Assembly (NCBI GenBank): GCA_052035095.1
Contig: JBPOHW010000005.1
Span: 30,269 to 94,268, forward strand
Direction: 5' to 3'
Length of the DNA stretch: 64,000 bases
From: Candidatus Moraniibacteriota bacterium
Lineage (GTDB): Bacteria; Patescibacteriota; Minisyncoccia; Moranbacterales; UBA1568
This document shows, one piece after another, positions 1 through 64,000 of the stretch. Both the position numbers and the translations under genes were made by a program. The notes below the pieces were generated by a model, which saw nothing but the letters and a program-made list of their open reading frames with translations, had not been told where the DNA came from and did no database searches. How positions within the stretch are numbered: the stretch's first letter is position 1; each line of letters begins with the position of its first letter.

Positions 1-936
1 ACAGCTTGTCGCATTGGTGACAACGCTCCAGCTGAGGATAGAGGAAGCGTCGGAGGTAATGCTTGTTGGATTGGCTGTAAAGGTGAAGGTGGGGGCGGAA
101 GTGCCACCAATGAGCACATCGCCATTTTCCATATTGCCAGTTGCGGGAGTGCCAGAGGCAGAGTCTGTGTATACCTCCATTTCATCCCAATAAACGTGAT
201 TTACAGCATCATGAACACGTGTTCCAGCGACACCTGACCAGTTAGACCCAAGGTAAAGAGGCGCATCCGTTACACCGGAGACATCATATGTTGCCACATC
301 TCTAATGAGAGCATCGTTGATCCAAATGCGATGCAAGTTTGTTGCCCTATTGAAGTACATCTCAAGTTTCGTCCAAGCGGAACGAGAGAGCGATCCCATA
401 TACCACTGATGATTTCCCGGAGTTGGAGTATCATGTATCCAGCCCACCCAAGCAGGATCTGTTCCGGGATTTACTTGTTCCATACCCAAGTATGCCTCAT
501 ATCCAGACAGGCTAAAAAATCGCAATAACTTTGGTCCAGTATTATCTCCACCCGCACCCGTTGACGTCATGTTGGGAGATACCCGAATATACACCCGAAA
601 AAAGAGTTCATTTCCGGAAACAGAAGGGAACGCCATGGTTTCATAACTCGCCGGGTCATTCCATTCAACCGTACCATTCCAATTGCACTGAGCTATTCGG
701 CTCCCCGATTGTGGAGCAGCACCTCCATCCCCCGGCGACGCAACAACCGTGCATCTATTTCGAAGATCAACTTGCCTCCACAAGCTCGTATTCCCACTTT
801 CAAATCCATCATAAAATACCCGAGTCGCCGCCATCACATTGTATGGGATCGCGGTTAGAGAAGCCACGCAAAACAACGCAAAAACCAAAAGAAAAGCAGG
901 GGTGATGAATCTTCTCTGATACAGCTGGTTTTTCAT
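1..936 (-). CDS. Secreted hypothetical protein, N-terminal part only (ORF runs off the window start)
   Basis: Manual minus-strand translation from the ATG at 936: MKNQLYQRRFITPAFLLVFALFCVASLTA... (signal peptide), then a Thr/Ser/Asn-rich domain. Open frame continues to position 1. Not in the ORF track because no stop lies in the window. Confidence 0.5.
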   Translation of the reverse strand, partial: MKNQLYQRRFITPAFLLVFALFCVASLTAIPYNVMAATRVFYDGFESGNTSLWRQVDLRNRCTVVASPGDGGAAPQSGSRIAQCNWNGTVEWNDPASYETMAFPSVSGNELFFRVYIRVSPNMTSTGAGGDNTGPKLLRFFSLSGYEAYLGMEQVNPGTDPAWVGWIHDTPTPGNHQWYMGSLSRSAWTKLEMYFNRATNLHRIWINDALIRDVATYDVSGVTDAPLYLGSNWSGVAGTRVHDAVNHVYWDEMEVYTDSASGTPATGNMENGDVLIGGTSAPTFTFTANPTSITSDASSILSWSVVTNATSC

Positions 937-1001
937 ACGCAAGGTATTATTTTTTTGTTTAAAAAAACTAACGAAACACACTTTCAAAGAAAAATTATAC
1001 C

Positions 1002-2315
1002 TCAATCAGAGACAGCGACAGTGAATGGTTTCCGCTTCCACTCCTCCGACTGACGACAGAGCAGTTCGCGCGCGCGCGACGGTTCCGCCATTACAATTTC
1101 GACCGCCTTTTCAAGTCGCATTCCTTGGGAACCTTTGAGAAGCGCGATATCGCCCTCGCGAAGCGAAGCCGCGAGCTGCGTTCCAAGCGACTCGGGATCC
1201 AAAAACCAGTGCACCTGCTCACTCGGGAAGCCCGATCGCTCCAGAGTTTCCTTCGCCAAAAGCATTGCTTTCCCAAGAAGAAACACCTCCTGAACATCGC
1301 ACCCCTTGAGCCACTCTGCGACCGCTCGGTGCGAAAATTCACTTTCAGCGCCCAGCTCAAGCATATCGCCGAGCGCCGCGAGACGTCGAACCCCGCCGAG
1401 ACTCCCCAGCGTCTTGAGCGCGGCCTCCAAAGATTTCGGCGAAGCGTTATACGTATCGTCAACAATGAGCGAGCGATGCACCCCTTCAAAAAGCCGCATC
1501 CTGCCGGGGAGCGAACGAAAATTCCGAAGCGCCTCCGCCACCTCGAGCGGATTCATCTTGAAATGAATACCGACCGCGGCGGCGGCGAGCGCCGCTCCGA
1601 TATGATGCTCGGCAATCACATTCGGCAGACGGACGGGAATACTCTTTCCCTCATATTCCATCTTGAAACTCGTCCCGATCGGCGCGCCCACCGTATCGCG
1701 AAAAAATGAAATATGCGTCGCCCGCACATCCGCCGCTTCGTCAAAGCCGTACGACAAGACCGTCGCTTTCGTTTTGTCGCGAAATTTCATCACGCGCGGC
1801 TCATCCACGTTCAAGACGGCGAGTCCGTTTTTCGGAAGCCCGGTAATAAGTTTTCCTTTTTCGCGCGAAACCACCGACACCGTTTTGAAAAACTCGAGGT
1901 GACTCGTTGAAATGGCGGTCAAAACTCCGACCGTCGGCGACAGGAACCCGAGGAGATAGTCCATATCCCCCACGCGATCAATGCCGAGCTCTAACACAAG
2001 CATCTCCGGATATCGACTTCGCGGGAGAAGAAGCGTCGCGAGACATCGAAAGGGAGCGCACGCGAGACGAAGCTTCGAGTTTCCGGACGACGATGATCCG
2101 AGAATCGCGAGCGGAACACCGATTTCGTTATTGAAGTTTCCCGGACTCTCCCTCACGCGAAACCGTGCCGAGAGAACCGTCGCAATCGCCTCCTTGGTCG
2201 AACTCTTTCCGACCGACCCGGTAATCCCGATAACGATCGGTCGATGCCGCCGCAAAACAAGTATCGCCATCAGGCGAAGCGCCGACTCTAGAAAACGCAC
2301 AAGAAAAGATTTCAT
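1002..2315 (-). CDS. murF: UDP-N-acetylmuramoyl-tripeptide--D-alanyl-D-alanine ligase (MurF)
   Basis: GITGSVGKSSTKE Mur-ligase P-loop and DDTYNASP motif. Last gene of the mraZ-rsmH-ftsL-ftsI-murF cluster. Confidence 0.85.
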   Translation of the reverse strand: MKSFLVRFLESALRLMAILVLRRHRPIVIGITGSVGKSSTKEAIATVLSARFRVRESPGNFNNEIGVPLAILGSSSSGNSKLRLACAPFRCLATLLLPRSRYPEMLVLELGIDRVGDMDYLLGFLSPTVGVLTAISTSHLEFFKTVSVVSREKGKLITGLPKNGLAVLNVDEPRVMKFRDKTKATVLSYGFDEAADVRATHISFFRDTVGAPIGTSFKMEYEGKSIPVRLPNVIAEHHIGAALAAAAVGIHFKMNPLEVAEALRNFRSLPGRMRLFEGVHRSLIVDDTYNASPKSLEAALKTLGSLGGVRRLAALGDMLELGAESEFSHRAVAEWLKGCDVQEVFLLGKAMLLAKETLERSGFPSEQVHWFLDPESLGTQLAASLREGDIALLKGSQGMRLEKAVEIVMAEPSRARELLCRQSEEWKRKPFTVAVSD

Positions 2316-2364
2316 ACCGAAAAGACAAAAAAGTATTCGCTCGCTACTCTCTACTTGCTACTCT

Positions 2365-4152
2365 CTACTGACGCCTCATTGCCTCCGTCGGCTCGATGCG
2401 GGCGTATTCGAGCAGAAACTTCATCACCTTGCCAAAGGTCGGCGCGGCGCTCGACTCCGCCCAGACGACATCCTTGGGGTTATCAATCTTTACCAAAACG
2501 GCGAACTTGGGATCGGAGAGTGGCGCGTAACCGACAAACGACCCGATATTCATTCCCTCTTCATATCCTTTTTCGCCGCGTTTCGCAACCTGCGCCGTCC
2601 CGGTTTTTCCGACCACCTCATACCCGGGCACATCGGCGCGCTTCCCGTGACCGTTCACGACAACATTCCGGAGCATAGCCCCCATCGCGCGCGCCGTCCC
2701 TTCGCTCACTACCGACCGAATCTCTTCGGGAGCAACTTCTTCGACACGTCCATCGGAAAGAATCATTCGTCGCACAATTCTCGGTTTCATCAGAACGCCG
2801 CCATTCGCGATCGCCGCGTAGGCATTCACCATTTGAAGCGGCGTAGCGGTAATACCCTGCCCGAAGGAAGCGGTATAGAATTCGATGGAGCGCTTCGTGT
2901 TTGCGAGATTTTTGATGTTTCCCGCCGCCTCCGCCGGAAGCGCCACGCCCGTCTTCTCCCCGAAACCGAAGCGTTTCAAGTACTCTCGAAACCGCTCATT
3001 CCCAACCTGCCGCTCGACGAATATGACGCCGGTATTGATGGATTCCTCCAAAACTCGCGTCATACTTGATCGACCATACACCTTCTCCTCGGCGTTCTTG
3101 ATAACATAGCCCCCTTCCTTCACCATTCCCGTATCGACATACTCGGTCGCCGCATTCACTTTCCCATCTTCGATACCAATCGCCATCGTCACCGGCTTCA
3201 TAATGGATCCGGGTTCATACGAAAGACTCACCGCCGGATTCAAGAACGATTCGGGATTCTCCACTTTCGAATACTCGTTCGGATTGAAATTGGGAAAAGA
3301 CGCGAGCGCGAGAATACTTCCCGTTTTCGGCTCCAGCACGAGAATCGTCCCGCCATCCGCGTGAAATCCCTCCACCGCTTCCTTCAAAATCTTCTCCACC
3401 TCATACTGAATCACCCGCTCAAGGGTGAGGACGATATTCGCCCCATGTTCGGGCGGAGCGAAAATTTTTCCCGAAAGCGGAATCCACCGTCCGCTCGCGT
3501 CGCGTTCATTGGAGAGGGATCCATGCTCTCCTTTGAGCGAAGTCTCAAACGACGCTTCAACTCCGTAGCGTCCGGCAAACGCATCTTCCTTCATCCCGAC
3601 GAATCCGACCGTCTGCGCGGCAAGATGCTCGCCCGGATAATACCGATACGTCTCCGGCAACAGAGAAACACCCTCCAAATTAAGCTCGCGCATACGCGAA
3701 ACTTCTTCATCCGAAAGTCGCCGCTTCAAAATTTCAAACGGATCGTTTTCCTTGGAAAGTTTCTCGAGAATAAATGACGAATCAAGCGAGAGCGCCGACT
3801 CGAGGTGGCGAACCGTTTGCGCGCGATCGCGAATATCCGCCGGCACGGCATAGGCGAGGAAGTACTCGCGATTCACCGCGACGGGATACAGGTCATTCGC
3901 GTCGCTCAGAAAAATTTCTCCGCGGTCCGAAGGAAGCTCTCTCGAAACATTCTGCTGCTCTTCCGCGAGCGCGAGAGAAATATCGCGTCGCACGACTTGA
4001 AGCACAAAAAGTCTCGCGACGAGCGCGAGAGAAAGACAAAAAATAAAAAGCACGAGAGCGGAAATCCTCCAGTGCTTCCGAGGAGAAGCTGCCTTCGCGC
4101 GTTTTTGAGCAGTTTTCCGCATGAACATTACGGCATAAGTTCCAATATCCAA
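2365..4152 (-). CDS. ftsI: Peptidoglycan D,D-transpeptidase FtsI (class B PBP, division-type)
   Basis: N-terminal TM anchor, dimerisation domain, and SIMKP (SxxK) and KTGTAQ transpeptidase motifs. Sits in dcw cluster context after ftsL. Confidence 0.85.
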   Translation of the reverse strand: MDIGTYAVMFMRKTAQKRAKAASPRKHWRISALVLFIFCLSLALVARLFVLQVVRRDISLALAEEQQNVSRELPSDRGEIFLSDANDLYPVAVNREYFLAYAVPADIRDRAQTVRHLESALSLDSSFILEKLSKENDPFEILKRRLSDEEVSRMRELNLEGVSLLPETYRYYPGEHLAAQTVGFVGMKEDAFAGRYGVEASFETSLKGEHGSLSNERDASGRWIPLSGKIFAPPEHGANIVLTLERVIQYEVEKILKEAVEGFHADGGTILVLEPKTGSILALASFPNFNPNEYSKVENPESFLNPAVSLSYEPGSIMKPVTMAIGIEDGKVNAATEYVDTGMVKEGGYVIKNAEEKVYGRSSMTRVLEESINTGVIFVERQVGNERFREYLKRFGFGEKTGVALPAEAAGNIKNLANTKRSIEFYTASFGQGITATPLQMVNAYAAIANGGVLMKPRIVRRMILSDGRVEEVAPEEIRSVVSEGTARAMGAMLRNVVVNGHGKRADVPGYEVVGKTGTAQVAKRGEKGYEEGMNIGSFVGYAPLSDPKFAVLVKIDNPKDVVWAESSAAPTFGKVMKFLLEYARIEPTEAMRRQ

Positions 4153-4250
4153 ACTCCAATTTCCAAATAAATTTCAATATTCAAAATAGTAGAAACATTC
4201 TCGCTTGATATTTGTGATTTGAAATTTATTTGGAACTTGTGATTTTGAAT

Positions 4251-4604
4251 TTATTTCCCGTAGGCAACCGTACCCGGCTCTTCAAGGGAAATCGCTCCCT
4301 CAATCGGCTTCATATCAAGGCAACTACTCGCTTCTTCCAGACCATAGAGCGATCGGAGCTCCGCCTCTCGTATGCGGAGCCGTTGCGATTCATTCGAAAG
4401 CTCGATCATCCGTTTCTCGACGGCGCGCATAGAATACCCCGCGACCGCGTTCCGGTTCACCGAGAAGAGATACCCGACCACCGCAACAAAAAGACTGAGG
4501 CAGGCAAGTATCTTTGCAATTCGCAGTCGCCCCCCCGACCCTAATGTCTCCGCCTCGTCACGATGAGGCGCGCACCCTCGCATTGTCATATGTTTCCGGT
4601 ACAT
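4251..4604 (-). CDS. ftsL: FtsL-like cell division protein (small bitopic coiled-coil protein)
   Basis: 117 aa with a single TM helix (ILACLSLFVAVVGYLF) followed by a coiled coil. Located between rsmH and ftsI, the canonical ftsL position. Confidence 0.6.
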   Translation of the reverse strand: MYRKHMTMRGCAPHRDEAETLGSGGRLRIAKILACLSLFVAVVGYLFSVNRNAVAGYSMRAVEKRMIELSNESQRLRIREAELRSLYGLEEASSCLDMKPIEGAISLEEPGTVAYGK

Positions 4605-4731
4605 CGCGTTGTTGTTTTTATTTTAGACTTCGCGGCGGTCAGCTCTCAGCAATCAGCCTCCAGCAATTGACCTTATTCATTACTCCCCGCCCGCACCCCG
4701 ATTCATCGGGGAGCGATGCGGGCAGGCCTGT

Positions 4732-5703
4732 TCATTGCCCCTTTTTCCCTGATATCCTCTCCGCTATTCGAAGCTTGGCGCTTCGCGCTCGCGGATTTTC
4801 CCGTGTTTCTCTATCGCTCGGGACAATCGCTCGCTTCGTAATAATATTGAGCCGCACCTTCCTTCCGCACCGGCAGACCGGAAATTCACGTGGACAGACG
4901 CATCCCCTGGCGTCTTCCGCAAATATCCGCTTCACCGTTCTCTCCTCGCCGGAGTGGAACGAAAGTACCGCTATTCTCCCGTCTTCCTTCAAAAGCCCGA
5001 TCGCGTCATACAAAAATTTTTCCAGTGATGCTCGCTCATGATTAACCGCAATGCGAAGCGCCTGAAATATCTTGGTTGCCGGATGAATCGAGGCGCGCCG
5101 ATCGCGCGAAACGCTTTTCACAAAATCCGCAAATTCGGTCGTTGTCTCAAATGTTCGCTCCTTCCTCCGCGTTCCAATCGCCCTCGCCATTCTTCCGGCA
5201 TCGCGCACATCCCCGTATTCTCGAAATATCTCGGCAAGCGCCCCCTCGCTCCAGGTATTGACTATCTTCCCCGCCGTCTCGCCATCACTTTGATCAAGTC
5301 GCATATCGAGCGGCCCTTCGCGAAGGAATGAAAACCCGCGCGCCGGATCGTCGAGCTGATCGGATGAGAATCCCAGATCGGCAACAATACCGGAAACGGA
5401 TGAGATACCCCGATCTCGAAGCGCTTCCCCGATATCCGAAAACTGCCGGTGGATGAGCGCAACGCTCCCATCACGAAGTCCGTTCAGAGAATCTCTCTCA
5501 TGCTCGAGGCGATCCCGGAAGCGAACGATCGCCGTCTCATCCGCGTCAAACGCAAAGAGTCGACCGTCCGGCAAAATCCGCTTCAATATGCCGAGCGCGT
5601 GTCCGCCTCCCCCCAGAGTGGCGTCCACTATCGTATCTCCTTTGTTAAGGTTCAACCCCTCAATCACCTCGGACAGCATCACCGGAATATGGATCGTAGA
5701 CAT
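4732..5703 (-). CDS. rsmH: 16S rRNA (cytosine1402-N4)-methyltransferase RsmH (MraW)
   Basis: MSTIHIPVMLSEVIEGL...DATLGGGGHA SAM-binding signature typical of RsmH. Immediately downstream of mraZ. Confidence 0.9.
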   Translation of the reverse strand: MSTIHIPVMLSEVIEGLNLNKGDTIVDATLGGGGHALGILKRILPDGRLFAFDADETAIVRFRDRLEHERDSLNGLRDGSVALIHRQFSDIGEALRDRGISSVSGIVADLGFSSDQLDDPARGFSFLREGPLDMRLDQSDGETAGKIVNTWSEGALAEIFREYGDVRDAGRMARAIGTRRKERTFETTTEFADFVKSVSRDRRASIHPATKIFQALRIAVNHERASLEKFLYDAIGLLKEDGRIAVLSFHSGEERTVKRIFAEDARGCVCPREFPVCRCGRKVRLNIITKRAIVPSDRETRENPRARSAKLRIAERISGKKGQ

Positions 5704-5815
5704 AACAGAGTACGGAAAGCTAATTTCAAATAATAAATTTCAAGTTTTAAAATAATTTTTGAATTTCAAAAATTTAGAATCATTTTGCATTTTTCATTTT
5801 ACATTTTGCATTTCC

Positions 5816-6250
5816 CTAGTACGCTCCCATCTTCCCCAATTCTTCCGCGATTCGTTCGGAGTTTCCTTCGGCATCCTGCTTGTAGTGTTTCCACTTCGTC
5901 TCATCCCACACCTCAAGCCGATTCCAGAGTCCGGCGACAATCACATCCTTCGACAATCCGGCATAATCCTTGAGGGCATCCGGTATGAGGATTCGTCCCT
6001 GACTGTCCACCTCGGTATCGAAGGCTCCCGCAAGCATCAGCCGCACAAAGCTCCGCGTCCCCCCCTCGCCGATCGGCATCGAACCGAGCTTCTCCGCGAG
6101 CGCCTCCCATGTTTTCATCGGATAGACAAAGAGGCACTGATCGAGCCCGCGCGTCACCACCACCCGACTCCCCAATTCGCCGCGTACCTTTGATGGAAGC
6201 GAGAGTCGTTTTTTCGTATCGATACTGTGGGTATACTCGCCGATGAACAT
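5816..6250 (-). CDS. mraZ: Transcriptional regulator MraZ
   Basis: MFIGEYTHSIDTKKRLSLPSKVR... tandem MraZ/SpoVT-AbrB-like halves. The ORF-track ORF (to 6406) has an unsupported N-terminal extension; the start is placed at the internal MFIGEY Met (ATG at 6248-6250). Confidence 0.85.
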   Translation of the reverse strand: MFIGEYTHSIDTKKRLSLPSKVRGELGSRVVVTRGLDQCLFVYPMKTWEALAEKLGSMPIGEGGTRSFVRLMLAGAFDTEVDSQGRILIPDALKDYAGLSKDVIVAGLWNRLEVWDETKWKHYKQDAEGNSERIAEELGKMGAY

Positions 6251-6270
6251 ACCATTTTTCTCAAAGACCT

Positions 6271-6300
6271 CCACTCTGCCCCACTCTCTTCCACTCTGTC
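6271..6300 (-). promoter_or_regulatory. Putative MraZ operator: three direct GTGG(A/G) repeats at 10-bp spacing, 20-50 bp upstream of the mraZ start
   Basis: Minus-strand read: AGAGTGGAAG AGAGTGGGGC AGAGTGGAGG. Matches the known MraZ box architecture (direct GTGGG-type repeats with 10-bp periodicity). Confidence 0.55.
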
Positions 6301-6487
6301 CCCATTTTATTCCACTTGCTTCCCTTGTGTCAAATATCGCGAAACAAAAAAGAAAAGCCCTCCATATCGGCTCTCTTTTAGCGGAAGAATCTTGACATTT
6401 CAGCAAAAATACGTTATACAGAAATGATTCTCGCCGACAGCATCAGCGAGAAGAAGCTGTCCTTGAACAATTCAAAGGAGCGCTGAA

Positions 6488-6748
6488 GTGACCACCAGTA
6501 CCTTGACGCTTGCTGCATTAATTCCAAGCCTCATACTCAATGTAGGGCTTCTGTATCTTTATTTCCGCTCTCAGAGAGATATGAAAAAACTCAGGGAGAG
6601 CTATCACCGAGCCATATTTGAACTCGAGAAAATGAGGTCCGATGTTCGCAGAGAATTACAGAACATTCTCGAAAACCTCCAGAAACATCGGGAAGGTGTC
6701 GAAACCCTTCTCAAAACCCTGCAATCCGAAGATGAGGTGAAAAAATGA
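6488..6748 (+). CDS. Small membrane-anchored coiled-coil protein (hypothetical)
   Basis: N-terminal TM helix, then a heptad-rich charged segment. Its stop overlaps the start of the GGDEF gene (6745), so it is likely co-transcribed. Confidence 0.4.
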   Translation: MTTSTLTLAALIPSLILNVGLLYLYFRSQRDMKKLRESYHRAIFELEKMRSDVRRELQNILENLQKHREGVETLLKTLQSEDEVKK

Positions 6749-7437
6749 TTGATCTACAACCAGGCGCTCTTAGGGAAAATCTGACACGCCAGATAAACCA
6801 ACTCAAAGAGGAGAACGAGAGGCTCAAAGAAAAAGTTCAGGAGCTCGAGCTCCTCGTCACGGAAGATCCGCTCACAGGTGTGCTCAATAGGAGGGGGCTC
6901 AATGACGCATGGGGACGCGTTGAATCGTTCCTCAGCAGAAATAAAGAAGCCCTCTGTACCCTCCTCTTTTTTGATGTCGATCATTTCAAGAGGATAAACG
7001 ACGAGCTTGGCCATGAAATGGGAGATATAGCACTCACCTTCTTGGCGCGAGCACTCGTCACCTCAGTACGACCGGGAGATATCGTAGCGCGACTCGGCGG
7101 CGATGAATTCACGGTCATTCTGGTTGGGAGCTCAATAAAACAGGCTTTCGGTCGCCTATTCCAGATAGAGGAACACTTCTCAATGTGGCTCCGGAACGCC
7201 CTAATGTCGAAGCATGGAAATATCCCGCCGGAAATACGCATCAGTACCTCGTGCGGCATCAGAGAGTTCTCCAATGGAGAATTCGAGAAATGGTGGAGAG
7301 GCGATAAAACTGAATCAACTCTCCTAGAGAGGATACTCTCTGAGGCGGATACATGTCTCCGCCAAGCGAAACAAGCAGGAAAGGGACAGATCTGCTGGAA
7401 AGAGGAGCGGGAATTCAAGTATCGCGTATATCTCTAA
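6745..7437 (+). CDS. Diguanylate cyclase (GGDEF domain protein)
   Basis: N-terminal coiled coil, then LTGVLNRRGL...FFDVDHFKRINDELGH...RLGGDEF: a complete GGDEF domain with an intact GGDEF motif. Confidence 0.8.
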   Translation: MIDLQPGALRENLTRQINQLKEENERLKEKVQELELLVTEDPLTGVLNRRGLNDAWGRVESFLSRNKEALCTLLFFDVDHFKRINDELGHEMGDIALTFLARALVTSVRPGDIVARLGGDEFTVILVGSSIKQAFGRLFQIEEHFSMWLRNALMSKHGNIPPEIRISTSCGIREFSNGEFEKWWRGDKTESTLLERILSEADTCLRQAKQAGKGQICWKEEREFKYRVYL

Positions 7438-7443
7438 AACCAA

Positions 7444-7475
7444 ACGGGACGACACCAGTCGTCCCGTTTTCATTT
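7444..7475. terminator. Bidirectional rho-independent terminator between convergent GGDEF and pepA genes
   Basis: ACGGGACGAC-ACCA-GTCGTCCCGT perfect 10-bp stem followed by TTTTCATTT. The complement strand is also followed by a T-rich run. Confidence 0.6.
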
Positions 7476-7555
7476 CCTTTCTTCTCTGTTCATTGTTTCC
7501 TGCTCACTCTTCACTACTCTCTACTCATTACTCATTCCTCATTCTTCGCTCCTCC

Positions 7556-8965
7556 CTACAATTCCTCCGCAATCTTGAGGAGGAGTCGCACCGGCGCGCC
7601 GGCGGCGCCCTTCCCGAGGTACTCGCCTTCGACAGCGGTCATCCGCGGCGCCATATCGATATGCGCCCACATATAGTCGGTCGCGAATTGCGCGAGAAAC
7701 GCCGCCGCCGTGATGGCGCCGCCCCACCTGGTCCGTCCGATATTTGCCACGTCGCCAAACGTCCCCTTCACTTCCTCGTCATATTCTTCCCACAAAGGGA
7801 GCGGCCACACATAGTCACCAGACATTTCTCCAAGCTCGCGCAGTTTGGTTTCGAGCGCCTGGTCGCGCGTAAAAATCGCCGAGGCGCGCTCGCCAAGCGC
7901 CACGAGCGAGGCACCCGTCAGGGTCGCCACATCAATGACGAGCCTCGGCGCGTAGCGCTTGGCATAGTGGAGGGCGTCCGCGAGAATAATCCGCCCCTCG
8001 GCATCGGTATTCAAGACTTCGATCGTCTTCCCGCTCATCGAGCGGAGGACATCTCCCGGTCGATAGCTCGACCCGGACGGCATATTCTCGACCGCGGGCA
8101 CGAGCGCCACGAGATTTTTTTTCACCCCGAGGCGCGCCACGAGAGAGAGCGTATGAATCACCGCGGCGCCCCCGGACATATCCATATTCATTCCGAGTAT
8201 CGCGTCCGACGGTTTCAAGTTGATGCCGCCCGTATCAAACGTGACCCCCTTCCCGACAAACACCATCGGCGCTTCATTTTTCTTACCTCCTTGATATTCC
8301 ATGATGATAAACTTCGGCGGAATCTCCGATCCCTTCCCGACTCCCAAGATGCCTCCCATCTTGAGCTTTTTCATATCGGCTTCCTCGAGAATTTTCACGC
8401 GAATATGCTTTCCCTTCGCGACACGACGCGCCTCATCCGCGAGCGTTTGCGGCGTCACGTCACCTCCGGGCAGATTCGCGAGCCGCCGGCAGGCATTCAC
8501 TTCTTCACCGATGATTCGCCCGCGCTCCACGCCGTCTCGAAACGATTTCGACGCCCCGAGAATCGCGACATTCTCAACAAATGCAAATCCCTCCGGCGGT
8601 TTTGTCAAAAATTCCGTAAACTGAAAATTCGCCATCTCGAAATTGGTCGCGAGAATTTCGCCGAGGTTTCGATCGGATATGTCGAGATCCGAAAAATGGA
8701 AATCCGCCACATTAACAACGACGTTCTTCGCCCGCTTCGTCTTCGCGCGCGCGATCGCGCGCCGCGCAAGCAGGATGAGCTTCCTCCGCGTCATTTTTTC
8801 GGACTCCGAAACCCCGAGAAGTATTTCCACTCCGCCCGCATCATTCCTCACTACCTCATCTTCTTTCGCCCTCGCAATTCGTATCCGAACGCCTCCCGCA
8901 TTCTTCGTTTCCTCTTTCGGAAATACATATTTCATAGACTTCACACTAAAGAATATGGACTGCAA
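7556..8965 (-). CDS. pepA: Leucyl aminopeptidase (M17 family, PepA)
   Basis: NTDAEGRIILADAL M17 signature, plus VGKGVTFDTGG and surrounding catalytic-domain conservation. Confidence 0.85.
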   Translation of the reverse strand: MQSIFFSVKSMKYVFPKEETKNAGGVRIRIARAKEDEVVRNDAGGVEILLGVSESEKMTRRKLILLARRAIARAKTKRAKNVVVNVADFHFSDLDISDRNLGEILATNFEMANFQFTEFLTKPPEGFAFVENVAILGASKSFRDGVERGRIIGEEVNACRRLANLPGGDVTPQTLADEARRVAKGKHIRVKILEEADMKKLKMGGILGVGKGSEIPPKFIIMEYQGGKKNEAPMVFVGKGVTFDTGGINLKPSDAILGMNMDMSGGAAVIHTLSLVARLGVKKNLVALVPAVENMPSGSSYRPGDVLRSMSGKTIEVLNTDAEGRIILADALHYAKRYAPRLVIDVATLTGASLVALGERASAIFTRDQALETKLRELGEMSGDYVWPLPLWEEYDEEVKGTFGDVANIGRTRWGGAITAAAFLAQFATDYMWAHIDMAPRMTAVEGEYLGKGAAGAPVRLLLKIAEEL

Positions 8966-9040
8966 ATGTAAACGGTATCAGAAAAAAGGTATTTTTAAAA
9001 GCCCTGGGATTTCCAAGGCTTCTTATGCATTTGTGACCTG

Positions 9041-9361
9041 TTAGGTCGATTTTTCTTTTGAGGAACCTAAGTAGAGACAAATATACTCAGCTATTTTTCG
9101 GCATACAGCATCAAGGAGTGTAAAGCCAAGCTCTTGTAGAGCCACTCGGACTTCCTCAAGGCTCCCTACTGCAACGACACTTTCGGAAACTACTTCATAG
9201 TTTCCATACCCCCCATCTTCCAATCGAACTATTTCAATACTCGCATTGTCATCGGGTTTCAAAAGTCTCCCGACCCCAATATACGAAGTATTCGAAGGAT
9301 TGAGACCTCCTCCGACATCCACCACCTCTCCATCCTCAGACAAAAGAGTAAGACCGCACAT
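9041..9361 (-). CDS. Hypothetical small protein in a low-GC pocket
   Basis: 106-aa ORF in an AT-rich 600-bp stretch between pepA and csoR. No recognisable motif. Confidence 0.25.
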   Translation of the reverse strand: MCGLTLLSEDGEVVDVGGGLNPSNTSYIGVGRLLKPDDNASIEIVRLEDGGYGNYEVVSESVVAVGSLEEVRVALQELGFTLLDAVCRKIAEYICLYLGSSKEKST

Positions 9362-9558
9362 AAAATCTCTATTTCCCCATGTCGAATTGTTAAGGTTCTT
9401 CCCTTTCCGTTTTCTCCTCGACCAACATATTGACGCAAAAACGAACTCGTGTCAATACGACCCGTCAAAAATACCGATGGGATCCACATCGCTTCAAAAT
9501 GTTTGCGGTTATAGGAGCAAAACCTTGACAAGCATTCCTCGCGTGATAGTATAACCAC

Positions 9559-9576
9559 ATACCTCCCCCAGAGGTA
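9559..9576 (+). promoter_or_regulatory. Putative CsoR/RcnR-type operator (TACC-TCCCCCAG-AGGTA, a G/C-tract palindrome) about 30 bp upstream of csoR
   Basis: ATACCTCCCCCAGAGGTA is an inverted repeat of TACCTC/GAGGTA flanking a C5 tract. It resembles the TAC-N-G/C-tract-N-GTA operators described for CsoR/RcnR. A TAGTATAAC -10-like hexamer lies just upstream. Confidence 0.5.
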
Positions 9577-9604
9577 CAAGGATACCGTTCATCACGAAAC
9601 AGCT

Positions 9605-9883
9605 ATGCTCAATCAAGAGAACAAGAAAAAGATCACCATCGGTCTCAAGAAAGCATCGAGCCTTATTTCCAAGGTGATCGAAATGGTAGAAAAAGATCGC
9701 TACTGCATCGAGGTTATGCAGCAGAACCTCGCCGTAATAGGGCTCCTCCGATCGGCGCATGAAGAGCTTATGGCGAATCACCTCGATACGTGCTTCCGAT
9801 CAGCGCTCGTCTCCGGAAACAAAAAAAAGAAAGAGGCGATGGTCGAGGAAATACTCAAAGTAAACCGCTTCTACAATAAATAA
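9605..9883 (+). CDS. csoR: CsoR/RcnR-family metal-sensing transcriptional repressor
   Basis: IEMVEKDRYCIEVMQQNLAVIGLLRSAHEELMANHLDTCF is the characteristic DUF156 helix bundle with the conserved Cys and His metal ligands. Confidence 0.8.
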   Translation: MLNQENKKKITIGLKKASSLISKVIEMVEKDRYCIEVMQQNLAVIGLLRSAHEELMANHLDTCFRSALVSGNKKKKEAMVEEILKVNRFYNK

Positions 9884-9903
9884 TCCGCTCGTATCGCGCC
9901 CAT

Positions 9904-10560
9904 ATGGAACAAAACAAAAAAGATACCGATTCATGTTGCGCTGTTGTCGAAAAGAAAAAAACGAGCGGGATAGCGTTTGGTATTCTCTCCGGTCTCCTTC
10001 CGCATTCGTTCTGCGTCGCTTTTTTCGTCTTCTCAATCGTCGGCATAACGGCGGCGAGCGCCTTCTTCCGACAGTTTCTCCTCATCCCAAATCTCTTCCT
10101 CTGGCTCGTCGCGCTCTCGATCGCCCTTACCACTCTTTCCGCGATCATATTCCTCAAAAAAACCGACTGCCTCTGTTTTCCGGGAATCCGACGCAAATGG
10201 CGATACCTCTCCAGCCTTTACGGGACAGCCATCCTGACCAATCTCCTTCTCTTCTTTGTGATTTTCCCGCTCGCGACAAACGCCAATTTCTCACGAAATG
10301 AAAACGAAACGCCCGCTCACGCGAAATCCGGCACGCGTGCCGGTGAATCAAGGGCGACGACCGCGATCACGGTAGACATTCCCTGCTCGGGACACGCCCC
10401 GCTCGTCGCGGATGAAATTCGAAAGAATTTCCCATTCACTTCCGTCACCTTCACGCTGCCAAACCGATTCGAAATAACCTATAACCCCTTCGACACTTCT
10501 CCCGAAAAGATCCTCTCACTCGATCTCTTCAAGACATATCCGGCCCGAAAGACTCTTTAG
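9904..10560 (+). CDS. Membrane protein with MerT-like Cys-Cys TM region and C-terminal HMA-like (heavy-metal-associated-like) domain; putative metal transporter
   Basis: DSCCAVVEKK at the entry to TM1, four predicted TM helices, then TAITVDIPCSGHAPLVADEIRKN...VTFTL, a ferredoxin-like HMA-type fold with CSGH replacing the canonical CxxC. Directly downstream of csoR. Confidence 0.5.
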   Translation: MEQNKKDTDSCCAVVEKKKTSGIAFGILSGLLPHSFCVAFFVFSIVGITAASAFFRQFLLIPNLFLWLVALSIALTTLSAIIFLKKTDCLCFPGIRRKWRYLSSLYGTAILTNLLLFFVIFPLATNANFSRNENETPAHAKSGTRAGESRATTAITVDIPCSGHAPLVADEIRKNFPFTSVTFTLPNRFEITYNPFDTSPEKILSLDLFKTYPARKTL

Positions 10561-10649
10561 CGCCACTTTCCCACACGAAACCACTCCGAGAGTCTCCGTC
10601 GCGAAGGAGCGCTCATCGGGCGGCGATATAATTCATTAAGCGTCATACT

Positions 10650-10772
10650 ATGACAGAAGATGCAAGCCCCTGCGTCTGCAACTGCGGATGCCAAGGGAGT
10701 AAGAAATGCGCCTGCGGTCCGCAATGCACATGCGCCGAAAAATGCGCCTGCGAATGCACCCAGGAAGCCTAG
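10650..10772 (+). CDS. Metallothionein-like cysteine-rich peptide (40 aa, 11 Cys)
   Basis: Manual translation: MTEDASPCVCNCGCQGSKKCACGPQCTCAEKCACECTQEA*. It has CxC repeats throughout, lies between the CsoR-regulated membrane protein and a strong terminator, and was below the ORF-track length cutoff. Confidence 0.6.
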   Translation: MTEDASPCVCNCGCQGSKKCACGPQCTCAEKCACECTQEA

Positions 10773-10784
10773 CCAAAAAAAGAA

Positions 10785-10816
10785 AACACCGCCCGAAAAA
10801 AGCGGTGTTTTTTCAT
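10785..10816 (+). terminator. Rho-independent terminator ending the csoR-metallothionein unit
   Basis: ACACCGC-CCGAAAAAA-GCGGTGT stem-loop followed by TTTTTT. Confidence 0.65.
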
Positions 10817-10820
10817 CGAA

Positions 10821-10909
10821 GGCGGAGAGGCAGGGATTCGAACCCTGGAAGGGGTTTCCCCCTTAACACATTAGCAGTGTGCTGCTTTCAGCCACTCAGC
10901 CACCTCTCC
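10821..10909 (-). tRNA. tRNA-Ser (anticodon GCT), long variable arm, 3' CC encoded (no A)
   Basis: Manually folded: acceptor GGAGAGG/CCTCTCC, D-arm GCT-GAGTGGCTGAA-AGC, anticodon stem GCACA/TGTGT with loop CUGCUAA, long variable arm, T-arm CAGGG-TTCGAAT-CCCTG. The ORF-track ORF containing 'ERQGFEPW' is read-through of this tRNA. Confidence 0.85.
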
Positions 10910-11248
10910 TATTTCAGCTCTCAGTCGTCAGCTTTCGGCTTTCAGAAGAAGAGCTTCGTGATTGCCAGTGTATCATTGTGAAACACTCATTGGCAAGATA
11001 GGTTTTGAGGTATCTCGACCGGACAGATCCGGGCGTATCATTGGCAATGAGCGACCCTTGCAGAGATGGGAAAAATATGCTACACTCGCGGCAGTAGTAA
11101 GTTTCTCATCAGGTTTCTGGCGGAATCCCCTCCGATAATCGGGGTGGACGTTCTAAGGGCGAGATTTTCGAGCTTTTAGGGAAAGCGGGAGCAAACAGAG
11201 GAGAAGGTCGGCTTACTCGCGTTATTCTCTCAAAGAGAACGAAATTCT

Positions 11249-11566
11249 ATGGCACAGAAGCTCTACGTCGGAAACCTCTCGTATGGTACGACGGACGACA
11301 GCCTTCGCGACGCGTTCGCGCAGGCCGGTTCCGTTGCATCGGCGACCGTTATCACCGACCGCGCTACCGGCCGTTCGAAAGGCTTCGGCTTTGTCGAAAT
11401 GGCATCGGATGCGGATGCTGAAAAAGCAATCGCCATGTGGAACGGAAAGGATCTCGATGGTCGCACCCTCGTCGTGAACGAGGCGCGTCCGTTTGAACCC
11501 CGACCGCGCCAAGGCGGAAACGGCGGCGGATACTCCGACGGCGGCAACAACCGACGGGACTGGTAA
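11249..11566 (+). CDS. RRM-type glycine-rich RNA-binding protein
   Basis: LYVGNLSY (RNP-2) and KGFGFVEM (RNP-1) motifs, with a Gly-rich C-terminal tail. Confidence 0.85.
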   Translation: MAQKLYVGNLSYGTTDDSLRDAFAQAGSVASATVITDRATGRSKGFGFVEMASDADAEKAIAMWNGKDLDGRTLVVNEARPFEPRPRQGGNGGGYSDGGNNRRDW

Positions 11567-11593
11567 TTCTCTCCCGAAGTGTTGTGCGAAAAA

Positions 11594-11622
11594 CTCTCCC
11601 GAGCAATCGGGAGAGTTTTTTT
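11594..11622 (+). terminator. Rho-independent terminator after the RRM protein gene
   Basis: CTCTCCCGA-GCAA-TCGGGAGAG followed by TTTTTTTG. Confidence 0.65.
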
Positions 11623-11648
11623 GTATAAAAATCAATCAGTCCCATCGA

Positions 11649-11768
11649 GGACTTCCTCACTTTGATGCAGTTCGAGGAAAAACCAAGCACTGAAACGAGG
11701 TGTATGAGACATACTCCGAGTGAGGAGCGCAGGTTTTGACGAAGAAATGCGCAAAGTGAGGAAGTCCC
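11649..11768. repeat. Divergent copy (C) of the ~130-150-bp terminal-inverted-repeat element family (see 36621 and 60626)
   Basis: Shares internal blocks ATGCAGTTCGAGGAAAA and TTTTGACGAAGAAATGCGC with copies A and B. Its terminal inverted repeat is GGACTTCCTCACTTTG...CAAAGTGAGGAAGTCC, different in sequence from A/B but still perfectly self-complementary (compensatory changes). Confidence 0.6.
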
Positions 11769-11772
11769 ACCA

Positions 11773-12951
11773 TCAATAAATCACAATCGGAGTGCCTATG
11801 TCCGCCCACTCAAAGACTCGTTTCGCGGGACCGATGCCAAGACGGACGCAACCGTGCGACACGGGAATACCCAAATGATTCGTACCCTCTTTGTAGCCAC
11901 CGGGCCACTCGGGAAGCTCGTGAATGCCAAACTTCCCGCCGGGCACGATCGCCATCCAGTATGGCATATAGAGCCCATAGGTTTTGGACCAGGCGCGCGG
12001 CGTCTTGTTATGAATCGAAAATGTTCCCGTGGGCGTATCCATTCCTCGTTTTCCGGAAGAAATCATAAACGCGTCAAGTGCCGTCCCGTTTTCGAAAATC
12101 GTCATAACCTGACTCGAAATATTGACATCGATATACTTCCCCGTCGTTATCGCGGGATCCGTATAGCGCTTGGCCTCAAGGAGACGCGTCGGAAAATCCT
12201 TCGCCCACGCGGAGGGCTTGGGAGGGAGCGTTTCAAAACTTCCTTCATATATTTTTGCAAACGAATCATCACTCCCCTCGCGATGACGCGCGCGGACGAC
12301 GAGCGTATACCGCTTCCCCGACTGAATATCGCTCGGAAGAATACGAAATTCCGATTTCTCGGGATCGATTTCATAGACGATCGCTCCCGCGTCATTAAAA
12401 GAAAATTCGAGAAAAGAATCTTTTGCCGGCCGATCAAGCGTTACGACAACCGGATCCTCGGCGCCGAGAAGCACGTCTCTCGCGCCATCCTCGGGGGAAA
12501 CCGACGCGACCGAAGGCGGCGCCCATGTTTCAAAAACAAGCGTCGTCTCGGGAATCATTCCCAACCATCGCGTCTTCCCAGCGGGAAGCGACACCGTATA
12601 GCGCGTCCCAAATTCCCATTGAGACTTCGGTCGAATAAGAAGCTTCATGTCGTCATCCTTCCATTCAAAACTCATGTCGGCGGACGGGCTGACACGAATC
12701 CCCTCGACGAACCCTTCCGTCTTCACGGAAGAAAGAAAAACAATGCCGATCGCGCTCTCGGACTTCACATTCCCCACGGTCGTCAAATCAAGCTCCGGCC
12801 GCGTTTCGGTGATACGCGCGTAGGAACGAAATCCGTACACAAATCCCGCCGAAAGAAACAAGAGCACTATAGAAAGCGGGAGCGCGCTCCACCTTGTCCG
12901 CCCCTTACTCGCCCCTACCTTCCTCGCCCTCGATGAAAAATTGAAGTGCAT
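11773..12951 (-). CDS. L,D-transpeptidase (YkuD domain) with N-terminal TM anchor and Ig-like domains
   Basis: C-terminal HELPEWPGGYKEGTNHLGIPVSHGCVRL is the L,D-transpeptidase catalytic His/Cys motif. Confidence 0.8.
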   Translation of the reverse strand: MHFNFSSRARKVGASKGRTRWSALPLSIVLLFLSAGFVYGFRSYARITETRPELDLTTVGNVKSESAIGIVFLSSVKTEGFVEGIRVSPSADMSFEWKDDDMKLLIRPKSQWEFGTRYTVSLPAGKTRWLGMIPETTLVFETWAPPSVASVSPEDGARDVLLGAEDPVVVTLDRPAKDSFLEFSFNDAGAIVYEIDPEKSEFRILPSDIQSGKRYTLVVRARHREGSDDSFAKIYEGSFETLPPKPSAWAKDFPTRLLEAKRYTDPAITTGKYIDVNISSQVMTIFENGTALDAFMISSGKRGMDTPTGTFSIHNKTPRAWSKTYGLYMPYWMAIVPGGKFGIHELPEWPGGYKEGTNHLGIPVSHGCVRLGIGPAKRVFEWADIGTPIVIY

Positions 12952-13062
12952 GTATTTTTGTTTTTTTCATTGTAGCATCAAACGCTCACCCTGAAAAAAC
13001 GAGCGCGATTCAAAACACTCCGTACTCATTCTTCAAAGAAAGTTTCAGCGACAAAATCCCGA

Positions 13063-14553
13063 TTATGCGCCAGTTTTTTCGGCGATTTGAGAATCGTTGC
13101 TCCGCAGCGGCGGGAAGATAACCGTTTCTCTCACGGAGCGATTCAGAAGGATGGCAAAGAAACGCTCGCTCATACCAAAGCCGCACGCCGGCGGCATTCC
13201 GTATTCAAGAGCCTCGATGAAATCTTCATCAAGCTGTTGCGCTTCGGCGTCACCCTCGGCGCGGAGTTTCATTTGTTCTTCGAAGCGCGCACGCTGATCG
13301 ATCGGATCATTGAGCTCGGCAAAACCGTTGCCGAGTTCGCTCGCGCAGGCGACCGGCTGGAAACGAAGGACTTTGCGTGGAAATTTGGAATCGCGTTTCG
13401 CGAGGGGCGACACTTCAATCGGATGCCCGACCAAAAAACATGGCTGAATGAGCTTCTTGCGCACGGTTTTTTTGTAGATCGTGTCGATCATTCGTCCCTT
13501 GCCGTATGACGCTTCGTATGCGATGTTCAATTCATCGGCTTTTTCCTTCAACATTTGGACGGAAACATCTCCTGACAAATCAATACCGGTTTCCTGTTTG
13601 AATGCCGTGAAGTAGTCCACAACCTCAAAAGGCTTCTCCCAGCGGATCGTCTCATCATTCCATTTCGTTTCGAGACCCCCCGTAACGCGCCCGACAATCT
13701 GCCGAAAGAGCCGCTCCACCATATCCATTCCGGTTTTCATATCGGTATACGCCGAGTAGAATTCCATATGATCGAATTCTTGCAAATGCTCGCGATCGAT
13801 ACCTTCGTTCCGGAATACGCGCCCGATTTCAAAAACGCGCTCATATCCGCCGACCAAGAGACGCTTGAGTGGTAGCTCGAGCGAAATACGAAGATAGAAG
13901 TCCCGGTCGAGCGCATTATGATGCGTCACAAACGGCTCCGCCTCGGCGCCGCCCGGGATATGCTCCAAAACCGGCGTCTGCACCTCGAGAAATGTTTCCT
14001 CGGAAAGAAAGTTTCGAATCGTCTGCCAAAAAACATTCTTCTTGCGGAAGAGTTCCCGCGTTTCGGAGTTCGTCGCGAGATCGAGGTAGCGCCGCCGCAA
14101 CAATTCTTCTTCGTCTTTGAGCCCATAAAATTCCGACGGCATCGGACGAAGCGACTTCGAGAGCATCCGCCAACTCGACACTTCAAGCGTCTTCTCGTTT
14201 TGCTTCGTCAGAAAGAGCGTCCCCGTCACTTCAACAAAATCGCCGATATCCACTCCTTCGAGAAACGTCGCGAAAAGATCGTCCGAGAGCGCGCCCTTCT
14301 TCACGAAGACCTGCACCTTCCCGCTCTCGTCTTCAATGTGCGCGAAGGCGATTTTCCCCATCGTGCGAAGCGATCGCACCCGTCCCACGAGCGATACGGA
14401 TTTCTTTTCACTCGAAAGCGCGTCAAAATTCGAAAACACTTCCGCGTTCGTCCCGGTCCGAAACGAAACCTCCGGATACGCCTCACCGAATTCTTTTTTC
14501 ACTCGCTCGAGTTTTTCTCTCCGTGCCGAAAGTATGTCTTCACGCATAGGCAT
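13063..14553 (-). CDS. lysS: Lysyl-tRNA synthetase (class II)
   Basis: FLEVQTPVL, GGAEAEPFVTHHNALD, FRNEGID (motif 2) and class II motif 3 are present. The ORF-track start (14661) adds a hydrophobic extension that overlaps a repeat motif; the start is placed at the internal MPM. Confidence 0.85.
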   Translation of the reverse strand: MPMREDILSARREKLERVKKEFGEAYPEVSFRTGTNAEVFSNFDALSSEKKSVSLVGRVRSLRTMGKIAFAHIEDESGKVQVFVKKGALSDDLFATFLEGVDIGDFVEVTGTLFLTKQNEKTLEVSSWRMLSKSLRPMPSEFYGLKDEEELLRRRYLDLATNSETRELFRKKNVFWQTIRNFLSEETFLEVQTPVLEHIPGGAEAEPFVTHHNALDRDFYLRISLELPLKRLLVGGYERVFEIGRVFRNEGIDREHLQEFDHMEFYSAYTDMKTGMDMVERLFRQIVGRVTGGLETKWNDETIRWEKPFEVVDYFTAFKQETGIDLSGDVSVQMLKEKADELNIAYEASYGKGRMIDTIYKKTVRKKLIQPCFLVGHPIEVSPLAKRDSKFPRKVLRFQPVACASELGNGFAELNDPIDQRARFEEQMKLRAEGDAEAQQLDEDFIEALEYGMPPACGFGMSERFFAILLNRSVRETVIFPPLRSNDSQIAEKTGA

Positions 14554-14723
14554 GCCAACTGCCGACTGACAACTGACAACCGTCAGCAGCCAACCGGCAA
14601 CAGAAAACAAGAAACAAAAAATGTATGCCTCCACTCTAGCGAATTTTGAAACTTGTCGCAAGAAAACACCCCTCCAAAAAATGAAGGGGTGCTACAGGTC
14701 ACTTGCAAACCGATTTTCAGTCC

Positions 14724-15041
14724 CTAAGGAACTAAACGGCAAAAATCTTTACCGAAACGAAGAAAACTACCGAGAGATGCAATTTTGTCCCAAAAATCCG
14801 CCGCCTGATGCTTTCCAAAATCCCTCAATGCTTGAACGGCATCTTCCGTAAATACAACAAATCCATCTACATTTTCCGTTCCAGTCCATACTCCACCAGG
14901 TTCCACATCCTTCTCAGGAAGTGGGATTTCGACACCTATCCACTGCTCCCGTATCTCTTTTGGCGCAAAACCTGGAGGAGTTGATACTATTCGTATCTTC
15001 CTTCTTTCCTCCGCACAACATCTTGACTCTTTTTTAGCCAT
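14724..15041 (-). CDS. Hypothetical small protein (low-GC pocket)
   Basis: 105-aa ORF, MAKKESRCCAEERRKIRIV..., with no recognisable domain. Local AT-richness contrasts with its neighbours. Confidence 0.3.
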   Translation of the reverse strand: MAKKESRCCAEERRKIRIVSTPPGFAPKEIREQWIGVEIPLPEKDVEPGGVWTGTENVDGFVVFTEDAVQALRDFGKHQAADFWDKIASLGSFLRFGKDFCRLVP

Positions 15042-15094
15042 GATACCTCACCTCGCTGGAAACCAAACAAAAAACAAAGAACAGAAGAATCCTT

Positions 15095-15550
15095 CTACTC
15101 CACTCCCAAAATTTCGTATTCCATACTACCGGCGGGCGTGTCGACGGAAATGCGGGCGCCTTTCTCTTTGTTGAGAAACGCTTTGCCGAGCGGCGACTCG
15201 TGGGAAATTTTTCCGGCCGCGGGATCCACTTCATTGGAACCGACAATTGTAAACGCCATTTCCCTGCCGCGAAGGAGCGCTCGGACGGTCGAACCGATTT
15301 GCACGCCGGAGGAGCGATTATTGTGCTTGGCAACCACCGCCTCTTTGAGCGATGCCTCGAGCTCGGCGATACGCGACTCATTCTCCGCCTGCTCTCGCTT
15401 CGCCTCGCTGTACTCGGCATTTTCGGACAGATCCCCTTGCTCCTTCGCCTCTTTGATGGCGGCGGCGATACGCTGGCGCACGGTGATGCGCCGCTCTTCA
15501 AGCTCCTCTTGGAGTTTTTTCAGTCCGTCTTTGGTCAATATTTTCGTCAT
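15095..15550 (-). CDS. greA: Transcription elongation factor GreA
   Basis: Full-length match to the GreA coiled-coil N-domain (DLSENAEY) plus the FKBP-like C-domain. Confidence 0.9.
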   Translation of the reverse strand: MTKILTKDGLKKLQEELEERRITVRQRIAAAIKEAKEQGDLSENAEYSEAKREQAENESRIAELEASLKEAVVAKHNNRSSGVQIGSTVRALLRGREMAFTIVGSNEVDPAAGKISHESPLGKAFLNKEKGARISVDTPAGSMEYEILGVE

Positions 15551-15657
15551 AGTGAAGCGCTACCTGATTATGTTTTGTTTCAAAGAAACGCAATGCTCCC
15601 TATGATACAGAGGTGGTTTGGGCTTGTCAATACTCGATTTGTCAAGAGAACCAGTCA

Positions 15658-17550
15658 TTATTTGAGAGCATCCTTTCCATGCCCTTCCGAAAAGTACCAT
15701 TCGTAAATATCATGCGTCACCGGAACGGCATTGTAGGTTTCGTCCTTGGATTGACCCTCGACCAAGACGAGGAGCGCGATTGACGGATGCTCATAGGGAG
15801 CAAACGAAGAAAACCATCCATGCGTTCTTTCCTCACTGCCAAACTGCGCCGTCCCCGTCTTCCCGGCAACCGGCACCGGGAGGCTGGAGAGTGACTGCGC
15901 CGTCCCTTCGGTCACGGTCATACGCATCCCTTCGCGAACCGCCCTTGCTATCGACGGCTCGACAATGCGATCCCGCACCATCTCCGATGAGAGTGTCTTC
16001 GTCTCGCCGGTATGAAAACGAACCTGCCCCACAATTCTCGGTTTCCACAAAACGCCGCCATTTGCAATGGCCGCCGTCGCGGAAGCCACCTGCATCGGCG
16101 TCGCAAGGACAAACCCCTGACCGATTGAGGCATGATACGTGTCCCCGATATACCAGCGTTCGCCCACTTTTTCCTTTTTCCATTCCGACGTCGGCAAAAA
16201 ACCAGCCCTCTCACCGGGAATATCAATGCCAGTTTTCGATCCGAAACCGAAACGAGCTTCATATTCGTTTATTTTTTCCATACCGAGTCCGCGAACCGCG
16301 CCGTACCCGCCACCGATACTGTAGAAATATACGTCGCTCGAAACGGCGATCGCGCGCCGAATATCCGTAAAACCATGCACTTTCCAATCGCCGAAGGAAA
16401 AGCTCCCAACGGTGATTCCGCCGCGACTCTCGATACTCGTCCGTTCCGTAACAACACCTTCCGCAAGCGCCGCTCCCGCAAGAAACGGCTTTATGGTGGA
16501 GCCAGGCGGGTATTCGCCGGCAATCACACGATTGAAAAGCGGAAGCGACGGATCATTGATAATCTCCGCGTAGCTCGAGGCGTCGATGCCTTTGGCGAAA
16601 AGATTGTTATCAAAAGACGGGATACTCACAAGCGAGAGGACGCTCCCGTCATTGGGGTCAATCGCGATCGCCGCCCCCGCCTTCAACCCTTTTGCCTCCA
16701 ATGCCGAACGGAGCGTATCGAATATTTTTTTCTGAAGTTCCGCGTCGATATTCAAAATGAGATCGTTCCCCGGCTCCGGTTCAAAAATCCCAAGCTCTTT
16801 CTTGACAACGCCTCGCGAATCCACCTCCACCCGATCAGCGCCTCGCTTCCCGCGCAGTACCGACTCATAACTCTTTTCCAACCCCTGTTTCCCAATCGAA
16901 TCAATCGGGAGATACTCGGGATGCTCTTCAAGCTCTTCCTTTCGGATCTTCCCTTCATATCCCAAGATGTGCGAGAAGATAAGGCTATCCTCATACTCTC
17001 GAACCGCCGATTTCTCAATCAAAATGCCGGGAAACTCCGCGGAACGGCTCAAAAAAAGAAGCGCTTCATCCTGTGAAAGCGACGTTTTCAAGACAATCGG
17101 AAGAGACAGTATATCGGAAGCGCATACCGAATGCTCCGATTCGATCGAATCGAAAGGGACAATCGCGTGAAGATTTGTAAGAAGCGCTCGACATTCGTCT
17201 TCGGATTTGGGAAGTCCCGCCGGCACGGCAACGAGCTCCATACTCGGAACATTGCGCACCAATTGTCGACCGTATCGATCGAAGATAAGACCGCGCGGCG
17301 CCGGAAGAAGCACGCTCCGCACGCTGTTTCGAACGGCAATCTCGCGATAATACTCCCCCTGAACCACATTCAAAAAGAAGACCCGCGCGCCAAACAAGAC
17401 CAAGACGACAACAAAAAGAAAGCGAAACCATGTCGCCCCGAAACGGTTGATCGGAAATTCAAGGCGCGCCGCGTCCTTTTCCGTCACCGTAAGCACCGCG
17501 TCGTCAATTTCCATCCCGCGATACTTCGTCCGATTGCCAAAGAAAGACAT
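15658..17550 (-). CDS. mrdA: Penicillin-binding protein 2 (class B PBP, elongation-type; MrdA-like)
   Basis: N-terminal TM anchor, and STIKP (SxxK), SxD and KTGTAQ transpeptidase motifs. It is the second class B PBP in the window; the other is ftsI. Confidence 0.8.
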   Translation of the reverse strand: MSFFGNRTKYRGMEIDDAVLTVTEKDAARLEFPINRFGATWFRFLFVVVLVLFGARVFFLNVVQGEYYREIAVRNSVRSVLLPAPRGLIFDRYGRQLVRNVPSMELVAVPAGLPKSEDECRALLTNLHAIVPFDSIESEHSVCASDILSLPIVLKTSLSQDEALLFLSRSAEFPGILIEKSAVREYEDSLIFSHILGYEGKIRKEELEEHPEYLPIDSIGKQGLEKSYESVLRGKRGADRVEVDSRGVVKKELGIFEPEPGNDLILNIDAELQKKIFDTLRSALEAKGLKAGAAIAIDPNDGSVLSLVSIPSFDNNLFAKGIDASSYAEIINDPSLPLFNRVIAGEYPPGSTIKPFLAGAALAEGVVTERTSIESRGGITVGSFSFGDWKVHGFTDIRRAIAVSSDVYFYSIGGGYGAVRGLGMEKINEYEARFGFGSKTGIDIPGERAGFLPTSEWKKEKVGERWYIGDTYHASIGQGFVLATPMQVASATAAIANGGVLWKPRIVGQVRFHTGETKTLSSEMVRDRIVEPSIARAVREGMRMTVTEGTAQSLSSLPVPVAGKTGTAQFGSEERTHGWFSSFAPYEHPSIALLVLVEGQSKDETYNAVPVTHDIYEWYFSEGHGKDALK

Positions 17551-17590
17551 AGGGTCGGATATTCAAGAGACCAAAGCGCCTCATTATACC

Positions 17591-19258
17591 CTATTTTTTC
17601 TCGATACTCCACCGGCCGCCTTCATCTCCCTTTTTCTCCGCGATCATTCCGATCGCGCCCAACCACACCCAGACAAAGCCCAAAAGAATGCCGGAATTAA
17701 AGAAATTAAAAACAGTCAAACCGACCCACGAGGTCAAGAAGAAAACGGCAACCGCGCGACTCGAAAACGCATCCTCTCCTCCGAGATGTCTCCCAAAAGA
17801 TGTTCGGAGCGCGAAAAACGGGACGCACAGCCAGAAGAGCGCAAACGCAATGAGACTGATCATACCGCCGCCGAGCCATACTTCGAGAAACGCGTTGCTT
17901 GCGTTGAGCGCTGATCCGCGATCGTCCGTCCCGAGAATATCGCCGATACTCCCCCACCCGATCCCGAAGAGCCAATGTTCCCTCAACGTCTCAAACGTTT
18001 TTTCTCGAATGACACGACGCGCTTCGATACTCGGATCGAGACGAAGGACGGTTGAGATGAATTTTCCGGCATTTTTTTCCGCCTCGATGTCTTCCAATCG
18101 AATATGCCGGCAATCATACGGAGAAAGCTCCGCGACATCCCCTATTCTTTCCGGCAGAGAAATCGGCGTCGCGCAGGAAACGGTTATTTCTTGCACTCCC
18201 GAAACCGTACTGCCGGCGCGGCTCCCGATGTCAAAAGTCGTGAGCCGAAACGCCCACACGGCAAAAAGCGCGAGCAAAAATGAAGCAAATACCGCCGTAC
18301 TCCCCTTCGCGAACAGTTTCCACCGCCACTCGCGCGGATTCCATGAATACTTTCCCACGAGAAGAAGCTTCAAAAACAAAAGCGCGGAAAAGGCGAACCC
18401 CACCCACGCACTCCGCGCGACCGTGAGGAGAAGCCCAAGGAGAAGCGTTAAAAATGAGAAATGCAAAATGAAAAATTTAAAAAAGGAATACAAAGAAGAT
18501 TTTTCGAAATTTTTCATTGTGCATTTTTCATTTTGCATTTCCCCATTTATTTTCAAAGAACCTCTCTCAAGGAGAAAAAACATCAAAGAGAGGAAAATGC
18601 TTGATGAAAAGATAAGGAACATCCCGAGCCAATCCGGTTCGGGGAAAAAAGCGTTGGGACGTCCCGGCATCACCTCAAACGAGGAAAGTCCCGCCGTAAA
18701 TCGAACACTCTGCCACAGGGCAAACAAAGCCGTGAGTACCGAGGGAACGACGAGGAAAAGAAGCGCGCGGCGAGCGTCACGCGCCTCCCCAAAAAATTGC
18801 CGCGAAAGAAAATAGAGCGCGACAAAAGAAAGCGCGACTACCGCTTGCTTGCTCGCGCCCGCGGAATCCGACGCGGAAGCGATCGAAAAAAATCCGCCGA
18901 GCGCGAAGAGAAGCGGGAGTACGTCAAACCATCGGAACTTTACTGGAGAAAACGAGAGTCGTCGAAACAGAAAACGCAAAAAAATCGCGAGAAGTATATT
19001 CGCGCCAAGCAATTGATACGGTCGGAGAGAGAACGGGATCGAATCCGGCGAAAGGTTCACCATCTCAAACGGGAGAAGCGAGAGAAATATCAGAAACGCC
19101 CACCCGGGACGATAGAGCGCAAAAAGAAATGAAAGCGCGACAAAAAACCAAACATCAATCTCGCCGAGCGGAAACAATTCCGAGTTTCCAAAAACAAGGA
19201 AGAAGAGATTGAGAAATACGGCGCCCGAAAGGAGCGCGATCGGAACCATGCGAATCAT
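17591..19258 (-). CDS. O-antigen ligase/Wzy-like polytopic membrane protein
   Basis: About 12 TM helices and TVARSAWVGFAFSALLF (the RSAW-G loop typical of the Wzy_C/O-antigen ligase family). It contains an in-frame AT-rich insertion at about 18470-18545 (see findings). Confidence 0.5.
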   Translation of the reverse strand: MIRMVPIALLSGAVFLNLFFLVFGNSELFPLGEIDVWFFVALSFLFALYRPGWAFLIFLSLLPFEMVNLSPDSIPFSLRPYQLLGANILLAIFLRFLFRRLSFSPVKFRWFDVLPLLFALGGFFSIASASDSAGASKQAVVALSFVALYFLSRQFFGEARDARRALLFLVVPSVLTALFALWQSVRFTAGLSSFEVMPGRPNAFFPEPDWLGMFLIFSSSIFLSLMFFLLERGSLKINGEMQNEKCTMKNFEKSSLYSFFKFFILHFSFLTLLLGLLLTVARSAWVGFAFSALLFLKLLLVGKYSWNPREWRWKLFAKGSTAVFASFLLALFAVWAFRLTTFDIGSRAGSTVSGVQEITVSCATPISLPERIGDVAELSPYDCRHIRLEDIEAEKNAGKFISTVLRLDPSIEARRVIREKTFETLREHWLFGIGWGSIGDILGTDDRGSALNASNAFLEVWLGGGMISLIAFALFWLCVPFFALRTSFGRHLGGEDAFSSRAVAVFFLTSWVGLTVFNFFNSGILLGFVWVWLGAIGMIAEKKGDEGGRWSIEKK

Positions 19259-20418
19259 AGATGTCCCTCCCCGACAGCCGAGCGGAGGAGTTTATCGGAA
19301 AAATGATGCCACGAAAAACGCTCGACCCGCTCCTTCCCGCGCTTCGCGAGCAACTCGCGCAGTTCTCGATTCGACAGTATATTTCGAACTACCATGGCAA
19401 TATCATCGGTATCATCCGGATGGCAATAGAGCGCCGCGTCTCCACCCACTTCCGGAAGCGACGATGTCTTCGATGTAACGACCGGCGTTCCGACACTCAT
19501 CGCCTCCAACACGGGGAGCCCGAATCCTTCATACCGCGACGGAAACAAAAAGACCCGCGCGTTCACGTAGAGCGCCGGCAATTCTCTCTGCGGCACAAAA
19601 CCGAGAAGACGCACAAATCGTGTCAGGTCAAGTTCCCTCACAAGTCTCTCGACATCCGTAACGAGCGGCGCGAGCTCCGGCATGAGCTTCCCTGAAATAA
19701 CAAGGGGCGGAATGGCGGGCGTCATATGGTCGGACTTCTCCCGATCAAGGAGCTTGCGATACGCGCGAAGCACGCCTTCGGCATTCTTCCGCACCTCGAG
19801 CCCGCCGCCGTGGTAGAGATAGCCGGGCGAGAGGTGGTATTTTTGCATCACTTCGGCGCTTCGTTCATCGGTAACACGCCGCTTGAAAATCGGATCGACA
19901 TCGGGACGATTGATCGAAATACGAGAGGGCGGAATACCGAGGTGCTGTACGAGATCCTTCTCGGTCCGCGACGATACGGCGTAGATCTTGTCTGCCTGCC
20001 GGATACCGCGCTCAATACTCCTCCAGTCAAGTCGCTTCCGCCAATTGTTTTGATATTCCGGAAAGAGCTTCGGAATAATATCGTGTACCACCATCAGGTG
20101 ACGGATATTTTTTGGCATCACGGTCGCCGACTGAGAGAGGCTGATAAAAGCATCGCACCCGTCGCGCTTCGCCGCTTCCGGCAAAAGGAAACGCTCCCAC
20201 CAGAGTTTCCGCACCAAATCATCTCGCCGCCACGGCGGCAAAAACGCCCGACGCTCGAAGTGCCGCGGAATACCGAGTTCATCGGGTATCTCTTCTTCCG
20301 AATACAAGACAAACTCCGCCCGCGAACTCTCTCCGACGCTCCGCAAAAAATGAAGCGTCACCTGCCCGATCCCCGTATAGGGCTTCCGCACAAACGACGC
20401 ATTGATGCCGATACGCAT
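19255..20418 (-). CDS. Glycosyltransferase family 1 (GT4-type)
   Basis: [20 protein letters not shown] motif of GT-B retaining glycosyltransferases. Confidence 0.8.
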
Positions 20419-20521
20419 AGAACTGTGTTAATCTCCCTCTATTGTAGCACGGAAAGAAAGAAAAAGGGGATGCATCATTCTTGTAGAGACATAAAATTTT
20501 ACGTCTCTATAGAATCGCCTC

Positions 20522-21040
20522 TCATTTCTCTAACACCAAAAACGAATAGCGGAATCCGTCCGATTCTCCATCTTCTCGTCTGACGGTTTTTGGAAAGAGC
20601 GATTCGTATTCCGGAAAGAAGACGTCACCCGAGAAGTTCCCATAAACAAGTGTGAGGTAGAGCCGATCGGCACGTGAAAGCGCCTCTCGATACACCATCC
20701 CGCCCCCAATCACAAACACTTCCTCGCTCCCCGGAAAATCCCTTGCCTTTTGCAGGGCATCTTCGAGCGAAAAAGCAACGATAACGCCAATCGGCGCCTC
20801 CCACGGCGTGTCAGTGAGCACGATATTCGTCCGCCCGGGGAGCGCGCGCCCGATCGAGAGAAAGGTGTTCTTCCCCATAACAATCGGATGCCCCATCGTG
20901 AGCGCCTTGAACTGTTTCAAATCCTCTGAAATATGCCACGGTAATTTCCCGTGATCGCCAATCACTCGATTCCCCTCGCCAATCGCGACGATGATACTGA
21001 TTTTTCTCGGACTCATAAACAAAAATGCGAAGTGCGTCAA
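20522..21040 (-). CDS. folA: Dihydrofolate reductase
   Basis: ISIIVAIGEGNRVIGDHGKLPWHISEDLKQFKALTMGHPIVMGKNTF matches the DHFR N-terminal signature. The likely start is the internal Met (MSPRK). Confidence 0.85.
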   Translation of the reverse strand: MTHFAFLFMSPRKISIIVAIGEGNRVIGDHGKLPWHISEDLKQFKALTMGHPIVMGKNTFLSIGRALPGRTNIVLTDTPWEAPIGVIVAFSLEDALQKARDFPGSEEVFVIGGGMVYREALSRADRLYLTLVYGNFSGDVFFPEYESLFPKTVRREDGESDGFRYSFLVLEK

Positions 21041-22054
21041 TTATTTTTTCTCAAATCCGCCTATATTGGCAATTTCGGCGCGAATAGCCGGGTGCGGATC
21101 ATATCCCTCAAGAGAAAAATCTTCAAAGACGAAATCATCTATCTCTTTTCGCCCTGAATTCAATATCAAATTCGGAAATGGTCTTGGCTTTCGAGAAAGT
21201 TGCTCATGAACTTGATCAAAATGATTGCTATAAATATGGGCATCACCGATATTATGAACGAAATCTCCCACTTTCAATCCCGTTACTTGCGCCACCATTC
21301 GAAGAAGAAGTGAGTAACTTGCTATGTTAAACGGAAGGCCAAGAAACGTATCGGCACTCCTCTGATAAAGCCCCAAATTCAAAACTCCATCGCCCGTTAC
21401 GGCAAACTGAAACGTTGTATGACAAAATGGAGGCACTTCATTTGCGTTTCCAGGAGACGCCATTGCATAAATAAAATCCGGATTCCATGCCGACACAACA
21501 TACGACTTTCGAAAAGGCTTGTCCCGGAGTCCCTCAATTAACCATCCGAGTTGGTCTATCTTTCGTCCGTCACTTGCCGGCCATCGGCGCCACATCTTGC
21601 CATACGCCATAATAAGATCGCCCCATTCCTTTACAAACGGACTTTCTTCTGGTTCCAACTTTATCTTTTCAATAAACTCGTCCTGCTCCATATCGGGCAA
21701 GCTCCGATCACGACAAAGTTTGTGATATCGTTTCCATGCCCACTCATCCCAAATATGAACATCTCGATCAACGAGATACTTGATATTTGTATCTCCGCGC
21801 AAAAACCAAAGGAGCTCATGAAGAATGCCTCGAAAGAAAACTTTTTTTGTTGTTAATAGAGGAAAATATTCCCCGACATGAAACCGCATAGAATATCCGA
21901 ATATCGATCGAATAATTGGCGGTTTTTGCCCCTTTTTTCTGTACTGTTCAAAAATTTCCGGCGTGAAAAACACATCTTTATCCGTCCCCCCGTCAAGAAT
22001 ACTTTGCAAAAGATCAAGATACTGATACTCCGGATGTTTCTTTCGTGTTGCCAT
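21041..22054 (-). CDS. thyA: Thymidylate synthase ThyA (long-insert type)
   Basis: HELLWFLRGDTN, PPFCHTTFQFAV (catalytic Cys) and DAHIYSNH motifs. At 337 aa it is longer than E. coli ThyA because of an internal insertion. Confidence 0.85.
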   Translation of the reverse strand: MATRKKHPEYQYLDLLQSILDGGTDKDVFFTPEIFEQYRKKGQKPPIIRSIFGYSMRFHVGEYFPLLTTKKVFFRGILHELLWFLRGDTNIKYLVDRDVHIWDEWAWKRYHKLCRDRSLPDMEQDEFIEKIKLEPEESPFVKEWGDLIMAYGKMWRRWPASDGRKIDQLGWLIEGLRDKPFRKSYVVSAWNPDFIYAMASPGNANEVPPFCHTTFQFAVTGDGVLNLGLYQRSADTFLGLPFNIASYSLLLRMVAQVTGLKVGDFVHNIGDAHIYSNHFDQVHEQLSRKPRPFPNLILNSGRKEIDDFVFEDFSLEGYDPHPAIRAEIANIGGFEKK

Positions 22055-22064
22055 AGGCGTTTTG

Positions 22065-22649
22065 CTACTTTTTAGAAGTCTTCTTTTTCACACCGAGTTT
22101 CTTCGTTTTCTTTGGAAGTGCGAAATTTTTCTTCCAATTGTCGCCACTGAAGCGACCGGTTTTCTCGTAGTCCGTCGACACGGGCGACGAGAGCTCGGAA
22201 AAAGTTAGTTGTGCAATCGGCATTCCTGGACGAAGCACAATAGGGACGATATTGAGATTCGAAAGTTCGAGAGTAATATTCAAGAAGTGCCCCGGATTCA
22301 CGATACCGGCGGTATTATGAACCACGAGCCCGATGCGCGCCAGACTGCTCTTCCCCGACAATTGGATGAGATATTTCTTAGATCCCACGAAGTCGCGCAC
22401 CATTCCCAAAACGGTCGTCCGCGGGTGAAGCACGAAATATTCGCCGTCCTTCACCTCCACTTCATGTGTATTGGCAAAAAGCCCCTTCACCGGATCGATG
22501 AATTCCGTCGTATGCTGATCCGTCACGACAAATTTGTTTCCCAAGAGCACGTCATAGCTTGCCGGTTGAATACGTTTTCGATCAAAGTCCCTCAAAACAA
22601 CATCTCCCGATTCAATCGCTTTCACAATATCCCGATCAGAAAGATACAT
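22065..22649 (-). CDS. dcd: dCTP deaminase (Dcd family) with lysine-rich C-terminal tail
   Basis: MYLSDRDI N-terminus and a dUTPase-like fold (GYDVLLG-type motifs). The start is placed at MYLSD. It has an unusual KKTKKLGVKKKTSKK C-terminus. Confidence 0.75.
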   Translation of the reverse strand: MYLSDRDIVKAIESGDVVLRDFDRKRIQPASYDVLLGNKFVVTDQHTTEFIDPVKGLFANTHEVEVKDGEYFVLHPRTTVLGMVRDFVGSKKYLIQLSGKSSLARIGLVVHNTAGIVNPGHFLNITLELSNLNIVPIVLRPGMPIAQLTFSELSSPVSTDYEKTGRFSGDNWKKNFALPKKTKKLGVKKKTSKK

Positions 22650-22680
22650 AGTCGTTTCATAGCAAATTACTCTGGAATCT

Positions 22681-22785
22681 TCTCTCATGAACGCCGAGAC
22701 CGCGAAAAATAATTTTTCTCAAGCTTGCTCCGATAGAGAGGAGCATGTGAGAAAAAATATTTTTCGTGGTCGAGGCAACTTTCAA
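22681..22785. repeat. Copy 1 of a ~110-125-bp palindromic intergenic repeat family (3 copies)
   Basis: TCTCTCATGAACGCCGAGACCGCGAAAAATAATTTTTCTC-AAGCTTGCTCCGATAGAGAGGAGCATGTGAG-AAAAAATATTTTTCGTGGTCGAGGCAACT. It has a long outer stem plus an inner GC hairpin. Compensatory changes in the outer stem (CCGCG/CGTGG here versus CTGCA/TGCAG in copy 2) preserve pairing. Confidence 0.7.
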
Positions 22786-22812
22786 GGGAGGGGAAATAAA
22801 AGTAATTTCGTT

Positions 22813-23490
22813 TCAGTCAATAACAAAAATATTTTCGGTTCCGTAATACTCCGGCCAATGTGCATTGTAGTGCGCAAACATCCGCTCCAATCTCTCCTGT
22901 GGCAATTCTTCAACGCCCAATTTTTTCATAAAGTCCAAAAGCTCTCGTTTCGCGCCCTCCGCTTCATGCGCCTCGTGTACTATTTTTTCGAATTCCGCCA
23001 CATATCCATACCCGGCGTTTCGATCAAGACACACGGAAATGTTTCCCGCGGCGTACTCCTCCCGATCGCGCGACCACTTTGCTTGATATTCAAATCCGGA
23101 TTTGAGTAAGACAGCATCAAGCTCGTCAAGCGAAAGCTCTGGAACCTCCTCTTCAAATTCCATTCGAGAAATACCATTCGAACTCGTTGTATCATCAATG
23201 GACGCCTTCACTACCAAAAGTACCTTCCCATCCGACTGCCGCGTTCGCACGGAGTGATTTTTTCCCTCACTCACGATTCGATGGAAAGACTTTTTCTTCT
23301 CGCCAGAAAAATGAGGCTCCATATTTTTCAAAAATTCCTTCCAATCGCCACCCGTAAAATAGTGGTTGAGCTGCGAAGTCGTCCGAACAAGCTTTGCCGA
23401 TTCGGGAAGTTGCGCGAGCCTCTCCCGTAACGCATCCGCCTTCTCTTTCTCTCCCAAAAGACTTTTTATCTCAATTTCAAAATGTGCCAT
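22813..23490 (-). CDS. CYTH-domain protein (CyaB/thiamine-triphosphatase-like)
   Basis: The N-terminal EIEIKSLL matches the CYTH ExExK signature, within a roughly 220-aa triphosphate-tunnel fold. Confidence 0.55.
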   Translation of the reverse strand: MAHFEIEIKSLLGEKEKADALRERLAQLPESAKLVRTTSQLNHYFTGGDWKEFLKNMEPHFSGEKKKSFHRIVSEGKNHSVRTRQSDGKVLLVVKASIDDTTSSNGISRMEFEEEVPELSLDELDAVLLKSGFEYQAKWSRDREEYAAGNISVCLDRNAGYGYVAEFEKIVHEAHEAEGAKRELLDFMKKLGVEELPQERLERMFAHYNAHWPEYYGTENIFVID

Positions 23491-23640
23491 AAGCAGACAA
23501 CCTTACAGATTACCCCCTCCCCCAGCCCGACCAGTATACACCAAAAACCGCTCCGGAAACACCGGGACGGTTTCTCAAAATATGCAAGGAAATCACAACC
23601 ACCCCAACCATCTACAATTTGTAGACAATTGGGAAGTCCC

Positions 23641-24540
23641 CTACTCCCTTCCCTTTCCCATACGCTCAAACGCGCGGAGGACTTCGAGGGGGACGGCGAA
23701 GACGACGGTATTGGACTGATCGGAAGAAATATCATTGATCGAGTGGAGCGTTCGAAGGTGCAACGATCCGTCATTTTTCGCCAATATACCCGCCGCTTTC
23801 GAGATATTTTCCGCGGCGATGACTTCGCCCTCCGCCTTGATGATGACGGCGCGCCGTTCGCGCTCGGCTTCCGCTTGTTTTCCGATAACGCGCTTCATTT
23901 CTTCGGGGAGTGTTACGTCTTTGAGCTCCACCGAATTCACCTTGACGCCCCACGCATCCGTCGCCTGATCCACAATGCCGCGAATCTTCTCGGCGATCGC
24001 GTCACGATTGGAGAGGAGCTCGTCCAAATCCACTTCACCGACGACATTGCGCATCGTCGTTTGCGCGAGTTGGGAAACCGCGTAGAAAAAATTCTCCACT
24101 TCGATAATCGCTTTTTCCGCGTGTGAAATTTTGTAGTAGATGACCGCGTTTACCGTGACGGAAATATTATCCTTGGTAATCGCCTCCTGATCCGGCACGT
24201 CGACGGCGCGCACCCGCATATCCACTTTCTGATACGACTGAAAAATGGGAACGACGAGTCGCCATCCCGGCTCCATCGTGCCGGTAAATTTCCCGATCGT
24301 AAACTTCACTCCGCGTTCATACTGATTGATCTGCCGAATCGAAATCAATACGACACCAACGACAAGAACCAACACAACCATGATTGGATCCATACGCGTG
24401 GCAAAAAAAGTTAAAAGTTCAAGCAAAGGTCTCCCAAAGAAAAGGAGTGTGAACAGAACGATCACCGGAACCTTGTATCGTTCCAAATCTTTCAATTTGG
24501 CTTTGATTACTTCCTCGTCAAAAGGCGGTTTCGGTTTCAT
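23641..24540 (-). CDS. SPFH/band-7 (stomatin/HflC-like) membrane protein
   Basis: N-terminal TM segment, then an SPFH core (VPIFQSYQKVDMRVRAVDVPDQEAITKDNISVTVNAVIYYKI...) and a coiled-coil tail. Confidence 0.75.
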   Translation of the reverse strand: MKPKPPFDEEVIKAKLKDLERYKVPVIVLFTLLFFGRPLLELLTFFATRMDPIMVVLVLVVGVVLISIRQINQYERGVKFTIGKFTGTMEPGWRLVVPIFQSYQKVDMRVRAVDVPDQEAITKDNISVTVNAVIYYKISHAEKAIIEVENFFYAVSQLAQTTMRNVVGEVDLDELLSNRDAIAEKIRGIVDQATDAWGVKVNSVELKDVTLPEEMKRVIGKQAEAERERRAVIIKAEGEVIAAENISKAAGILAKNDGSLHLRTLHSINDISSDQSNTVVFAVPLEVLRAFERMGKGRE

Positions 24541-24549
24541 ATCACGATA

Positions 24550-25836
24550 TCATTTCACTTTTTCTCGCATCACTTCGAGCGCCCGATCAAGCTGGGGATC
24601 GCGATCGGCGTCATAATCTTCGTCCGTGCGATCCACCTCGATATCGGGAGCGATTCCTTCTTTGTTGATCTGATGACCGTTCGGGGTAAGCCACCGCGCG
24701 ACCGTCACCTTGAGCGAGGTATCCTTGGTAACCTTGACCAGTTCCTGCACCGAGCCCTTGCCGAAAGATTTCTTACCAAGGAGCGTCACGTCGTCCCGAT
24801 TCTCCCGAAGCGCCGCCGAGAGAATTTCCGCGGCGCTCGCCGAACCCTCATTGATCAACACCACGATCGGGACGGTTCTCAAGAGCTCCCCGTTTTTGAC
24901 ATCGTAGGTACGGAGAAGCTCTCGATTCCCTTTTCCATCCTCTTCAATCGCCACCGTCTTTCCCTTGGGGAGGAAAAAGCTCCCGATATCCACCGTCGCG
25001 TCAAGGCGACCACCGGAATTGTTGCGGAGATCAATTACAACGCCGCGTGGCGGACGAGCATGGAGCGTGTCCACGGCGCGCTTCACTTCATTCGCCGTCT
25101 CATCACCGAATTGATTGATTTTGAGAATCAAGATCTCGCCGTCCTTCCAATCGAGTTTAACGCTTTTTACGGTAATGGTATCGCGAACAACAATGAAGTC
25201 TCGCGTTTCTTGTTCGCCCTGACGAAAAATGGTGAGCTTCACTTCCGTCTCCTTCTTGCCGCGCATTTTTTTGACAGCAACGTCGACATTCATTCCCTCG
25301 GTGCTTTCATCGTTTATCTTTACCACCTTGTCGCCAGAACGAAGCCCGGCACGTTCCGCCGGCATATCTTCAAGCGGCGCTATTATGGTAAGCATTTTAT
25401 CTTTCATGCCGACCTCGGCCCCAATTCCCTCGAAGCTCCCCGCGAGTTCCTCATCAAAGAGCGTGTTTTCTTCCGGATCAAAAAAGGTGGTATAGGGATC
25501 GTCGGTCGCCGCAAGCATTCCCTTGATCGCGCCATAGAACAACGCGGTTCCATCAAGCTTTTCGCGATCGACAAATCGCTCATGCAAAAGATCCCAGGTC
25601 TTCCAAAAAATACTCATATCGGGATGCTCCGCGTTTTTTTCGGAAGAAGAAAAGAGCGTCGAAGACGGCAAAGAAAAACCCCGCGCGGCATCCCCTTCCG
25701 TTTTTCCCCGTTCAACACCCGCGAAATACGCGATAACGACCAAAAATGTGATCGCAAAAAGCGTAATAAACGAGTGTCGCTTTTTTTGGCGCCCCATCCC
25801 TGTTTTGTTTTCAACTTCTTGTGGCGTCATTTCCAT
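24550..25836 (-). CDS. Carboxyl-terminal processing protease (S41 family, CtpA-like)
   Basis: PDZ domain (GLRSGDKVVKIND) and S41 catalytic region (LINEGSASAAEILSAALRENRDDVTLLGKKSFGKGSVQ). Confidence 0.85.
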   Translation of the reverse strand: MEMTPQEVENKTGMGRQKKRHSFITLFAITFLVVIAYFAGVERGKTEGDAARGFSLPSSTLFSSSEKNAEHPDMSIFWKTWDLLHERFVDREKLDGTALFYGAIKGMLAATDDPYTTFFDPEENTLFDEELAGSFEGIGAEVGMKDKMLTIIAPLEDMPAERAGLRSGDKVVKINDESTEGMNVDVAVKKMRGKKETEVKLTIFRQGEQETRDFIVVRDTITVKSVKLDWKDGEILILKINQFGDETANEVKRAVDTLHARPPRGVVIDLRNNSGGRLDATVDIGSFFLPKGKTVAIEEDGKGNRELLRTYDVKNGELLRTVPIVVLINEGSASAAEILSAALRENRDDVTLLGKKSFGKGSVQELVKVTKDTSLKVTVARWLTPNGHQINKEGIAPDIEVDRTDEDYDADRDPQLDRALEVMREKVK

Positions 25837-25927
25837 AGAATATGTTACTTGCCCACCCCGTAAAGACTCCGAACCTCAAAAGAACTCTCGAAAAATAGTT
25901 CCCTAAAACCGAATTATCTTGAAGACT

Positions 25928-26035
25928 TCTATCATGCGCGCCGAGACTGCAAAAAATAATTTTTCGAAAGCTTGCTCCGAGCCCAACGAGGAGCATGTGA
26001 GAAAAATTATTTTTTGCAGTCGAGGCAACTCACAA
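25928..26035. repeat. Copy 2 of the palindromic intergenic repeat family
   Basis: TCTATCATGCGCGCCGAGACTGCAAAAAATAATTTTTCGAAAGCTTGCTCCGAGCCCAACGAGGAGCATGTGAGAAAAATTATTTTTTGCAGTCGAGGCAACTCACAAGG. It has a perfect roughly 21-bp outer stem. Confidence 0.7.
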
Positions 26036-26072
26036 GGTAGCAGAGAGATTAGGCACATTGGTACAGAACCCT

Positions 26073-27272
26073 CTAGGGAAGCTTTTTGAAAAACTCGTGA
26101 ATTCGATCGTAATTGTCACCCTTGGGAAGGAGAATATAGCCGGCGGCACCGGTATCTTGCGGCGCGTAAAGCAGTCCATTTTCGGAATTGTCCACCACGA
26201 CATCCTCCGAAAGCTTCACATCTTTATTCTCGAGGTAGAGATCGAAAAACTGTTTCAGTTCCCATGCTTCCATATCGGTTCGCGCGTTATCACCCAAGCT
26301 GTCAAGCATCGCGTTTACCTTGCCAAAATCCGAAAGCGTCCCGAGACTCAAGGCTTTCTCCTGAAGCGCCTGGAGAATCGAGTGTTGTCGTTTCGCCCGT
26401 TCGAAATCGTTCGACGTCACGCGCGCCCGCGCGTAACAGAGCGCTCGCTCGCCATTCAGAACGCTCGTCCCAGCGGGGAGATCAAAGACGCCGCCGCACT
26501 CGACATCCTTATTATAACAGAGCGGGTACGATTCAACGATTCGGCGCCGTCCGCTCGGTGTCGTCACATATTTGTGCTCGTATTGAAGCGGGCTCGTCGG
26601 CACCGTAAACACATTCGGATCGCAAACGTGTGGCTCTCGAAACTGAAGCGGCTCGGTAAACGGCGCGTCAAGCGTCACCGATACCCCACCCACCGCGTCC
26701 ACGAGCTCCTCGAATCCTTTAAAATCAATCGACGCAGCATAGTGAATCGGGACGCCCGTCACCTCGGAAAGAATTGTCTTCATCGCCTCGAGTCCCTGCC
26801 CATCGCCTTTTTGTTCGCCGTAATGATGGACCGCGTTGATCTTCTGTTTGTCCGACGTGCCGGGAACGGTCACGTAGAGATCGCGCGGAATGGAAACGAG
26901 CGACGCGCGCGCCGTATCGTTCTCATCCTTTTTCGGATGAAAGGATAACACCATAATCGTATCGGCGAGAAGGCCGCCGCCCTCGACTCCTTTCCCTCGC
27001 ATACCGAGAAGCACCATATTGATCCGCCCCTCCTCCTCGCCGGCGAGTTTCTTATCGACACCCGGCAATGAATTCACGATATTTGAAAAAATGCTCCCAT
27101 TTGGCGCGATACGCTGCACCAAAGAACCCGCCTTCCAAAACGCCACTCCTCCGAGAATCAGAAGAACGACAACTATGCCGATCATCCATTTAGCAAGACG
27201 ACGCTTTTTGGGTTCGGCTTTTTTTGACGGTTGGAAAAGAGGCGGTTTGGCAATCGGTTCGAAAGAAGTCAT
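26073..27272 (-). CDS. LytR-CpsA-Psr (LCP) family protein
   Basis: TM anchor, then INMVLLGMRGKG...ADTIMVLSF...SIPRDLYV LCP-domain motifs. Confidence 0.8.
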   Translation of the reverse strand: MTSFEPIAKPPLFQPSKKAEPKKRRLAKWMIGIVVVLLILGGVAFWKAGSLVQRIAPNGSIFSNIVNSLPGVDKKLAGEEEGRINMVLLGMRGKGVEGGGLLADTIMVLSFHPKKDENDTARASLVSIPRDLYVTVPGTSDKQKINAVHHYGEQKGDGQGLEAMKTILSEVTGVPIHYAASIDFKGFEELVDAVGGVSVTLDAPFTEPLQFREPHVCDPNVFTVPTSPLQYEHKYVTTPSGRRRIVESYPLCYNKDVECGGVFDLPAGTSVLNGERALCYARARVTSNDFERAKRQHSILQALQEKALSLGTLSDFGKVNAMLDSLGDNARTDMEAWELKQFFDLYLENKDVKLSEDVVVDNSENGLLYAPQDTGAAGYILLPKGDNYDRIHEFFKKLP

Positions 27273-27302
27273 ACGCGCGAAGAAAAAAATAAACTCGAAA
27301 AG

Positions 27303-28469
27303 TCACGAAACTGTCTTTTTATGAAAACATATTTTCTCATATGAAGCAAGAAGGCTTCTCGCGCTCTGTTCCCACGAAAAGAAACGTGCCCGAACAAGTC
27401 CCTTTTGGATAAGCGTCTCGCGAATCGATCCGGAAAGGCACGCCGTTCGAAGCGCGGCGGAAAACGCCTCCGCATCATCCGTCGAGACAAATAGTGCCGC
27501 GTCCCCTCCCGCCTCCCGAAGCGCCGGGATATCCGAAGCGACGACCGGTACATCTTGACTCATCGCTTCGAGTATCGGGATGCCGAATCCTTCATAGCGC
27601 GAAGGAAATATGAAGGCTCTGGCAAAAGCAAAAACCCATGGGAGATCCTGCTGATCGACAAATCCCGGAAACACCACCGCAGACTCGAGGTCAAGGCACC
27701 GCAGTGCCTCGTCAATCTCAGGATCACTATGGTGCCCCGTTCGATTCCCCACCAAAACCAGTCCGAGCTCGGAATCTTCCGCTCGAATTTGAGCAAACGC
27801 CTTAAGGAGAGCGGGAATGTTTTTTCGCGGTTGAAGCGTCCCGACATACAAGAGAAATGTTTTCGGCAGATGATATTTCTTCCGAATCGACTCGCGACTT
27901 TCCGAGTCCATCGCGCGCTCTTCAAAAAATTCCGGAGCCACCGCATTGTACACGACCGATATTTTCTCTTTCAGGTCGCCATAATACCGAATAATTTCTT
28001 GTTTGGTAAATTCCGACGGCGCAACAATGAGATCGGCGCGCCGGAGACTGTGAGGAATGAGCATGTTCAAGAACAGTCGATCGAGAGGCGCGATATACTC
28101 CGGAAACGCGCAAAAGGAAACGTCATGAATATGCGTCACCACTTTTGTCCTTTTCGGCACAAAAAACGGCACGATATATTGCGTGTGATAGATATCAATC
28201 GCGTTTTTTCGGAGATATCGCGGCACATACCACACATTCCAGTCGAATTTGTTGTTCGCCGGAAGCGTCACGAAACGAACATTCTTTCTCCCGACAATAC
28301 CAAGGCGCTTTTCGATATCGCGAAGCGCCTCATCGGACCGCTCTTCAAGAAACAAAAAGTATTCATTCTCCGAATCCAACTTCACCAACTCGCGAACGAG
28401 ATTCAAAAACACCACCTCGTCCCCGGTGCGTCGCTTCCCGATATTTCGAATGTCAATGCCAATGTTCAT
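27303..28469 (-). CDS. Glycosyltransferase family 1 (GT4-type)
   Basis: EGFGIPILEAMSQDVPVVASD motif. Confidence 0.8.
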   Translation of the reverse strand: MNIGIDIRNIGKRRTGDEVVFLNLVRELVKLDSENEYFLFLEERSDEALRDIEKRLGIVGRKNVRFVTLPANNKFDWNVWYVPRYLRKNAIDIYHTQYIVPFFVPKRTKVVTHIHDVSFCAFPEYIAPLDRLFLNMLIPHSLRRADLIVAPSEFTKQEIIRYYGDLKEKISVVYNAVAPEFFEERAMDSESRESIRKKYHLPKTFLLYVGTLQPRKNIPALLKAFAQIRAEDSELGLVLVGNRTGHHSDPEIDEALRCLDLESAVVFPGFVDQQDLPWVFAFARAFIFPSRYEGFGIPILEAMSQDVPVVASDIPALREAGGDAALFVSTDDAEAFSAALRTACLSGSIRETLIQKGLVRARFFSWEQSARSLLASYEKICFHKKTVS

Positions 28470-28537
28470 AGAAAGAGATGTACGGCTTTACACGTTGCCC
28501 GTGATCAAAAATCTTGTATCGTATCCATTTCGCTAAA

Positions 28538-28690
28538 CAACCACCCTACCCTTCGGGCACCCCTCCACCGGAGGGGAATTTTTTGCGCATTCATTCCCCT
28601 CCGGTGGAGGGGCGAGGGGGTGGTAGCTCTCCGGTGGAGGGGGTAGGGGGTGGTAACTCTGCGATGAAGGCAGTGGCTCCCCATTTCTCA
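28538..28690. repeat. G/C-rich palindromic + tandem 30-bp repeat block (copy A of 3), left boundary of AT-rich island
   Basis: CCCTTCGGGCACCCCTCCACCGGAGGGGAAT...ATTCCCCTCCGGTGGAGGGG inverted repeat, followed by tandem CCGGTGGAGGGG(C/G)(G/T)AGGGGGTGGTA(G/A)CTCT units. The same architecture recurs at 31118-31300 and 31738-31935. Confidence 0.7.
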
Positions 28691-28696
28691 TGCCGA

Positions 28697-31056
28697 TTAC
28701 TTTTGCAGTTCCGCCATGTTTACCGATCGCTTGCTGATTTTGATCATTTCCTCGTCGTGTGAAACACAAATTATCGTAGTGTCCGGATATTTCTCGTTTA
28801 TCTCACTGATAATTTTCCTTACTTCGGTTGCAGCTTGCGAATCGAGGCTTGCCGTCGGTTCATCAAGCAACATGATCTTTGCCCCTTTAACCAAAGTGCG
28901 CGCTACGCCAATCCTTACCCTCTCACCTCCCGATAAATTTTTTACTTCTTCGTCGAGTCTGCCAATAAATTTTTCCAAATGCAAATCTTCCAATACTTTC
29001 TTTATTTTTTCATAGCTTATTTCTTCTTTCGACCACAGCAAAATATTTTCACGCAATGTCATTTCATCAAAAATTTGCGGATTTTGGTTGCAGTAAGACA
29101 TGACTGAATAGATCGATTTTTTGCCGTATTTTTTTATGTTGTCATTCTTAACTCCGCCTATTTCTATTTCACCGCCACCCGGCTTATATAGACCAACTAA
29201 ATTTCGGAGCAGTGTCGATTTTCCAATTCCAGATGCTCCCGATATAGCCAAGAATTCTCCCTGCTTAATATTCATGCTTATACCGCGCAAAATATTTTTA
29301 TAGCGAAGATTTTTTATAGAAATATCAAAATTTTCCAATTCGGAAATCGGTACGCGTTCCTTTTCTTTTTCACCTTCCGGCAAATCCAGTTTTTCGTATT
29401 TTCCAAAAATTTCGTCCATCCGTTGTATATCCTGAATATAACGAGAAAATCTATTGAAATAAAGACTTACCAATTCTTGAACCGGGTAATTTAGCATGCC
29501 AGAATAAGTGATATTTGACAAAATAGCTCCACCGGAAATCATGCCGACCGCTTGAAGCGCGCCACCTACGCCAGCCGCCACGACGGTTGAAACATCAAAA
29601 GGAATCCTCCTTATCAAATCCATCTTCGTTTCTTCGACAAATCTCCCCAACGAAAGAGTATCTATTCTGTCCATCTGCCTTTTTACATCGGCGGCAATGA
29701 TCGGCGTTTCAGACGAAGTTTTAATTTCTTCAAATCCACTCTTTATCGATCCGAGACGCGTCTCTATTTTTCCCCCTCTCGTCTTTCTTTTTCATACATC
29801 GGCCAGACTTCATTATTCTGTTTTTTCGCGACTCTATACATAACAGGCAGGCTTCCAGCGCCAATTGCACCAAGAACAGGATTTATTTTCATCAAAAATG
29901 CGAGAGACATGGCTATTCCCGCTAAAGTCGGAGCAAATTCTGAAAGAGTGTCTCGTAAAATTCCCTCTGTCGCGTTTTTGCCCCTTTCCAAAGTCGCATA
30001 AATTTCGCCCAATGGTTTTTCGTGTATAAATTCAAATTCTTGAAAAAACAACGAATTGGTTATCCGTTCGTTAATTTGATGATTAATTTCATTCATCACC
30101 TTAGCCAGTTCGATTTTACTCTTCGCATCAATAAGCACTGATACCTTGTTGAGTCCGAGAAATTCCAAAAACACGGCGACATTGAACCTATCTTGCACGA
30201 TTATGTCTTGAAATAATGACGGGGCGAAACTTTCCAAACCTTTTGACGCTAAATGTCCAAGAGAAATTTTTGCTATCGCTCCTTTTTTCTCACCCAACTC
30301 ATACTCGTTCCAAAGCCGCGTGATTGTTTCAACGAGAACTCTCGGCGAATAATTTTCATCCTCGCCTTTGTCAGATCGTATAAGATCTACTAAAATTTCA
30401 ACCTCAACCTTGTCCAATGGATATCGATTTTGTAGGTCTTTTACCAACTCGGCTTTTTGTTTTCGTTGTTCCTTTTCGTCGATCTCGCCGTCTTCATCAA
30501 TCATTTTGTCCTTGTAAAAATCAGCGATATCTTTTTCCAACGACTTTGTGTTCATCACGTTCCCGATTGAATCAAAAAGCAGCCAGCATTGAGCACGTAA
30601 TTCTTCAGTATCTTCTTCAGTAAGAGATGATTCTCTTTTGTTTCGTATCTCGCTGACTAGATTCTCAATCCAGTCTTCAATAGCGCAGGAAAACTCTTCA
30701 CTATTAACATTAACAAATTCTCTGTGCGGATGCTCTTCTGATTTTTTGGCTTTCTCGTTAAAACCCTTCAAGATTTGTTTGTATTCGGTCACCAGTTCTG
30801 GCGCGATGAGTTCGCTCAACAACTTCATTTTTTCTTGTTCCTCCAAGGTCGGTTTTTCAACAGAGATCTTCTCTTGGATTGATAAACGTAAAGACAACCA
30901 ATGATCCTTGAGCGTCATCGGTCTTCCCTCTGTTTCGTCATGTTCTTCAAGAGTAAGCGGTTCCGCTTTTGCAGATTCTTTCTCTCGCTCAATTTCTCCT
31001 TTGATTGGCCTAAAAAAATCACTTTCTTTCATAGTTGTGAAACATAAAACAACCAC
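28697..31056 (-). pseudogene. Atypical ABC exporter (N-terminal ~330-aa charged domain + partial TMD + NBD) interrupted by a frameshift at a G5A5 homopolymer run (~29765-29792)
   Basis: The downstream ORF has TMD helices 5-6 plus an NBD (Walker A ISGASGIGKST, signature LSGGERVRIG, Walker B IMLLDEPTASLD). The upstream ORF (29764..31056) ends in a TMD segment homologous to ABC-exporter ICL1/TM3-4. The downstream frame stays open back to 29792 and overlaps the upstream stop (29764-29766). A single-base indel in GAGGGGGAAAAA would fuse them. Confidence 0.5.
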
Positions 31057-31117
31057 CCCACCCCTTGAGAACTATTTCATACAGGAAGTTATCATCCCAC
31101 ACTTTAAACACTCCTCC

Positions 31118-31300
31118 ATGCGAGAGACCACCCCACCCTTCGGGCACCCCTCCACCGGAGGGGAATCATCCCCGTTCCAATTCCCCTCCGGTGGAGGGGG
31201 TAGGGGGTGGTAGTTCTCTAGCAGAGGGGGTAGGGAGTGGTTTAATAGGCGAGGGGGTGGTAGCTCTGCGGTAGAGGGAACAATAAGCGTTAGCCCCCTC
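31118..31300. repeat. G/C-rich palindromic + tandem repeat block (copy B)
   Basis: Same core as 28538-28690: CCACCCCACCCTTCGGGCACCCCTCCACCGGAGGGGAATCATCCCCGTTCCAATTCCCCTCCGGTGGAGGGGGTAGGGGGTGGTAGTTCTCT, followed by degenerate tandem units. Confidence 0.7.
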
Positions 31301-31307
31301 TGTAAGA

Positions 31308-31673
31308 TCATACCTTCCCATTTTGAAACGCCGAATGTTTCCCGAGCCATTCCATAACATTCGGGAGATTTTTTTTCACCTCCCAATCATCGATATGAAT
31401 AACGGTAAGACCGAGTCCCTCAAGAAACAAATCCCGTTCTCGGTCGTATTCTTGTTTGTCATCATGGCTACTCCCATCAATTTCTATAACCACCATTGCG
31501 TTAGAACAAAAGAAATCGACGATGTAGTGTCCGATAATTTTCTGCCGATCAAAATCGAGCCCCCTGAATTGACCATTTCTTATCTGTTGCCAAAAGAGCA
31601 CCTCTGAAAGATTTCCCGATTTTCTCAATTCTCTCGCGCGTTCTTTGAGTTTCGGATTGTAAGGAAGGGACAT
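31308..31673 (-). CDS. DUF559-type (Vsr/PD-(D/E)xK-like) endonuclease-domain protein
   Basis: MSLPYNPKLKERARELRKSGNLSEVLFWQQIR...IIGHYIVDFFCSNAMVVIEIDGSSHDDKQEYDRERDLFLEGLGLTVIHIDDWEV is the classic DUF559 sequence pattern. The ORF-track N-terminal extension is translation of the repeat block. Confidence 0.7.
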   Translation of the reverse strand: MSLPYNPKLKERARELRKSGNLSEVLFWQQIRNGQFRGLDFDRQKIIGHYIVDFFCSNAMVVIEIDGSSHDDKQEYDRERDLFLEGLGLTVIHIDDWEVKKNLPNVMEWLGKHSAFQNGKV

Positions 31674-31737
31674 GAAGTTTCGCGTATGACGAAAAACTAT
31701 CACGTCTTTCGGGCACTCATCAATACGAGAGACCACT

Positions 31738-31935
31738 CCACTCTTTGGGTGCCCCTCCATACGGGAAGGTACCACCCCGCCCTTCGGGCACCCCTCCACC
31801 GGAGGGGAATCATCCCCGCTCCAATTCCCCTCCGGTGGAGGGGCAAGGGGGTGGTAACTCTCCGGTGAAGGGGCAAGGGGGTGGTTGTCCCGTGTTGGAG
31901 GGGGTAGGGGGTGGTAGCTCTGTAGTGAAGAAGCG
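31738..31935. repeat. G/C-rich palindromic + tandem repeat block (copy C), right boundary of AT-rich island
   Basis: CCACCCCGCCCTTCGGGCACCCCTCCACCGGAGGGGAATCATCCCCGCTCCAATTCCCCTCCGGTGGAGGGGCAAGGGGGTGGTAACTCT, then at least three tandem 30-bp units. Confidence 0.7.
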
Positions 31936-32068
31936 ATTCGACAAAATCGAGGGGATACCATATTCCGAAGTTCATACGAATCAACCGTAAAATCAATCCA
32001 TCCACCTCTTCATCTTATCCTATTTTTCTTCGTGTCTCAATGCGGAAAGAATTTTATCACAATTCTTC

Positions 32069-32608
32069 TCACCTCCGTCCGACATTCGTTCGTTCAAAGA
32101 GATCGAGATATCGCTCAAAAATCATAGTGAGATGAAACATCGCTACGAAAAGCAGCAAAGAAAAAAGCATCGACCATGGAATCGCCGACCAATTCATATC
32201 GGAAACATACGAAAGAAACATCGAAACATCACGCGCACGAAAAGAAAGAAAAAGAACATCGGTCATCCGCGCGAAAAATTCAAACACCCACACGCCGATA
32301 CCGAAGAGAAAAAGTCGTTCCATCCTGTATCCGAACAAAAATTGTCGCGCCATCAAACCAAACACGGCTGAGGCGAGCGCCAGTTCAAAAGAAGCGCCTC
32401 CAATCCTCGAAAAAACGATTGAGTCAAGAAAGACGCCACCGACGACTGCCCATTTCCACGAAAACGCGAATCCCTTGAGAAGGGTGAGCGATACAATGAC
32501 TGAAAGAAATATCGGGGGCGGAAACTGCGGGAAAAGTACCGTGAAAAACGACGCATCCGCAATTGCGGCAGAGACGAGAAATGCGCTGCGAAAGAGGATC
32601 GGTTTCAT
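32069..32608 (-). CDS. mreD: Rod shape-determining protein MreD (putative)
   Basis: 179-aa polytopic membrane protein immediately downstream of and overlapping mreC. Position and size fit MreD; sequence similarity is weak. Confidence 0.55.
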   Translation of the reverse strand: MKPILFRSAFLVSAAIADASFFTVLFPQFPPPIFLSVIVSLTLLKGFAFSWKWAVVGGVFLDSIVFSRIGGASFELALASAVFGLMARQFLFGYRMERLFLFGIGVWVFEFFARMTDVLFLSFRARDVSMFLSYVSDMNWSAIPWSMLFSLLLFVAMFHLTMIFERYLDLFERTNVGRR

Positions 32609-33420
32609 GATTTCGTACCGATAATGACGGACACAAAACGCACCCGATCAAAACGGACAGGGGAAGCGATCGTTGCATATTGAAACAATCTATCAGACGA
32701 AGACTCTACCTTTGTAATCGTCCCGATAAAGAGTCCTCTCGGCACTTCCCCGCCCAAGCCCGAGGTAATCACCTCATCTCCTTCGCGAAGCGTTTCGGAC
32801 TGGAGTACCATATCGAGAGCCAACCCCAAGCCGTATTCTCCGCGCACGACGCCGCGCGCCTCGGTCGCTCCGGCAACCGCATTCACCGCGCTCGCCGAAT
32901 CCGAAAGAAGAAGCACGCGAGACGCAAGCGGAGTCGTTTCAATGACGCGACCGATCAATGTCCCCTTCCCGACCACCACCGCCATACCCTTCCGAATCCC
33001 GGCGAGTTCTCCCACATTGAGAAGGATCGCCCCTCCCGACGACACATCGTCTCGCCCCATCACCTCTGCCGCCTTCAATTCAAATTGGGCGTACGGCGCA
33101 AGTCCCCGTTCCGTCCGAAGCGCCGCATTTTCCCGCGACACATCGGCGAGAGCCGCCACTTCCGCCTTGAGATCGATATTTTCTTCAAGAAGACGTTCGT
33201 TTTCCCGTTTCAATCGACCAATCGACCCGAGAAACGATCCGATTCGTCCCGCATGGTATCCAAAAAATGAACCGACATTTTGAAACGGAAATGTCACCGT
33301 CCCCACCGCCGTTCGAAGCGAAAATGCCACAAACGGCGGGTTCCACAAAAACACCGCGACGCATCCGAGCAGAATGAGTATGAGTTTCCCAAATTTGTTG
33401 TTCCAAATAAAACGAATCAT
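32605..33420 (-). CDS. mreC: Rod shape-determining protein MreC
   Basis: N-terminal TM segment, a coiled coil (ENERLLEENIDLKAEVAAL) and a C-terminal beta domain. Located between mreB and mreD. Confidence 0.8.
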   Translation of the reverse strand: MIRFIWNNKFGKLILILLGCVAVFLWNPPFVAFSLRTAVGTVTFPFQNVGSFFGYHAGRIGSFLGSIGRLKRENERLLEENIDLKAEVAALADVSRENAALRTERGLAPYAQFELKAAEVMGRDDVSSGGAILLNVGELAGIRKGMAVVVGKGTLIGRVIETTPLASRVLLLSDSASAVNAVAGATEARGVVRGEYGLGLALDMVLQSETLREGDEVITSGLGGEVPRGLFIGTITKVESSSDRLFQYATIASPVRFDRVRFVSVIIGTKS

Positions 33421-33577
33421 GAAGAAGAAAGATAAAAGAAAATTCCAAATCCAAAATCACAATTTCCAAATAAGCACCAAATCACAAACATAAAACGAAG
33501 TAGGTAAGACCATTTTGAACATTGAGATTTGAATTTTATTTGGAACTTACAATTTTTAATTTGATAGTTTATCCCCT

Positions 33578-34687
33578 CTATCGGAGGGGGGTCCCTCGTT
33601 GGTCCTCGACCAGCACTTCCTTAAGCCGCTCCATATCTTCGAGGACAACGCCCGTACCGCGTACCACCGCAGTCAAAGGATCCTCCATCATACGGACGGG
33701 AATGCCGGTTTGATTGGCGAGAAATCGATCAAACCCGCGAATCATACTTCCGCCGCCCGCCAGAATAATGCCCCGCTGAAAAATATCAGAAAGAAGTTCG
33801 GGCGGCGTTTCCTCTATAATCGTCTTGATGTTATTGACAATAATGCGGATCGAATGCGAAAGCGCCTCGCGAATATGTTCGTCGGTCGCGATGATCTCTT
33901 TGGGCAATCCGCTCACCAAATCGCGTCCGCGTATGGGATAGGTCATCGGCTCTCGAAGCGTATAGGCGCTCCCGATGGAAATTTTCACTTCTTCAGCGGT
34001 CTTTTCCCCGATAAGAAGATTGAATGAATCTCGCGCGTACCGGACGATGTCCTCGTTCATTTCGTCACCCGCGATACGAAGACTCCGCGATACAACGACG
34101 CCGCCCAAAGAAATAACGGCAATCTCCGTCGTCCCGCCACCGATATCGACGACCATGTTGCCGGACGCCTCGATAACCGGGAGTCGCGCGCCAATCGCCG
34201 CCGCCATCGGCTCGTCGATGAGGAACGCTTCGCGCGCTCCGGCATTCATCGTCGCTTCAATGACCGCGCGCCGTTCCACTTCGGTCACTCCCGAGGGAAC
34301 TCCCACCAAAACGCGCGGTCGCCGCAAAAACGCAAGATTGGTATCATGCACTTTATTGATAAAAAACCGGAGCATTTGTTGGGTCACGTCGAAGTCGCTC
34401 ACGACACCATCAACCAAAGGTCGTGTCGCCACAATATGCCCGGGCGTCTTCCCTACCATACGTTTGGCATCGCGTCCGATCGCGAGAATTTGCCCGGTCC
34501 GTTGATTCACCGCCACAACCGACGGCTCATTGATGACAATCCCCTTCCCGCGCACATAGACCAGCGTATTCGCCGTTCCCAAATCAATACCGATATCCTG
34601 CGAAAATCGCCCGAATACCATATCGGAAAATTGTTTCCGATACCGCCTGTATTGATGCGCAAATGAATTCGGTGAATGTGATTCCAT
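33578..34687 (-). CDS. mreB: Rod shape-determining protein MreB (actin homologue)
   Basis: IGIDLGTANTLVYVRGKGIVINEPSVVAV and downstream actin-fold motifs. The true start is probably the internal Met near 34621 (MVFGRFSQDIGIDLG). Confidence 0.9.
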   Translation of the reverse strand: MESHSPNSFAHQYRRYRKQFSDMVFGRFSQDIGIDLGTANTLVYVRGKGIVINEPSVVAVNQRTGQILAIGRDAKRMVGKTPGHIVATRPLVDGVVSDFDVTQQMLRFFINKVHDTNLAFLRRPRVLVGVPSGVTEVERRAVIEATMNAGAREAFLIDEPMAAAIGARLPVIEASGNMVVDIGGGTTEIAVISLGGVVVSRSLRIAGDEMNEDIVRYARDSFNLLIGEKTAEEVKISIGSAYTLREPMTYPIRGRDLVSGLPKEIIATDEHIREALSHSIRIIVNNIKTIIEETPPELLSDIFQRGIILAGGGSMIRGFDRFLANQTGIPVRMMEDPLTAVVRGTGVVLEDMERLKEVLVEDQRGTPLR

Positions 34688-34821
34688 ACAAACGCAAAAA
34701 AATCGGAAGAGTCATTCCTTCACCAAGACTACCAAGAAACCCCCCAAGGAGCAAGAAAATTCGCACGGGCAACACTTCCCGTGCGAATTTCAAAATCCAC
34801 GAAAAACTCAGTCTCCCGGCT

Positions 34822-36147
34822 TCACGGCGTGAGACGTTTGACGTCTCTCGGAAAGAGGACAGCCTGTTTGATGGTGGGAAGTCCCAAGAGTTGCTGAATG
34901 GTGCGCTCCGATCCCCAGCCCCACCCGCCGTGCGGCGGGCAACCATACCGAAAGGTGTCGAGATAATTCGAGAAATCCTCCGGATTCATCCCGCGCTTCT
35001 TGATCGACTCCACCATTTTTTTGTATTCATGAATACGCTGTCCGCCAGTCGCGAGTTCCAGCCCGCGAAAGAGGAGGTCGAAGCTTTCCGTAAAGTGCGG
35101 ATCGGCGCCCGGCAAAGTATAAAACGGCCGAATGGCGGTCGGATAATGCGTCAAGAAGACAAAATCCGATCCAAATTCGCGCTTCACATACTCGCAAATC
35201 ATCCGCTCGCCCTCGGGATCGATGTCGATTTCCCCGCCTTCCATTTTCTTCCCGAATTCTTTTTCAAGAATTTGAAGCGCTTCCGTCAGCTTCATGCGCG
35301 GGATAGCGACTCTTTTGGGAGCCTCGGCGCCCCACAATTCAAGCTCTTCTTTTCCTCGTTCGCCTATTTTTTCAAACACGTCAAAAATGATGCTTTCGAG
35401 CTCGTTCATCACGTCACCGACGCCTTCAATAAACGCCATCTCGGCATCAAGACTCACGTATTCGTTCACGTGGCGCGTCGTAAAGTGCGGCTCGGCGCGA
35501 AACACCGGTCCAATCTCGAAAACTCGCTCAAACACACTTGCCCCCGCCTCCTTATAAAATTGCGGACTCTGCGCGAGAAACGCATCGCGATCAAAATATT
35601 TGATCTTGAAAAAGTTGGCGCCGCCTTCGGTCGCGGCATTCACCACCTTTGGCGTCTTCACCTCGAGAAAACCGCGCGACCGAAGCGCGTCGGCATACGC
35701 GGATACCAGTATGCCATAAAGCCGAAAAATCGCCTGAACTTTTCGATTGCGGAGCGAAAAAATGCGATTGTTGAGAAGTGTATCAAGATGAAGTTCCTCA
35801 AGACCGCCCTCAGCTATTTCAAATGGGAGCGGACTTTCGGGAGCGGAAAGAATGATGAGTTCTTCAACTTCCACTTCGATACTCCCCAGGGTATCGGCGC
35901 GCTCGGCGCCACCCGGACGAGATTTCACCACACCGATCGCCTCGATGATACACTCATTCCGGCACTCGCGCGCCGCCTCATACGCCGCGCTATGATCGGG
36001 TATTACCACCAGTTGAACCGTACCGCTTCGATCGCGAACATCGAGAAATAAAATTTTCCCGTGGTCGCGACGCATATTCACCCATCCTTTCAGGCGAACC
36101 CGTTCCCCTTTCGCACGCAACGCTTCGACAATCAGTGTTCGTTCCAT
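34822..36147 (-). CDS. aspS: Aspartyl-tRNA synthetase, archaeal/eukaryal type (AspRS2-like; possibly non-discriminating)
   Basis: 441 aa with an N-terminal OB fold, FLEVKTPKVVNAATEGGANFFKIKYFDRDAFLAQSPQFYKE (the ATEGGA motif is typical of archaeal-type AspRS, versus SDCEGAGE in AsnRS), FRAE motif 2 and GGWGWGSER motif 3. Confidence 0.7.
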   Translation of the reverse strand: MERTLIVEALRAKGERVRLKGWVNMRRDHGKILFLDVRDRSGTVQLVVIPDHSAAYEAARECRNECIIEAIGVVKSRPGGAERADTLGSIEVEVEELIILSAPESPLPFEIAEGGLEELHLDTLLNNRIFSLRNRKVQAIFRLYGILVSAYADALRSRGFLEVKTPKVVNAATEGGANFFKIKYFDRDAFLAQSPQFYKEAGASVFERVFEIGPVFRAEPHFTTRHVNEYVSLDAEMAFIEGVGDVMNELESIIFDVFEKIGERGKEELELWGAEAPKRVAIPRMKLTEALQILEKEFGKKMEGGEIDIDPEGERMICEYVKREFGSDFVFLTHYPTAIRPFYTLPGADPHFTESFDLLFRGLELATGGQRIHEYKKMVESIKKRGMNPEDFSNYLDTFRYGCPPHGGWGWGSERTIQQLLGLPTIKQAVLFPRDVKRLTP

Positions 36148-36156
36148 AACTTCTTG

Positions 36157-36600
36157 TTACTGATTATTCCCTCCGGGATTTTCATCCGCTTGCAAATGCT
36201 CAATTTCATCACTCTGCCGCGATCCGGGTTGTTTCAGAAAACGAGAAACTTCTTCGACAAGTTGCGACGGCGAAAACTCAGACTTCGAAATAAAGCCGTT
36301 CGCGCCAAGACGCAGCGCCTTTTCCCGATCCTCTCGCTCATTCAAATTGCTAAACATGACGATTTTCAAATCGGGAGCATACCCGCTTTTGGGATTTCGA
36401 ATCTGCTCCAACACTTCCATACCGCCCATCTCGGGAAGGACGATGTCAAGAAGAACGATATCAAACGGCTCAACCCGCAAAATATCAAGTACCGCCTTTC
36501 CGGAAACCGCGATACGAACATCGAAACCGGCGGCAACGAATTTCCGTTCATACATCTCCGATATCATCGGGTCATCTTCAACCAAGAGTACCTTTGACAT
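36157..36600 (-). CDS. Single-domain response regulator (CheY-like receiver)
   Basis: MSKVLLVEDDPMISEMYERKF...FDIVLLDIVLPEMGGMEVLEQIR...KIVMFSNL is a receiver domain with the phospho-acceptor Asp context. The start is placed at MSKVLL (ATG 36598-36600); the ORF-track extension reads through the upstream repeat. Confidence 0.8.
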   Translation of the reverse strand: MSKVLLVEDDPMISEMYERKFVAAGFDVRIAVSGKAVLDILRVEPFDIVLLDIVLPEMGGMEVLEQIRNPKSGYAPDLKIVMFSNLNEREDREKALRLGANGFISKSEFSPSQLVEEVSRFLKQPGSRQSDEIEHLQADENPGGNNQ

Positions 36601-36620
36601 AGATGTTTTCTTAAATAATC

Positions 36621-36749
36621 TAGGACTTACGCGTTTGAGTGCAGTTCGAGGAAAATGCGAGGAACAGAGTAAACTGTATGCGCCATACAGCGTCCCCGCC
36701 GAGGCGGGGGAACATTTGACGAAGAAATTCGCCAAACGCGTAAGTCCTA
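36621..36749. repeat. Copy A of a ~130-150-bp element with 17-bp perfect terminal inverted repeats (TAGGACTTACGCGTTTG...CAAACGCGTAAGTCCTA), flanked by TA
   Basis: TAGGACTTACGCGTTTGAGTGCAGTTCGAGGAAAATGCGAGGAAC...GTCCCCGCCGAGGCGGGGGAACATTTGACGAAGAAATTCGCCAAACGCGTAAGTCCTA. It is near-identical to 60626-60773 and related to 11649-11768, and sits in the 5' leader of the response-regulator gene. Confidence 0.75.
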
Positions 36750-36752
36750 TAA

Positions 36753-37541
36753 TCAACGGAATTTCCACTTCCACATATATCGTACCCACGACCGTATATG
36801 CTCGCGCGCGAGGCGACTCGTAAAAGGCGCCACAAACCAACGTGATCGAGCGCTCCCTCTCGCGTGATCGTGTATGACAACCGCTTCCGGCAAGTATACC
36901 ACTCGAAGACCACTCCGCCACGCCCGACGGCACAGATCGGTATCTTCAAAATACATAAAGAAGCGCTCATCAAACCCGCCCACCCGCCGATAAAAATCCG
37001 CTCGTATCATAAGGCACGACCCGATCATCCAGTCGACATCGCGAATCGTCTCGTGATCGAAGTCGGTCATAAGATACCGCCCGAGATACGCCGGCACAAG
37101 ACGCCCGAGCGATGTCCGACGTACAATCGGCGTCCACACTTTCGGAAACCGAAGGCAGGAATATTGAAGCGTCCCGTCGGGATTCAAGAGTTTCGGCCCC
37201 ATAATGCCGATATCCTCACGCTCCTTCATACCCAAAAAAAGAAGTCGGACAGCATCGGGACGAACCAAGGTGTCGGGATTCAGAATAAGGAAAAACTTCC
37301 CCGTCGCCCGCTCGGCGCCCCGATTGTTCCCGCCCCCCATTCCGAGATTCTTTCCGCTTGAAAGGAACACTGCCTCCGGAAACTCCCTCTCGAAAGAAGT
37401 ATCAAAATCAGCCGTCTCGCTATTGTCAACCACGATCGTTTCATGCGATACTCCCGAGAAATCGGCTTTCCGAAGAGAACAAAGACACCGCCGAGTTTTC
37501 TCTCGGCTTCGATAGTTAACCAGAATGATACTCACGTCCAT
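36753..37541 (-). CDS. Glycosyltransferase family 2
   Basis: MDVSIILVNYRSREKTRRCL...VVDNSE...DTD...DED are GT-A (DXD) motifs. The ORF-track N-terminal 69 aa are antisense read-through of tRNA-Arg and are discarded; the start is the ATG at 37539-37541. Confidence 0.8.
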   Translation of the reverse strand: MDVSIILVNYRSREKTRRCLCSLRKADFSGVSHETIVVDNSETADFDTSFEREFPEAVFLSSGKNLGMGGGNNRGAERATGKFFLILNPDTLVRPDAVRLLFLGMKEREDIGIMGPKLLNPDGTLQYSCLRFPKVWTPIVRRTSLGRLVPAYLGRYLMTDFDHETIRDVDWMIGSCLMIRADFYRRVGGFDERFFMYFEDTDLCRRAWRSGLRVVYLPEAVVIHDHARGSARSRWFVAPFTSRLAREHIRSWVRYMWKWKFR

Positions 37542-37633
37542 ACACCGGAAATACCGAAAAATACCAGTTTCCCCATTTCCCCAGTGTACAATACTCGCAA
37601 AAAAAAGTATACTGCCTGACGAAGAAGGCACAC

Positions 37634-37706
37634 GTCTCTGTAGCTCAGTGGATAGAGCGTCTGGTTCCGGTCCAGAAGGCCGCAGGTCCGATTCCTGCCA
37701 GGGACA
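37634..37706 (+). tRNA. tRNA-Arg (anticodon CCG)
   Basis: Manually folded: acceptor GTCTCTG/CAGGGAC (one G-U pair), D-arm GCTC-AGTGGATA-GAGC, anticodon stem TCTGG/CCAGA with loop UUCCGGU, variable AGGCC, T-arm GCAGG-TCCGATT-CCTGC, discriminator A. No CCA encoded. Confidence 0.85.
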
Positions 37707-37710
37707 CACA

Positions 37711-37737
37711 CAAAAAGCGAGTTCGACTCGCTTTTTA
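37711..37737 (+). terminator. Rho-independent terminator immediately after tRNA-Arg
   Basis: AAAAAGCGAG-TTCGA-CTCGCTTTTTAT. Confidence 0.65.
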
Positions 37738-37760
37738 TATTCGCACAAACAAAACTTCGA

Positions 37761-39407
37761 TCATCCTTTCTTCACGGGGAAATCGACGGAAAAGGTGGAG
37801 CCTTTGTTGATGCCTTCGGAGAAAACGGAAATGGTTCCGCCCTGAGCTTCCATCATGCTCTTTCCCACATAGAGCCCGAGCCCGGTACCATTGGCATAGA
37901 GCTTCCCGCTCTCCTCGCCGCGGGTAAACTTCACAAAGAGCCGCGGAATCGCTTCGGGCGCTATGCCGACGCCCGTATCCGAAACCGAGATACGAACCAT
38001 GTTTGACACACGCTCCACTCGAACGCGGACACTCCCCTTCGGCGTATATTTGATCGCGTTATCTATCAAGTTCGACACCACTTCGAACGATTTCTTGCGA
38101 TCGATCCACACCGGCGGCAACGCCTCCCCTTCGGGACACTCAAAGGAAAGCTCAAGCCCCTTCTTCTTGGCGGCAATTGCAAACGTATCGCGAAGTTCAT
38201 TCAAGAATTCACATAAATTCACTTCCGTATATTCATAGACGAGTCGCCCCGCCTCCATACGAGAAATATTGAGAAGATCTTCAACCAAGTGAATAATACG
38301 CTCATTGGACGTATAAATTTTTTTGAGAATATCGGCGATACCGGCGGGCACCGCGCCATATGACCCCTCAAGAAGAAGCGAGACGAATCCCTTGATGGCG
38401 GTAAGCGGCGTCCGCAACTGATGCGACGCAATCGAGATAAATTCCGTTTTCGATTGGTCGAGCCGCTTCAACTCCACGTTCGCCGCCGCGAGCTTGTCCG
38501 TCACCACCTGCAACTCCTCCTTCCGCCGAATTTCATTCTTCACCGACCGGATGAGCAATATCCCGAATCCGATGGATAGAAGAAAGGTAACCGAAGTCAA
38601 AATATAATTGGTCGTTGTCTTGATGAAAAAAAGCTGAGCGCCGATAAGAACCGAAAGCCCAATCACCAACGCCTGCGCAGCAAGAAGCTTAATATTGAAT
38701 ATCTGGTATCGGACAATGAGATACGCCAAAAGCCCCATAAAAACCGGCATGCCGAAGAGTCCGTATTGGAGATATTCCCAATGCTCGGTAACACTTCCCA
38801 AAATATTCATCCCGGAAAAAGAGAGAAGAAAGAAAATTGAACCAACGGAAAGAAGCACCACCTTCTTTCTCTCTTCTCCGGAAGAATGAGCTATTTTATA
38901 AAGAAGAAATCCGAGAAGCCAGAGAAAAAAGAATACTTCGAGAAAATAGAAGTAGTATATGATCGGTCCCTGCGTCGCCTCGCAAACGGCCACATCAAAA
39001 CCCTTCAAATTAATACCCGTTGGAATCAACGCTAAAAATGGAAGAAAGAGGAAAGCGACAAACATTTTCCATCGAAGCAACACATCGCGCTTTTCCAAGA
39101 AGAGATACACGAAGTACAGCGTAAACACCGAAACGAAATTTTCAAGAATGTTAACAAACGACCACACAAACATAATGAAGCGACTGTCATTATTTGTCCA
39201 AAGTACAAGGTCTGAAAGCGCCCAAAAAGTAAAAAAAATAGATACGAAAAGAAGAGACTGAGCGGAAATATCACGACCCTTCATCCAAACAAAAAATCCG
39301 AGAAACAATGAAACAAGAATTGCCGGGAAATGTGAATAATACAAAAGTGGATGTGCTTCTTCTGAAAATATAAAAAACAAAGGATCTGAAATGTCTGTAC
39401 AGAACAT
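37761..39407 (-). CDS. Sensor histidine kinase with large N-terminal polytopic membrane domain
   Basis: About 8 TM helices, then HisKA (SHQLRTPLTAIKGF, phospho-His) and HATPase_c (GTGLGLYVGKSMMEAQGG) motifs. Confidence 0.85.
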   Translation of the reverse strand: MFCTDISDPLFFIFSEEAHPLLYYSHFPAILVSLFLGFFVWMKGRDISAQSLLFVSIFFTFWALSDLVLWTNNDSRFIMFVWSFVNILENFVSVFTLYFVYLFLEKRDVLLRWKMFVAFLFLPFLALIPTGINLKGFDVAVCEATQGPIIYYFYFLEVFFFLWLLGFLLYKIAHSSGEERKKVVLLSVGSIFFLLSFSGMNILGSVTEHWEYLQYGLFGMPVFMGLLAYLIVRYQIFNIKLLAAQALVIGLSVLIGAQLFFIKTTTNYILTSVTFLLSIGFGILLIRSVKNEIRRKEELQVVTDKLAAANVELKRLDQSKTEFISIASHQLRTPLTAIKGFVSLLLEGSYGAVPAGIADILKKIYTSNERIIHLVEDLLNISRMEAGRLVYEYTEVNLCEFLNELRDTFAIAAKKKGLELSFECPEGEALPPVWIDRKKSFEVVSNLIDNAIKYTPKGSVRVRVERVSNMVRISVSDTGVGIAPEAIPRLFVKFTRGEESGKLYANGTGLGLYVGKSMMEAQGGTISVFSEGINKGSTFSVDFPVKKG

Positions 39408-39493
39408 AAAAGAAATTTTTATTCCCTCCTCGGGGTCATTTTAACATAAAACAAGTATCCCTGCTCTAAAAGGCCAACTTCAAAGGAAAATAT

Positions 39494-40429
39494 CTACAAT
39501 AAGTAAACTCCAAAAGCAACAACTGCTATAGAACATATTTTAACACATAAACCGCGAAATTGATCTCGATATATTTTTTGTACAAACAGTGTCTGAAAAC
39601 GAAAAATCCACAAAAATACTATCAATAGAGCGCTAAACAACATCACAAAAGCCGGAATCAGGGTTTCCAAGACCGCAACAAAAGACGGTGAAGAGGAAAG
39701 GGAGAGCGCTCGTTGCGAACACAAAAATCCGAGAAGCGCCAGCCCTTCGCTTATCAAAAACACAAACCAATATCGTCGCGCCAGCTGAAACACTTTTGCA
39801 TTTCGTACTTTCACCGCCCACACAAGCGGCGCCACCAAAAATGCACCGAGTGAGAAAAGGAGATATCCGCTCCAAAATCCACCTTCTCCGACCAACTCAT
39901 ACGCGTGGGATTGAATTACCATACTTGCGGCAAGAGAGATATTCGCAAACAACATAGTCCCGGCGATAGACCAAAATCCTTCCGCGCGAATCGATGAGTC
40001 CATTGAAAGAAAAAATCCGCCGAGAAAAGCGACAAAAATTCCAACATACTGAATCCATTCAAGCCGTTCCCCAAGCGTGACCCATGAAAAAACCGGAACG
40101 AGGGGAAGTGAAAGCGTCCACAGTACCTGCGCCAGCGAGACATCGTTCTTTTGAAAGAGGGCTTTAAAATAAAAGTAGAAAGCCCCCATATAGAGGAAGC
40201 CCCCAAGAAGAAAAAGAACAAAAGGAAACATCGGAAGAAGCTGAAATTCCAAGATACCGAAAGGAACGGCAATCCATGGAACGATCTGAAAAAAACTCGA
40301 CAACAAAAGACCGTCAAGCGGTCCATCATAGATATCCTCAACAAAATACACGTCAATCAAATTGACAATCGCCCACAAGGCCGGCGCGCACAGCGCCAAG
40401 AGAAACCAATTATCCCAGAGAAAGTGCAT
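39494..40429 (-). CDS. Polytopic membrane protein, function unknown (first gene of AT-rich island)
   Basis: 311 aa with about 9 predicted TM helices and no diagnostic motif. Lower GC than the backbone. Confidence 0.4.
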   Translation of the reverse strand: MHFLWDNWFLLALCAPALWAIVNLIDVYFVEDIYDGPLDGLLLSSFFQIVPWIAVPFGILEFQLLPMFPFVLFLLGGFLYMGAFYFYFKALFQKNDVSLAQVLWTLSLPLVPVFSWVTLGERLEWIQYVGIFVAFLGGFFLSMDSSIRAEGFWSIAGTMLFANISLAASMVIQSHAYELVGEGGFWSGYLLFSLGAFLVAPLVWAVKVRNAKVFQLARRYWFVFLISEGLALLGFLCSQRALSLSSSPSFVAVLETLIPAFVMLFSALLIVFLWIFRFQTLFVQKIYRDQFRGLCVKICSIAVVAFGVYLL

Positions 40430-40486
40430 ATCGAAGGTAATCAGTAAAAAACAAAACTAAAACTATTTATAAAAATCAATTGTTTT

Positions 40487-40942
40487 TTACTTTTCCTGTA
40501 TGTTCAAGATTCTCTCTTGCACCCTATCGAGCTCCTCATCAGATACCTTTGGCCCTTCAACTGTTGTAATATAGCCAAGATATTCTGGATGAAATTCAAA
40601 GTGCTTGCTCCAGATATTCGTCTCATCCGCAAGATTTCCATGAAGCGGATACAGCTTTGCATGAACATAGGCAACGCCGGTACCCTCAAATACCATAGCA
40701 ACACGAGACACGCCAAGTGCTTTTTCAAGAATTTTTGCCACCGTTCTCGCCGCACCAAGCAAACCTTGATAGTCATTCTCCTTTAAGTCAAATACGTAGT
40801 TCCCAACATCACTCTTTGGAATCACGACAGTTACTCCAATGGTATTGGGAAATGGCGTCAAAAAAGCAAGGTAGTCATTATCTTCCCATACCTTCCACGA
40901 TTTCAATTCTCCAGAGAGAATTCTTTCAAAGAGAGTGCTCAT
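40487..40942 (-). CDS. HIT-superfamily-like protein with degenerate histidine triad
   Basis: The N-terminal FERILSGEL...WEDNDYLAFLTPFPNTIGVTVVIPK matches the HIT fold (IFCKII..E.P..V.ED....AF.DI.P.APGH.LVIPK). The HxHxHxx triad position reads VHAKLYP, with only one His retained. Confidence 0.45.
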   Translation of the reverse strand: MSTLFERILSGELKSWKVWEDNDYLAFLTPFPNTIGVTVVIPKSDVGNYVFDLKENDYQGLLGAARTVAKILEKALGVSRVAMVFEGTGVAYVHAKLYPLHGNLADETNIWSKHFEFHPEYLGYITTVEGPKVSDEELDRVQERILNIQEK

Positions 40943-40983
40943 AAACTCGATTAGCTCAATTCAGAAAGCGCTTTTTCCGCATG

Positions 40984-42393
40984 CTATTTCTTTCGCTTCT
41001 CAATCCAAACCTGTCGTAGCGTTTCATCGGATAACTCGCTCGGAGCGCCCATAAGCAAATCTTTTGCCTCGCCTGTTTTTGGAAATGCGATTACTTCACG
41101 AATACTTTCTTCACCAAGAATAGTAGAGATAAGCCGATCCATTCCAAGCCCCGTTCCAGCGTGCGGTGGAACCCCAAGAGAAAATGCACGAAGTATATGA
41201 CCAAATTTATTCTGTATTTCCTCTTCCCTAAGTCCGATCGACTCAAATATGGTTTTTTGTAGCCCTGCATCATGTATACGAACACTGCCAGAACTAATTT
41301 CATACCCATTCAGAACAAGATCAAACGCCGTGGAACGAACCGAGAGCGGATCGCTTTTTATTCGAGATATATCTTCGTCGAGCGGCATGGTAAATGGGTG
41401 ATGCGCGGATGAAATTCCAGTCTTCGAAGTGCTATCTTCTTCAAAAAGCGGAAACTCCGTCACCCAACAAAATGCCAACGTGTCACTATCTTTTTTCTCT
41501 CGCATATCCGGTTTGTCACACCCATAATTCTTCATAGAATCCGCATAGGTCATTTTTGGAAACGGCGTAGAAAGAATTTTCTTGTTCGGAAATATCTTCG
41601 AAACAAGCGCTATCATAGAATCCTCAACCATTTTCATCACATCACCCTCATCAACAAAAGACATCTCAATGTCAAATTGAGTAAATTCCGGCTGACGATC
41701 CTGTCGCTGATCCTCATCTCGAAAGCACCGTGCCACCTGAAAATATTTCCCCATACCGGAGACCATGAGAAGTTGTTTGAACTGTTGTGGAGATTGCGGA
41801 AGAACATAAAACTGTCCATGATGAATTCTCGAAGGAACGATAAATTCTCGAGCACCCTCCGGAGTTCCCTTAGTAAGGATAGGTGTCTCCACCTCACAAA
41901 ATCCATTCTCGCTGTAGTAATTCCGAAGAAAGAGCATTGTTTCATGGCGAGACCGGATATTTCTTTGCATTCGATCCGATCGGAGATCAAGATATCGGTG
42001 TTTCATGCGAAGAGACTCGTCTATCGCATTCGTGTCATCGTCAACGGAAAATGGAAGCGCTGTCGCAGGCGAAAAAATATGAAGAGTTTCAGCGACAAGT
42101 TCTCTGTCACCGAGAGGCTGATTTGGATTTATGAGATTTTTTTGTCGCTCAACGACGGTTCCGGAAACTTGTATGACCGACTCGAGGGAAATCTTCTTTA
42201 TTTGTTCAAATGTTTCTCCGGTACACACAACCTGAATTTTCCCCGAAGGGTCACGAAGATCACAAAAAGCAACCTTTCCGTGCAGTCGGAGGTTGTGTAC
42301 CCACCCAGAAAGAATAGTCTTTTTTCCGACACGTTCCCGACTCTCAGCTATAGAGCAATCATTCTTTCTATAGGTTTTCATAATGGTTTCCAT
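40984..42393 (-). CDS. aspS: Aspartyl-tRNA synthetase, bacterial type lacking the GAD insertion domain
   Basis: 469 aa with an N-terminal OB fold, RYLDLR, QSPQQFKQLLMVSG, FRDEDQRQDRQPEFTQFDIEMSF (motif 2), bacterial-specific LAFCWVTEFPLFEE and AHHPFTMP, GGSVRIHD and GLGMDRL (motif 3). There is no roughly 100-aa GAD domain. Its start overlaps the stop of the upstream fusion gene. Confidence 0.8.
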   Translation of the reverse strand: METIMKTYRKNDCSIAESRERVGKKTILSGWVHNLRLHGKVAFCDLRDPSGKIQVVCTGETFEQIKKISLESVIQVSGTVVERQKNLINPNQPLGDRELVAETLHIFSPATALPFSVDDDTNAIDESLRMKHRYLDLRSDRMQRNIRSRHETMLFLRNYYSENGFCEVETPILTKGTPEGAREFIVPSRIHHGQFYVLPQSPQQFKQLLMVSGMGKYFQVARCFRDEDQRQDRQPEFTQFDIEMSFVDEGDVMKMVEDSMIALVSKIFPNKKILSTPFPKMTYADSMKNYGCDKPDMREKKDSDTLAFCWVTEFPLFEEDSTSKTGISSAHHPFTMPLDEDISRIKSDPLSVRSTAFDLVLNGYEISSGSVRIHDAGLQKTIFESIGLREEEIQNKFGHILRAFSLGVPPHAGTGLGMDRLISTILGEESIREVIAFPKTGEAKDLLMGAPSELSDETLRQVWIEKRKK

Positions 42394-44381
42394 TAAGGAA
42401 TAATATGTGTCTGGCTTCTTGGAAATAGAACTACGTCTTCAACGGTATTATACCCAAGTAATTTCGCAACAACCCGATCAATTCCAAGACAAAAACCGCC
42501 GTGCGAAACCGGCGTCTTGAAGTAATCGAGATAAAACTGAAAGTTTTCAGGATTTACTCCTGACATCTTCATTCTTTCAACAATACGAGAAGCATCGGTT
42601 TCTCGTACGGCGCCAGAACAAATTTCCCAGCCCCTATAAATAATATCAAAGGACTCTGTATAGTGCTCGTCCACCTCTTTCGTATAAAACTTTTTCGTGA
42701 GATTCGGATAATGAACAATCGCAAAAATATCCCAGCTACGATTTTCTTTTAAGAAATTTGCCAATTCGTATTCCCTGCTATAACCAAGATCATCCCCGTA
42801 CGAATATTCAGTATCAACATGAGCTGTCACTATCTCAAATACCTCGTCATAACTTATGGATTGTATTTCCTTCGCAATAACATTTTCTTGCGCAATAAGT
42901 TGCCCTTCCAATAATCTCTCCGAGGAAAAATTCAGTATTTCTCCAGCAACAGCAAGTAGAGCATTGATTCCTTCATTTTTCTTCAGTTGCATTTCAACAT
43001 CAAGCCCCCATGCTTCTGATAAATGCCTTGCAGTAGGACTCGTCTCCTCACGCCAAAATGGTCCATACTCAAAAACGCGCCTCATCCCAGACAGAACAAG
43101 CATTTGCTTATACATCTGATTAGACTGTCGCAAAAAAAGTTTTCTTTCATACCATTGAACAGAGAACAATTCCTCACTTGCATTGTTTCTCGGTGGGTCA
43201 GTTGATATTGGTACTACATACGGAGTATGCACTTCCGTATAAACCTCCTTTTCTTGCAGATAATCTCGGAAGCCCTTTTCAAAAACGCTTCTCAAAAAAG
43301 CAACGTGCGCTAAATTTTTATTGAGCCTCTTCTTGCTCAATTCTAAGTTTAAGCCGACCTCCACACTTATCAACTCTTTTTCTATAGCACGATACACCTC
43401 ACCGACACGTTCTCTTATAATCTCATTTGCCTTTTCAATTTGAGCAACTCGATCCCTATATCGTTGAGCAGTCAGTTTTTTTATGGTCGCTATTGAATAG
43501 ATAGACGCGCTTTTGTTCAAAGATGCAAGCAAAATCGTATTCTGAGGGTTTCCAACATCGATAATTTTTGGTATATGGAACAACTTATTTATTTTCTCTG
43601 ACTCTTCATAAGAAAGAACATCCGAAAGACAGAAGAAAACGGCATCGTACTCGCCTATTTTATCGAGATACTCACTAAATTCGACTCTGGCTCTTGCCAC
43701 TCCGGTTTCAACCAATTTATTTGCTCGAGACTCTGTCCTATTTGTAACATCAATAGATTCAAAACCTTTTTCATGTAAAACATGTGCAATGAGGCTCCCC
43801 ATAGCTCCACATCCGACAATCAGAATGCACTGAGACTGATCGCCATTTACATTTTGAAGCAACTCAACCGCTTGTCGACCGACTGAAACGTTTCCAATCC
43901 CTATCATTGTTTGTTCTTTTACGGAAAGCGCTACTCTTTTGGCTGAACGAAAAAGAACCTCCATTACCGGACCAGAGGCTTTAAATTTTTTACTGCTCGT
44001 CAAAGCAAATCGAACCTGTCCAAGTACTTGACCATCCCCAATGGTCACGCTCTTTAATCCGGAAGACACTTGCAAGAGATGCTCGACACATTTGTATTCA
44101 CGGTAAAGGGCGATGTCAGATCCGCCGAAGCCATCTGGAGAGATACTAACTAATCTCCACGTTTTTACAATTTTTTCCAAATCAAAAACCCCCCAGACAA
44201 AAATCTCCGTGCAATTACATTTTTGCAAAATGACTACCTCCTCTACACAGGGGAGTTTCTTAAATTCACTATATCCCCGCGAAATATCTTTAATATTACA
44301 GGCATTGACGATATCCTGAGTGTTATTATTTAGACTTATTGAAATACAATAAAGGTCTCTTTTTTGCAAAGTTTTCCCCAT
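42393..44381 (-). CDS. Fusion protein: glutamyl-tRNA reductase (HemA/GluTR)-like N-terminal half + class IIb aminoacyl-tRNA-synthetase-like catalytic core (AspRS/AsnRS/AsnA-type, no anticodon-binding domain)
   Basis: N-half: VVILQKCNCTEIFVW (GluTR catalytic-Cys motif TCNRTELY, with Arg replaced by Cys), VEHLLQVSSGLKSVTIGDGQVLGQVRFAL (versus GluTR [23 protein letters not shown]), ILIVGCGAMGSLIAHVL...NRTESRANKLV (NADPH Rossmann domain, versus LLVGAGET...ANRTRERAQ) and KIIDVGNPQN (versus DIAVPRD). C-half: EVHTPYVV...RQSNQMYKQMLVLSG, YGPFWREETSPTARHLSEAWGLDVEM (motif 2), SFDIIYRGWEICSGAVRE and GGFCLGIDRVVAKLLG (motif 3). Confidence 0.7.
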   Translation of the reverse strand: MGKTLQKRDLYCISISLNNNTQDIVNACNIKDISRGYSEFKKLPCVEEVVILQKCNCTEIFVWGVFDLEKIVKTWRLVSISPDGFGGSDIALYREYKCVEHLLQVSSGLKSVTIGDGQVLGQVRFALTSSKKFKASGPVMEVLFRSAKRVALSVKEQTMIGIGNVSVGRQAVELLQNVNGDQSQCILIVGCGAMGSLIAHVLHEKGFESIDVTNRTESRANKLVETGVARARVEFSEYLDKIGEYDAVFFCLSDVLSYEESEKINKLFHIPKIIDVGNPQNTILLASLNKSASIYSIATIKKLTAQRYRDRVAQIEKANEIIRERVGEVYRAIEKELISVEVGLNLELSKKRLNKNLAHVAFLRSVFEKGFRDYLQEKEVYTEVHTPYVVPISTDPPRNNASEELFSVQWYERKLFLRQSNQMYKQMLVLSGMRRVFEYGPFWREETSPTARHLSEAWGLDVEMQLKKNEGINALLAVAGEILNFSSERLLEGQLIAQENVIAKEIQSISYDEVFEIVTAHVDTEYSYGDDLGYSREYELANFLKENRSWDIFAIVHYPNLTKKFYTKEVDEHYTESFDIIYRGWEICSGAVRETDASRIVERMKMSGVNPENFQFYLDYFKTPVSHGGFCLGIDRVVAKLLGYNTVEDVVLFPRSQTHIIP

Positions 44382-44551
44382 ACAACAAAAAAAATTCAGT
44401 AAGCAACCGACAAAAAGAAGTTATCAGGAAAGTAAACGAAAGACAAGTGCAGGCTTCTTCACTACGAAATTGCAAGACATCAGAACATCCATCCCCATCG
44501 TTTCAGCCGTTTGCTATCCTTTCTTTATAAATAGCTCCCTGATATAGGAAA

Positions 44552-45877
44552 TTAGGAAACCCATCCCCATTTTTGTAACAAAGGAAGCTCTTTTTCTGCA
44601 AATTGAACGCCGATATCTGTTCGGTAAAACATCTTCGGAACAATAATCTTTTCAACAATGCAATATACCTCTCCCCTTGCTTTTTCTATAGAATCTCCAA
44701 ATCCGGTAACGTAGAGTATAAACCCGTTGCTTCCGGAAATATAGTAATTCTTTCCCTCAGTTCCTCTATCCTTGGAAATTTCTTCAAAATGAACTCGACT
44801 TCGTTCCTCATGAGAAAGTGGGCAACTAAAGAAAACTCTCACACCTTTTGATGAATATATCGATGATATACCTTCATAGGGAAATGGTGGCGCCGCTACA
44901 GAGACAACTACGCCAAATCCGTGTTTATACTTCAAATCATACGATTTTCCATCCGCCACGGCACTCAAAAATTCCGTCCATGGGGAAAGATGGATTTCCG
45001 CTTGCAGCTGAGTGGAGGGACAACCAAGTCGCGAGGTAACCTCAAGCGGATACAGAGCCTTTTTATCAAGGATGCAATTTATGTCAATATCGCCTCTAAA
45101 ATCAATTTTCTGAAGATATGATTTCATCTTGGCAAGCGTCTGACAAAAAAGCTGGTTATTTTCATTATCGGTATACCACATCACCGTTCCCATTTCTCCG
45201 GTTTTCGGTCCGATACCATCGTTAAAAAGACTTTTGTGCTCAACATTGATTTCGATTGGTCCCACCCAATCCTTTCCATTAAAATAACGAGCAACCCCAA
45301 CCTCTATTCCCATCACCTTTTTCTGCAGGTCGATATCTTGAATTCCAACCTCATCATATTTTTTCAACACACTCAAAACATCCTCCCCATCATCAACTTT
45401 TCCAACATAATTAAGCGAACTTTGGTGACTATTCTGCTTTATCACCCACTGGCCCGGATGTTTTTTTAAAAATGCTATCGCCTTTTTCGGGCTCTCAAAA
45501 CGAAACGACGGGAGTATGGCAATCCCGCATTCCTCTAAAATTTTTTGTCCGTACTCGCGATTTTTTTCGAGACGATCTCCAAACGCGCTTCCGCCAAAAA
45601 CGCGGTAGCCTTCTTTTCGCAGGCGATCCTGTTCTCGACCAAACCCGACATCGTCAAAAACAATAAGCCCCTTCTTCCCCACCCATTCAAGCTCTTTTTT
45701 CCAGTCATTCGTCTTTTTGACCATACCATCGAGACATTCGCGCCGCTTCGGATCGCGAATATACATTTTCACGTCATTCCCCTCGCCCTTCAGGCGAACA
45801 CACAGATCCGCCCCAATTAATTCCCCCGAAACAAAGAGTATCCGCATAAAACAAAAAAGATAATTCCTCTCAATCAA
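44552..45877 (-). CDS. PurD-like ATP-grasp ligase (glycinamide-ribonucleotide-synthetase family fold)
   Basis: MRILFVSGELIG (PurD-type N-domain start), ATP-grasp core, GPKTGEMGTV (versus PurD GPNTGGMGA) and a C-terminal GFGDSIEKARGEVY (versus PurD GDTLEEAR..AY). The likely start is the internal MRILF Met. Confidence 0.6.
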   Translation of the reverse strand: MIERNYLFCFMRILFVSGELIGADLCVRLKGEGNDVKMYIRDPKRRECLDGMVKKTNDWKKELEWVGKKGLIVFDDVGFGREQDRLRKEGYRVFGGSAFGDRLEKNREYGQKILEECGIAILPSFRFESPKKAIAFLKKHPGQWVIKQNSHQSSLNYVGKVDDGEDVLSVLKKYDEVGIQDIDLQKKVMGIEVGVARYFNGKDWVGPIEINVEHKSLFNDGIGPKTGEMGTVMWYTDNENNQLFCQTLAKMKSYLQKIDFRGDIDINCILDKKALYPLEVTSRLGCPSTQLQAEIHLSPWTEFLSAVADGKSYDLKYKHGFGVVVSVAAPPFPYEGISSIYSSKGVRVFFSCPLSHEERSRVHFEEISKDRGTEGKNYYISGSNGFILYVTGFGDSIEKARGEVYCIVEKIIVPKMFYRTDIGVQFAEKELPLLQKWGWVS

Positions 45878-46099
45878 ACATCAAAATCAAACTCAAAATA
45901 TAGTTTCTAAAGTAAACTTGAATTTATACCATAAAATGATTTACGCGTCAATATTAAAAGTCAAAGAAAACGGACAAAAATGTCCGCTTGAAAAGAAACT
46001 CCATATTTTATGCTCGAAAAATACCCTTTCAATGGGGGAAAATGGGGTTTTCATATCGGAAAATACATCCGGAAAAACATCAACGATGGTCGGAGCTCT

Positions 46100-46798
46100 C
46101 TATTCGATTCCTTCATTCACTTCTTTTGTCGCCTCCATATCGCCCTTTTCGGGCTCGGTCACACTCCCCTCTCCTTCTTGAGGAAGCTCGCCCTCAAGAG
46201 GACTTGCGTCTTCCTCATTCGCCGTCTCATCTCCTTCACTCTCATTCATTTCTTCCGGCTCCACATCATTCGACGGGACAAACCCCGGACCAACGCAGGA
46301 CTCGCCCTCCGGCACGGTTTCATCGTCGCACATCGTTTCAGTGCAGTCCGCTTCGTCCGACCGGCACGACAGATCGGCGCAAGTTGGATCTTCGAGCGAA
46401 CCAAACGCGCACACCTCCGGAAAGGCGGATGCCTTCCGCTCGACGATTTTGTAATACGCCGTTTCAATAGGAGTGTCCCCTTCTCCGCAGACGCCGTCCT
46501 CGGTCTCGCAAATATCGCGCGCGAAACACGCCGACACAGCCGGATCGCAGACGGTCTCCAGCGTCACCGCGTAGTTTCGAGCCACAAATATCCGATAATA
46601 GGTCGCTCCGACCGAAAGAAAAATCGCCACGAAGAAAACCACGAAAAACCACCGAGACGAAAACGATCGTCGCCCACCGATTCCTTCTTCTGCCTTGATC
46701 ACTTTACCATCCATAAAACATCGCTCTGCAATGAAAAGCTTCGACTTTTTCAGTATACCAGAAAGTGCGTACAATAAAAAATACAACTTTTTTCGCAA
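46100..46798 (-). CDS. Membrane-anchored cysteine-rich, highly acidic protein (hypothetical)
   Basis: TM helix (WFFVVFFVAIFLSVGATYY), an extracytoplasmic segment with 12 Cys (CDPAVSACFARDICETEDGVCGEGD...CAFGSLEDPTCADLSCRSDEADCTETMCDD) and a D/E-rich tail. Confidence 0.45.
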   Translation of the reverse strand: MRKKLYFLLYALSGILKKSKLFIAERCFMDGKVIKAEEGIGGRRSFSSRWFFVVFFVAIFLSVGATYYRIFVARNYAVTLETVCDPAVSACFARDICETEDGVCGEGDTPIETAYYKIVERKASAFPEVCAFGSLEDPTCADLSCRSDEADCTETMCDDETVPEGESCVGPGFVPSNDVEPEEMNESEGDETANEEDASPLEGELPQEGEGSVTEPEKGDMEATKEVNEGIE

Positions 46799-46921
46799 AC
46801 CTTTTCGCTTTCATTTCTTTCGCTGTAACAAAAAATCAAGTCCTGCGAAAATAAAAAACGGCGGGAAGAGTATTGAAGCATAATATGCTCTCACTCTTCA
46901 TCCGCCGCGCAAGCCACTCGA

Positions 46922-47392
46922 TCAACGAGTGTCCTCAGACCACTCACAATAGGAAAGCTGATCTTCTCTCACCCCCGGAAAAAGCCCCTCCGCGTTAAGC
47001 CTCCCAAGAGGAAAACGGGGCGCGTCACTTCCTTCAACCGTCCGAATGACATCCTGTCCTGCAAAATAGCACCTCCTCGCATACTCGGTGATGAGCTCCG
47101 AAATCGGAACAAGATGGTTTTCTTGCACGGAAACCGGCGATACAAAGGGGAGGGTAGCAGGCGTCACCAAAGCCCGTCCTGGATCCAGTCTGTGGAAACA
47201 ATATGAACCTGTCGGAATTTTCACAACTTCTTGAAACGGTCGCAAGGGATACCACCATCCATCCTCACGCATTTCCTCCAAAGTAAACTTTCGACGAACG
47301 AGCACGCCATCCGGAGGAAGATACACGAAAAGCTCATCCCCAATATCTATCTCTCTCGGTTGCCCCGGAACCGTAAAGCACATCTTCTTCAT
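46922..47392 (-). CDS. Hypothetical protein
   Basis: 156-aa ORF on the coding strand of the gene train. No recognisable motif. Confidence 0.35.
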   Translation of the reverse strand: MKKMCFTVPGQPREIDIGDELFVYLPPDGVLVRRKFTLEEMREDGWWYPLRPFQEVVKIPTGSYCFHRLDPGRALVTPATLPFVSPVSVQENHLVPISELITEYARRCYFAGQDVIRTVEGSDAPRFPLGRLNAEGLFPGVREDQLSYCEWSEDTR

Positions 47393-47514
47393 CGCTACCT
47401 CCTACCTATTTCTGAATCCTGAAAGGTACTCAATTTTTCACTCAAGAGAATAGCACATCCTTTTCCCGATTGGAAGAGTTGCCCCCACCCTTACCCGAGG
47501 AGAGCACACCTCTT

Positions 47515-48573
47515 TCACAATCCGTTTGCCGATTTGTTGCGTTGATGTTCCTCGAAGGTCTTCGCGAAAAAGGTCTCGCCGGTTTGGGGATTGTTGAGAA
47601 AAAAGTAGAAATCATTCGCAATCGGAAAGAGCGCCGCGCGAAGCGAGACAAGTCCGGGATTGCCAATCGGTCCCGGCGGAAGCCCCGTATTGATATAAGT
47701 ATTGTACGGGGAATCCGTACGCGTTTCTTCAAACGAAAGCTGGGGCTTGTTGGTACCCAAAACAAACTGCACCGTCGCGCAGCTCTCGAGCGCGTGATTA
47801 TCGGCGAGACGCCGCCAAAAAAGATCACTCACCATCTTTCGATCACGTTCGATTACTTCAACGCTTTGATTCGCCGTCCCAATTTCCCTTTCCAGAATAC
47901 TCGCGAGAATAACCACATCAAAAACGCTTTTTCCTTGCCGAGCAGCTTCCTGCCGGAGATCGTCTCCGAAACGCGTCTCAAAATTTCGAAGCATCTTCTC
48001 GAGAATGTCCCGCGGCGTCGCATCCAGACGAAAGGTATACGTATCCGGAAAGAGAAATCCTTCAAGCGAGGCGTCGATCGGCACGCTCGAGAGTATCGGG
48101 TACGTCACCCTCCAGTCGGGAGACGGGTCATTAACAAGTGCCAGCCATCCTTCACCATCAAACCGATTTGCCGAAAGCCGCGCCGCCATTTTCTTCGCGT
48201 CCCATCCTTCGGGAAACGTGAGTTTCACTTCCATCGGCTTCCCCTCTTCCGAAAGAAGAGTCACGACCACTTCTGGCGCCGAAAGTTTCCCGGGAATCAC
48301 GAAATCCCCAACATGAACCTTCCCACGAAGCCCGCCTCGCCACGCGCTCCAGAGGAAATACCACCGCGATACAACGAGTCGCTCGCTTTCAAGTCGCTTC
48401 GCGATGGAAGTAATGTCCTCGCCCGCTTCGATATGAAAAACTTTTTCCCCCACAAACGTACTCTTCGCCATCTTCGACTGATACAGAAAAATACCGGCGC
48501 CAACGCCGGCAACAACGAGTACAACAAAAAATGCAAAAAATATTTTTTTTAACATGAATTGATCATTGAACAT
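47515..48573 (-). CDS. mltG: Endolytic murein transglycosylase MltG (YceG family)
   Basis: N-terminal TM anchor, YceG-domain motifs (FPEGW, LFPDTYTF) and a C-terminal GLPPGPIGNPG. Confidence 0.85.
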   Translation of the reverse strand: MFNDQFMLKKIFFAFFVVLVVAGVGAGIFLYQSKMAKSTFVGEKVFHIEAGEDITSIAKRLESERLVVSRWYFLWSAWRGGLRGKVHVGDFVIPGKLSAPEVVVTLLSEEGKPMEVKLTFPEGWDAKKMAARLSANRFDGEGWLALVNDPSPDWRVTYPILSSVPIDASLEGFLFPDTYTFRLDATPRDILEKMLRNFETRFGDDLRQEAARQGKSVFDVVILASILEREIGTANQSVEVIERDRKMVSDLFWRRLADNHALESCATVQFVLGTNKPQLSFEETRTDSPYNTYINTGLPPGPIGNPGLVSLRAALFPIANDFYFFLNNPQTGETFFAKTFEEHQRNKSANGL

Positions 48574-48591
48574 TGATAATTGTTCATTGAA

Positions 48592-49032
48592 TCAAATTCC
48601 CATCACCTGCACGATGACATCGCGTTTCCGCGCGCCGTCAAACTCGACCGCGAAAATACTCTGAAGGGATGAAAGAATAAGATCGCCTCGCTCAATAAGA
48701 ATATTTTCACTCGACCCCATAAGGAGCGCCTTGCAGTGAGAATGCCCGTTGCTTCGACCGTCCGAAGGACATTCTTTGCGAATTTCAAAAAGATCGTGTG
48801 AATAATGATCGTCAACCGGCGCCACTTTGTAGAGCACACGCATAAAATCCTGAAGGAGGAGCGGCTCATTGTGATTGATGACGACGCCCATCGTCGTATG
48901 CGGCACAAAAATCGTCACCTGCCCCTGTCGAATCCCCGATTCCTTCACGATATCTCGAACACGATCCGTAATATCGACAAAGTCGATCTGCGTCCGACTC
49001 TCAAAGGGAAGCAATTGTTTGTGTATTCTCAT
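48592..49032 (-). CDS. YjbQ/UPF0047 family protein (secondary thiamine-phosphate synthase-like)
   Basis: 146 aa, VTIFVPHTTMGVVINHNEPLLLQDFMRVL...HSHCKALLMGSSENILIERGDLILSSLQSIFAVEFDGARKRDVIVQVMG. Matches the UPF0047 pattern (conserved His cluster, 'GxxQxIxLxExDG' C-terminus). Confidence 0.6.
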   Translation of the reverse strand: MRIHKQLLPFESRTQIDFVDITDRVRDIVKESGIRQGQVTIFVPHTTMGVVINHNEPLLLQDFMRVLYKVAPVDDHYSHDLFEIRKECPSDGRSNGHSHCKALLMGSSENILIERGDLILSSLQSIFAVEFDGARKRDVIVQVMGI

Positions 49033-49054
49033 AATCCCTCCGTTTTATTAGAAC

Positions 49055-49369
49055 TTACACGTTTGAAAGCACCTCCTTAAGCGCCCCTTTTTTTTGAACC
49101 CCTGAAAACTCCTTTACCACTTTCCCGCCCTTAAAAATTTTGAGACTCGGAATAGACATAATGCCATATTCTGACGCCATCTTGGGATTCTCATCCACAT
49201 CAAGTTTCCCCACTTTGGCTTTTCCTTTCATTTCTTCCGCCACTTCATCAATGATCGGACCCATCATCTGGCACGGTCCGCACCACGGCGCCCAAAAATC
49301 AACAAGAACCGGCTGGTCACTCTTCAAAACTTCGCTGTCGAAATTACTATCGGTAAATGTAAGCGCCAT
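49055..49369 (-). CDS. trxA: Thioredoxin
   Basis: MALTFTDSNFDSEVLKSDQPVLVDFWAPWCGPCQMMGPIIDEV is the canonical WCGPC active site. The start is placed at the ATG at 49367-49369; the ORF-track extension is unsupported. Confidence 0.9.
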   Translation of the reverse strand: MALTFTDSNFDSEVLKSDQPVLVDFWAPWCGPCQMMGPIIDEVAEEMKGKAKVGKLDVDENPKMASEYGIMSIPSLKIFKGGKVVKEFSGVQKKGALKEVLSNV

Positions 49370-49403
49370 AAAAATAAAATTAGGAATGAGGAATTGCAAA
49401 GCC

Positions 49404-49694
49404 CTACTTCTCCGTACCGAGAATATCGCCGCCCTTGCCGTTGCCGCCCAAGAAATCCGAGAGCTCGTGCGCGAAGGTACTGTCGTGTTTGCCGATCCAG
49501 GCGAGAAGCATCGCCGCATGCTCTTTCTCCTCGTCGCGATTGTGTTCGAGAATCCCGCGAAGCTCTTCGTCGGTCGCCACGTCCGCGCGCTCATTATACC
49601 ACGCAACCGCCTCAAGCTCTTCCTTCAGAGAATCAATCGCCCGCGTCATATCCACCACCTCGGGACTCAACTGTTCTCTATTTTCGTACAACAT
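49404..49694 (-). CDS. Encapsulated-ferritin-like (EncFtn family) ferritin-like protein, orphan (no encapsulin shell gene adjacent)
   Basis: EELEAVAWYNERADVATDEELRGILEHNRDEEKEHAAMLLAWIGK closely matches the EncFtn di-iron helix pair (EELEAVDWY...AHNRDEEKEHAAM). The start is placed at MLYENRE; the ORF-track N-terminus reads into the upstream repeat. It has a Gly-rich C-terminal tail (GGNGKGGDILGTEK). Confidence 0.6.
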   Translation of the reverse strand: MLYENREQLSPEVVDMTRAIDSLKEELEAVAWYNERADVATDEELRGILEHNRDEEKEHAAMLLAWIGKHDSTFAHELSDFLGGNGKGGDILGTEK

Positions 49695-49745
49695 AGAAAG
49701 AATATTAATGGTTAACACCAAAACACCCTGAAATCTTCTATCATG

Positions 49746-49858
49746 CACGCCGAGACTGCAATCCCGCCTTGGCGGGACGAAAGTTTGCTCCGAGCCCAAC
49801 GAGGAGCATGTGAGAAAAATTATTTTTTGCGGTCGAGGCAACTCACAAGATAGCAGAG
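49746..49858. repeat. Copy 3 of the palindromic intergenic repeat family (variant 5' arm carrying its own CCCGCC-TT-GGCGGG hairpin)
   Basis: TCTATCATGCACGCCGAGACTGCAATCCCGCCTTGGCGGGACGAAAGTTTGCTCCGAGCCCAACGAGGAGCATGTGAGAAAAATTATTTTTTGCGGTCGAGGCAACTCACAAGA. Confidence 0.7.
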
Positions 49859-49962
49859 ATTAAAGTAAGTTGGTATAGCATCCCTTCATTACAGGTATTG
49901 TAGCATACGTCGAATAAATCAAAAACGCGCACCGTAGAGACACAAAATCTTTCGTCTCTACC

Positions 49963-51870
49963 CTAATTTTCACCCTTCCGCAGTACTTCGAGAAACGCCT
50001 TTGGCGGGATGGTAACGCCACCGATCGCTCGCATTTTTTTCTTGCCTTTTTTCTGTTTTTCGAGTAGCTTCCGTTTTCGCGTCACATCGCCGCCATAAAG
50101 CTTTGCGATGACATCCTTCCGAAACGCCGAGATTGTTTCGCGCGCGATCACTTTGCCACCGATCGCCGCTTGAATCGCCACCGCAAAATTGTGTCGAGGA
50201 ATGACGCTCTTTAGCTTTTCAACCGTCACCTTCCCTTCGGAATACGCCTCGCGCTTCGGCACCATACGCGAGAACGCGTCAACTGGCTCATCCGCCACGA
50301 TAATATCAAGTCGCACCACATCCGAAACCCGATACCCGATGGGGTCATAATTCATCGACGCGAATCCCGACGAAACACTCTTCAGTCGATCATGAAAATT
50401 CACGATCACATCCATAAGCGGCGCCTCAAAAGAAAGCAAGATGCGCTCTTCGTCGAGATACTCGGTATTCTTGTACTCCGCCCGAATAGATGATCCCAAA
50501 TCGAGAATCGCACCCAAGTACGAAGCGGGCGCGACTACCTTGAGATCCACATAGGGTTCATAGATCGCCTCAATCGAAGCGGGATCAGGCATATCCATCG
50601 GAGAATACATCGGGAGGCGACCCTCCTTGCCACGCTGTTCGATTTCATAGACAACCGACGGCGTCGTAATGGTCGGGGTCAAAGAAAACTCCCGTTCAAG
50701 CCGCGCCTGCACGATTTCTAGGTGAAGGAGCCCCAAAAAACCACACCGAAATCCGCGACCGAGCGCGGCGTTACTCTCCGGTTCAAACGCGAACGCGGCA
50801 TCATTGAGTTTCAATTTTTCCAGAGCGTCGCGCATTTCGGTATAGTCGTCGCCGTCAACCGGATAAAGATTTGCGTACACCATCGGTTTCACGTCTTTGT
50901 ATCCGGGAAGCGGTTCGACGGATCCGGCATCCACCCGTTTCGGATTTCGATCGCTCCGAACGGAAAGTGTCACCGTATCACCGACACGACACGAGGCGAC
51001 ATCCTTTTGTCCCGTCGCGATATAGCCGATATCGCCCGCAGAAAGCTCGTCCGTCGACACAAGCTCCGGCTTCATCATCCCGACTTCAATGGCGATACTC
51101 TCGGTCTCCGTCGCCATCATACGAAGCATATTCTCCCGCCGAACCGATCCATCCACAATGCGCACATAAGCGACCACGCCCTTGTACGTATTGTACGCCG
51201 AGTCAAAAATGAGCGCGCGAAGCGGGGCATCTTCCCTTCCTGTAGGCGCCGGCACCCGTTCAATGACCGCGCGGAGAATTTCGGAAACACCAATCCCCGT
51301 TTTTCCCGACGCGAGAAGAATATCGTCTTCGCGACACCCGAGAATATGTAGAATTTCCTTTTTCGTTTTCTCGACATTCGCCGCCGGCAAATCGATTTTG
51401 TTCACAACCGGAATAATCGCGAGCCCCTCTTCAATCGCCAGGTACAAGTTAGCAAGCGTTTGCGCCTGCACACCTTTGGTCGCGTCCACCAAGAGTATCG
51501 CCCCCTCAACCGCTGCCAAGGATCGCGACACCTCATAATGAAAATCCACATGCCCGGGCGTATCGATGAGATTCATGATGTACTCGCCACTTTCAACCGA
51601 CAACTCACCGCTATCAGCTGTTCGCCTCAAACTGTTCATTGTCAGTTGTTTGTTGTCAGTCGTTTGTCGGTACCCATACTTCATCCGAACCGGTTGAAGC
51701 TTGATCGTGATGCCTCGTTCGCGCTCCAAGTCCATCTGATCGAGGAGCTGTTCCTTCATTTTTCGCGCCTCGACCGTCCCCGTCATTTCCAAAAGCCGAT
51801 CGGCCAAGGTCGACTTCCCGTGATCAATATGCGCGATAATGCAAAAGTTTCTTATAAACCGTTGATCCAT
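49963..51870 (-). CDS. lepA: Elongation factor 4 (LepA) with a ~25-aa in-frame insertion in the G domain
   Basis: IRNFCIIAHIDHGKSTL (G1), DTPGHVDF (G3), NKID (G4) and LepA-specific C-terminal domains. The start is at MDQRF (ATG 51868-51870). The insertion YRQTTDNKQLTMNSLRRTADSGELSV lies between the beta-strand ending MKYG and NLIDTPGH and is absent from E. coli LepA. Confidence 0.85.
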   Translation of the reverse strand: MDQRFIRNFCIIAHIDHGKSTLADRLLEMTGTVEARKMKEQLLDQMDLERERGITIKLQPVRMKYGYRQTTDNKQLTMNSLRRTADSGELSVESGEYIMNLIDTPGHVDFHYEVSRSLAAVEGAILLVDATKGVQAQTLANLYLAIEEGLAIIPVVNKIDLPAANVEKTKKEILHILGCREDDILLASGKTGIGVSEILRAVIERVPAPTGREDAPLRALIFDSAYNTYKGVVAYVRIVDGSVRRENMLRMMATETESIAIEVGMMKPELVSTDELSAGDIGYIATGQKDVASCRVGDTVTLSVRSDRNPKRVDAGSVEPLPGYKDVKPMVYANLYPVDGDDYTEMRDALEKLKLNDAAFAFEPESNAALGRGFRCGFLGLLHLEIVQARLEREFSLTPTITTPSVVYEIEQRGKEGRLPMYSPMDMPDPASIEAIYEPYVDLKVVAPASYLGAILDLGSSIRAEYKNTEYLDEERILLSFEAPLMDVIVNFHDRLKSVSSGFASMNYDPIGYRVSDVVRLDIIVADEPVDAFSRMVPKREAYSEGKVTVEKLKSVIPRHNFAVAIQAAIGGKVIARETISAFRKDVIAKLYGGDVTRKRKLLEKQKKGKKKMRAIGGVTIPPKAFLEVLRKGEN

Positions 51871-52223
51871 AATTTCCTTCCAATTCAAAATAAAAAGAAG
51901 CCCCCTCAAAAGCTCCTTTACGGTAGTATAAACCCAAAGAAAAGGCAATCTGGCATTATTGGAGTCTATAACTAAACCCGTGCCCAAAAAAAACAACCAT
52001 CTATGCCCTATACGAAGTCAAAACATTGAGTCCTGCCTCCCTCAAAAAAATACTCCTCGTTTTGGAGGATATAGAACTCTCGAGCGAACTCACAGTGCCA
52101 TACATATGAGATACTTAAAAAGTCGCAAAAAAAGGGCAACTTTTCAACAGTGCCAGGGCTATAGGACGAAATCAGAATATATTTGTCTACTGCCATAGTA
52201 CCACAAACCAACAGAATGAGCGC

Positions 52224-52252
52224 TTGACAGGCTTATTTTCCCCGTATACACT
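52224..52252 (+). promoter_or_regulatory. Candidate sigma70-type promoter for the M23 peptidase gene (TTGACA-N17-TACACT)
   Basis: TTGACAggcttattttccccgtaTACACT lies about 100 bp upstream of the ATG at 52355. An AGAGGA Shine-Dalgarno sits 9 bp before the start. Confidence 0.4.
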
Positions 52253-52354
52253 CGAAACCGTACCTTAACAAACCGAGAACGCGCCGAAAAGGTCACTCAA
52301 AATGTGCGGGTACATGCGTTTTTTTTGCCAACCACCCTCGAAGAGGATCATTTC

Positions 52355-53677
52355 ATGAAACGCTTCACAGTGATTGCAACATGCCTCTCTGTTTACATAA
52401 GTCTCCCTGTAGAAACATTTGCATTCAATGGTCCGAATATCCCAAGGGAGGTGCCCTTTACGGAAAATGATGTGACGTACACGTCGTATATCCAAACCTG
52501 GCACCCATGGTACAACCAGAGCTATATCTGCTATTTCCCCGCTAATCTCGACCCTGATCAGATGCCTGTTATCGCGAACTATAATCAGGGTCCTCCATAT
52601 CAGCATGCGTGGATCATACTCAATCCCGCCTCTTCTTCCCAAGCCTGGGATAGTACCGCCTATCATAGTAACGCCTTGTGTTATTGGCGTTATGGCTATA
52701 ACTGGCTCACCCCATTCGTTCCAACGCAGGTTGTCAATCCGGCGACATACACATGGTTTGATTGGCACTACTCGGGACCTGCCGGATACGATATCCGTGA
52801 AGACCTGATTCGAGTATACGGAGGCGTGGATCTCAAGGTGAACTTCTCCTACAACTGGGATGGGCAGTTCAATCTGCCGAACCTCTCATCTGGGGATTAT
52901 GTTTTGCAGAGTGATCCCGTTGCCACACCACTCAGTTTCCCGCTTAGCGGTTATACGGCGTATACGGCTTCAGTGTCATCAGTGATGGATCATTCAATGA
53001 CGACTCCGTATACGAAAGATGGGACAGTGTCAGCCTTCAATGGTGAAGAAGGAAATGTCGATAATGGATGCTGGTGCTATTCGACGAGTTCTGCTTGTAA
53101 CTCAAGTAATTACACGAGTTGTTTCGCTGCTGGGTTTAAAAACTTAGAAGAAACCGGTTTCCTAAGTGGCGTCATTGCTTATGATGACCAGTATCTCTAC
53201 TACGATGGTCACCCTGGATATGACTATCCCGCTACTTTGGGAACGGATATTCATGCTCCAGCCGACGGCACTCTTTGTGTTGCTACCACTCATACAGCAC
53301 AACGAAACCCGGCGAATGTATGGCGCGATGAATCTCATTGTCCATTGCCATCGGTAGTGACCACAAGATGGCTGGATTCCGATGGGTATAACACTTTCTA
53401 CATCTTCCATGAAGGGTTGCACGTCAATGGGTCTACAAATGACTACATGACGGTCTTCCTTCACAGCAATGATCTGGAAAGTACAGTTCGAGGTAATATT
53501 CAGCAATACGGATACACTCAAGTTTCAAGGAACCAGCATATTGCTGAAGTGGGTGATGTAGGTGCCCCTGGCGCATACCATGTACATCTCGAGGTGTACA
53601 AGAAAAATGGCGAGAACTGGGATCGCGTCGATCCCTATGGCGACGGAACCAACAACATTCTGTGGGAGCGGAATTAA
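52355..53677 (+). CDS. Secreted M23-family metallopeptidase (lysostaphin/LytM-like) with large N-terminal Tyr/Trp-rich domain
   Basis: Signal peptide (MKRFTVIATCLSVYISLPVETFA). C-terminal M23 motifs YDGHPGYDYPA (HxxxD) and AYHVHLEVY (HxH). In a low-GC stretch on the opposite strand from the gene train. Confidence 0.75.
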   Translation: MKRFTVIATCLSVYISLPVETFAFNGPNIPREVPFTENDVTYTSYIQTWHPWYNQSYICYFPANLDPDQMPVIANYNQGPPYQHAWIILNPASSSQAWDSTAYHSNALCYWRYGYNWLTPFVPTQVVNPATYTWFDWHYSGPAGYDIREDLIRVYGGVDLKVNFSYNWDGQFNLPNLSSGDYVLQSDPVATPLSFPLSGYTAYTASVSSVMDHSMTTPYTKDGTVSAFNGEEGNVDNGCWCYSTSSACNSSNYTSCFAAGFKNLEETGFLSGVIAYDDQYLYYDGHPGYDYPATLGTDIHAPADGTLCVATTHTAQRNPANVWRDESHCPLPSVVTTRWLDSDGYNTFYIFHEGLHVNGSTNDYMTVFLHSNDLESTVRGNIQQYGYTQVSRNQHIAEVGDVGAPGAYHVHLEVYKKNGENWDRVDPYGDGTNNILWERN

Positions 53678-53712
53678 CTTCCCGTCTAAACGGCAACGTC
53701 CGTAAACTAAAA

Positions 53713-53747
53713 CCCCTGTCAGGAAATCTGGCAGGGGTTTTTATTTT
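53713..53747. terminator. Bidirectional rho-independent terminator between convergent genes
   Basis: CCCCTGTCAG-GAAAT-CTGGCAGGGG followed by TTTTTATTTT. Confidence 0.65.
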
Positions 53748-53770
53748 GAGATAACTTTAAACCTATGCAA

Positions 53771-54652
53771 TCAGTGACCTGAAGAGAGTGCAAATGTTTG
53801 TACAAGTTCTTTTAAATTTTCAAAAGAGGCGCGTATTTTTTCAGCAGTCTTACCGGTTCGATACCACGCGATAATACCACACGCCTTATCCACATTGTAA
53901 GCATTTCCACCGCGACATTCTGGGGTATTGACATATCCTCGCAACTCAATTTCTTCTGGAGTATCGGCATAGGGAACAAAGGCTGCACCAATCCAAACAA
54001 GTTTATCTTTATATCGAGCTGTATATGTTGGACCCTCTAATGAGGTATTTAGGCTATTAAATAAAGAAGGATCAGATATAAACTTTACACCTGATTTGTT
54101 GACAACCAAAACATTATCATTTTGAATTTTAGGTTGTATGGTTGAGATTGTTACAGAATCTCCTTTAAAGTTGCAAACCTTGCTAGGATTATTTGGGATG
54201 TTTAAATCCAATAATTTAATTTCCAAATTAATTGGTGCGCTAGAGAATTTAAGGACAACATTATATAATCCCCATTGATATTTTTTCGTTAAATTAATCA
54301 TCATCGGAAGAGGAACTTCACAAGGAGGGAGGCTAATGCTATTTCTGTTGCCATTTTCAACTACAACAGCTCCCCAGTCAGCCGGATAGTCAAACGATAA
54401 TCCTAGATCTTTATTTTGATATGTTTTCCAACTTTCAATCGGTTCAGCAACAACAGGGGTGTTTTTTTCACTCGAATCTATAATGGGCGGTGCCGAATTT
54501 TCTTTCGTCCGTGGCGTATTTTGAACACCAGCTCTATCAATGAGTCTTCCACATTGATAGCTCACCACAAGAGCAACTCCCAAAAACAGAACTACAGCCA
54601 TACCAATCCACAAAACTTTCTTTTGAGTTTTCTCCATAAGGCATATTTTCAA
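53771..54652 (-). CDS. Membrane-anchored hypothetical protein (low-GC)
   Basis: N-terminal TM helix (VLWIGMAVVLFLGVALVV), then a roughly 250-aa Asn/Ser-rich extracytoplasmic region. No known motif. Confidence 0.4.
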   Translation of the reverse strand: MKICLMEKTQKKVLWIGMAVVLFLGVALVVSYQCGRLIDRAGVQNTPRTKENSAPPIIDSSEKNTPVVAEPIESWKTYQNKDLGLSFDYPADWGAVVVENGNRNSISLPPCEVPLPMMINLTKKYQWGLYNVVLKFSSAPINLEIKLLDLNIPNNPSKVCNFKGDSVTISTIQPKIQNDNVLVVNKSGVKFISDPSLFNSLNTSLEGPTYTARYKDKLVWIGAAFVPYADTPEEIELRGYVNTPECRGGNAYNVDKACGIIAWYRTGKTAEKIRASFENLKELVQTFALSSGH

Positions 54653-54712
54653 CGAATGATTACACTGGGGATTATTGCAAATATCTTCAAGATTGTAAAA
54701 CTTTTTTTTGAC

Positions 54713-56404
54713 TTATACTCCCCCGAGCGACGACTCTTCCTCGGCCTCTTTTAAAACCTGCGGCTGTTTTAAGACGCGAGAAACAATGAAGCGCCACACT
54801 TGTTCAAGCTCCTCAATCTTCAGAATCCACGCGGAAGCAATAAAAGCCGCGATACCAAAAAGTCCGGCAAGTACCAACTCAAGAAACACTTCGACAAACG
54901 TATCAAGCTCGACATTGCCGAGTCCGAAAAAAAACTTCACCGACTGCACGGCGAGAAGCGCGCACAGAGAGGCGAGTACCATCTTGGACACCGCCGTAAA
55001 GAAAGACTGGTCGCTCCATACTCCGACTCGCTTTCGCAGAAAGAAAAAGAGGAGAAGCGCATTTACAATGCTCGCAACAGAGAAGGAAAGCGCGAGCGAA
55101 AGGGGTCCCCATGCCTCTATATATGCGACCAACACGGCTATATGAATCACCTCCGAAAAAAGGGCGAGAAAGAGCGGCGTCTTGGTGTCTTGAAGTGAAA
55201 AGAATGCCCTCGCGAAGAGAGGAATCAAACTCTGCGCGAACAGACTCGCGGAGAGGATGCCCAGAATTTCAAAAGTAAGCGTCGTATCCTCCCAATCAAA
55301 CGCTCCCGTCCCCAAAATGACGCGGACAATCTGCGCGCGGAGCGCTATTATCATAAAACTTGCCGGGAGCACAAAAAACAAAACTTGTCGCGATGTTTTG
55401 ATCAGTATTTCCAAAAACCGGCGGCGATCATCCTTGGCGACAAATCCGGAAAGCGCCGGAAAGGCGGCAAGTGAGAAAGCAACACCAAAGAGTCCCAAAG
55501 GGACACTTTGAATATTATTGGCGAGCGTGAAGGCGGCAAGCGTCCCCGGCGCCAAGAAGGAGGCGAACATCGTCACTACGAGAAAACTCACCTGACCCAC
55601 CGCGATACCGAGGGATCGTGGCACCATCAGACGGATAACTCGCCACACTTCTCTATTTGCACAAGAAAACGCGCCGAATGAAATTCGAAAGCCCGCTTTT
55701 CGGACGCTCGGATACTGAACAAGCGCGTGAAGCGCCGTCCCGAGCACTACGCCGATCGCGAGTCCCGAAGGACCGAAGAACTTCGAGAAAAATACAGCGC
55801 CGAGAATTATGCCGACATTGTAGAAGAGCGGAGCGAGTGAAAAAACAATGAAATTTCGAAACGATACCAAAACACTCCCAAAAACAGCGCTCATACCGAG
55901 AAAAATCGGTCCGATGAGCATAATCCGCATAAGATTCATGGAGAGCTCTTGTTTCTCGGAAGAAAATCCGGAAACGATGAAGTTCATAATCGGCTCCGCA
56001 AAAACAAAAGCGAGAAGCGCCGTGCAACCCAAGACGCATACAACCAGCACAAAAACGCCGCTCGCCAAATCCCACGCGGATCGCCCTCCGTTCCTTTCGC
56101 GAAGCTCCGTAAATACGGGAACAAAAGCCGCCGAAAGAGCACCGGCGACAAGAAGCCCGTAAAGAAAATCCGGGATGCGAAAGGCGGCATAGTAGGCATC
56201 GAGCACATCGCCCGCGCCAAATGTCCCCGCAAGAATGCGGTCCCGAACAAATCCCAGCAGTCGACTCGCCACCCCAAAGAGAGCGATCACGAGCGCCGCG
56301 CCCCCCACCGTCGTGTTTTCCCTTCCGTGAAACATCGAGCAGGTGCGTGAAAACATTCGACAAAGAATCCCCCTCATACAAAAGTCAAGAAAACCAAAAA
56401 GCAA
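54713..56404 (-). CDS. murJ: Lipid II flippase MurJ (MviN)
   Basis: LGFVRDRILAGTFGAGDVLDAYYAAFRIPDFLYGLL MurJ N-terminal signature and about 14 TM helices. The true start is probably an internal Met near 56335. Confidence 0.8.
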   Translation of the reverse strand: MLFGFLDFCMRGILCRMFSRTCSMFHGRENTTVGGAALVIALFGVASRLLGFVRDRILAGTFGAGDVLDAYYAAFRIPDFLYGLLVAGALSAAFVPVFTELRERNGGRSAWDLASGVFVLVVCVLGCTALLAFVFAEPIMNFIVSGFSSEKQELSMNLMRIMLIGPIFLGMSAVFGSVLVSFRNFIVFSLAPLFYNVGIILGAVFFSKFFGPSGLAIGVVLGTALHALVQYPSVRKAGFRISFGAFSCANREVWRVIRLMVPRSLGIAVGQVSFLVVTMFASFLAPGTLAAFTLANNIQSVPLGLFGVAFSLAAFPALSGFVAKDDRRRFLEILIKTSRQVLFFVLPASFMIIALRAQIVRVILGTGAFDWEDTTLTFEILGILSASLFAQSLIPLFARAFFSLQDTKTPLFLALFSEVIHIAVLVAYIEAWGPLSLALSFSVASIVNALLLFFFLRKRVGVWSDQSFFTAVSKMVLASLCALLAVQSVKFFFGLGNVELDTFVEVFLELVLAGLFGIAAFIASAWILKIEELEQVWRFIVSRVLKQPQVLKEAEEESSLGGV

Positions 56405-56413
56405 CGATATTTT

Positions 56414-58726
56414 TCAAGGTTTCTCGGAAAAAAGAAGCCCAACGAAACGGTCGAATACCAGATCGGTTTTCAGACACCGTCCACCGTCACACGGTATCAG
56501 ATTCTCGTCCGATTGCCAAACAGAACGGAAGCGATCCGGAAACGACACACGCAAGGACAGCGCGCTCCCTCGCGATCCGGATTGCTTCTGAAAAACCATC
56601 GAATACGCATCGAGGGAATTTTCAAAACTTCCGGGATCCACGCGGAACGGGAGAAGATACGTATAGGTCACCGTCACCGTTTCTCCGGGACTCACATAGA
56701 CCCAGTTTCCAAAGACCGTTTTGCCTGAATCTTCGGAAATGCGCGTTCCGGAAGTGGGATCAATACGCGTTCCATTTTCCTCGCGCGCGACATCGGGATC
56801 TCGAGAAAATCGAAGCGCCGAATAATCAAGTGGCGGCAAAACCGTTTCCCGCGTGTGCCCGTCGGCCGACAAGAGAACCGATCCGAGCGGTACATACACC
56901 CGCATATAGTCGGCATTCACCTTGTCCCACCACTCTCGTCCCGTGTTTCCCCCGCGATGCGTCCGCTGTATCACGATCGTATCAATGATACTGCCATCAC
57001 CCTGAATATCCGCTCGGTGGGTAATCGCTTCATCGAGAATGCCGTCCGTTTTGTATCCGTTAATATTCGAATGAATGACACTCGCGTAATCGCGACTCGC
57101 GAAAAGCACCTCCCCCGACCAGCCGACATCGGAAATAAGGCGTTGCATATCGGCATTTCGCGAATAAAACAGGATGTGCTTCTCGGAAAGTCCCGACTCG
57201 ATCGAGGCAAGCGCTTTCCCGAAGGCTCCGGGCGGCGCCTCCTCGCCAAAAACGCGTTCAAGCACTATCGGCGCCAAGTCGGAGAGAATTTGCTTGGGTT
57301 TGTTTTCTTTTTTGTCATACGCCACCTCGACTTGATACTGTATGGTTTCCAGAAAATTCTGCTCGTCAACAGTCGCTCCGTATTTTTCCATCGCGATGGG
57401 TCCCGTAATCGAAAGAAATCGCTTCAACACTTCCGGCGTAAAAGCAATGACGCCATCAACCGTCGGACCGCCGGTCTTCTCATAGAAGTGAATCGCCTTC
57501 TCGGCAGAGAGAGGAAAATCCGGAAACCAATTGCTGTCATGAAGGCTCCACCCCGCGCTAATTTTTTGAATGGGAAGCGGTGGAACGATATCCTCGTGAA
57601 TCTGCCCGTCGGGATTAAAGATGCCGTCCACAAAAAATTTCCGCACACGTCCGTTATTCACATCAAGGAAAGCATAGCTTCCGATAAAACCGCCGGTCGC
57701 CCGCAACTCTTGATTGTTTTGAAAGAGGAAGAGAAATTTTCTCGAACCGTTTCCGCCCAACATATCCGAAAAAATATCGCCATGCTCGAGAAAAAGCCGT
57801 AAACCCGAAATCGCTTCCGGCAAAGCTGTTTTGAGCTGAAGAAATTTGGCACGCTTGTCTTCGGGAAGATCGGAAACCGCTACTTTTCCGAGATTCCCCG
57901 CCGCCAAGGAAAGGAGTCGCTCGGCTTCCGCCGCGTCGGCGCGCACCGATCGAAACACATCAAGAAACGAAATATTTTCGCCGTTTTCCAGAGGATTCCC
58001 CAGCGAAGCGATACGGCTTCCGATTCTCGAAAATATTTCACCCGCGATCGCGATATCGGACGCCGCGTCAAGGAGATATTTCCCCGAAGAAAGTCGGGAG
58101 ACGAACGGGATGAACTGCGCCACATCGAACATTGATTCATTCCATCCGTCAAAAAAATCGGAAGCGGTCGAAAATGAAACGGAAGCTTCTCGAAAGAGGC
58201 GTCCGGACGATTCGAAATCTCGCCGCTTCGCTTCCTCAATCGCCTGAGAAATTTCTCCATATCCTTCGGTACTCGCGCCAAGCACTCGCGCTTTCATATC
58301 CATTCCTTTTTCAAAAAGCCGAACGCCAAACCACGCGGATCCGAGCAAGAAAAAAGCGAGCGCGATCGCCACCCCGTAACGTTTCCCGTTTCCCTCTTCC
58401 GAAAAAAACGAACACCGAGAAGCGAGTGCAAACCACCAGGAAGCCAAACGATCTCGAAAAGAAGTTTGTAAAAACACCGAGCGATCCGAAATCGAATCGC
58501 GCGAAACATCTGTCACAAGTTCAGGGTGTTCTTCTTTCTCGGGTTCAAATGAAGAAATGGGAGAGAAAGAGGCGATCGGTGAAAAAGTCTTTTGCTCCTC
58601 TTGAGGCGACTTTGGTTTCGAAGCATCGGAAAACTCGGGCGGCAAACTCACTCTTTTTCGCACCGAACGAATATCCGTCATCCGACGGATCGGTTTCTTT
58701 TGAAAAGAAGTCGGGGAAGCGCGCAT
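56414..58726 (-). CDS. DUF4012 domain-containing envelope protein
   Basis: 770 aa with a TM anchor and KFLFLFQNNQELRATGGFIGSYAFLDVNNGRV (the hallmark NN.ELR.TGGFIGS motif of DUF4012). Sits among glycosyltransferase and flippase genes. Confidence 0.6.
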   Translation of the reverse strand: MRASPTSFQKKPIRRMTDIRSVRKRVSLPPEFSDASKPKSPQEEQKTFSPIASFSPISSFEPEKEEHPELVTDVSRDSISDRSVFLQTSFRDRLASWWFALASRCSFFSEEGNGKRYGVAIALAFFLLGSAWFGVRLFEKGMDMKARVLGASTEGYGEISQAIEEAKRRDFESSGRLFREASVSFSTASDFFDGWNESMFDVAQFIPFVSRLSSGKYLLDAASDIAIAGEIFSRIGSRIASLGNPLENGENISFLDVFRSVRADAAEAERLLSLAAGNLGKVAVSDLPEDKRAKFLQLKTALPEAISGLRLFLEHGDIFSDMLGGNGSRKFLFLFQNNQELRATGGFIGSYAFLDVNNGRVRKFFVDGIFNPDGQIHEDIVPPLPIQKISAGWSLHDSNWFPDFPLSAEKAIHFYEKTGGPTVDGVIAFTPEVLKRFLSITGPIAMEKYGATVDEQNFLETIQYQVEVAYDKKENKPKQILSDLAPIVLERVFGEEAPPGAFGKALASIESGLSEKHILFYSRNADMQRLISDVGWSGEVLFASRDYASVIHSNINGYKTDGILDEAITHRADIQGDGSIIDTIVIQRTHRGGNTGREWWDKVNADYMRVYVPLGSVLLSADGHTRETVLPPLDYSALRFSRDPDVAREENGTRIDPTSGTRISEDSGKTVFGNWVYVSPGETVTVTYTYLLPFRVDPGSFENSLDAYSMVFQKQSGSRGSALSLRVSFPDRFRSVWQSDENLIPCDGGRCLKTDLVFDRFVGLLFSEKP

Positions 58727-58738
58727 GATATTGCCAAT

Positions 58739-59902
58739 TTATGATTTCATTCCGGCTTCGCGATATACATCAAGTGTTTTTTGTCCCATAACCTCCCAAG
58801 AAAAAGTCGAGGCACGCTCGTATCCCTTGTGACGAAAATGTTCCCGAAGCGACTCATCATTCCAGAGTGAGAGAAGTGCGTTTCGGAGCGCGCCAGGTCG
58901 AGCGGGATCAAAAAATAAGGCGGCATCGCCGAGCACCTCCGGAAATGCGGCGGACGAGGCGGCGAGAACCGGCGACCCCTTCGTCATCGCCTCAAGAGGC
59001 GGAAGCCCGAAGCCTTCGTAGAGCGACGGAAAAACCGAGAGACGCGCGTACCGATAGAGCGCATCGAGTTCCTCATCCGAAACGATACCCGCAAATATCA
59101 CGGACGAAAGTCCCTTCGATCGCGCGAATTTCGCCAAGCGTCGATAAAAATAGTCATCCCGACCAACCAAAACAATCCGCGCCTCACGATCCGGAAAATT
59201 CATAAATGCGAGAAGAAGCGCCTCGAGATTTTTGTGTGGATACGCGTTTCCCACATAGAGCGCGTACGGTCTTAGTATACCACGGGACGCCCTCGTCGAT
59301 TCGGAAATCGTCAAGCCGAGCCGCTGGAAAAGTTCAGCTCTTCGCGATCGCGGCAGCAGAAAACAAAACGGATGCGTCGCCTCGTACGTGACGGAAATTT
59401 TGTCGGCGGGAAGCACGTATCGGTTGAGAATATCGCGTTTGGTATATTCCGAAACCGTAATGACACGCTTGGAGCGTGAAAGCGCGTTTCGAATGACGAA
59501 GCGATACGCGAGAAATTTCAGCTTATAGAAAAAGGGGCTGAGGGTCGTCGCGCGAAGCGTCGGAAAACGCAAGAGTATGAGATCGTGCACCGTCACCACA
59601 AAAGGACGTCGATAGAAAATCGGCACATTGAAGTGCGGAAAATGTACGAGATCGCACCGTTCCCGAAAGAGCGTTCGAGGAAACAAAAATTGCTCCTCAA
59701 ATGAATACCATCGAAAATCCGCGAGCACCTTCCGAAATCGCGGATTCTTGGGTTCGTACTGATCGAAATTTTCCCGACGAAGGAATACGACATAGTCATT
59801 CTCCGTATCAAGCGCCTCAAGAGTTCGGATCAACTCCGTCGTATACCGCCCGAGCCCCTTCCCCAGCGGCCCATAAAACCGCGCGTCAATGCCGATGTTC
59901 AT
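58739..59902 (-). CDS. Glycosyltransferase family 1 (GT4-type)
   Basis: EGFGLPPLEAMTKGSPVLAASSAAFPEVLGDAALFFD. The start is placed at MNIGIDARFYGP (ATG 59900-59902). Confidence 0.8.
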   Translation of the reverse strand: MNIGIDARFYGPLGKGLGRYTTELIRTLEALDTENDYVVFLRRENFDQYEPKNPRFRKVLADFRWYSFEEQFLFPRTLFRERCDLVHFPHFNVPIFYRRPFVVTVHDLILLRFPTLRATTLSPFFYKLKFLAYRFVIRNALSRSKRVITVSEYTKRDILNRYVLPADKISVTYEATHPFCFLLPRSRRAELFQRLGLTISESTRASRGILRPYALYVGNAYPHKNLEALLLAFMNFPDREARIVLVGRDDYFYRRLAKFARSKGLSSVIFAGIVSDEELDALYRYARLSVFPSLYEGFGLPPLEAMTKGSPVLAASSAAFPEVLGDAALFFDPARPGALRNALLSLWNDESLREHFRHKGYERASTFSWEVMGQKTLDVYREAGMKS

Positions 59903-59907
59903 AAAAT

Positions 59908-60612
59908 CTATTCCCCTTTCTTCCCTTCTTTTTTCTTGGCTTCGATGTGTTCCTGCTCGATCGAGTAGAGGAAGAGCGCTTGCGCGGCGAGCGCTTTGAA
60001 AATTTCCGGATCTTCGATAACACCGTTCTTTTTTCGAAGCACGATAAAGGCGAGGCATCCTTTCATTCGTTTCGAGGAACGAATGATGACATACTCCCCT
60101 TCACGTAACACCGTTTCGTTTCGCTTGGCAAGCTCGGAATATTTAAGTACCGGACATCGTTTTCCGCGAACATCGAATTTTTTGGCGACATTTCCCGAGC
60201 GAACATCCACGACGCACAAGAAAAACGTATCCGTTTTCCCGAGAAGCGAGAGCGCCTCCAGGATGGATTCATAGAGCTCCGTAAGTCGTTCCGGCGTGAC
60301 GGACGACGTCTCCGGAAGCCCCAGGGCGATATTTTTGACGATCTCCATTTTGCGATTGATTTCCGCGATATAGGAATACGAATCGGCGAGATCGCGGGAA
60401 ACTCGAGAAGCTTCTTTTTGGATTTTCACTTTTTCGCGAAGCTGGAAACGAAGCTGATTCTCTTTCCACAAATAAATCAGCAATCCAATCGCCCCCACGA
60501 AGAAAATAAGGATGGATTCTTGATCATCCTCCAAAAGAAAGAGTCGGTCGCCGCTCACAACTTTCGGTATGATGACAATAAGAACAAAAAGAGAAAGGTA
60601 GATCCAGTACAT
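59908..60612 (-). CDS. Membrane-anchored hypothetical protein
   Basis: Two N-terminal TM helices, then a roughly 170-aa cytoplasmic domain with no recognisable motif. Confidence 0.4.
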   Translation of the reverse strand: MYWIYLSLFVLIVIIPKVVSGDRLFLLEDDQESILIFFVGAIGLLIYLWKENQLRFQLREKVKIQKEASRVSRDLADSYSYIAEINRKMEIVKNIALGLPETSSVTPERLTELYESILEALSLLGKTDTFFLCVVDVRSGNVAKKFDVRGKRCPVLKYSELAKRNETVLREGEYVIIRSSKRMKGCLAFIVLRKKNGVIEDPEIFKALAAQALFLYSIEQEHIEAKKKEGKKGE

Positions 60613-60625
60613 GATTGATATAATT

Positions 60626-60773
60626 TAGGACTTACGCGTTTGAGTGCAGTTCGAGGAAAATGCGAGGAACGGAATGAATTGTTTGGGAAACAATTCATTG
60701 TATGCGCCATACAGTGTCCCCGCCGAGGCGGGGGAGCATTTGACGAAGAAATGCGCCAAACGCGTAAGTCCTA
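60626..60773. repeat. Copy B of the terminal-inverted-repeat element (17-bp perfect TIRs, TA-flanked), with an extra internal palindrome
   Basis: TAGGACTTACGCGTTTGAGTGCAGTTCGAGGAAAATGCGAGGAACGGAATGAATTGTTTGGGAAACAATTCATTGTATGCGCCATACAGTGTCCCCGCCGAGGCGGGGGAGCATTTGACGAAGAAATGCGCCAAACGCGTAAGTCCTA. Sits between the galU stop and the next gene. Confidence 0.75.
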
Positions 60774-60777
60774 ATCG

Positions 60778-61656
60778 TTAAAGATCAAGTTTTTTTAAGT
60801 ATTCACGAAGACGCGATCCGGTTTCGGGATGCTTGAGACCGAAATGAACGGTTGTCTTGAGGAAGTTGAATTTATCGCCCGTATCGAACCACTCTCCTTC
60901 AAGAAGGCGCCCATGAATCGGCTTTCCCTCGCGGAGCATACGGTTAAAGGCGTCAACCAATCGTATCTCTCCCGATTCTCCTTCGGTCATCGTCGAAAGC
61001 GTCCGGAAGACATCGTACGTCAAAATATACTTTCCGGGCGCGACCACGGTACTCGGCGCCTCCTCAACGCTCGGCTTCTCCACGATGGCGCGAACGCGAA
61101 TATCGCGATCATTCAAGAAGTCTCCCGCGACCACGCCAAACTTTGACACTTCTTCGCGCGGAATATCCGTCAGTCCGATAATCGGTGTCTGATATTCATA
61201 GTATGCCTCCATAAGCTGGGCGGATGCCGGCGTCCCGCTGTCATAAATACAGTCGCCAAAAATAACAAGAACACTTTCATCATCGTCCACCAAATGCGAT
61301 GCCTGAAAAAGCGCGTGCCCATCTCCCAGAGGAATCGGTTGCCGGACATAGGAAAACTTCGCAAGCCCTGAAATCTTTTGCACCGCCTCGAGAAGATCGA
61401 GCTTGTTTTTCTCAACGAGCGTATCTTCAAGTTCATACGACACATCGAAATGATCTTCGATCGCGCGCTTGCCGCGCCCCGTCACGAAAATGATTTCCTC
61501 AATGCCGGACGCAATCGCCTCTTCAACCAAATACTGCACCACCGGCTTGTCAACGATCGGGAGCATCTCTTTCGGTTGCGCCTTCGTCGCCGGCAAAAAC
61601 CTCGTCCCAAACCCCGCGACCGGCAATATCGCCTTCTTGATTTTTGTGTGTTTCAT
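60778..61656 (-). CDS. galU: UTP--glucose-1-phosphate uridylyltransferase (GalU)
   Basis: KAILPVAGFGTRFLPATKAQPKEMLPIVDKPVVQY is the nucleotidyltransferase signature of GalU. Confidence 0.85.
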   Translation of the reverse strand: MKHTKIKKAILPVAGFGTRFLPATKAQPKEMLPIVDKPVVQYLVEEAIASGIEEIIFVTGRGKRAIEDHFDVSYELEDTLVEKNKLDLLEAVQKISGLAKFSYVRQPIPLGDGHALFQASHLVDDDESVLVIFGDCIYDSGTPASAQLMEAYYEYQTPIIGLTDIPREEVSKFGVVAGDFLNDRDIRVRAIVEKPSVEEAPSTVVAPGKYILTYDVFRTLSTMTEGESGEIRLVDAFNRMLREGKPIHGRLLEGEWFDTGDKFNFLKTTVHFGLKHPETGSRLREYLKKLDL

Positions 61657-61681
61657 AAGTTTTCTCTTGCAAAATCAAGAT

Positions 61682-61930
61682 TTACAAAATCCCAGAAACA
61701 ATGAAAAAAATAGCCACGAAAAATAATAGCACCGAGATAGAAACTCTATATCTTCTTTTATCAATATCACCGTAGAAGGAATCAGAAAAAAACACACTCC
61801 ACCAAAATCCACCACCAAGAAAAAATTTCTTCACTCTCGCCCAAAATGATTGAGACAGAAAGAAAAGTAGCAATGAGAAAAAACAAAGAGATCCTCCGAT
61901 AACCAACGAAACAATCTTAAAACTATTCAT
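61682..61930 (-). CDS. Small membrane protein (hypothetical)
   Basis: 82 aa with two predicted TM helices. Confidence 0.35.
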   Translation of the reverse strand: MNSFKIVSLVIGGSLCFFSLLLFFLSQSFWARVKKFFLGGGFWWSVFFSDSFYGDIDKRRYRVSISVLLFFVAIFFIVSGIL

Positions 61931-61963
61931 ATAATTTCATAATTCAAAGAAAGATTACCGCAC

Positions 61964-63208
61964 TTATCGATACAAGGGAAACTTCTTACAGAGTGCCGAC
62001 ACTTCTTTGCGAAGTGACTTCAAAATTTTTGCGTCGCCTTTTGAGCGGAGCGTCGCGTCCATCCACCCGGCGATTTTCTTCACTTCTTTTTCCTTCATAC
62101 CGCGCGTCGTAAGCGCGGGAACGCCGATACGGATGCCGGAGGGATCCATGGGACTGCGCGCGTCATCGGGAATGACGTTCTTGTTGAGCGTGATACCGAT
62201 TGCGTCGAGGAGCGTTTCCGCCTCTTTCCCGCCGATACCGAGCGTCCCGAAAACATCCACCAAAATCATATGATTGTCCGTTCCGCCGAAAAGAATCGCG
62301 TACCCGCGGCTCCGGAACTCCCCCTCGAGCATCCGCGCGTTTTTCAAAATTTGCGCCGCGTATTTTTTGAACGGAGGTCGAAGCGCCTCCTGAAACGCCA
62401 CCGCTTTCGCCGCGATGATATTCATATGGGGTCCTCCTTGTATTCCAGGGAACACCGCTTTGTCAATGTCCTTCGCAAACTTTTCGCGACACAGGATCAT
62501 CCCGCCTCGAGGACCGCGCAGCGTCTTGTGTGTCGTCGTTGTCACGACATCAAAGTACTCGACCGGGTTGGGCACGACGCCGCCCGCGACAAGCCCCGCG
62601 ATATGCGCCATATCCATCATCGTGATCGCGCCCACCTTCTTCCCGATCGCAGTGAATTTTTTGTAATCGATCTGACGCGTGTACGAAGAAAATCCCGCAA
62701 GCAACAATTTCGGCTTTTCTTTCTGCGCGAGCGAGAGCAATTTCGCGTAATCAATAGTTCCGTCCGCTTCCGTCTTGTACCGGACGAATCGGAACACCTT
62801 TGAAGAGAACGTCACCGGATGTCCGTGCGTCAAGTGCCCTCCGTGTGAAAGATCCATCCCGAGTATCGTATCCCCGGGCGCGAGGAGCGCCGCGTAGGCG
62901 GACATATTCGCCGAGGCGCCCGAAAGCAACTGAACATTCGCGTGTTCCGCCCCGAAGAGTTTCTTCGCTCGCTCGATCGCGAGCGTCTCCACGATATCGG
63001 TAAACTGTTGCCCGCCATAGTAGCGACGCCCCGGATACCCCTCGGAATACTTGTTGGTAAAAACCGTCCCCAAGGCCTCAATAACCGCGGGAGAAGCGTA
63101 GTTTTCCGACGCAATCATTTCAAGTCCTTCCTCCTGTCGATTCATCTCCCCCATTATCGCCGCCATCACCTTCCCATCCGTCTTTTTGACCGCCGCATAT
63201 CGAAACAT
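61964..63208 (-). CDS. glyA: Serine hydroxymethyltransferase
   Basis: LEMIASENYASPAVIEALGTVFTNKYSEGYPGRRYYGG and the PLP-lysine region (TTTTHKTLRGPRGG). Confidence 0.9.
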   Translation of the reverse strand: MFRYAAVKKTDGKVMAAIMGEMNRQEEGLEMIASENYASPAVIEALGTVFTNKYSEGYPGRRYYGGQQFTDIVETLAIERAKKLFGAEHANVQLLSGASANMSAYAALLAPGDTILGMDLSHGGHLTHGHPVTFSSKVFRFVRYKTEADGTIDYAKLLSLAQKEKPKLLLAGFSSYTRQIDYKKFTAIGKKVGAITMMDMAHIAGLVAGGVVPNPVEYFDVVTTTTHKTLRGPRGGMILCREKFAKDIDKAVFPGIQGGPHMNIIAAKAVAFQEALRPPFKKYAAQILKNARMLEGEFRSRGYAILFGGTDNHMILVDVFGTLGIGGKEAETLLDAIGITLNKNVIPDDARSPMDPSGIRIGVPALTTRGMKEKEVKKIAGWMDATLRSKGDAKILKSLRKEVSALCKKFPLYR

Positions 63209-63699
63209 AGTCTCTGTGTCTCAAAGGTTACGCGTGTCCCCAGAGTATACCAAAGTGTCCAGAAAAATCCAGGATATGTATGCGTTCACCAATATTTCCA
63301 TTCCCTCATCAAAAAAAATGAAAAAACCCATCACCTTTCGGAAATGGGCATAACACAGAATAAAATTTCACCGACACCGACGATTGAGAATACTGTTCGC
63401 TCTCGCCCAGTGATCCGTTGGATATCCCTTCCTCTCGAGACCAAGGAGGCGGAGGAAGCATCTCGCATATTCCTTGGGATACTCCTCGCGGCAAATCGTA
63501 AGACCGCGGCAGAATTCTTCAATCGCCATACGCATCCCTCCCGTATTCATAAAAGGAATGGCGACAAAGAACATGTCAAGACATCCATTTATCACAAGGC
63601 GATGACCTACAGAGAGCGTGTTCATATCGAATTCCTCGCCCGTTTTCGGGCTTTGAAACTTCGGGTTTCCCTTGTTAAAAAACGAGTTCCCTCTCCGCT

Positions 63700-63740
63700 A
63701 GGAATCTAACAAAAAACAGGGAAAGAATCAATATTCTTTC
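63700..63740 (-). terminator. Rho-independent terminator downstream of ndk
   Basis: Minus strand: GGGAAAGAAT-ATTG-ATTCTTTCCC, a perfect 10-bp stem followed by TGTTTTTTGTT. Confidence 0.6.
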
Positions 63741-63778
63741 CCTGCCCTCTTGCAGTTGAAATTCTCGAACGAAGGGCG

Positions 63779-64000
63779 CTACTCCACAATCCCGTCCAGG
63801 TTCACATCGTAGAGAATCGCCTCCTGAATGTGCCGGTATGACAAAAGCTCACTCGGTGAAAACCAAATCGGAATCTCTTTCTCGGCTTCCGAGGGCTCGC
63901 CCGAAGCATGGATGAGGTTCCTGATAGAGCGGCTATCGGCATCGGCAAGACCGTAGGAATCAATCGTGAAGTCCCCACGAATCGTCCCGACATCGCTCCC
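63779..64000 (-). CDS. ndk: Nucleoside diphosphate kinase, C-terminal part (N-terminus beyond window end)
   Basis: Manual minus-strand translation: ...GSDVGTIRGDFTIDSYGLADADSRSIRNLIHASGEPSEAEKEIPIWFSPSELLSYRH...IVE*. It matches the Ndk TIRGDF and NxxHGSD(S) region and the WF C-terminus. Not in the ORF track (no start in window). Confidence 0.7.
   Translation of the reverse strand, partial: GSDVGTIRGDFTIDSYGLADADSRSIRNLIHASGEPSEAEKEIPIWFSPSELLSYRHIQEAILYDVNLDGIVE

Follow-up and report, generated by a model that had tools for sequence, protein, structure and literature searches.

A glutamyl-tRNA reductase-like module fused to an aspartyl-tRNA synthetase core in a Candidatus Moraniibacteriota bacterium: a possible aspartate reductase

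The stretch of DNA analyzed here (64,000 nucleotides, hereafter "the window") carries a gene that joins domains related to glutamyl-tRNA reductase (GluTR) to the catalytic core of an aspartyl-tRNA synthetase (AspRS). Its open reading frame lies exactly where a preliminary description of this DNA had placed it, and is followed by aspS. The features are listed below, with the evidence for each in parentheses.

42393..44381, minus strand: fusion gene, 662 amino acids plus a TAA stop (open reading frame with ATG start; Pfam, NCBIfam, homologues, AlphaFold 2)
43908..44315, minus strand: GluTR N-terminal catalytic domain, residues 23-158 (Pfam GlutR_N, GluTR alignment, Foldseek)
44217..44219, minus strand: Cys55 codon (alignment to canonical GluTRs; invariant in 32/32)
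43482..43838, minus strand: NADPH-binding Rossmann domain, residues 182-300 (Pfam Shikimate_DH)
43326..43493, minus strand: long "spinal" helix, residues 297-352 (AlphaFold 2 secondary structure; 1gpj alignment)
42396..43322, minus strand: class IIb AspRS-type catalytic core, residues 354-662 (Pfam, PRK05159, 3nel/1b8a, Foldseek, alignment)
40984..42393, minus strand: aspS, a housekeeping bacterial-type GAD-less AspRS (NF001750, 602 bits, cut-off 443)

The catalytic domain carries the K54-C55-N56 nucleophile loop and a G-D116-x-Q118 motif, and the Rossmann domain carries G190-x-G192-x-x-G195 and N214-R215-T216. The spinal helix, which joins the reductase to the synthetase core, holds R311. Within the core are motif 1 (E383..P387), L-R418-Q-S-N421-Q..K425, motif 2 (W443-R444-x-E446), D461/E463, E586..R593 and motif 3 (G633-x-D-R636). 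All motifs quoted in the preliminary description were found (KCNC, residues 54-57; GDGQVLGQV, 115-123; GCGAMG, 190-195; NRT, 214-216; QSNQ, 419-422; WREE, 443-446; GIDR, 633-636). Its domain sizes required revision: the synthetase part spans ~310 amino acids, not ~270, and the N-terminal part, given as ~300, spans ~350 when the helix is included.

Pfam models matched residues 23-158 (GlutR_N, E 2e-21, 76.8 bits against a cut-off of 27), 182-300 (Shikimate_DH/NAD(P), E 8e-14) and 354-656 (tRNA-synt_2, E 5e-51). No Pfam match to the tRNA_anti-codon (OB) domain was found in the fusion, whereas both true AspRS genes of the window do match it; AMP-binding, PP-binding and NAD_binding_4 domains also gave no Pfam match in the fusion. 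Among NCBIfam models, hemA (TIGR01035) is covered from position 25 to 335 of 416, so the GluTR dimerisation domain is absent, and archaeal-type AspRS (PRK05159) is covered from 135 to 438 of 438, which leaves the core without the OB domain and hinge. Both models score below their cut-offs (155 bits against 209.55 and 238 against 353, respectively), and the asparagine synthetase A model scores 101 bits against a cut-off of 368. In PDB sequence searches, the N-terminal half matched only GluTR (4n7r, E 1e-22; 1gpj, E 1e-21). The C-terminal half was nearest to Thermococcus kodakarensis AspRS (3nel/1b8a, E 3e-49) and far from archaeal AsnA (1nnh, E 1e-14; 3p8t, E 4e-9); the core is thus derived from AspRS and is not of the AsnA type considered earlier.

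Predicted structures lead to the same assignment. With an AlphaFold 2 model of the N-terminal half (pLDDT 87), the seven best PDB matches by Foldseek are all GluTRs, at E 7e-21 to 8e-18 over 344-382 aligned columns. A generic Rossmann protein follows far behind, at E 1.5e-5, so this half is more than a generic Rossmann protein. The best fold matches of the full-length model (pLDDT 85) are archaeal AspRSs, to which the core aligns with an rmsd of 2.6-3.0 Å over ~317 columns. With a pTM of 0.55, the inter-domain geometry of this model is uncertain, and the length of the spinal helix probably leaves a wide distance between the two active sites. Because HMMs, PDB sequence searches and two AlphaFold models analyzed with Foldseek agree, we assign the architecture as GluTR catalytic and NADPH domains and spinal helix, followed by an archaeal-type AspRS core without an anticodon-binding domain. 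This agrees with the arrangement originally proposed, including the HMM matches expected for each part and the missing anticodon-domain match. Our literature search found no published enzyme of such design, and the preliminary description could not name one either.

We recovered 32 distinct full-length homologues, mostly from Patescibacteria, with pairwise identity down to 26%. The family comprises ~26 clusters among 1.84 billion representatives, and is rare yet conserved in these tiny bacteria of the "candidate phyla radiation" (CPR). An alignment of the 32 sequences has 68 invariant positions, including both active sites. In the reductase module, K54-C55-N56, S111, D116, Q118, G190, G192, R215 and R311 are kept in all members, and N214 in 31. 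The core likewise retains R444/E446 of motif 2, H453, E586 and R636 of motif 3 in every member, as well as S420, Q422, K425, D461 and R593, which by alignment correspond to what we take to be the aspartate-contacting positions of Escherichia coli and T. kodakarensis AspRS. Also invariant is D395, at the position of the flipping-loop Glu, and the motif-2 loop keeps its AspRS length, with Ser/Thr at position 450 in 32/32.

Cys55, the aligned counterpart of the TCNR-loop Cys in canonical GluTRs and conserved throughout the family as anticipated, is the predicted thioester nucleophile. Around it, the canonical S-T-C-N-R-x-E loop has become x-K-C-N-[A/C/G]-x-x, and G-E-x-Q has become G-D-x-Q. Position 57 is A in 23 members, C in 8 and G in 1, but never R, and the loss of the Arg through which GluTR binds the side chain of Glu, first noted in the single sequence, therefore holds for the family. 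Judged from the alignment, the glutamate pocket of GluTR is rebuilt and the aspartate-binding residues of AspRS are kept; the pocket's positive charge appears to have shifted position without being lost, as would suit an acidic substrate that differs in length. Family-specific changes near the amino-acid site of the core (A to R418, P to N421 and a T-D-P-P-[K/R] insertion in the flipping loop) could mean that the substrate or acceptor is something other than plain aspartate or tRNA.

The fusion stop codon and the aspS start codon overlap by one base (...CCT TAA TGG..., with TAA and ATG sharing position 42393). The product of a 98%-identical aspS (P0020) is four residues shorter, which fits a start at the second ATG, 12 nt downstream; the two genes would then be separated by a short gap. 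Across the family, aspS adjoins the fusion in 13 of the 14 loci for which both flanks are available, with no aspS nearby in the other (L001/L015), and two gene orders are seen: aspS-SDR-fusion and fusion-aspS. The tight coupling to a GAD-less AspRS is therefore real, although this AspRS is not special, being the standard housekeeping enzyme of CPR bacteria. Ordinary CPR genomes have the order aspS-scpA-scpB, and the cassette lies exactly between aspS and scpA. A second, archaeal-type AspRS lies 5 kb from the fusion in the window.

Recurrent additional partners are a YdfG-like SDR and an Amidohydro_2 protein. The SDR, present in 22 of 31 distinct loci, is nearest to YdfG/YMR226C, sulfoacetaldehyde reductase and clavaldehyde dehydrogenase, and an Fe-ADH lies directly upstream in two SDR-less loci. 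None of the three (SDR, Fe-ADH, Amidohydro_2) occurs within the 64-kb window. HIT and PurD-like ATP-grasp genes, earlier regarded as partners, are not conserved with the fusion in our synteny comparison. A relative with 87% identity (L044) has no HIT gene, and HIT comes after the fusion in just one other locus (L028); the PurD-like gene is part of the backbone, occurring as well in a near-identical strain (L046) that lacks the fusion yet has both AspRS genes. No dedicated tRNA gene accompanies the cassette, and tetrapyrrole, dap, hom and thr genes are absent from the annotated neighbourhoods. Cell-wall genes (Ddl, MraY, FtsW, MurG, S11 and S66 peptidases) are near many cassettes. Peptidases (M17, M29, S66), ThiF, GNAT, HIT and EamA genes occur sporadically nearby; these are common CPR genes that are not conserved with the fusion.

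Like the fusion, GluTR (HemA, EC 1.2.1.70; 1GPJ, 4N7R) has a catalytic fold with a nucleophilic Cys in a C-N loop, an NADPH Rossmann domain with NRT, and a long spinal helix with a conserved Arg, R311 aligning with Arg300 of Methanopyrus kandleri GluTR (1gpj). Contact of Arg300 with the tRNA acceptor stem has been proposed (PMC6399207). Unlike GluTR, the fusion has a class II synthetase core in place of the dimerisation domain (PF00745), has K-C-N-A/C-x-x and G-D-x-Q instead of T-C-N-R-x-E and G-E-x-Q, scores below the hemA cut-off, and sits in an aspS operon with no neighbouring tetrapyrrole genes. Its C-terminal half is ~30% identical to archaeal/eukaryal-type AspRS (T. kodakarensis, 1B8A/3NEL), sharing motifs 1-3, the residues of the aspartate-binding set and the C-terminal FPR...P tail. 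It differs in lacking the OB anticodon-binding domain and hinge, in several motifs (QSPQ to QSNQ, LAQ to LRQ, FRAE to FWRxE, KPFY to KKFYT) and in the flipping-loop insertion, which only the fusion has. Asparagine synthetase A (AS-A) and archaeal AS-AR are also aspartate-activating class IIb cores without an anticodon domain (PMC9437257). AS-A, however, stands alone and transfers to ammonia, whereas the fusion core is joined to a thioester reductase and is distant in sequence.

The synthetase fusions ErdS (AspRS-DUF2156) and LysX (LysRS-MprF) retain a complete synthetase, anticodon-binding domain included, and pair it with a transferase rather than a reductase. This partner domain has no homology to the reductase described here; the LysX model is among the NCBIfam matches of our fusion. 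Both place a synthetase and a domain that uses aminoacyl-tRNA on one polypeptide, and ErdS is a precedent for a synthetase fused to a domain that consumes aminoacyl-tRNA (PMC9437257). Amino acid:[carrier protein] ligases are class II cores without a tRNA-binding domain that load an activated amino acid onto a thiol, and so are a precedent for direct adenylate-to-thiol transfer (PMC9437257). Unlike the fusion, they are of SerRS-like descent, load the phosphopantetheine arm of a separate carrier protein and lack a reductase. Carboxylic acid reductases, Lys2 and NRPS A-T-R modules adenylate their substrate with ATP, hold it as a thioester and reduce it with NAD(P)H to an aldehyde, using a mobile carrier that links the two sites. 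The chemistry predicted for the fusion is the same, but the parts are unrelated: those systems combine an ANL adenylation domain with a phosphopantetheinyl carrier and an R domain of the SDR type, whereas the fusion combines a class II synthetase core with a GluTR-type domain and, possibly, tRNA.

We tentatively propose, with a probability of roughly 0.4, that the fusion, a protein of two modules, reduces the alpha-carboxylate of aspartate in cooperation with the aspartyl-tRNA system. The core would bind L-aspartate and ATP to form alpha-aspartyl-adenylate, and the aspartyl group would pass to the 3' end of tRNA(Asp), probably the carrier, loaded by the fused core or by the co-transcribed AspRS. 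If the fused core loads it, the GluTR-like module would hold the tRNA, and an anticodon-binding domain would not be needed. Cys55 would then attack the ester to give an enzyme thioester, whose reduction by NADPH would release L-aspartate-1-semialdehyde (3-amino-4-oxobutanoate). The neighbouring SDR, where present, or Fe-ADH in two loci, may further reduce this reactive amino-aldehyde to the amino-alcohol aspartol (3-amino-4-hydroxybutanoate). In GluTR the dimer interface comes from the protein's own C-terminal domain; here the class II core probably takes over this role as well.

The alpha-carboxyl is the likelier site of activation because the residues that in AspRS bind the alpha-amino group and the side-chain carboxylate are retained in the core. 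Reduction of the alpha-carboxyl would yield aspartate-1-semialdehyde, not the 4-semialdehyde used for DAP. An amino-acid reductase that depends on an adenylate or on tRNA, as originally put forward, is a reasonable idea, but its preferred product, aspartate semialdehyde for DAP, would need an AsnA-like flipped substrate that the retained residues do not support. Points in favor of a link to tRNA are the aspS adjacency, the two gene orders, the AspRS-like motif-2 loop and the R311/Arg300 alignment; the YdfG-like SDR, and Fe-ADH in two SDR-less loci, point to an aldehyde product. GluTR chemistry is a precedent for the reductase module (PMC6399207). Several observations count against the proposal. 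One is the missing anticodon-binding domain, on which AspRS normally depends for efficient tRNA charging; if the housekeeping AspRS supplies Asp-tRNA, the intact activating core looks redundant. Others are the lack of a dedicated tRNA gene, the one well-flanked locus with no aspS nearby, and the family-specific changes near the amino-acid site. The position of M. kandleri GluTR His84, a residue implicated in catalysis, varies in the family (Y in 12, F in 11, H in 9), and SDR, Fe-ADH and Amidohydro_2 are absent from the window. We also know of no bacterial use for aspartate-1-semialdehyde or aspartol.

A somewhat unlikely alternative is that Cys55 takes the acyl group directly from aspartyl-adenylate, followed by NADPH reduction to the aldehyde, making the fusion a tRNA-independent, non-homologous analogue of CAR/Lys2 or of aspartokinase plus ASADH, with a merely regulatory or historical linkage to aspS. 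Acyl-adenylates are more electrophilic than esters, the intact activating core would not be redundant, and neither an anticodon-binding domain nor an associated tRNA gene is present. Other class II cores that have lost their tRNA-binding domains use ammonia (AS-A) or a thiol (amino acid:[carrier protein] ligases) as the acceptor (PMC9437257). However, the adjacency of aspS in 13/14 loci in two gene orders speaks for tRNA, the core is still very AspRS-like, including its motif-2 loop, in contrast to the strongly diverged AS-A, and the spinal helix probably separates the active sites, which would favor a mobile carrier. Moreover, to our knowledge all GluTR-family enzymes act on aminoacyl-tRNA. 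More doubtful is AsnA-like activation of the beta-carboxyl, in which beta-aspartyl-adenylate would yield L-aspartate-4-semialdehyde and the SDR would make homoserine, a route that would circumvent aspartokinase, ASADH and homoserine dehydrogenase in three steps and feed DAP/lysine or Thr/Met. Its products are known, useful metabolites, cell-wall genes lie near many cassettes, the OB domain is absent as in AS-A/AS-AR, and a re-oriented substrate could explain R418, N421 and the flipping-loop insertion. Against it, the core is far nearer to AspRS than to archaeal AsnA by the E-values and model scores above; S420, Q422 and D395, whose AspRS counterparts hold the alpha-amino group beside the reacting carboxyl, are invariant; dap, hom and thr genes are absent from the annotated neighbourhoods; and ~26 clusters is oddly few for core metabolism.

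A division of labour appears improbable, in which the GluTR-like domain receives Asp-tRNA(Asp) from the housekeeping AspRS, and a different, second reaction on the reduced product falls to the fused core, for example converting aspartol and ATP to an aspartol-adenylate-like inhibitor or regulator of AspRS, or ligating aspartate to the product. It would give aspS, the reductase, the SDR and a core needing no tRNA non-redundant roles, and the second AspRS 5 kb away and the sporadic peptidase (M17/M29/S66), ThiF, GNAT, HIT and EamA genes also speak for it. We know of no synthetase that adenylates an alcohol, and this scheme is pure inference. Aspartol-adenylate is an established synthetic AspRS inhibitor (PMC3367201). 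Yet the strain with both AspRS genes and no fusion implies that the second AspRS is not a dedicated resistance gene, and the sporadic neighbours are not conserved. K425 and R593, aligned with binders of the side-chain carboxylate, do not discriminate between aspartate and aspartol. Finally, an assembly chimera, decaying pseudogene or non-catalytic (regulatory or scaffold) protein is essentially refuted. The architecture is rare, and some relatives are disrupted (a frameshift in L017/L018, an in-frame TAA in L006/L021), but the 32 intact homologues share 68 invariant positions including all catalytic residues, the models are confident and synteny is conserved. Composition is uniform across the junction, the reductase and synthetase halves being identical in GC/GC3 (0.397/0.361 and 0.398/0.348), and 32 distinct full-length proteins, drawn from independent assemblies, have this architecture; the fusion is not an assembly join.

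The fusion gene lies at 42393..44381 on the minus strand of the window, as the preliminary description had placed it, and encodes a protein of 662 amino acids from an ATG start. In Pfam searches, GlutR_N (PF05201) matched residues 23-158 (E 2e-21; 76.8 bits against a cut-off of 27), the Shikimate_DH-type NAD(P) domain (PF01488) matched residues 182-300 (E 8e-14), and tRNA-synt_2 (PF00152) matched residues 354-656 (E 5e-51; 174 bits). The same searches found in the fusion no match to the GluTR dimerization domain PF00745, which the canonical GluTRs P0014 and P0017 do have, and no match to the OB-fold tRNA_anti-codon domain PF01336, although the window's two genuine AspRS genes both match it. 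Comparisons with NCBIfam models agree. The hemA model TIGR01035 covers the protein only over model positions 25-335 of 416, and therefore the GluTR dimerization domain is absent; the archaeal-type AspRS model PRK05159 covers it over positions 135-438 of 438, and this late start means that the anticodon domain and hinge are absent. Scores lie below the curated cut-offs in each case: 155 bits against the equivalog cut-off of 209.55 for TIGR01035, 237.9 against 353 for PRK05159, and 183 against 368 for TIGR00458. The protein is a GluTR-type reductase module in which an AspRS-type core replaces the dimerization domain.

Searches of PDB sequences matched the N-half only to GluTRs (4n7r, E 1e-22; 1gpj, E 1e-21) and placed the C-half nearest to Thermococcus AspRS (3nel/1b8a, E 3e-49). 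An AlphaFold model of the full-length protein has a pLDDT of 85 and a pTM of only 0.55, so the domains are modeled well and their mutual arrangement is uncertain; its best fold matches in PDB are archaeal AspRSs (rmsd 2.6-3.0 A over approximately 317 columns). The model of the N-half (pLDDT 87) includes a single long helix at residues 297-351. That this half has the GluTR fold, and is not only a generic Rossmann protein, is upheld by Foldseek, in which the top seven PDB matches are all GluTRs (E 7e-21 to 8e-18; 344-382 columns), after which E-values fall by 13-16 orders of magnitude to generic Rossmann proteins.

The last base of the fusion's TAA stop codon is also the first base of the ATG at which the downstream AspRS gene begins. 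P0020, a 98% identical aspS product, is shorter by four residues, which fits a second ATG 12 nt further on; fusion and aspS are tightly packed whichever start is used.

A first homologue search recovered 12 proteins of the same architecture, from 88% down to 29% identity, and scans of genome and metagenome collections added 34 further loci. A second homologue search with a profile of the family gave no additional members. Most of the named source organisms belong to the Patescibacteria (Kaiserbacteria, Azambacteria, Parcubacteria and Saccharibacteria), and the few fusion-bearing MAGs with other labels may be mis-binned. Assemblies GCA_043719825.1 and GCA_964517325.1 are examples of complete genomes with the fusion. 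When 1.84 billion cluster representatives were searched exhaustively with an HMM, approximately 26 full-length fusion clusters were found. The family is thus real and diverse, but very rare.

Across 32 distinct full-length sequences, some pairs of which are only 26% identical, 68 positions are invariant. In the reductase part, these include K54-C55-N56, S111, D116, Q118, Q122, G190, G192, R215 and R311, and N214 is kept in 31 of the 32. In the synthetase part, they include L-R418-Q-S-N-Q422, K425, W443-R444-x-E446, H453, D461, E463, K563-K-F-Y566, E586, R593, H627 and R636. Because invariant residues occur in both catalytic centers, both are under purifying selection.

A chimeric assembly join or a frameshift at the junction, which the preliminary description had named as a possible source of error, is ruled out by the 32 intact homologues and by the uniform composition of the gene (GC/GC3 of 0.397/0.361 and 0.398/0.348 in its two halves). 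In L017 and L018, two fusion loci, a single frameshift (L017 8640-8960) splits the fusion into ORFs of 383 and 274 amino acids. We considered these ORFs as a split, two-gene (Rosetta-stone) form, but they join in the DNA by that one frameshift and are therefore not independent evidence. Two other loci (L006 and L021) have an in-frame TAA near residue 88 (L006 ~7908). These disruptions could be sequencing errors or pseudogenes.

Within the reductase module, Cys55 aligns with the Cys of the canonical TCNR motif in all 32 sequences. Alignment with canonical GluTRs also shows that the Cys-Asn loop, the GL-S motif, Q118/Q122, GxGxxG, NRT and an Arg equivalent to Arg300 are kept. In Methanopyrus kandleri GluTR, Arg300 is bound to citrate in the crystal, proposed to mimic contacts with the acceptor stem (PMC6399207). 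At the position of M. kandleri His84, the fusion family varies (Y in 12, F in 11, H in 9). The substrate loop has been rebuilt: S-T-C-N-R-x-E becomes x-K-C-N-[A/C/G]-x-x (A 23, C 8, G 1; n = 32), with the Glu lost in most members (the position is M/E/I/L/N/V), and G-E-x-Q becomes G-D-x-Q. The Arg of TCNR was reported in the 1GPJ study to make a salt bridge to the glutamate side chain. This Arg is never present in the fusion family, which instead has an invariant Lys directly before the Cys. The pattern suggests that Lys54 might be a relocated positive charge, suited to an acidic substrate of different length.

We aligned the synthetase core with Thermococcus kodakarensis AspRS and with the archaeal-type AspRS of the window. 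Class II motifs 1, 2 and 3 are present with their catalytic Arg residues, and R444, E446, E586 and R636 are invariant. S420, Q422, K425, D461 and R593, each found in 32/32 sequences, align with residues that contact Asp in AspRS, namely the QSPQ Ser and Gln, a Lys three positions further on, the Asp of the "LD.E" strand and the Arg of "G..R". The motif-2 loop has the length seen in AspRS, with Ser/Thr at position 450 in 32/32, and the C-terminal FPR...P tail is retained. Changes specific to the family are LAQSPQ to LRQSNQ, FRAE to FWRxE, KPFY to KKFYT, and a T-D-P-P-[K/R] insertion in the flipping loop. Two loci carry stand-alone genes for such a core near the fusion:

L009 4509-5483, minus strand: stand-alone core-only AspRS paralogue, 324 amino acids
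L004 9970-11034, plus strand: stand-alone core-only AspRS paralogue, 354 amino acids

Both share the derived traits of the fused core (the TDP insertion, FWR, KKFYTK and GFCLGxDR), although they have QSVQ/QSAQ, not QSNQ; judged by these motifs, they are its sisters. In the search of 1.84 billion representatives, many core-only proteins of 293-340 amino acids outscore true AspRSs. Core-only proteins of these kinds could be AS-A-like.

For genomic context, ORFs were called in all loci and clustered. The loci comprise 31 distinct ones, of which 14 have at least 3.5 kb on both sides. An automatic filter found a full-length aspS within 3.5 kb of the fusion in 11 of these 14; adding L016, where aspS is split into two ORFs, and L004, which has a divergent, GAD-containing AspRS, raises the count to 13. 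The only well-flanked locus with no AspRS gene nearby is L001/L015. The SDR gene is present in 9/14 well-flanked loci (22/31 overall) and Amidohydro_2 in 6/14 (9/31 overall). Genes are arranged either as aspS-SDR-fusion(-Amidohydro_2) or as fusion-aspS with SDR and Amidohydro_2 convergent. The fusion is therefore embedded in an aspS operon and frequently paired with an aldehyde-type SDR.

We rejected a reading of the adjacent GAD-less AspRS as a specialized paralogue: it is the common housekeeping type of CPR bacteria. Its relatives number in the thousands, and the best 120 all lack the GAD domain and have 422-479 amino acids; several of these are named aspartate--tRNA ligase and come from various CPR phyla. 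A protein named from Candidatus Moraniibacteriota shares 86% identity with the window's aspS product. In ordinary CPR genomes the genes run aspS-scpA-scpB(-S11 peptidase); in fusion-bearing genomes they run aspS-[SDR-fusion-(Amidohydro_2)-(M17)]-scpA-scpB-S11, so that the accessory unit has been inserted into the housekeeping aspS operon.

The nearest relatives of the SDR are YdfG/YMR226C (3rku, 3asu; E ~1e-49), sulfoacetaldehyde reductase and clavaldehyde dehydrogenase, NADPH-using enzymes whose substrates are small polar aldehydes and 3-hydroxy acids. For Amidohydro_2, no relative was informative. Two loci that lack the SDR have another candidate reductase directly upstream of the fusion:

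L006 6649-7650: Fe-dependent alcohol dehydrogenase
L014 464-1546: Fe-dependent alcohol dehydrogenase

The two are only 27% identical to each other; they hint, weakly, that an aldehyde-reducing step has undergone non-orthologous replacement. A scan for promoters and terminators was uninformative, its promoter calls being no better than those on shuffled sequences, and Rfam found only two tRNAs in the window and no riboswitch.

The functional proposals that follow are drawn from sequence, fold and synteny. We favor, with a probability of roughly 0.4, reduction of the alpha-carboxyl group of aspartate carried by tRNA(Asp). The fused core would make alpha-aspartyl-adenylate, and tRNA(Asp) would carry the aspartyl group at its 3' end. 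The charging enzyme would be the fused core, its tRNA held by the GluTR-like module, or else the co-transcribed AspRS. Cys55 would then form a thioester, NADPH would reduce it to L-aspartate-1-semialdehyde, and the SDR would convert this product to aspartol. Class II cores of the parent family are obligate dimers, and this one may also take the place of the lost GluTR dimerization domain. The preliminary description had instead proposed, as an example, aspartate semialdehyde for DAP or other products. GluTR-type reduction acts at the esterified or adenylated carboxyl, which for an AspRS-like core is C1, so the aspartate-4-semialdehyde used for DAP is not the product predicted.

The closest competitor is a tRNA-free route resembling that of CARs, in which Cys55 would take the acyl group directly from the adenylate; we consider it possible, though less probable than reduction on tRNA(Asp). 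ARAGORN found no dedicated tRNA recurring near the cassette in the window and 29 loci. Rather unlikely is AsnA-like beta-activation, which would yield canonical aspartate semialdehyde and homoserine. An AsnA-type core had been considered for the C-half and was not borne out: matches to archaeal asparagine synthetase A (AS-AR; 1nnh, E 1e-14; 3p8t, E 4e-9) are far weaker than the match to AspRS, and the best AsnA model scores 101 bits against a cut-off of 368. We give little credence to a division of labor whereby the reductase is fed by AspRS and its product undergoes a second reaction at the core, for example to aspartol-AMP, a known synthetic AspRS inhibitor (PMC3367201). The least credible alternative, an artefact or a non-catalytic protein, is very improbable beside the purifying selection on both centers.

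A bolder form of the aspartol-AMP proposal seems slightly more doubtful still than the division of labor itself: the cassette would be a tRNA-dependent pathway to a natural mimic of aspartyl-adenylate. AspRS would charge tRNA(Asp), the GluTR-like domain would produce aspartate-1-semialdehyde, the SDR would reduce it to aspartol, and the core, needing only ATP and an Asp-shaped ligand, would condense aspartol with ATP. To our knowledge, aspartol-AMP has so far been known only as a synthetic AspRS inhibitor. If the proposal were true, the compound would act either against hosts or competitors, as an antimetabolite, or on AspRS, as a feedback regulator.

Returning to reduction on tRNA(Asp) as the preferred reading, several known systems invite comparison. 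Like HemA, the fusion has a GlutR_N fold with a nucleophilic Cys and an NADPH Rossmann domain; unlike HemA, it lacks the pocket Arg and PF00745 and scores below the cut-off. Among the annotated neighbors of eight loci there are no heme (tetrapyrrole) genes. It resembles AspRS in the class II motifs and the residues aligned with Asp contacts, but has no OB anticodon domain, falls below the curated cut-offs, and has QSNQ in place of QSPQ. AS-A/AS-AR are stand-alone proteins, whereas the present core is fused, distant in sequence and below the AsnA cut-off. CAR, Lys2, the NRPS A-T-R reductases and the aspartokinase/ASADH pair would be alike in predicted chemistry; the first three have no parts homologous to the fusion, in which Pfam found no ANL adenylation domain, phosphopantetheine carrier or SDR-type R domain. 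ErdS and LysX are alike in design only, in that a synthetase is joined to a domain consuming aminoacyl-tRNA; they combine a complete aaRS with DUF2156/MprF, and the fusion has no OB, DUF2156 or MprF domain. A 2022 review gives AS-A/AS-AR and ErdS as the only AspRS paralogues (PMC9437257). The preliminary description could name no described enzyme of this design, and we likewise found no description of a GluTR-AspRS-core architecture in the literature; public records give it only automatically assigned names, for example [quoted passage not shown]. The fusion is an undescribed combination of known modules and known chemical logic.

As far as we know, no enzyme family other than GluTR has been described as reducing aminoacyl-tRNA; GluTR itself has been linked to tetrapyrrole synthesis alone, and ultra-small CPR bacteria are generally held to lack heme synthesis. 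A GluTR relative with a rebuilt pocket and an Asp-activating core points to a second, so far undescribed use of tRNA- or adenylate-dependent reduction. If confirmed, it would be a third build of carboxylate reductase beside the ANL-PCP-R and kinase + ASADH types, in which tRNA may act as the swinging arm, and a new entry in the short list of nontranslational AspRS paralogues (AS-A, ErdS). For CPR bacteria, in which metabolism is little understood, it would also reveal a new aspartate-derived metabolite, either an amino-aldehyde or an amino-alcohol. The conserved aspS operon supplies testable partners: the fusion protein, AspRS, tRNA(Asp) and the SDR.

Among fusion loci, that of the window is atypical. 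No SDR, Fe-dependent alcohol dehydrogenase or Amidohydro_2 gene occurs within the 64 kb. A PurD-like gene lies upstream of the fusion, and aspS, a HIT-like gene and EamA lie downstream. Features referred to here are:

window 40487-40942, minus strand: divergent HIT-like protein, barely over the Pfam HIT cut-off (23.4 bits)
window 44552-45877, minus strand: PurD-like ATP-grasp protein with GARS_A/GARS_C (95 bits against a purD cut-off of 288)
window 34822-36147, minus strand: second AspRS, archaeal nondiscriminating type, 441 amino acids (PRK05159, 509 bits, above the cut-off)

The HIT-like and PurD-like genes had been put forward as members of the pathway. The relative at L044 (87% identical) has fusion-aspS-EamA with no HIT, and L046, with a 98% identical aspS, keeps the PurD-like gene and the downstream backbone with no fusion; the two genes are therefore not fusion partners. 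HIT enzymes can hydrolyze aminoacyl-adenylates, and by this analogy a loose functional link to the fusion is possible. The HIT-like gene, between aspS and EamA in the window, is missing there in both L044 and L046, and a homologue follows the fusion in L028. The PurD-like protein is probably a ligase; its gene is conserved backbone in L046, with no other purine-pathway gene among the annotated neighbors there.

In L046, the place of the fusion is taken by genes for an HD protein, a methyltransferase, an unknown protein of 388 amino acids with a faint AlaRS-core match, an S66 LD-carboxypeptidase, a class IIb core-only paralogue and Ddl. The segment from the PurD-like gene to aspS thus differs between strains (L046 2727-11398, also L047; window 40984-45877). 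We rejected the core-only tRNA-synt_2 protein (377 amino acids) and its 388-amino-acid neighbor as a split fusion: the former is 21% identical to the fused core, and the latter is dissimilar. The slot upstream of aspS, beside cell-wall genes, seems to be occupied in turn by several distinct aaRS-core paralogues.

The archaeal-type AspRS, approximately 5 kb downstream of the bacterial-type aspS, probably has a role in Asn-tRNA formation. The same pair of AspRS types occurs in L044 and L046, with or without the fusion. A plus-strand ORF of 462 amino acids at 34663-36051 is a spurious antisense call over the archaeal-type gene. GC content at 39000-46000 is 0.36-0.45, against approximately 0.50 in the flanks, and GC3 of genes in this block is 0.35-0.46, against 0.58 in the archaeal-type AspRS; the block takes in the housekeeping aspS and is therefore not simply a foreign island. 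A GT2 glycosyltransferase ORF (36753-37748, minus strand), as called, runs upstream across a tRNA-Arg(CCG) (37634-37707, plus strand), so its true start lies further downstream. An M17 leucyl-aminopeptidase gene at 7559-8884 (minus strand), 34 kb from the fusion, shares 46% identity with the M17 gene found after the cassette in L002 and L010.

Follow-up and report, generated by a model that had tools for sequence, protein, structure and literature searches.

The closest described relatives of the gene reported here are the PurD enzymes, or GAR synthetases (EC 6.3.4.13; PDB 2xcl, 2yw2, 1gso and 2qk4), with which it shares an N-A-B-C four-domain architecture and an overall length. In the PurD of A. 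aeolicus glycine is bound by D212, R287 and E292 (PMC8880213), and the GARS signature PS00184 has been quoted as R-[LF]-G-D-P-E-x-[EQIM] (PMC3261824). Two haloarchaeal proteins annotated as PurD, rrnAC0307 and Hlac_1553, were judged by the authors of the latter study not to be GAR synthetases (PMC3261824). The biotin-carboxylase/PurK/PurT branch has a pre-ATP-grasp N-domain, an ATP-grasp domain and a C-domain in common with the present ligase, but its substrates (bicarbonate, formate) and motifs are its own and it lacks a sequence-level match, since PDB and Pfam searches return PurD only. Two enzymes of the ATP-grasp type, glutathionylspermidine synthetase and the D-aspartate ligase Asl(fm), join a carboxylate to a polyamine and to the amine of a wall precursor, respectively; they serve here as functional analogies only and share no detectable relationship with the ligase beyond the superfamily fold.

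CPR organisms are generally without de novo purine synthesis, and thousands of CPR genomes label the ligase gene 'phosphoribosylamine--glycine ligase'. This label can mislead metabolic reconstructions, in which a purine step is scored in organisms thought to depend on salvage, and the failed PurD tests described below correct it. The gene was analyzed in a window of 64,000 nucleotides from a Candidatus Moraniibacteriota bacterium, together with its relatives in other genomes and in phages.

Gene structure and predicted fold

An intact open reading frame occupies positions 44552..45877 of the minus strand and encodes 441 amino acids if counted from a TTG codon. The true start is almost certainly the ATG at 45847, because all homologues begin with MR/KILF and a database protein (P0001) that is 100% identical to the window ligase has 431 residues; the predicted coding sequence is therefore 44552..45847. 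On the same strand, a terminator-like hairpin following the upstream gene (45989..45968) stands next to promoter-like hexamers within 45923..45989. One pair, TTGACT-17-AATCAT (45964..45936), was found by scanning and the other, TTGACG-17-TATAAA (45951..45923), was read by eye; both are consensus matches only and weak evidence. A pseudogene is ruled out by the intact frame, the invariant catalytic residues and hundreds of full-length orthologues.

Sequence matches in the PDB were to PurDs only, the best being 2xcl with an E-value of 1.8e-15 for the single sequence and 2.7e-29 for the family profile. The AlphaFold model of the ligase (pLDDT 92.3, pTM 0.91) has the four-domain PurD fold: the top 15 Foldseek matches in the PDB were all PurD, with TM-scores of 0.72-0.76 over about 440 columns, followed by biotin carboxylases at about 0.6. 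Together with the motif comparison below, these searches bear out the proposal, made earlier in a sequence-only reading, that the gene encodes a diverged PurD-family ATP-grasp ligase, and the relationship is far beyond chance. Pfam recognized GARS_A and GARS_C only, with no match to GARS_N (PF02844) in the window ligase, and profile alignments with PurD structures begin only at about residue 73. The MRILFVSG segment that had been taken for the start of a PurD N-domain is present, but it is only a generic beta-strand start and the PurD hallmark GGREHA is absent.

Catalytic and substrate-binding residues

The ligase was compared motif by motif with the PurDs of E. coli, S. aureus and L. monocytogenes, and residue roles were transferred from PurD via the alignment. 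All of the motifs quoted in the sequence-only reading were found, namely MRILFVSG at residues 1-8, GPKTGEMG at residues 213-220, and GFGDSIEKARGEVY. In the ligase the catalytic machinery is kept and the substrate-recognition motifs of PurD are lost. None of K137, E182, K205, E269 and R273 varies among 28 CPR sequences, and E91, K135, E205, K207, E269, R273 and R401 (P0171 numbering) are invariant in 37 CPR and phage members that are 25-43% identical to P0171. The features expected of an ATP-grasp carboxylate-amine ligase, an ATP-binding Lys and Glu and an acyl-phosphate-stabilizing Arg, are conserved. The ligase thus has in common with PurD its ATP-binding lysines and glutamate, the Mg-binding Glu, the carboxylate/acyl-phosphate Arg and the C-terminal YRxDIG and, presumably, the acyl-phosphate chemistry. 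From these residues the ligase is probably catalytically active.

The metal site departs from that of PurD. Both the Mg ligand E269 and the acyl-phosphate/carboxylate-binding R273 are kept in EVTSRLGCPSTQ (45008..45043, minus strand, as are all features of the ligase below), but the canonical Asn of the PurD E-x-N is an invariant Thr271, giving E-x-T. D255-x-N257 in the preceding strand might provide substitute Mg ligands. QN(G/S)HxSALNY takes the place of the glycine-rich B-loop GLAAGKG. Because the canonical Mg-binding Asn is a Thr and the glycine-rich B-loop is missing, catalysis could differ from the textbook ATP-grasp scheme.

Each of the PurD motifs GGREHA, APGN, GPE, GLAAGKG, DHKR, NTGGMG, FGDPE and HAGT has been replaced. 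The N-domain (residues ~1-100, 45548..45847) has a PurD-like fold in which GGREHA reads ELIGAD, PGN reads DPK and GPE reads DDVGFG. In E203-H204-K205 (45233..45241), the counterpart of PurD D-H-K, the ATP-binding K205 is accompanied by E203 in place of the glycine-binding Asp. The active-site loop GPKTGEMG (45188..45211; GPNTGGMG in PurD) carries E218, which is invariant in the family. At the C-terminus, the alignment places YRTDIG, common to PurD, ahead of a family-specific tail ending in LLQKWGWVS (44555..44626), an extra conserved element of the form LLxxWGW[IL] that PurD lacks. Acidic residues have been gained at the positions of PurD GGMG (E218), HAGT (E355-E356) and GPE (D65-D66). Two of the three glycine binders are altered (D212 to E203 and E292 to S278, the first of each pair in A. 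aeolicus numbering) and only the third is kept (R287 as R273), so that the comparison called for by the sequence-only reading found the PurD substrate residues not all conserved. The PurD GDPE reads GCPS, and the PS00184 signature accordingly fails: the window sequence is R-L-G-C-P-S-T-Q and the family consensus R-F-G-[CY]-P-x.

These comparisons bear on whether the protein could be a true GAR synthetase that has simply diverged. No family is closer to it than PurD in sequence or structure, the catalytic core and C-terminal YRxDIG are common to the two, and many family members are named 'phosphoribosylamine--glycine ligase' in databases. Even so, the NCBIfam PurD model TIGR00877 gave the ligase 95.4 bits, over residues 84-425 only, against an equivalog cutoff of 288; identity to the three real PurDs is 19-20%, against 53-62% inside the family across the whole phylum. 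The absence of GARS_N and GGREHA, the failure of PS00184 and the two altered glycine binders point the same way. The haloarchaeal 'extra PurD-like' proteins were rejected on the same criteria by Brown et al. (PMC3261824). By description, which is the only basis on which they were compared, rrnAC0307 and Hlac_1553 resemble the ligase in being without GARS_N, in a divergent N-terminal P-loop and in a missing Asp of R[LF]GDPE; they differ from it in co-occurring with a real PurD in purine-synthesizing archaea (PMC3261824).

Genomic context adds to this. The check for purine genes covered the 64-kb window and about 85 family neighbourhoods, and no de novo gene (purF, N/T, L, M, K/E, C, B or H) was found among the approximately 35 window genes annotated or placed by synteny or in those neighbourhoods; the earlier remark that no purine genes lie nearby holds. 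A divergent GAR synthetase is therefore highly improbable. The ligase is very likely not a PurD, and to judge from its sequence its substrates are very probably other than glycine and PRA.

A family shared by CPR bacteria and phages

The ligase belongs to a large, unnamed PurD-derived family found in Patescibacteria (CPR) and uncultivated phages. The family comprises 2026 clusters at E<=1e-3, and 711 representatives (50% clustering) at E<=1e-30. Identities of 53-62% extend across Gribaldo-, Pacei-, Moranii-, Magasanik-, Kaiser- and Nomurabacteria and the cultured Minisyncoccus archaeiphilus, whose strain PMX.108 carries the gene in its complete genome (NZ_AP038758.1). Members are recognized by E-x-T-x-R-[FL]-G-x-P, a GPxTGEMG loop, E-H-K, an N-terminus without GGREHA and a C-terminal WG[WY][IL] tail; this signature is complete in the window protein and is common to 28 CPR sequences and most of 26 more distant members. 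The family profile scored the CPR clade at 487-664 bits and real PurDs at approximately 60-105. A description of the family was not found in the literature searched.

Conserved neighbourhood in CPR genomes

Gene context was examined in 82 loci, of which 80 are genome loci of the best-scoring relatives (at least 50% identity) and are not independent of one another. The most consistent partner of the ligase is an EamA/DMT permease, present in 54 of the 82 loci; in 37 of them the two genes are immediate neighbours, and the median gaps are 9-23 bp. A 228-aa membrane protein takes its place in 16 further loci. In the window the permease gene (39494..40429, minus strand) lies 4 kb away because of the island described below. 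A gene for a pyruvoyl decarboxylase of the AdoMet_dc family was found in 25 loci, usually one or two genes upstream (median gap 19.5 bp), and the order of ligase, EamA and AdoMet_dc genes varies while their adjacency stays. The decarboxylase gene is directly upstream or one gene away in both closest relatives of the window ligase; tblastn found no homologue in the window, and only about 30% of loci have it adjacent. A representative neighbouring homologue passes the NCBIfam SAM_DCase_Bsu cutoff (84.6 versus 75.65). This family is known to hide ornithine and arginine decarboxylases (ODC and ADC). AdoMet_dc homologues of CPR include a biochemically proven ornithine decarboxylase (PMC10407285).

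Other recurrent neighbours are a membrane-anchored Cys-rich protein with an acidic tail and without a Pfam family (46100..46798, minus strand), encoded upstream of the ligase in 52 of 82 loci, and a multi-TM HisKA sensor kinase (37761..39407, minus strand) that follows it in 59 of 82. A GT2 gene (36753..37748) and a response regulator gene (36157..36933) share the segment 36157..39407 and the strand of the kinase gene. Methyltransferase genes also follow the ligase: a GAMT homologue (E 1.7e-42 to rat GAMT) in eight loci, PrmA-like genes in five and SET genes in five, and there is one ligase-SET fusion, whose SET match is weak (E 1.3e-4). The label 'orphan' given in the sequence-only reading is misleading, since the ligase has a well-conserved neighbourhood of its own, albeit one unconnected with purines. 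Shared ancestry may account for the synteny of much of that neighbourhood (kinase, regulator, AspRS, MreB/C).

Ligase and permease have also moved together. On a 6-Mb Rhodospirillales chromosome the two genes form a low-GC island (0.41 and 0.38, against about 0.55), and they were co-transferred into this proteobacterium. The gene immediately upstream of the island belongs to the PvlArgDC family; its GC content is host-like (0.58), so the adjacency may be accidental. A Rhodocyclales contig (L073) was set aside as a second case of transfer; its neighbouring genes mostly lack Pfam matches, which makes its binning doubtful.

A recombined island and the reductase-aaRS fusion

Downstream of the ligase gene, the minus strand encodes a fusion of GluTR_N, Shikimate_DH and a class II aaRS core (42393..44381), followed by a bacterial-type AspRS of 469 aa and a HIT protein (40487..42393). 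Sliding identity and blastn against the relative L003 place a recombination breakpoint inside the ligase gene, approximately at 45550..45580: upstream of it, including the segment for the N-domain, nucleotide identity is 97-100%, and downstream it is 50-70%. The AspRS gene is 97.8% identical to that of L003 at the nucleotide level, so the shared backbone resumes there. As these identities indicate, the fusion sits in a variable island swapped by recombination, one breakpoint of which is inside the ligase gene.

The position of the ligase upstream of the fusion had been offered as a clue to its substrate, with the two proteins working together and, for example, an amino aldehyde or amine derived from an aminoacyl-tRNA or aminoacyl-adenylate being ligated. 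The ligase and fusion genes share a strand, with 170 bp and no terminator-like site on that strand between them, the 3' three-quarters of the ligase gene and the fusion gene lie on one recombined segment, and both occur on one Kaiserbacteria contig. There, however, some 11 kb and over 12 genes separate them, with the fusion in a row of AspRS, SDR, fusion, amidohydrolase and M17 genes. In 84 further loci with the ligase, among them those of relatives at 86%, 67% and 64% identity, the fusion was never adjacent, and its family is very small, with about 12 clusters compared with over 2000 of the ligase. Fusion homologues elsewhere (L149 and L150 among them) are not adjacent to the ligase; they adjoin AspRS or, as in L150, stand alone. 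Comparative context thus largely refutes the clue: the fusion is not a conserved partner, and a joint function is very unlikely.

Proposed function

The reading we tentatively favour, at somewhat less than even chances, is that the protein is an active carboxylate-amine ligase of the ATP-grasp type, working in a permease module and acylating an amine that arises by decarboxylation. ATP would be bound by K137, E182, K205 and R97, given the residues retained, and Mg2+ by E269, perhaps with D255 and N257 compensating for the change of Asn to Thr271. A carboxylate held by R273 would be phosphorylated to an acyl-phosphate, which an amine bound on the remodelled N and C domains would attack to form an amide. 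In CPR, gene context suggests that the ligase operates in a module with the DMT/EamA permease or the alternative 228-aa membrane protein, often together with the AdoMet_dc-family decarboxylase. Most likely it would N-acylate an amine (putrescine, agmatine or decarboxylated SAM, for instance), with either the product or a substrate crossing the membrane through the permease, and in some lineages a GAMT-like, PrmA/PRMT-like or SET methyltransferase would methylate the product. That ligase and permease form a functional unit is fairly likely. Supply of the amine by the pyruvoyl decarboxylase is a possibility that we hold with less confidence. Conservation across the phylum in minimal genomes, pairing with the permease, co-transfer and presence in phage virion modules signal an important reaction. 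Once its substrates are known, CPR biology and phage infection may turn out to involve a new metabolite, an amine or polyamine, or a new modification, and it would become clear how an ancient biosynthetic enzyme was adapted to another task.

Envelope genes dominate the window (a Mur ligase, two PBPs, MraW/MraZ, YkuD, Wzy and LCP), and the ligase might instead attach an amine or amino acid to the carboxylate of a nucleotide- or lipid-linked wall precursor, of peptidoglycan or another polymer, in the manner of Asl(fm) or of polyamine-substituted peptidoglycan, with the adjacent membrane protein handling a lipid-linked intermediate. In the relative at 86% identity the ligase gene overlaps a Ddl gene by 10 bp and has an M15 peptidase gene upstream, the L003 island contains an S66 LD-carboxypeptidase and a Ddl, and MreB/MreC, GT4 glycosyltransferases and a Wzz-like gene recur near the ligase. 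The natural amine of PurD is, moreover, a sugar-phosphate amine, from which a nucleotide-sugar-peptide acceptor would not be far removed. The Ddl, M15 and S66 neighbours are nevertheless sporadic and unconserved across the 82 loci, and the phage homologues are found among virion genes without wall-synthesis partners. EamA-type permeases are metabolite transporters and are not known to act as lipid II flippases. Acidic residues stand where PurD has phosphate-binding motifs, which would disfavour an anionic, nucleotide-linked acceptor. We consider an envelope role unlikely.

Phage members

The phage members are more distant and lie in head and ejection modules among virion genes, between terminase and portal or beside genes for DNA ejection and tail fibres. 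In one protein (P0247) a portal, a ligase and a Phage_Mu_F domain are fused, with the ligase between portal and MuF. Iyer et al. read portal/MuF-fused architectures as virion-packaged, injected effectors (PMC5512222). The phage members resemble these 'polyvalent protein' effectors in lying among late virion genes, with one portal-MuF fusion, and the passages of that paper on ATP-grasp and MuF proteins do not include a PurD-like ATP-grasp domain (PMC5512222). The window ligase differs in being chromosomal in a CPR bacterium, outside any phage. No decarboxylase or permease gene was found beside the phage members, which stand alone among virion genes.

The phage context fits a modifier of proteins or host targets as well as it fits a metabolite ligase. 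An enzyme of the former kind would act much as RimK or tubulin-tyrosine ligase does, linking an amine or amino acid to a carboxylate on a protein; phages would carry it in the virion and inject it, and a copy domesticated by CPR would act with protein methyltransferases. The location of the phage genes and the P0247 architecture, interpreted as above, are consistent with this, as are the PrmA-like and SET genes that follow the CPR gene and the one ligase-SET fusion, PrmA-like and SET enzymes being classically protein methyltransferases. The SET match in that fusion is the weak one noted earlier, however, and the gene most tightly linked to the ligase in CPR encodes a permease for small molecules. 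The ligase also co-occurs with a pyruvoyl decarboxylase and with a homologue of GAMT, a small-molecule guanidino methyltransferase, and a conserved adjacent candidate for a substrate protein is missing except for the Cys-rich protein, which looks extracytoplasmic. All characterized enzymes of the PurD/PurK/PurT/biotin-carboxylase branch, as far as we are aware, act on small molecules. Protein modification is thus rather improbable. Returning to acylation of a small amine, we offer as a speculative extension that this PurD offshoot makes a new amide-linked amine or polyamine conjugate, maybe guanidino-methylated, which CPR would exchange through the DMT permease, and that phages use the enzyme as a virion-packaged effector. 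If so, CPR would possess a new small-molecule pathway at the heart of their physiology or of host interaction, and the phages an injected enzyme of a new class.

Neither the window protein nor any of five distant members matched an entry in PHROGs, and the BFVD viral structure library held no close match, its best hits being generic ATP-grasp proteins at a TM-score of 0.48. In the GenBank phage collection tblastn matched 17 records, one of which contains a full-length, family-type match of 28% identity that is unannotated. Most of the others align only from residues 61-74 onward at 21-26% identity, as canonical PurDs do; many of the matches are in 'UNVERIFIED_ORG' records, and the two of these that were translated are canonical PurDs.

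Structure prediction and active site of the PurD-like protein

The PurD-like ATP-grasp open reading frame lies on the minus strand at 44552..45877 and encodes 441 amino acids when counted from a TTG codon. By comparison with the conserved start of its homologues and with P0001, an identical database protein of 431 amino acids, the true start is predicted to be the ATG at 45847 ('MRILFVSG'). The reading frame is real, and every motif quoted for it in the sequence-only reading is present. In a Pfam scan the protein matched GARS_C narrowly over the cutoff (36.6 bits) and GARS_A narrowly under it (26.3 bits), with no match to GARS_N; the NCBIfam purD equivalog scored 95 bits, where the cutoff is 288. 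Sequence matches in the PDB were PurD chains only, headed by B. subtilis 2xcl (E 1.8e-15 with the single sequence, 2.7e-29 with the family profile), and the alignment to PurD started no earlier than residue ~73. An AlphaFold model built from 28 homologues had a pLDDT of 92.3 and a pTM of 0.91. When this model was compared with the PDB using Foldseek, the 15 top matches were full-length PurDs (TM 0.72-0.76), followed by biotin carboxylases at ~0.6. On the basis of the exclusive PDB matches, the confident model and the Foldseek ranking, the protein is a PurD-fold ATP-grasp protein, which confirms the observation made from the sequence.

The sequence was aligned with the PurDs of E. coli, S. aureus and L. 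monocytogenes, 12 homologues from Patescibacteria (CPR) and 14 distant homologues, and residue roles were carried over by alignment from a study of A. aeolicus PurD (PMC8880213). The catalytic core of PurD is kept: the ATP residues K143, E192, K214 and K103 of A. aeolicus correspond to K137, E182, K205 and R97, the Mg residue E283 to E269, and R287, which contacts the carboxylate or acyl-phosphate, to R273. None of these core residues varies within the CPR clade, nor do their equivalents in the family as a whole. Nearly all PurD-specific motifs are exchanged: GGREHA for ELIGAD, PGN for DPK, GPE for the DDVGFG region, IKADGLAAGKG for IKQNSH-QSS, QDHKR for VEHKS, GPNTGGMG for GPKTGEMG, EFNCRFGDPETQ for EVTSRLGCPSTQ, and HAGT for FEEI. 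Comparison of the glycine-binding residues with characterized PurD, as the sequence-only reading had proposed, showed two of three to be altered (D212 to E203 and E292 to S278, A. aeolicus to window protein). The protein does not match Prosite's GARS signature, R[LF]GDPEx[EQIM], and shares 19-20% identity with real PurDs. At PurD glycine or phosphate-binding positions it has gained invariant acidic residues (E218, E355/E356 and D65/D66), a change that may indicate a cationic acceptor in place of a phosphosugar. Brown et al. rejected haloarchaeal 'extra PurD-like' proteins as GAR synthetases for their missing GARS_N, divergent P-loop and lost Asp (PMC3261824), and the window protein falls short on the same features. 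As judged from its sequence, the window protein is not a PurD. The suggestion in the sequence-only reading of altered substrates is supported by the loss of the specificity motifs and of two of the three glycine binders. No pur genes were found among the ~35 window genes annotated or placed by synteny.

Distribution of the ligase family

A word-indexed search returned 2026 clusters related to the window protein at E<=1e-3. The best 120 of these were full-length (430-454 amino acids), 53-92% identical, and derived from Gribaldobacteria, Paceibacteria, Moraniibacteria and other Patescibacteria; those that were named were labelled 'phosphoribosylglycinamide synthetase C domain-containing protein' or 'phosphoribosylamine--glycine ligase'. 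Species genomes in GTDB carried the family at 254 loci; Minisyncoccus archaeiphilus, which is cultured, was among them, as were a few bins from outside CPR. When 1.84 billion representatives were searched exhaustively with a profile, 5736 matched, including 711 at E<=1e-30. Scores were 487-664 bits in the CPR clade and then formed a continuum descending to about 220 bits, whereas real PurDs reached only about 60-105 bits under the same family profile. Distant members share the signature E-x-T-x-R-[FL]-G-[YCW]-P, lack GGREHA at the N-terminus and carry a C-terminal tail (...WG[WY][IL]) that PurD does not have. A simple NJ tree with PurD as the root placed the CPR sequences in one clade, nested among other family members. 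This is a big, conserved and misannotated family of PurD-derived ligases of CPR bacteria and phages, without a name or assigned function.

Conserved gene neighbourhood

Neighbourhoods were compared at 82 loci using crude ORF calls (greedy longest ORFs) and BLAST clustering; the genome loci counted were the 80 best-scoring. The recurring genes share one strand with the ligase and, with counts inflated by synteny by descent among related lineages, comprise, in their usual order, a Cys-rich membrane-anchored protein (52/82 loci), an AdoMet_dc-family pyruvoyl decarboxylase (25/82), an EamA/DMT permease (54/82) or alternatively a 228-amino acid membrane protein (16/82), the ligase, a GAMT homologue (8/82), PrmA/PRMT-like methyltransferase (5/82) or SET protein (5/82), a multi-TM HisKA kinase (59/82), and then a response regulator, AspRS, MreB and MreC. 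Gaps to EamA, AdoMet_dc and the kinase are short (medians 9-23 bp, with some overlaps). EamA, AdoMet_dc and the Cys-rich gene differ in their arrangement around the ligase from locus to locus yet stay adjacent, which argues for selection on clustering rather than a purely inherited order.

In Pfam and NCBIfam scans the AdoMet_dc neighbour scored 93 bits, exceeding the SAM_DCase_Bsu cutoff, the SET neighbour was confirmed, and the third methyltransferase had PrmA as its top Pfam match. The 239-amino acid methyltransferase is a clear guanidinoacetate N-methyltransferase homologue (E 1.7e-42 to rat GAMT), and the CPR homologues were undetected by any Pfam or NCBIfam model. They occur after or near the ligase (L014, L017, L027, L031, L036, L062, L064 and L078), between it and the sensor kinase, a slot filled elsewhere by PrmA/PRMT-like or SET genes. 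The Cys-rich family (cluster c3; 46100..46798, minus strand, in the window) usually lies 1-3 genes upstream of the ligase and has an N-terminal membrane anchor, CDP..C..C motifs and a long acidic tail, with no Pfam matches. In the closest relatives of the window gene (86% and 67% identity) AdoMet_dc is immediately upstream or one gene off; no AdoMet_dc homologue was detectable within the 64-kb window. Since the CPR AdoMet_dc homologues include an ornithine decarboxylase proven by biochemistry (PMC10407285), the amine could be putrescine, agmatine or dcSAM.

On a 6.04-Mb Rhodospirillales chromosome (OZ244972.1), ligase and EamA form a low-GC island (L005/L025, 7349..10307), with GC of 0.41 and 0.38 where the flanks have about 0.55. 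Immediately upstream is a divergent member of the pyruvoyl-dependent arginine-decarboxylase (PvlArgDC) family. Because the GC of this gene is host-like (0.58), co-transfer is clear only for ligase and EamA.

The family combines the fold and catalytic residues of PurD with loss of the determinants of PurD specificity. It is strongly conserved, and it shows conserved adjacency to, and co-transfer with, a DMT permease. The ligase would phosphorylate a carboxylate bound by R273 and then transfer the acyl group to an amine, which would often be supplied by the adjacent pyruvoyl decarboxylase. The permease would transport the product or a substrate, and in some lineages the product may be modified by a guanidino-, arginine- or lysine-type methyltransferase. 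Action on a wall precursor is suggested instead by the overlap with Ddl in L086, the locus of the 86%-identical relative, and by surroundings rich in envelope genes.

Phage members of the family

Distant family members were common on uncultivated phage contigs (L088, L089, L090, L092-L148; P0131-P0270). Three of the four distant members that could be placed on contigs were in phage genomes, within the packaging/head module. The gene orders were terminase - portal - 99 aa - ligase - ... - SU10-type major capsid protein; terminase - ligase - portal; and terminase fragment - ligase - ... - portal - capsid. A scan of IMG/VR identified 57 viral contigs on which the family gene adjoins large virion proteins, named by PHROGs as terminase large subunit, head-closure, DNA-ejection, and tail or tail-fibre proteins. 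The family was absent from the curated phage resources PHROGs and BFVD, and GenBank phages held one member, unannotated. In domain scans, P0247 was a fusion of portal, ligase and Phage_Mu_F, which suggests a virion-packaged enzyme; Iyer et al. read this architecture as marking head-packaged enzymes injected with DNA (PMC5512222). P0159 gave a weak match to a C-terminal SET domain.

The location among phage virion genes, together with the MuF fusion and with partners of the SET and PrmA types, suggests a ligase that modifies proteins or is an injected effector. The data do not discriminate decisively, and a small-molecule ligase is favoured over both this and the wall-precursor alternative because enzymes throughout the PurD/PurK/PurT/biotin-carboxylase branch, to our knowledge, have small molecules as substrates and the closest partner is a metabolite permease.

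P0138 contains Hint, intein-splicing and LAGLIDADG domains, and in several other representatives of 740-820 amino acids the family match is split at the catalytic Arg or the GPxTGEMG loop. From these domains the P0138 intein appears to sit at an active-site position, and the insertions of the other long members are assumed to be inteins likewise; of the two proteins scanned, P0138 and P0135, the latter had no reported intein domain. The long members (740-1120 amino acids) are P0138, P0133, P0135, P0148, P0170, P0181, P0192, P0205, P0227 and P0256, whose matches are broken either at the arginine of the catalytic ExTxR or at the GPxTGEMG loop.

Genomic context in the window

The gene next to the ligase (42393..44381, minus strand) encodes a 662-amino acid fusion of a glutamyl-tRNA-reductase (GluTR)-like N-terminus (GlutR_N and a Shikimate_DH NAD(P) domain) to an AspRS/AsnRS/AsnA-like class II catalytic core without an anticodon-binding domain. 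Its KCNCTE motif (C55) aligns with what we take to be the GluTR catalytic-Cys motif. The core is 31% identical to the window's archaeal-type AspRS versus 25% to the bacterial-type enzyme, and the fusion may be an aminoacyl-adenylate or aminoacyl-tRNA reductase. It adjoins AspRS both in the window and in L149, a Kaiserbacteria locus. The position of the ligase upstream of this fusion had been taken as a clue to its substrate, a suggestion that was not supported: the two are adjacent at none of the 84 other ligase loci, and homologous fusions elsewhere lie apart. The fusion family is rare (about 12 clusters). Ligase and fusion are both present on the Kaiserbacteria contig, about 11 kb apart, with the fusion in an AspRS-SDR-fusion-amidohydrolase-M17 row; in another genome the fusion stands alone. 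Its travelling partner seems to be AspRS, not the ligase, and functional coupling of ligase and fusion is very improbable.

The window backbone consists of the Cys-rich gene, ligase (44552..45847), EamA (39494..40429), kinase (37761..39407), GT2 (36753..37748), response regulator (36157..36933), archaeal-type AspRS (34822..36147, minus strand; 441 amino acids, 'aspartate--tRNA(Asn) ligase') and MreB (33578..34687); a block of fusion, bacterial-type AspRS and HIT protein separates ligase from EamA. A close relative, L003, shows 92-98% nucleotide identity on both flanks. Over the initial ~270 nt of the ligase gene similarity is 97-100%, over the remainder of the gene it is 50-70%, and it returns at the AspRS start. 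In between, L003 carries a wholly different island (8300..15265, against window 42393..45550) of six genes: HD, methyltransferase, an unknown gene, S66 peptidase, a stand-alone aaRS core and Ddl. The similarity drop and the differing genes place the fusion within a variable island, with its left recombination breakpoint inside the ligase gene at ~45550..45580.

GC is 0.40-0.44 at 38-46 kb (38000..46000) versus about 0.50 on both sides, a dip spanning kinase, EamA, HIT, AspRS, fusion and ligase. The family gene was lower in GC than its locus in all nine loci checked. A sequence scan, which is weak evidence, found a terminator-like hairpin and promoter-like hexamers ahead of the ligase and no terminator-like site between ligase and fusion, so that co-transcription of the two is possible in the window genome.

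Three class IIb synthetase genes, the archaeal-type AspRS among them, lie within one 30-kb part of the window, and the fusion is a fourth related gene. The bacterial-type AspRS (40984..42393, minus strand; 469 amino acids) matches NF001750 in two stretches and thus apparently lacks the usual insertion domain. A 532-amino acid class IIb synthetase with an OB anticodon-binding domain (13063..14661, minus strand; Pfam only) is probably LysRS. Nearly all genes at 1002..29674 are on the minus strand, and cell-envelope functions dominate: a Mur ligase, two class B PBPs, MraW, MraZ and a YkuD L,D-transpeptidase, with Wzy, GT4 glycosyltransferases, LCP and an S41 protease as further genes. The same stretch holds ThyA, dCTP deaminase and a lone plus-strand GGDEF gene (6745..7437).
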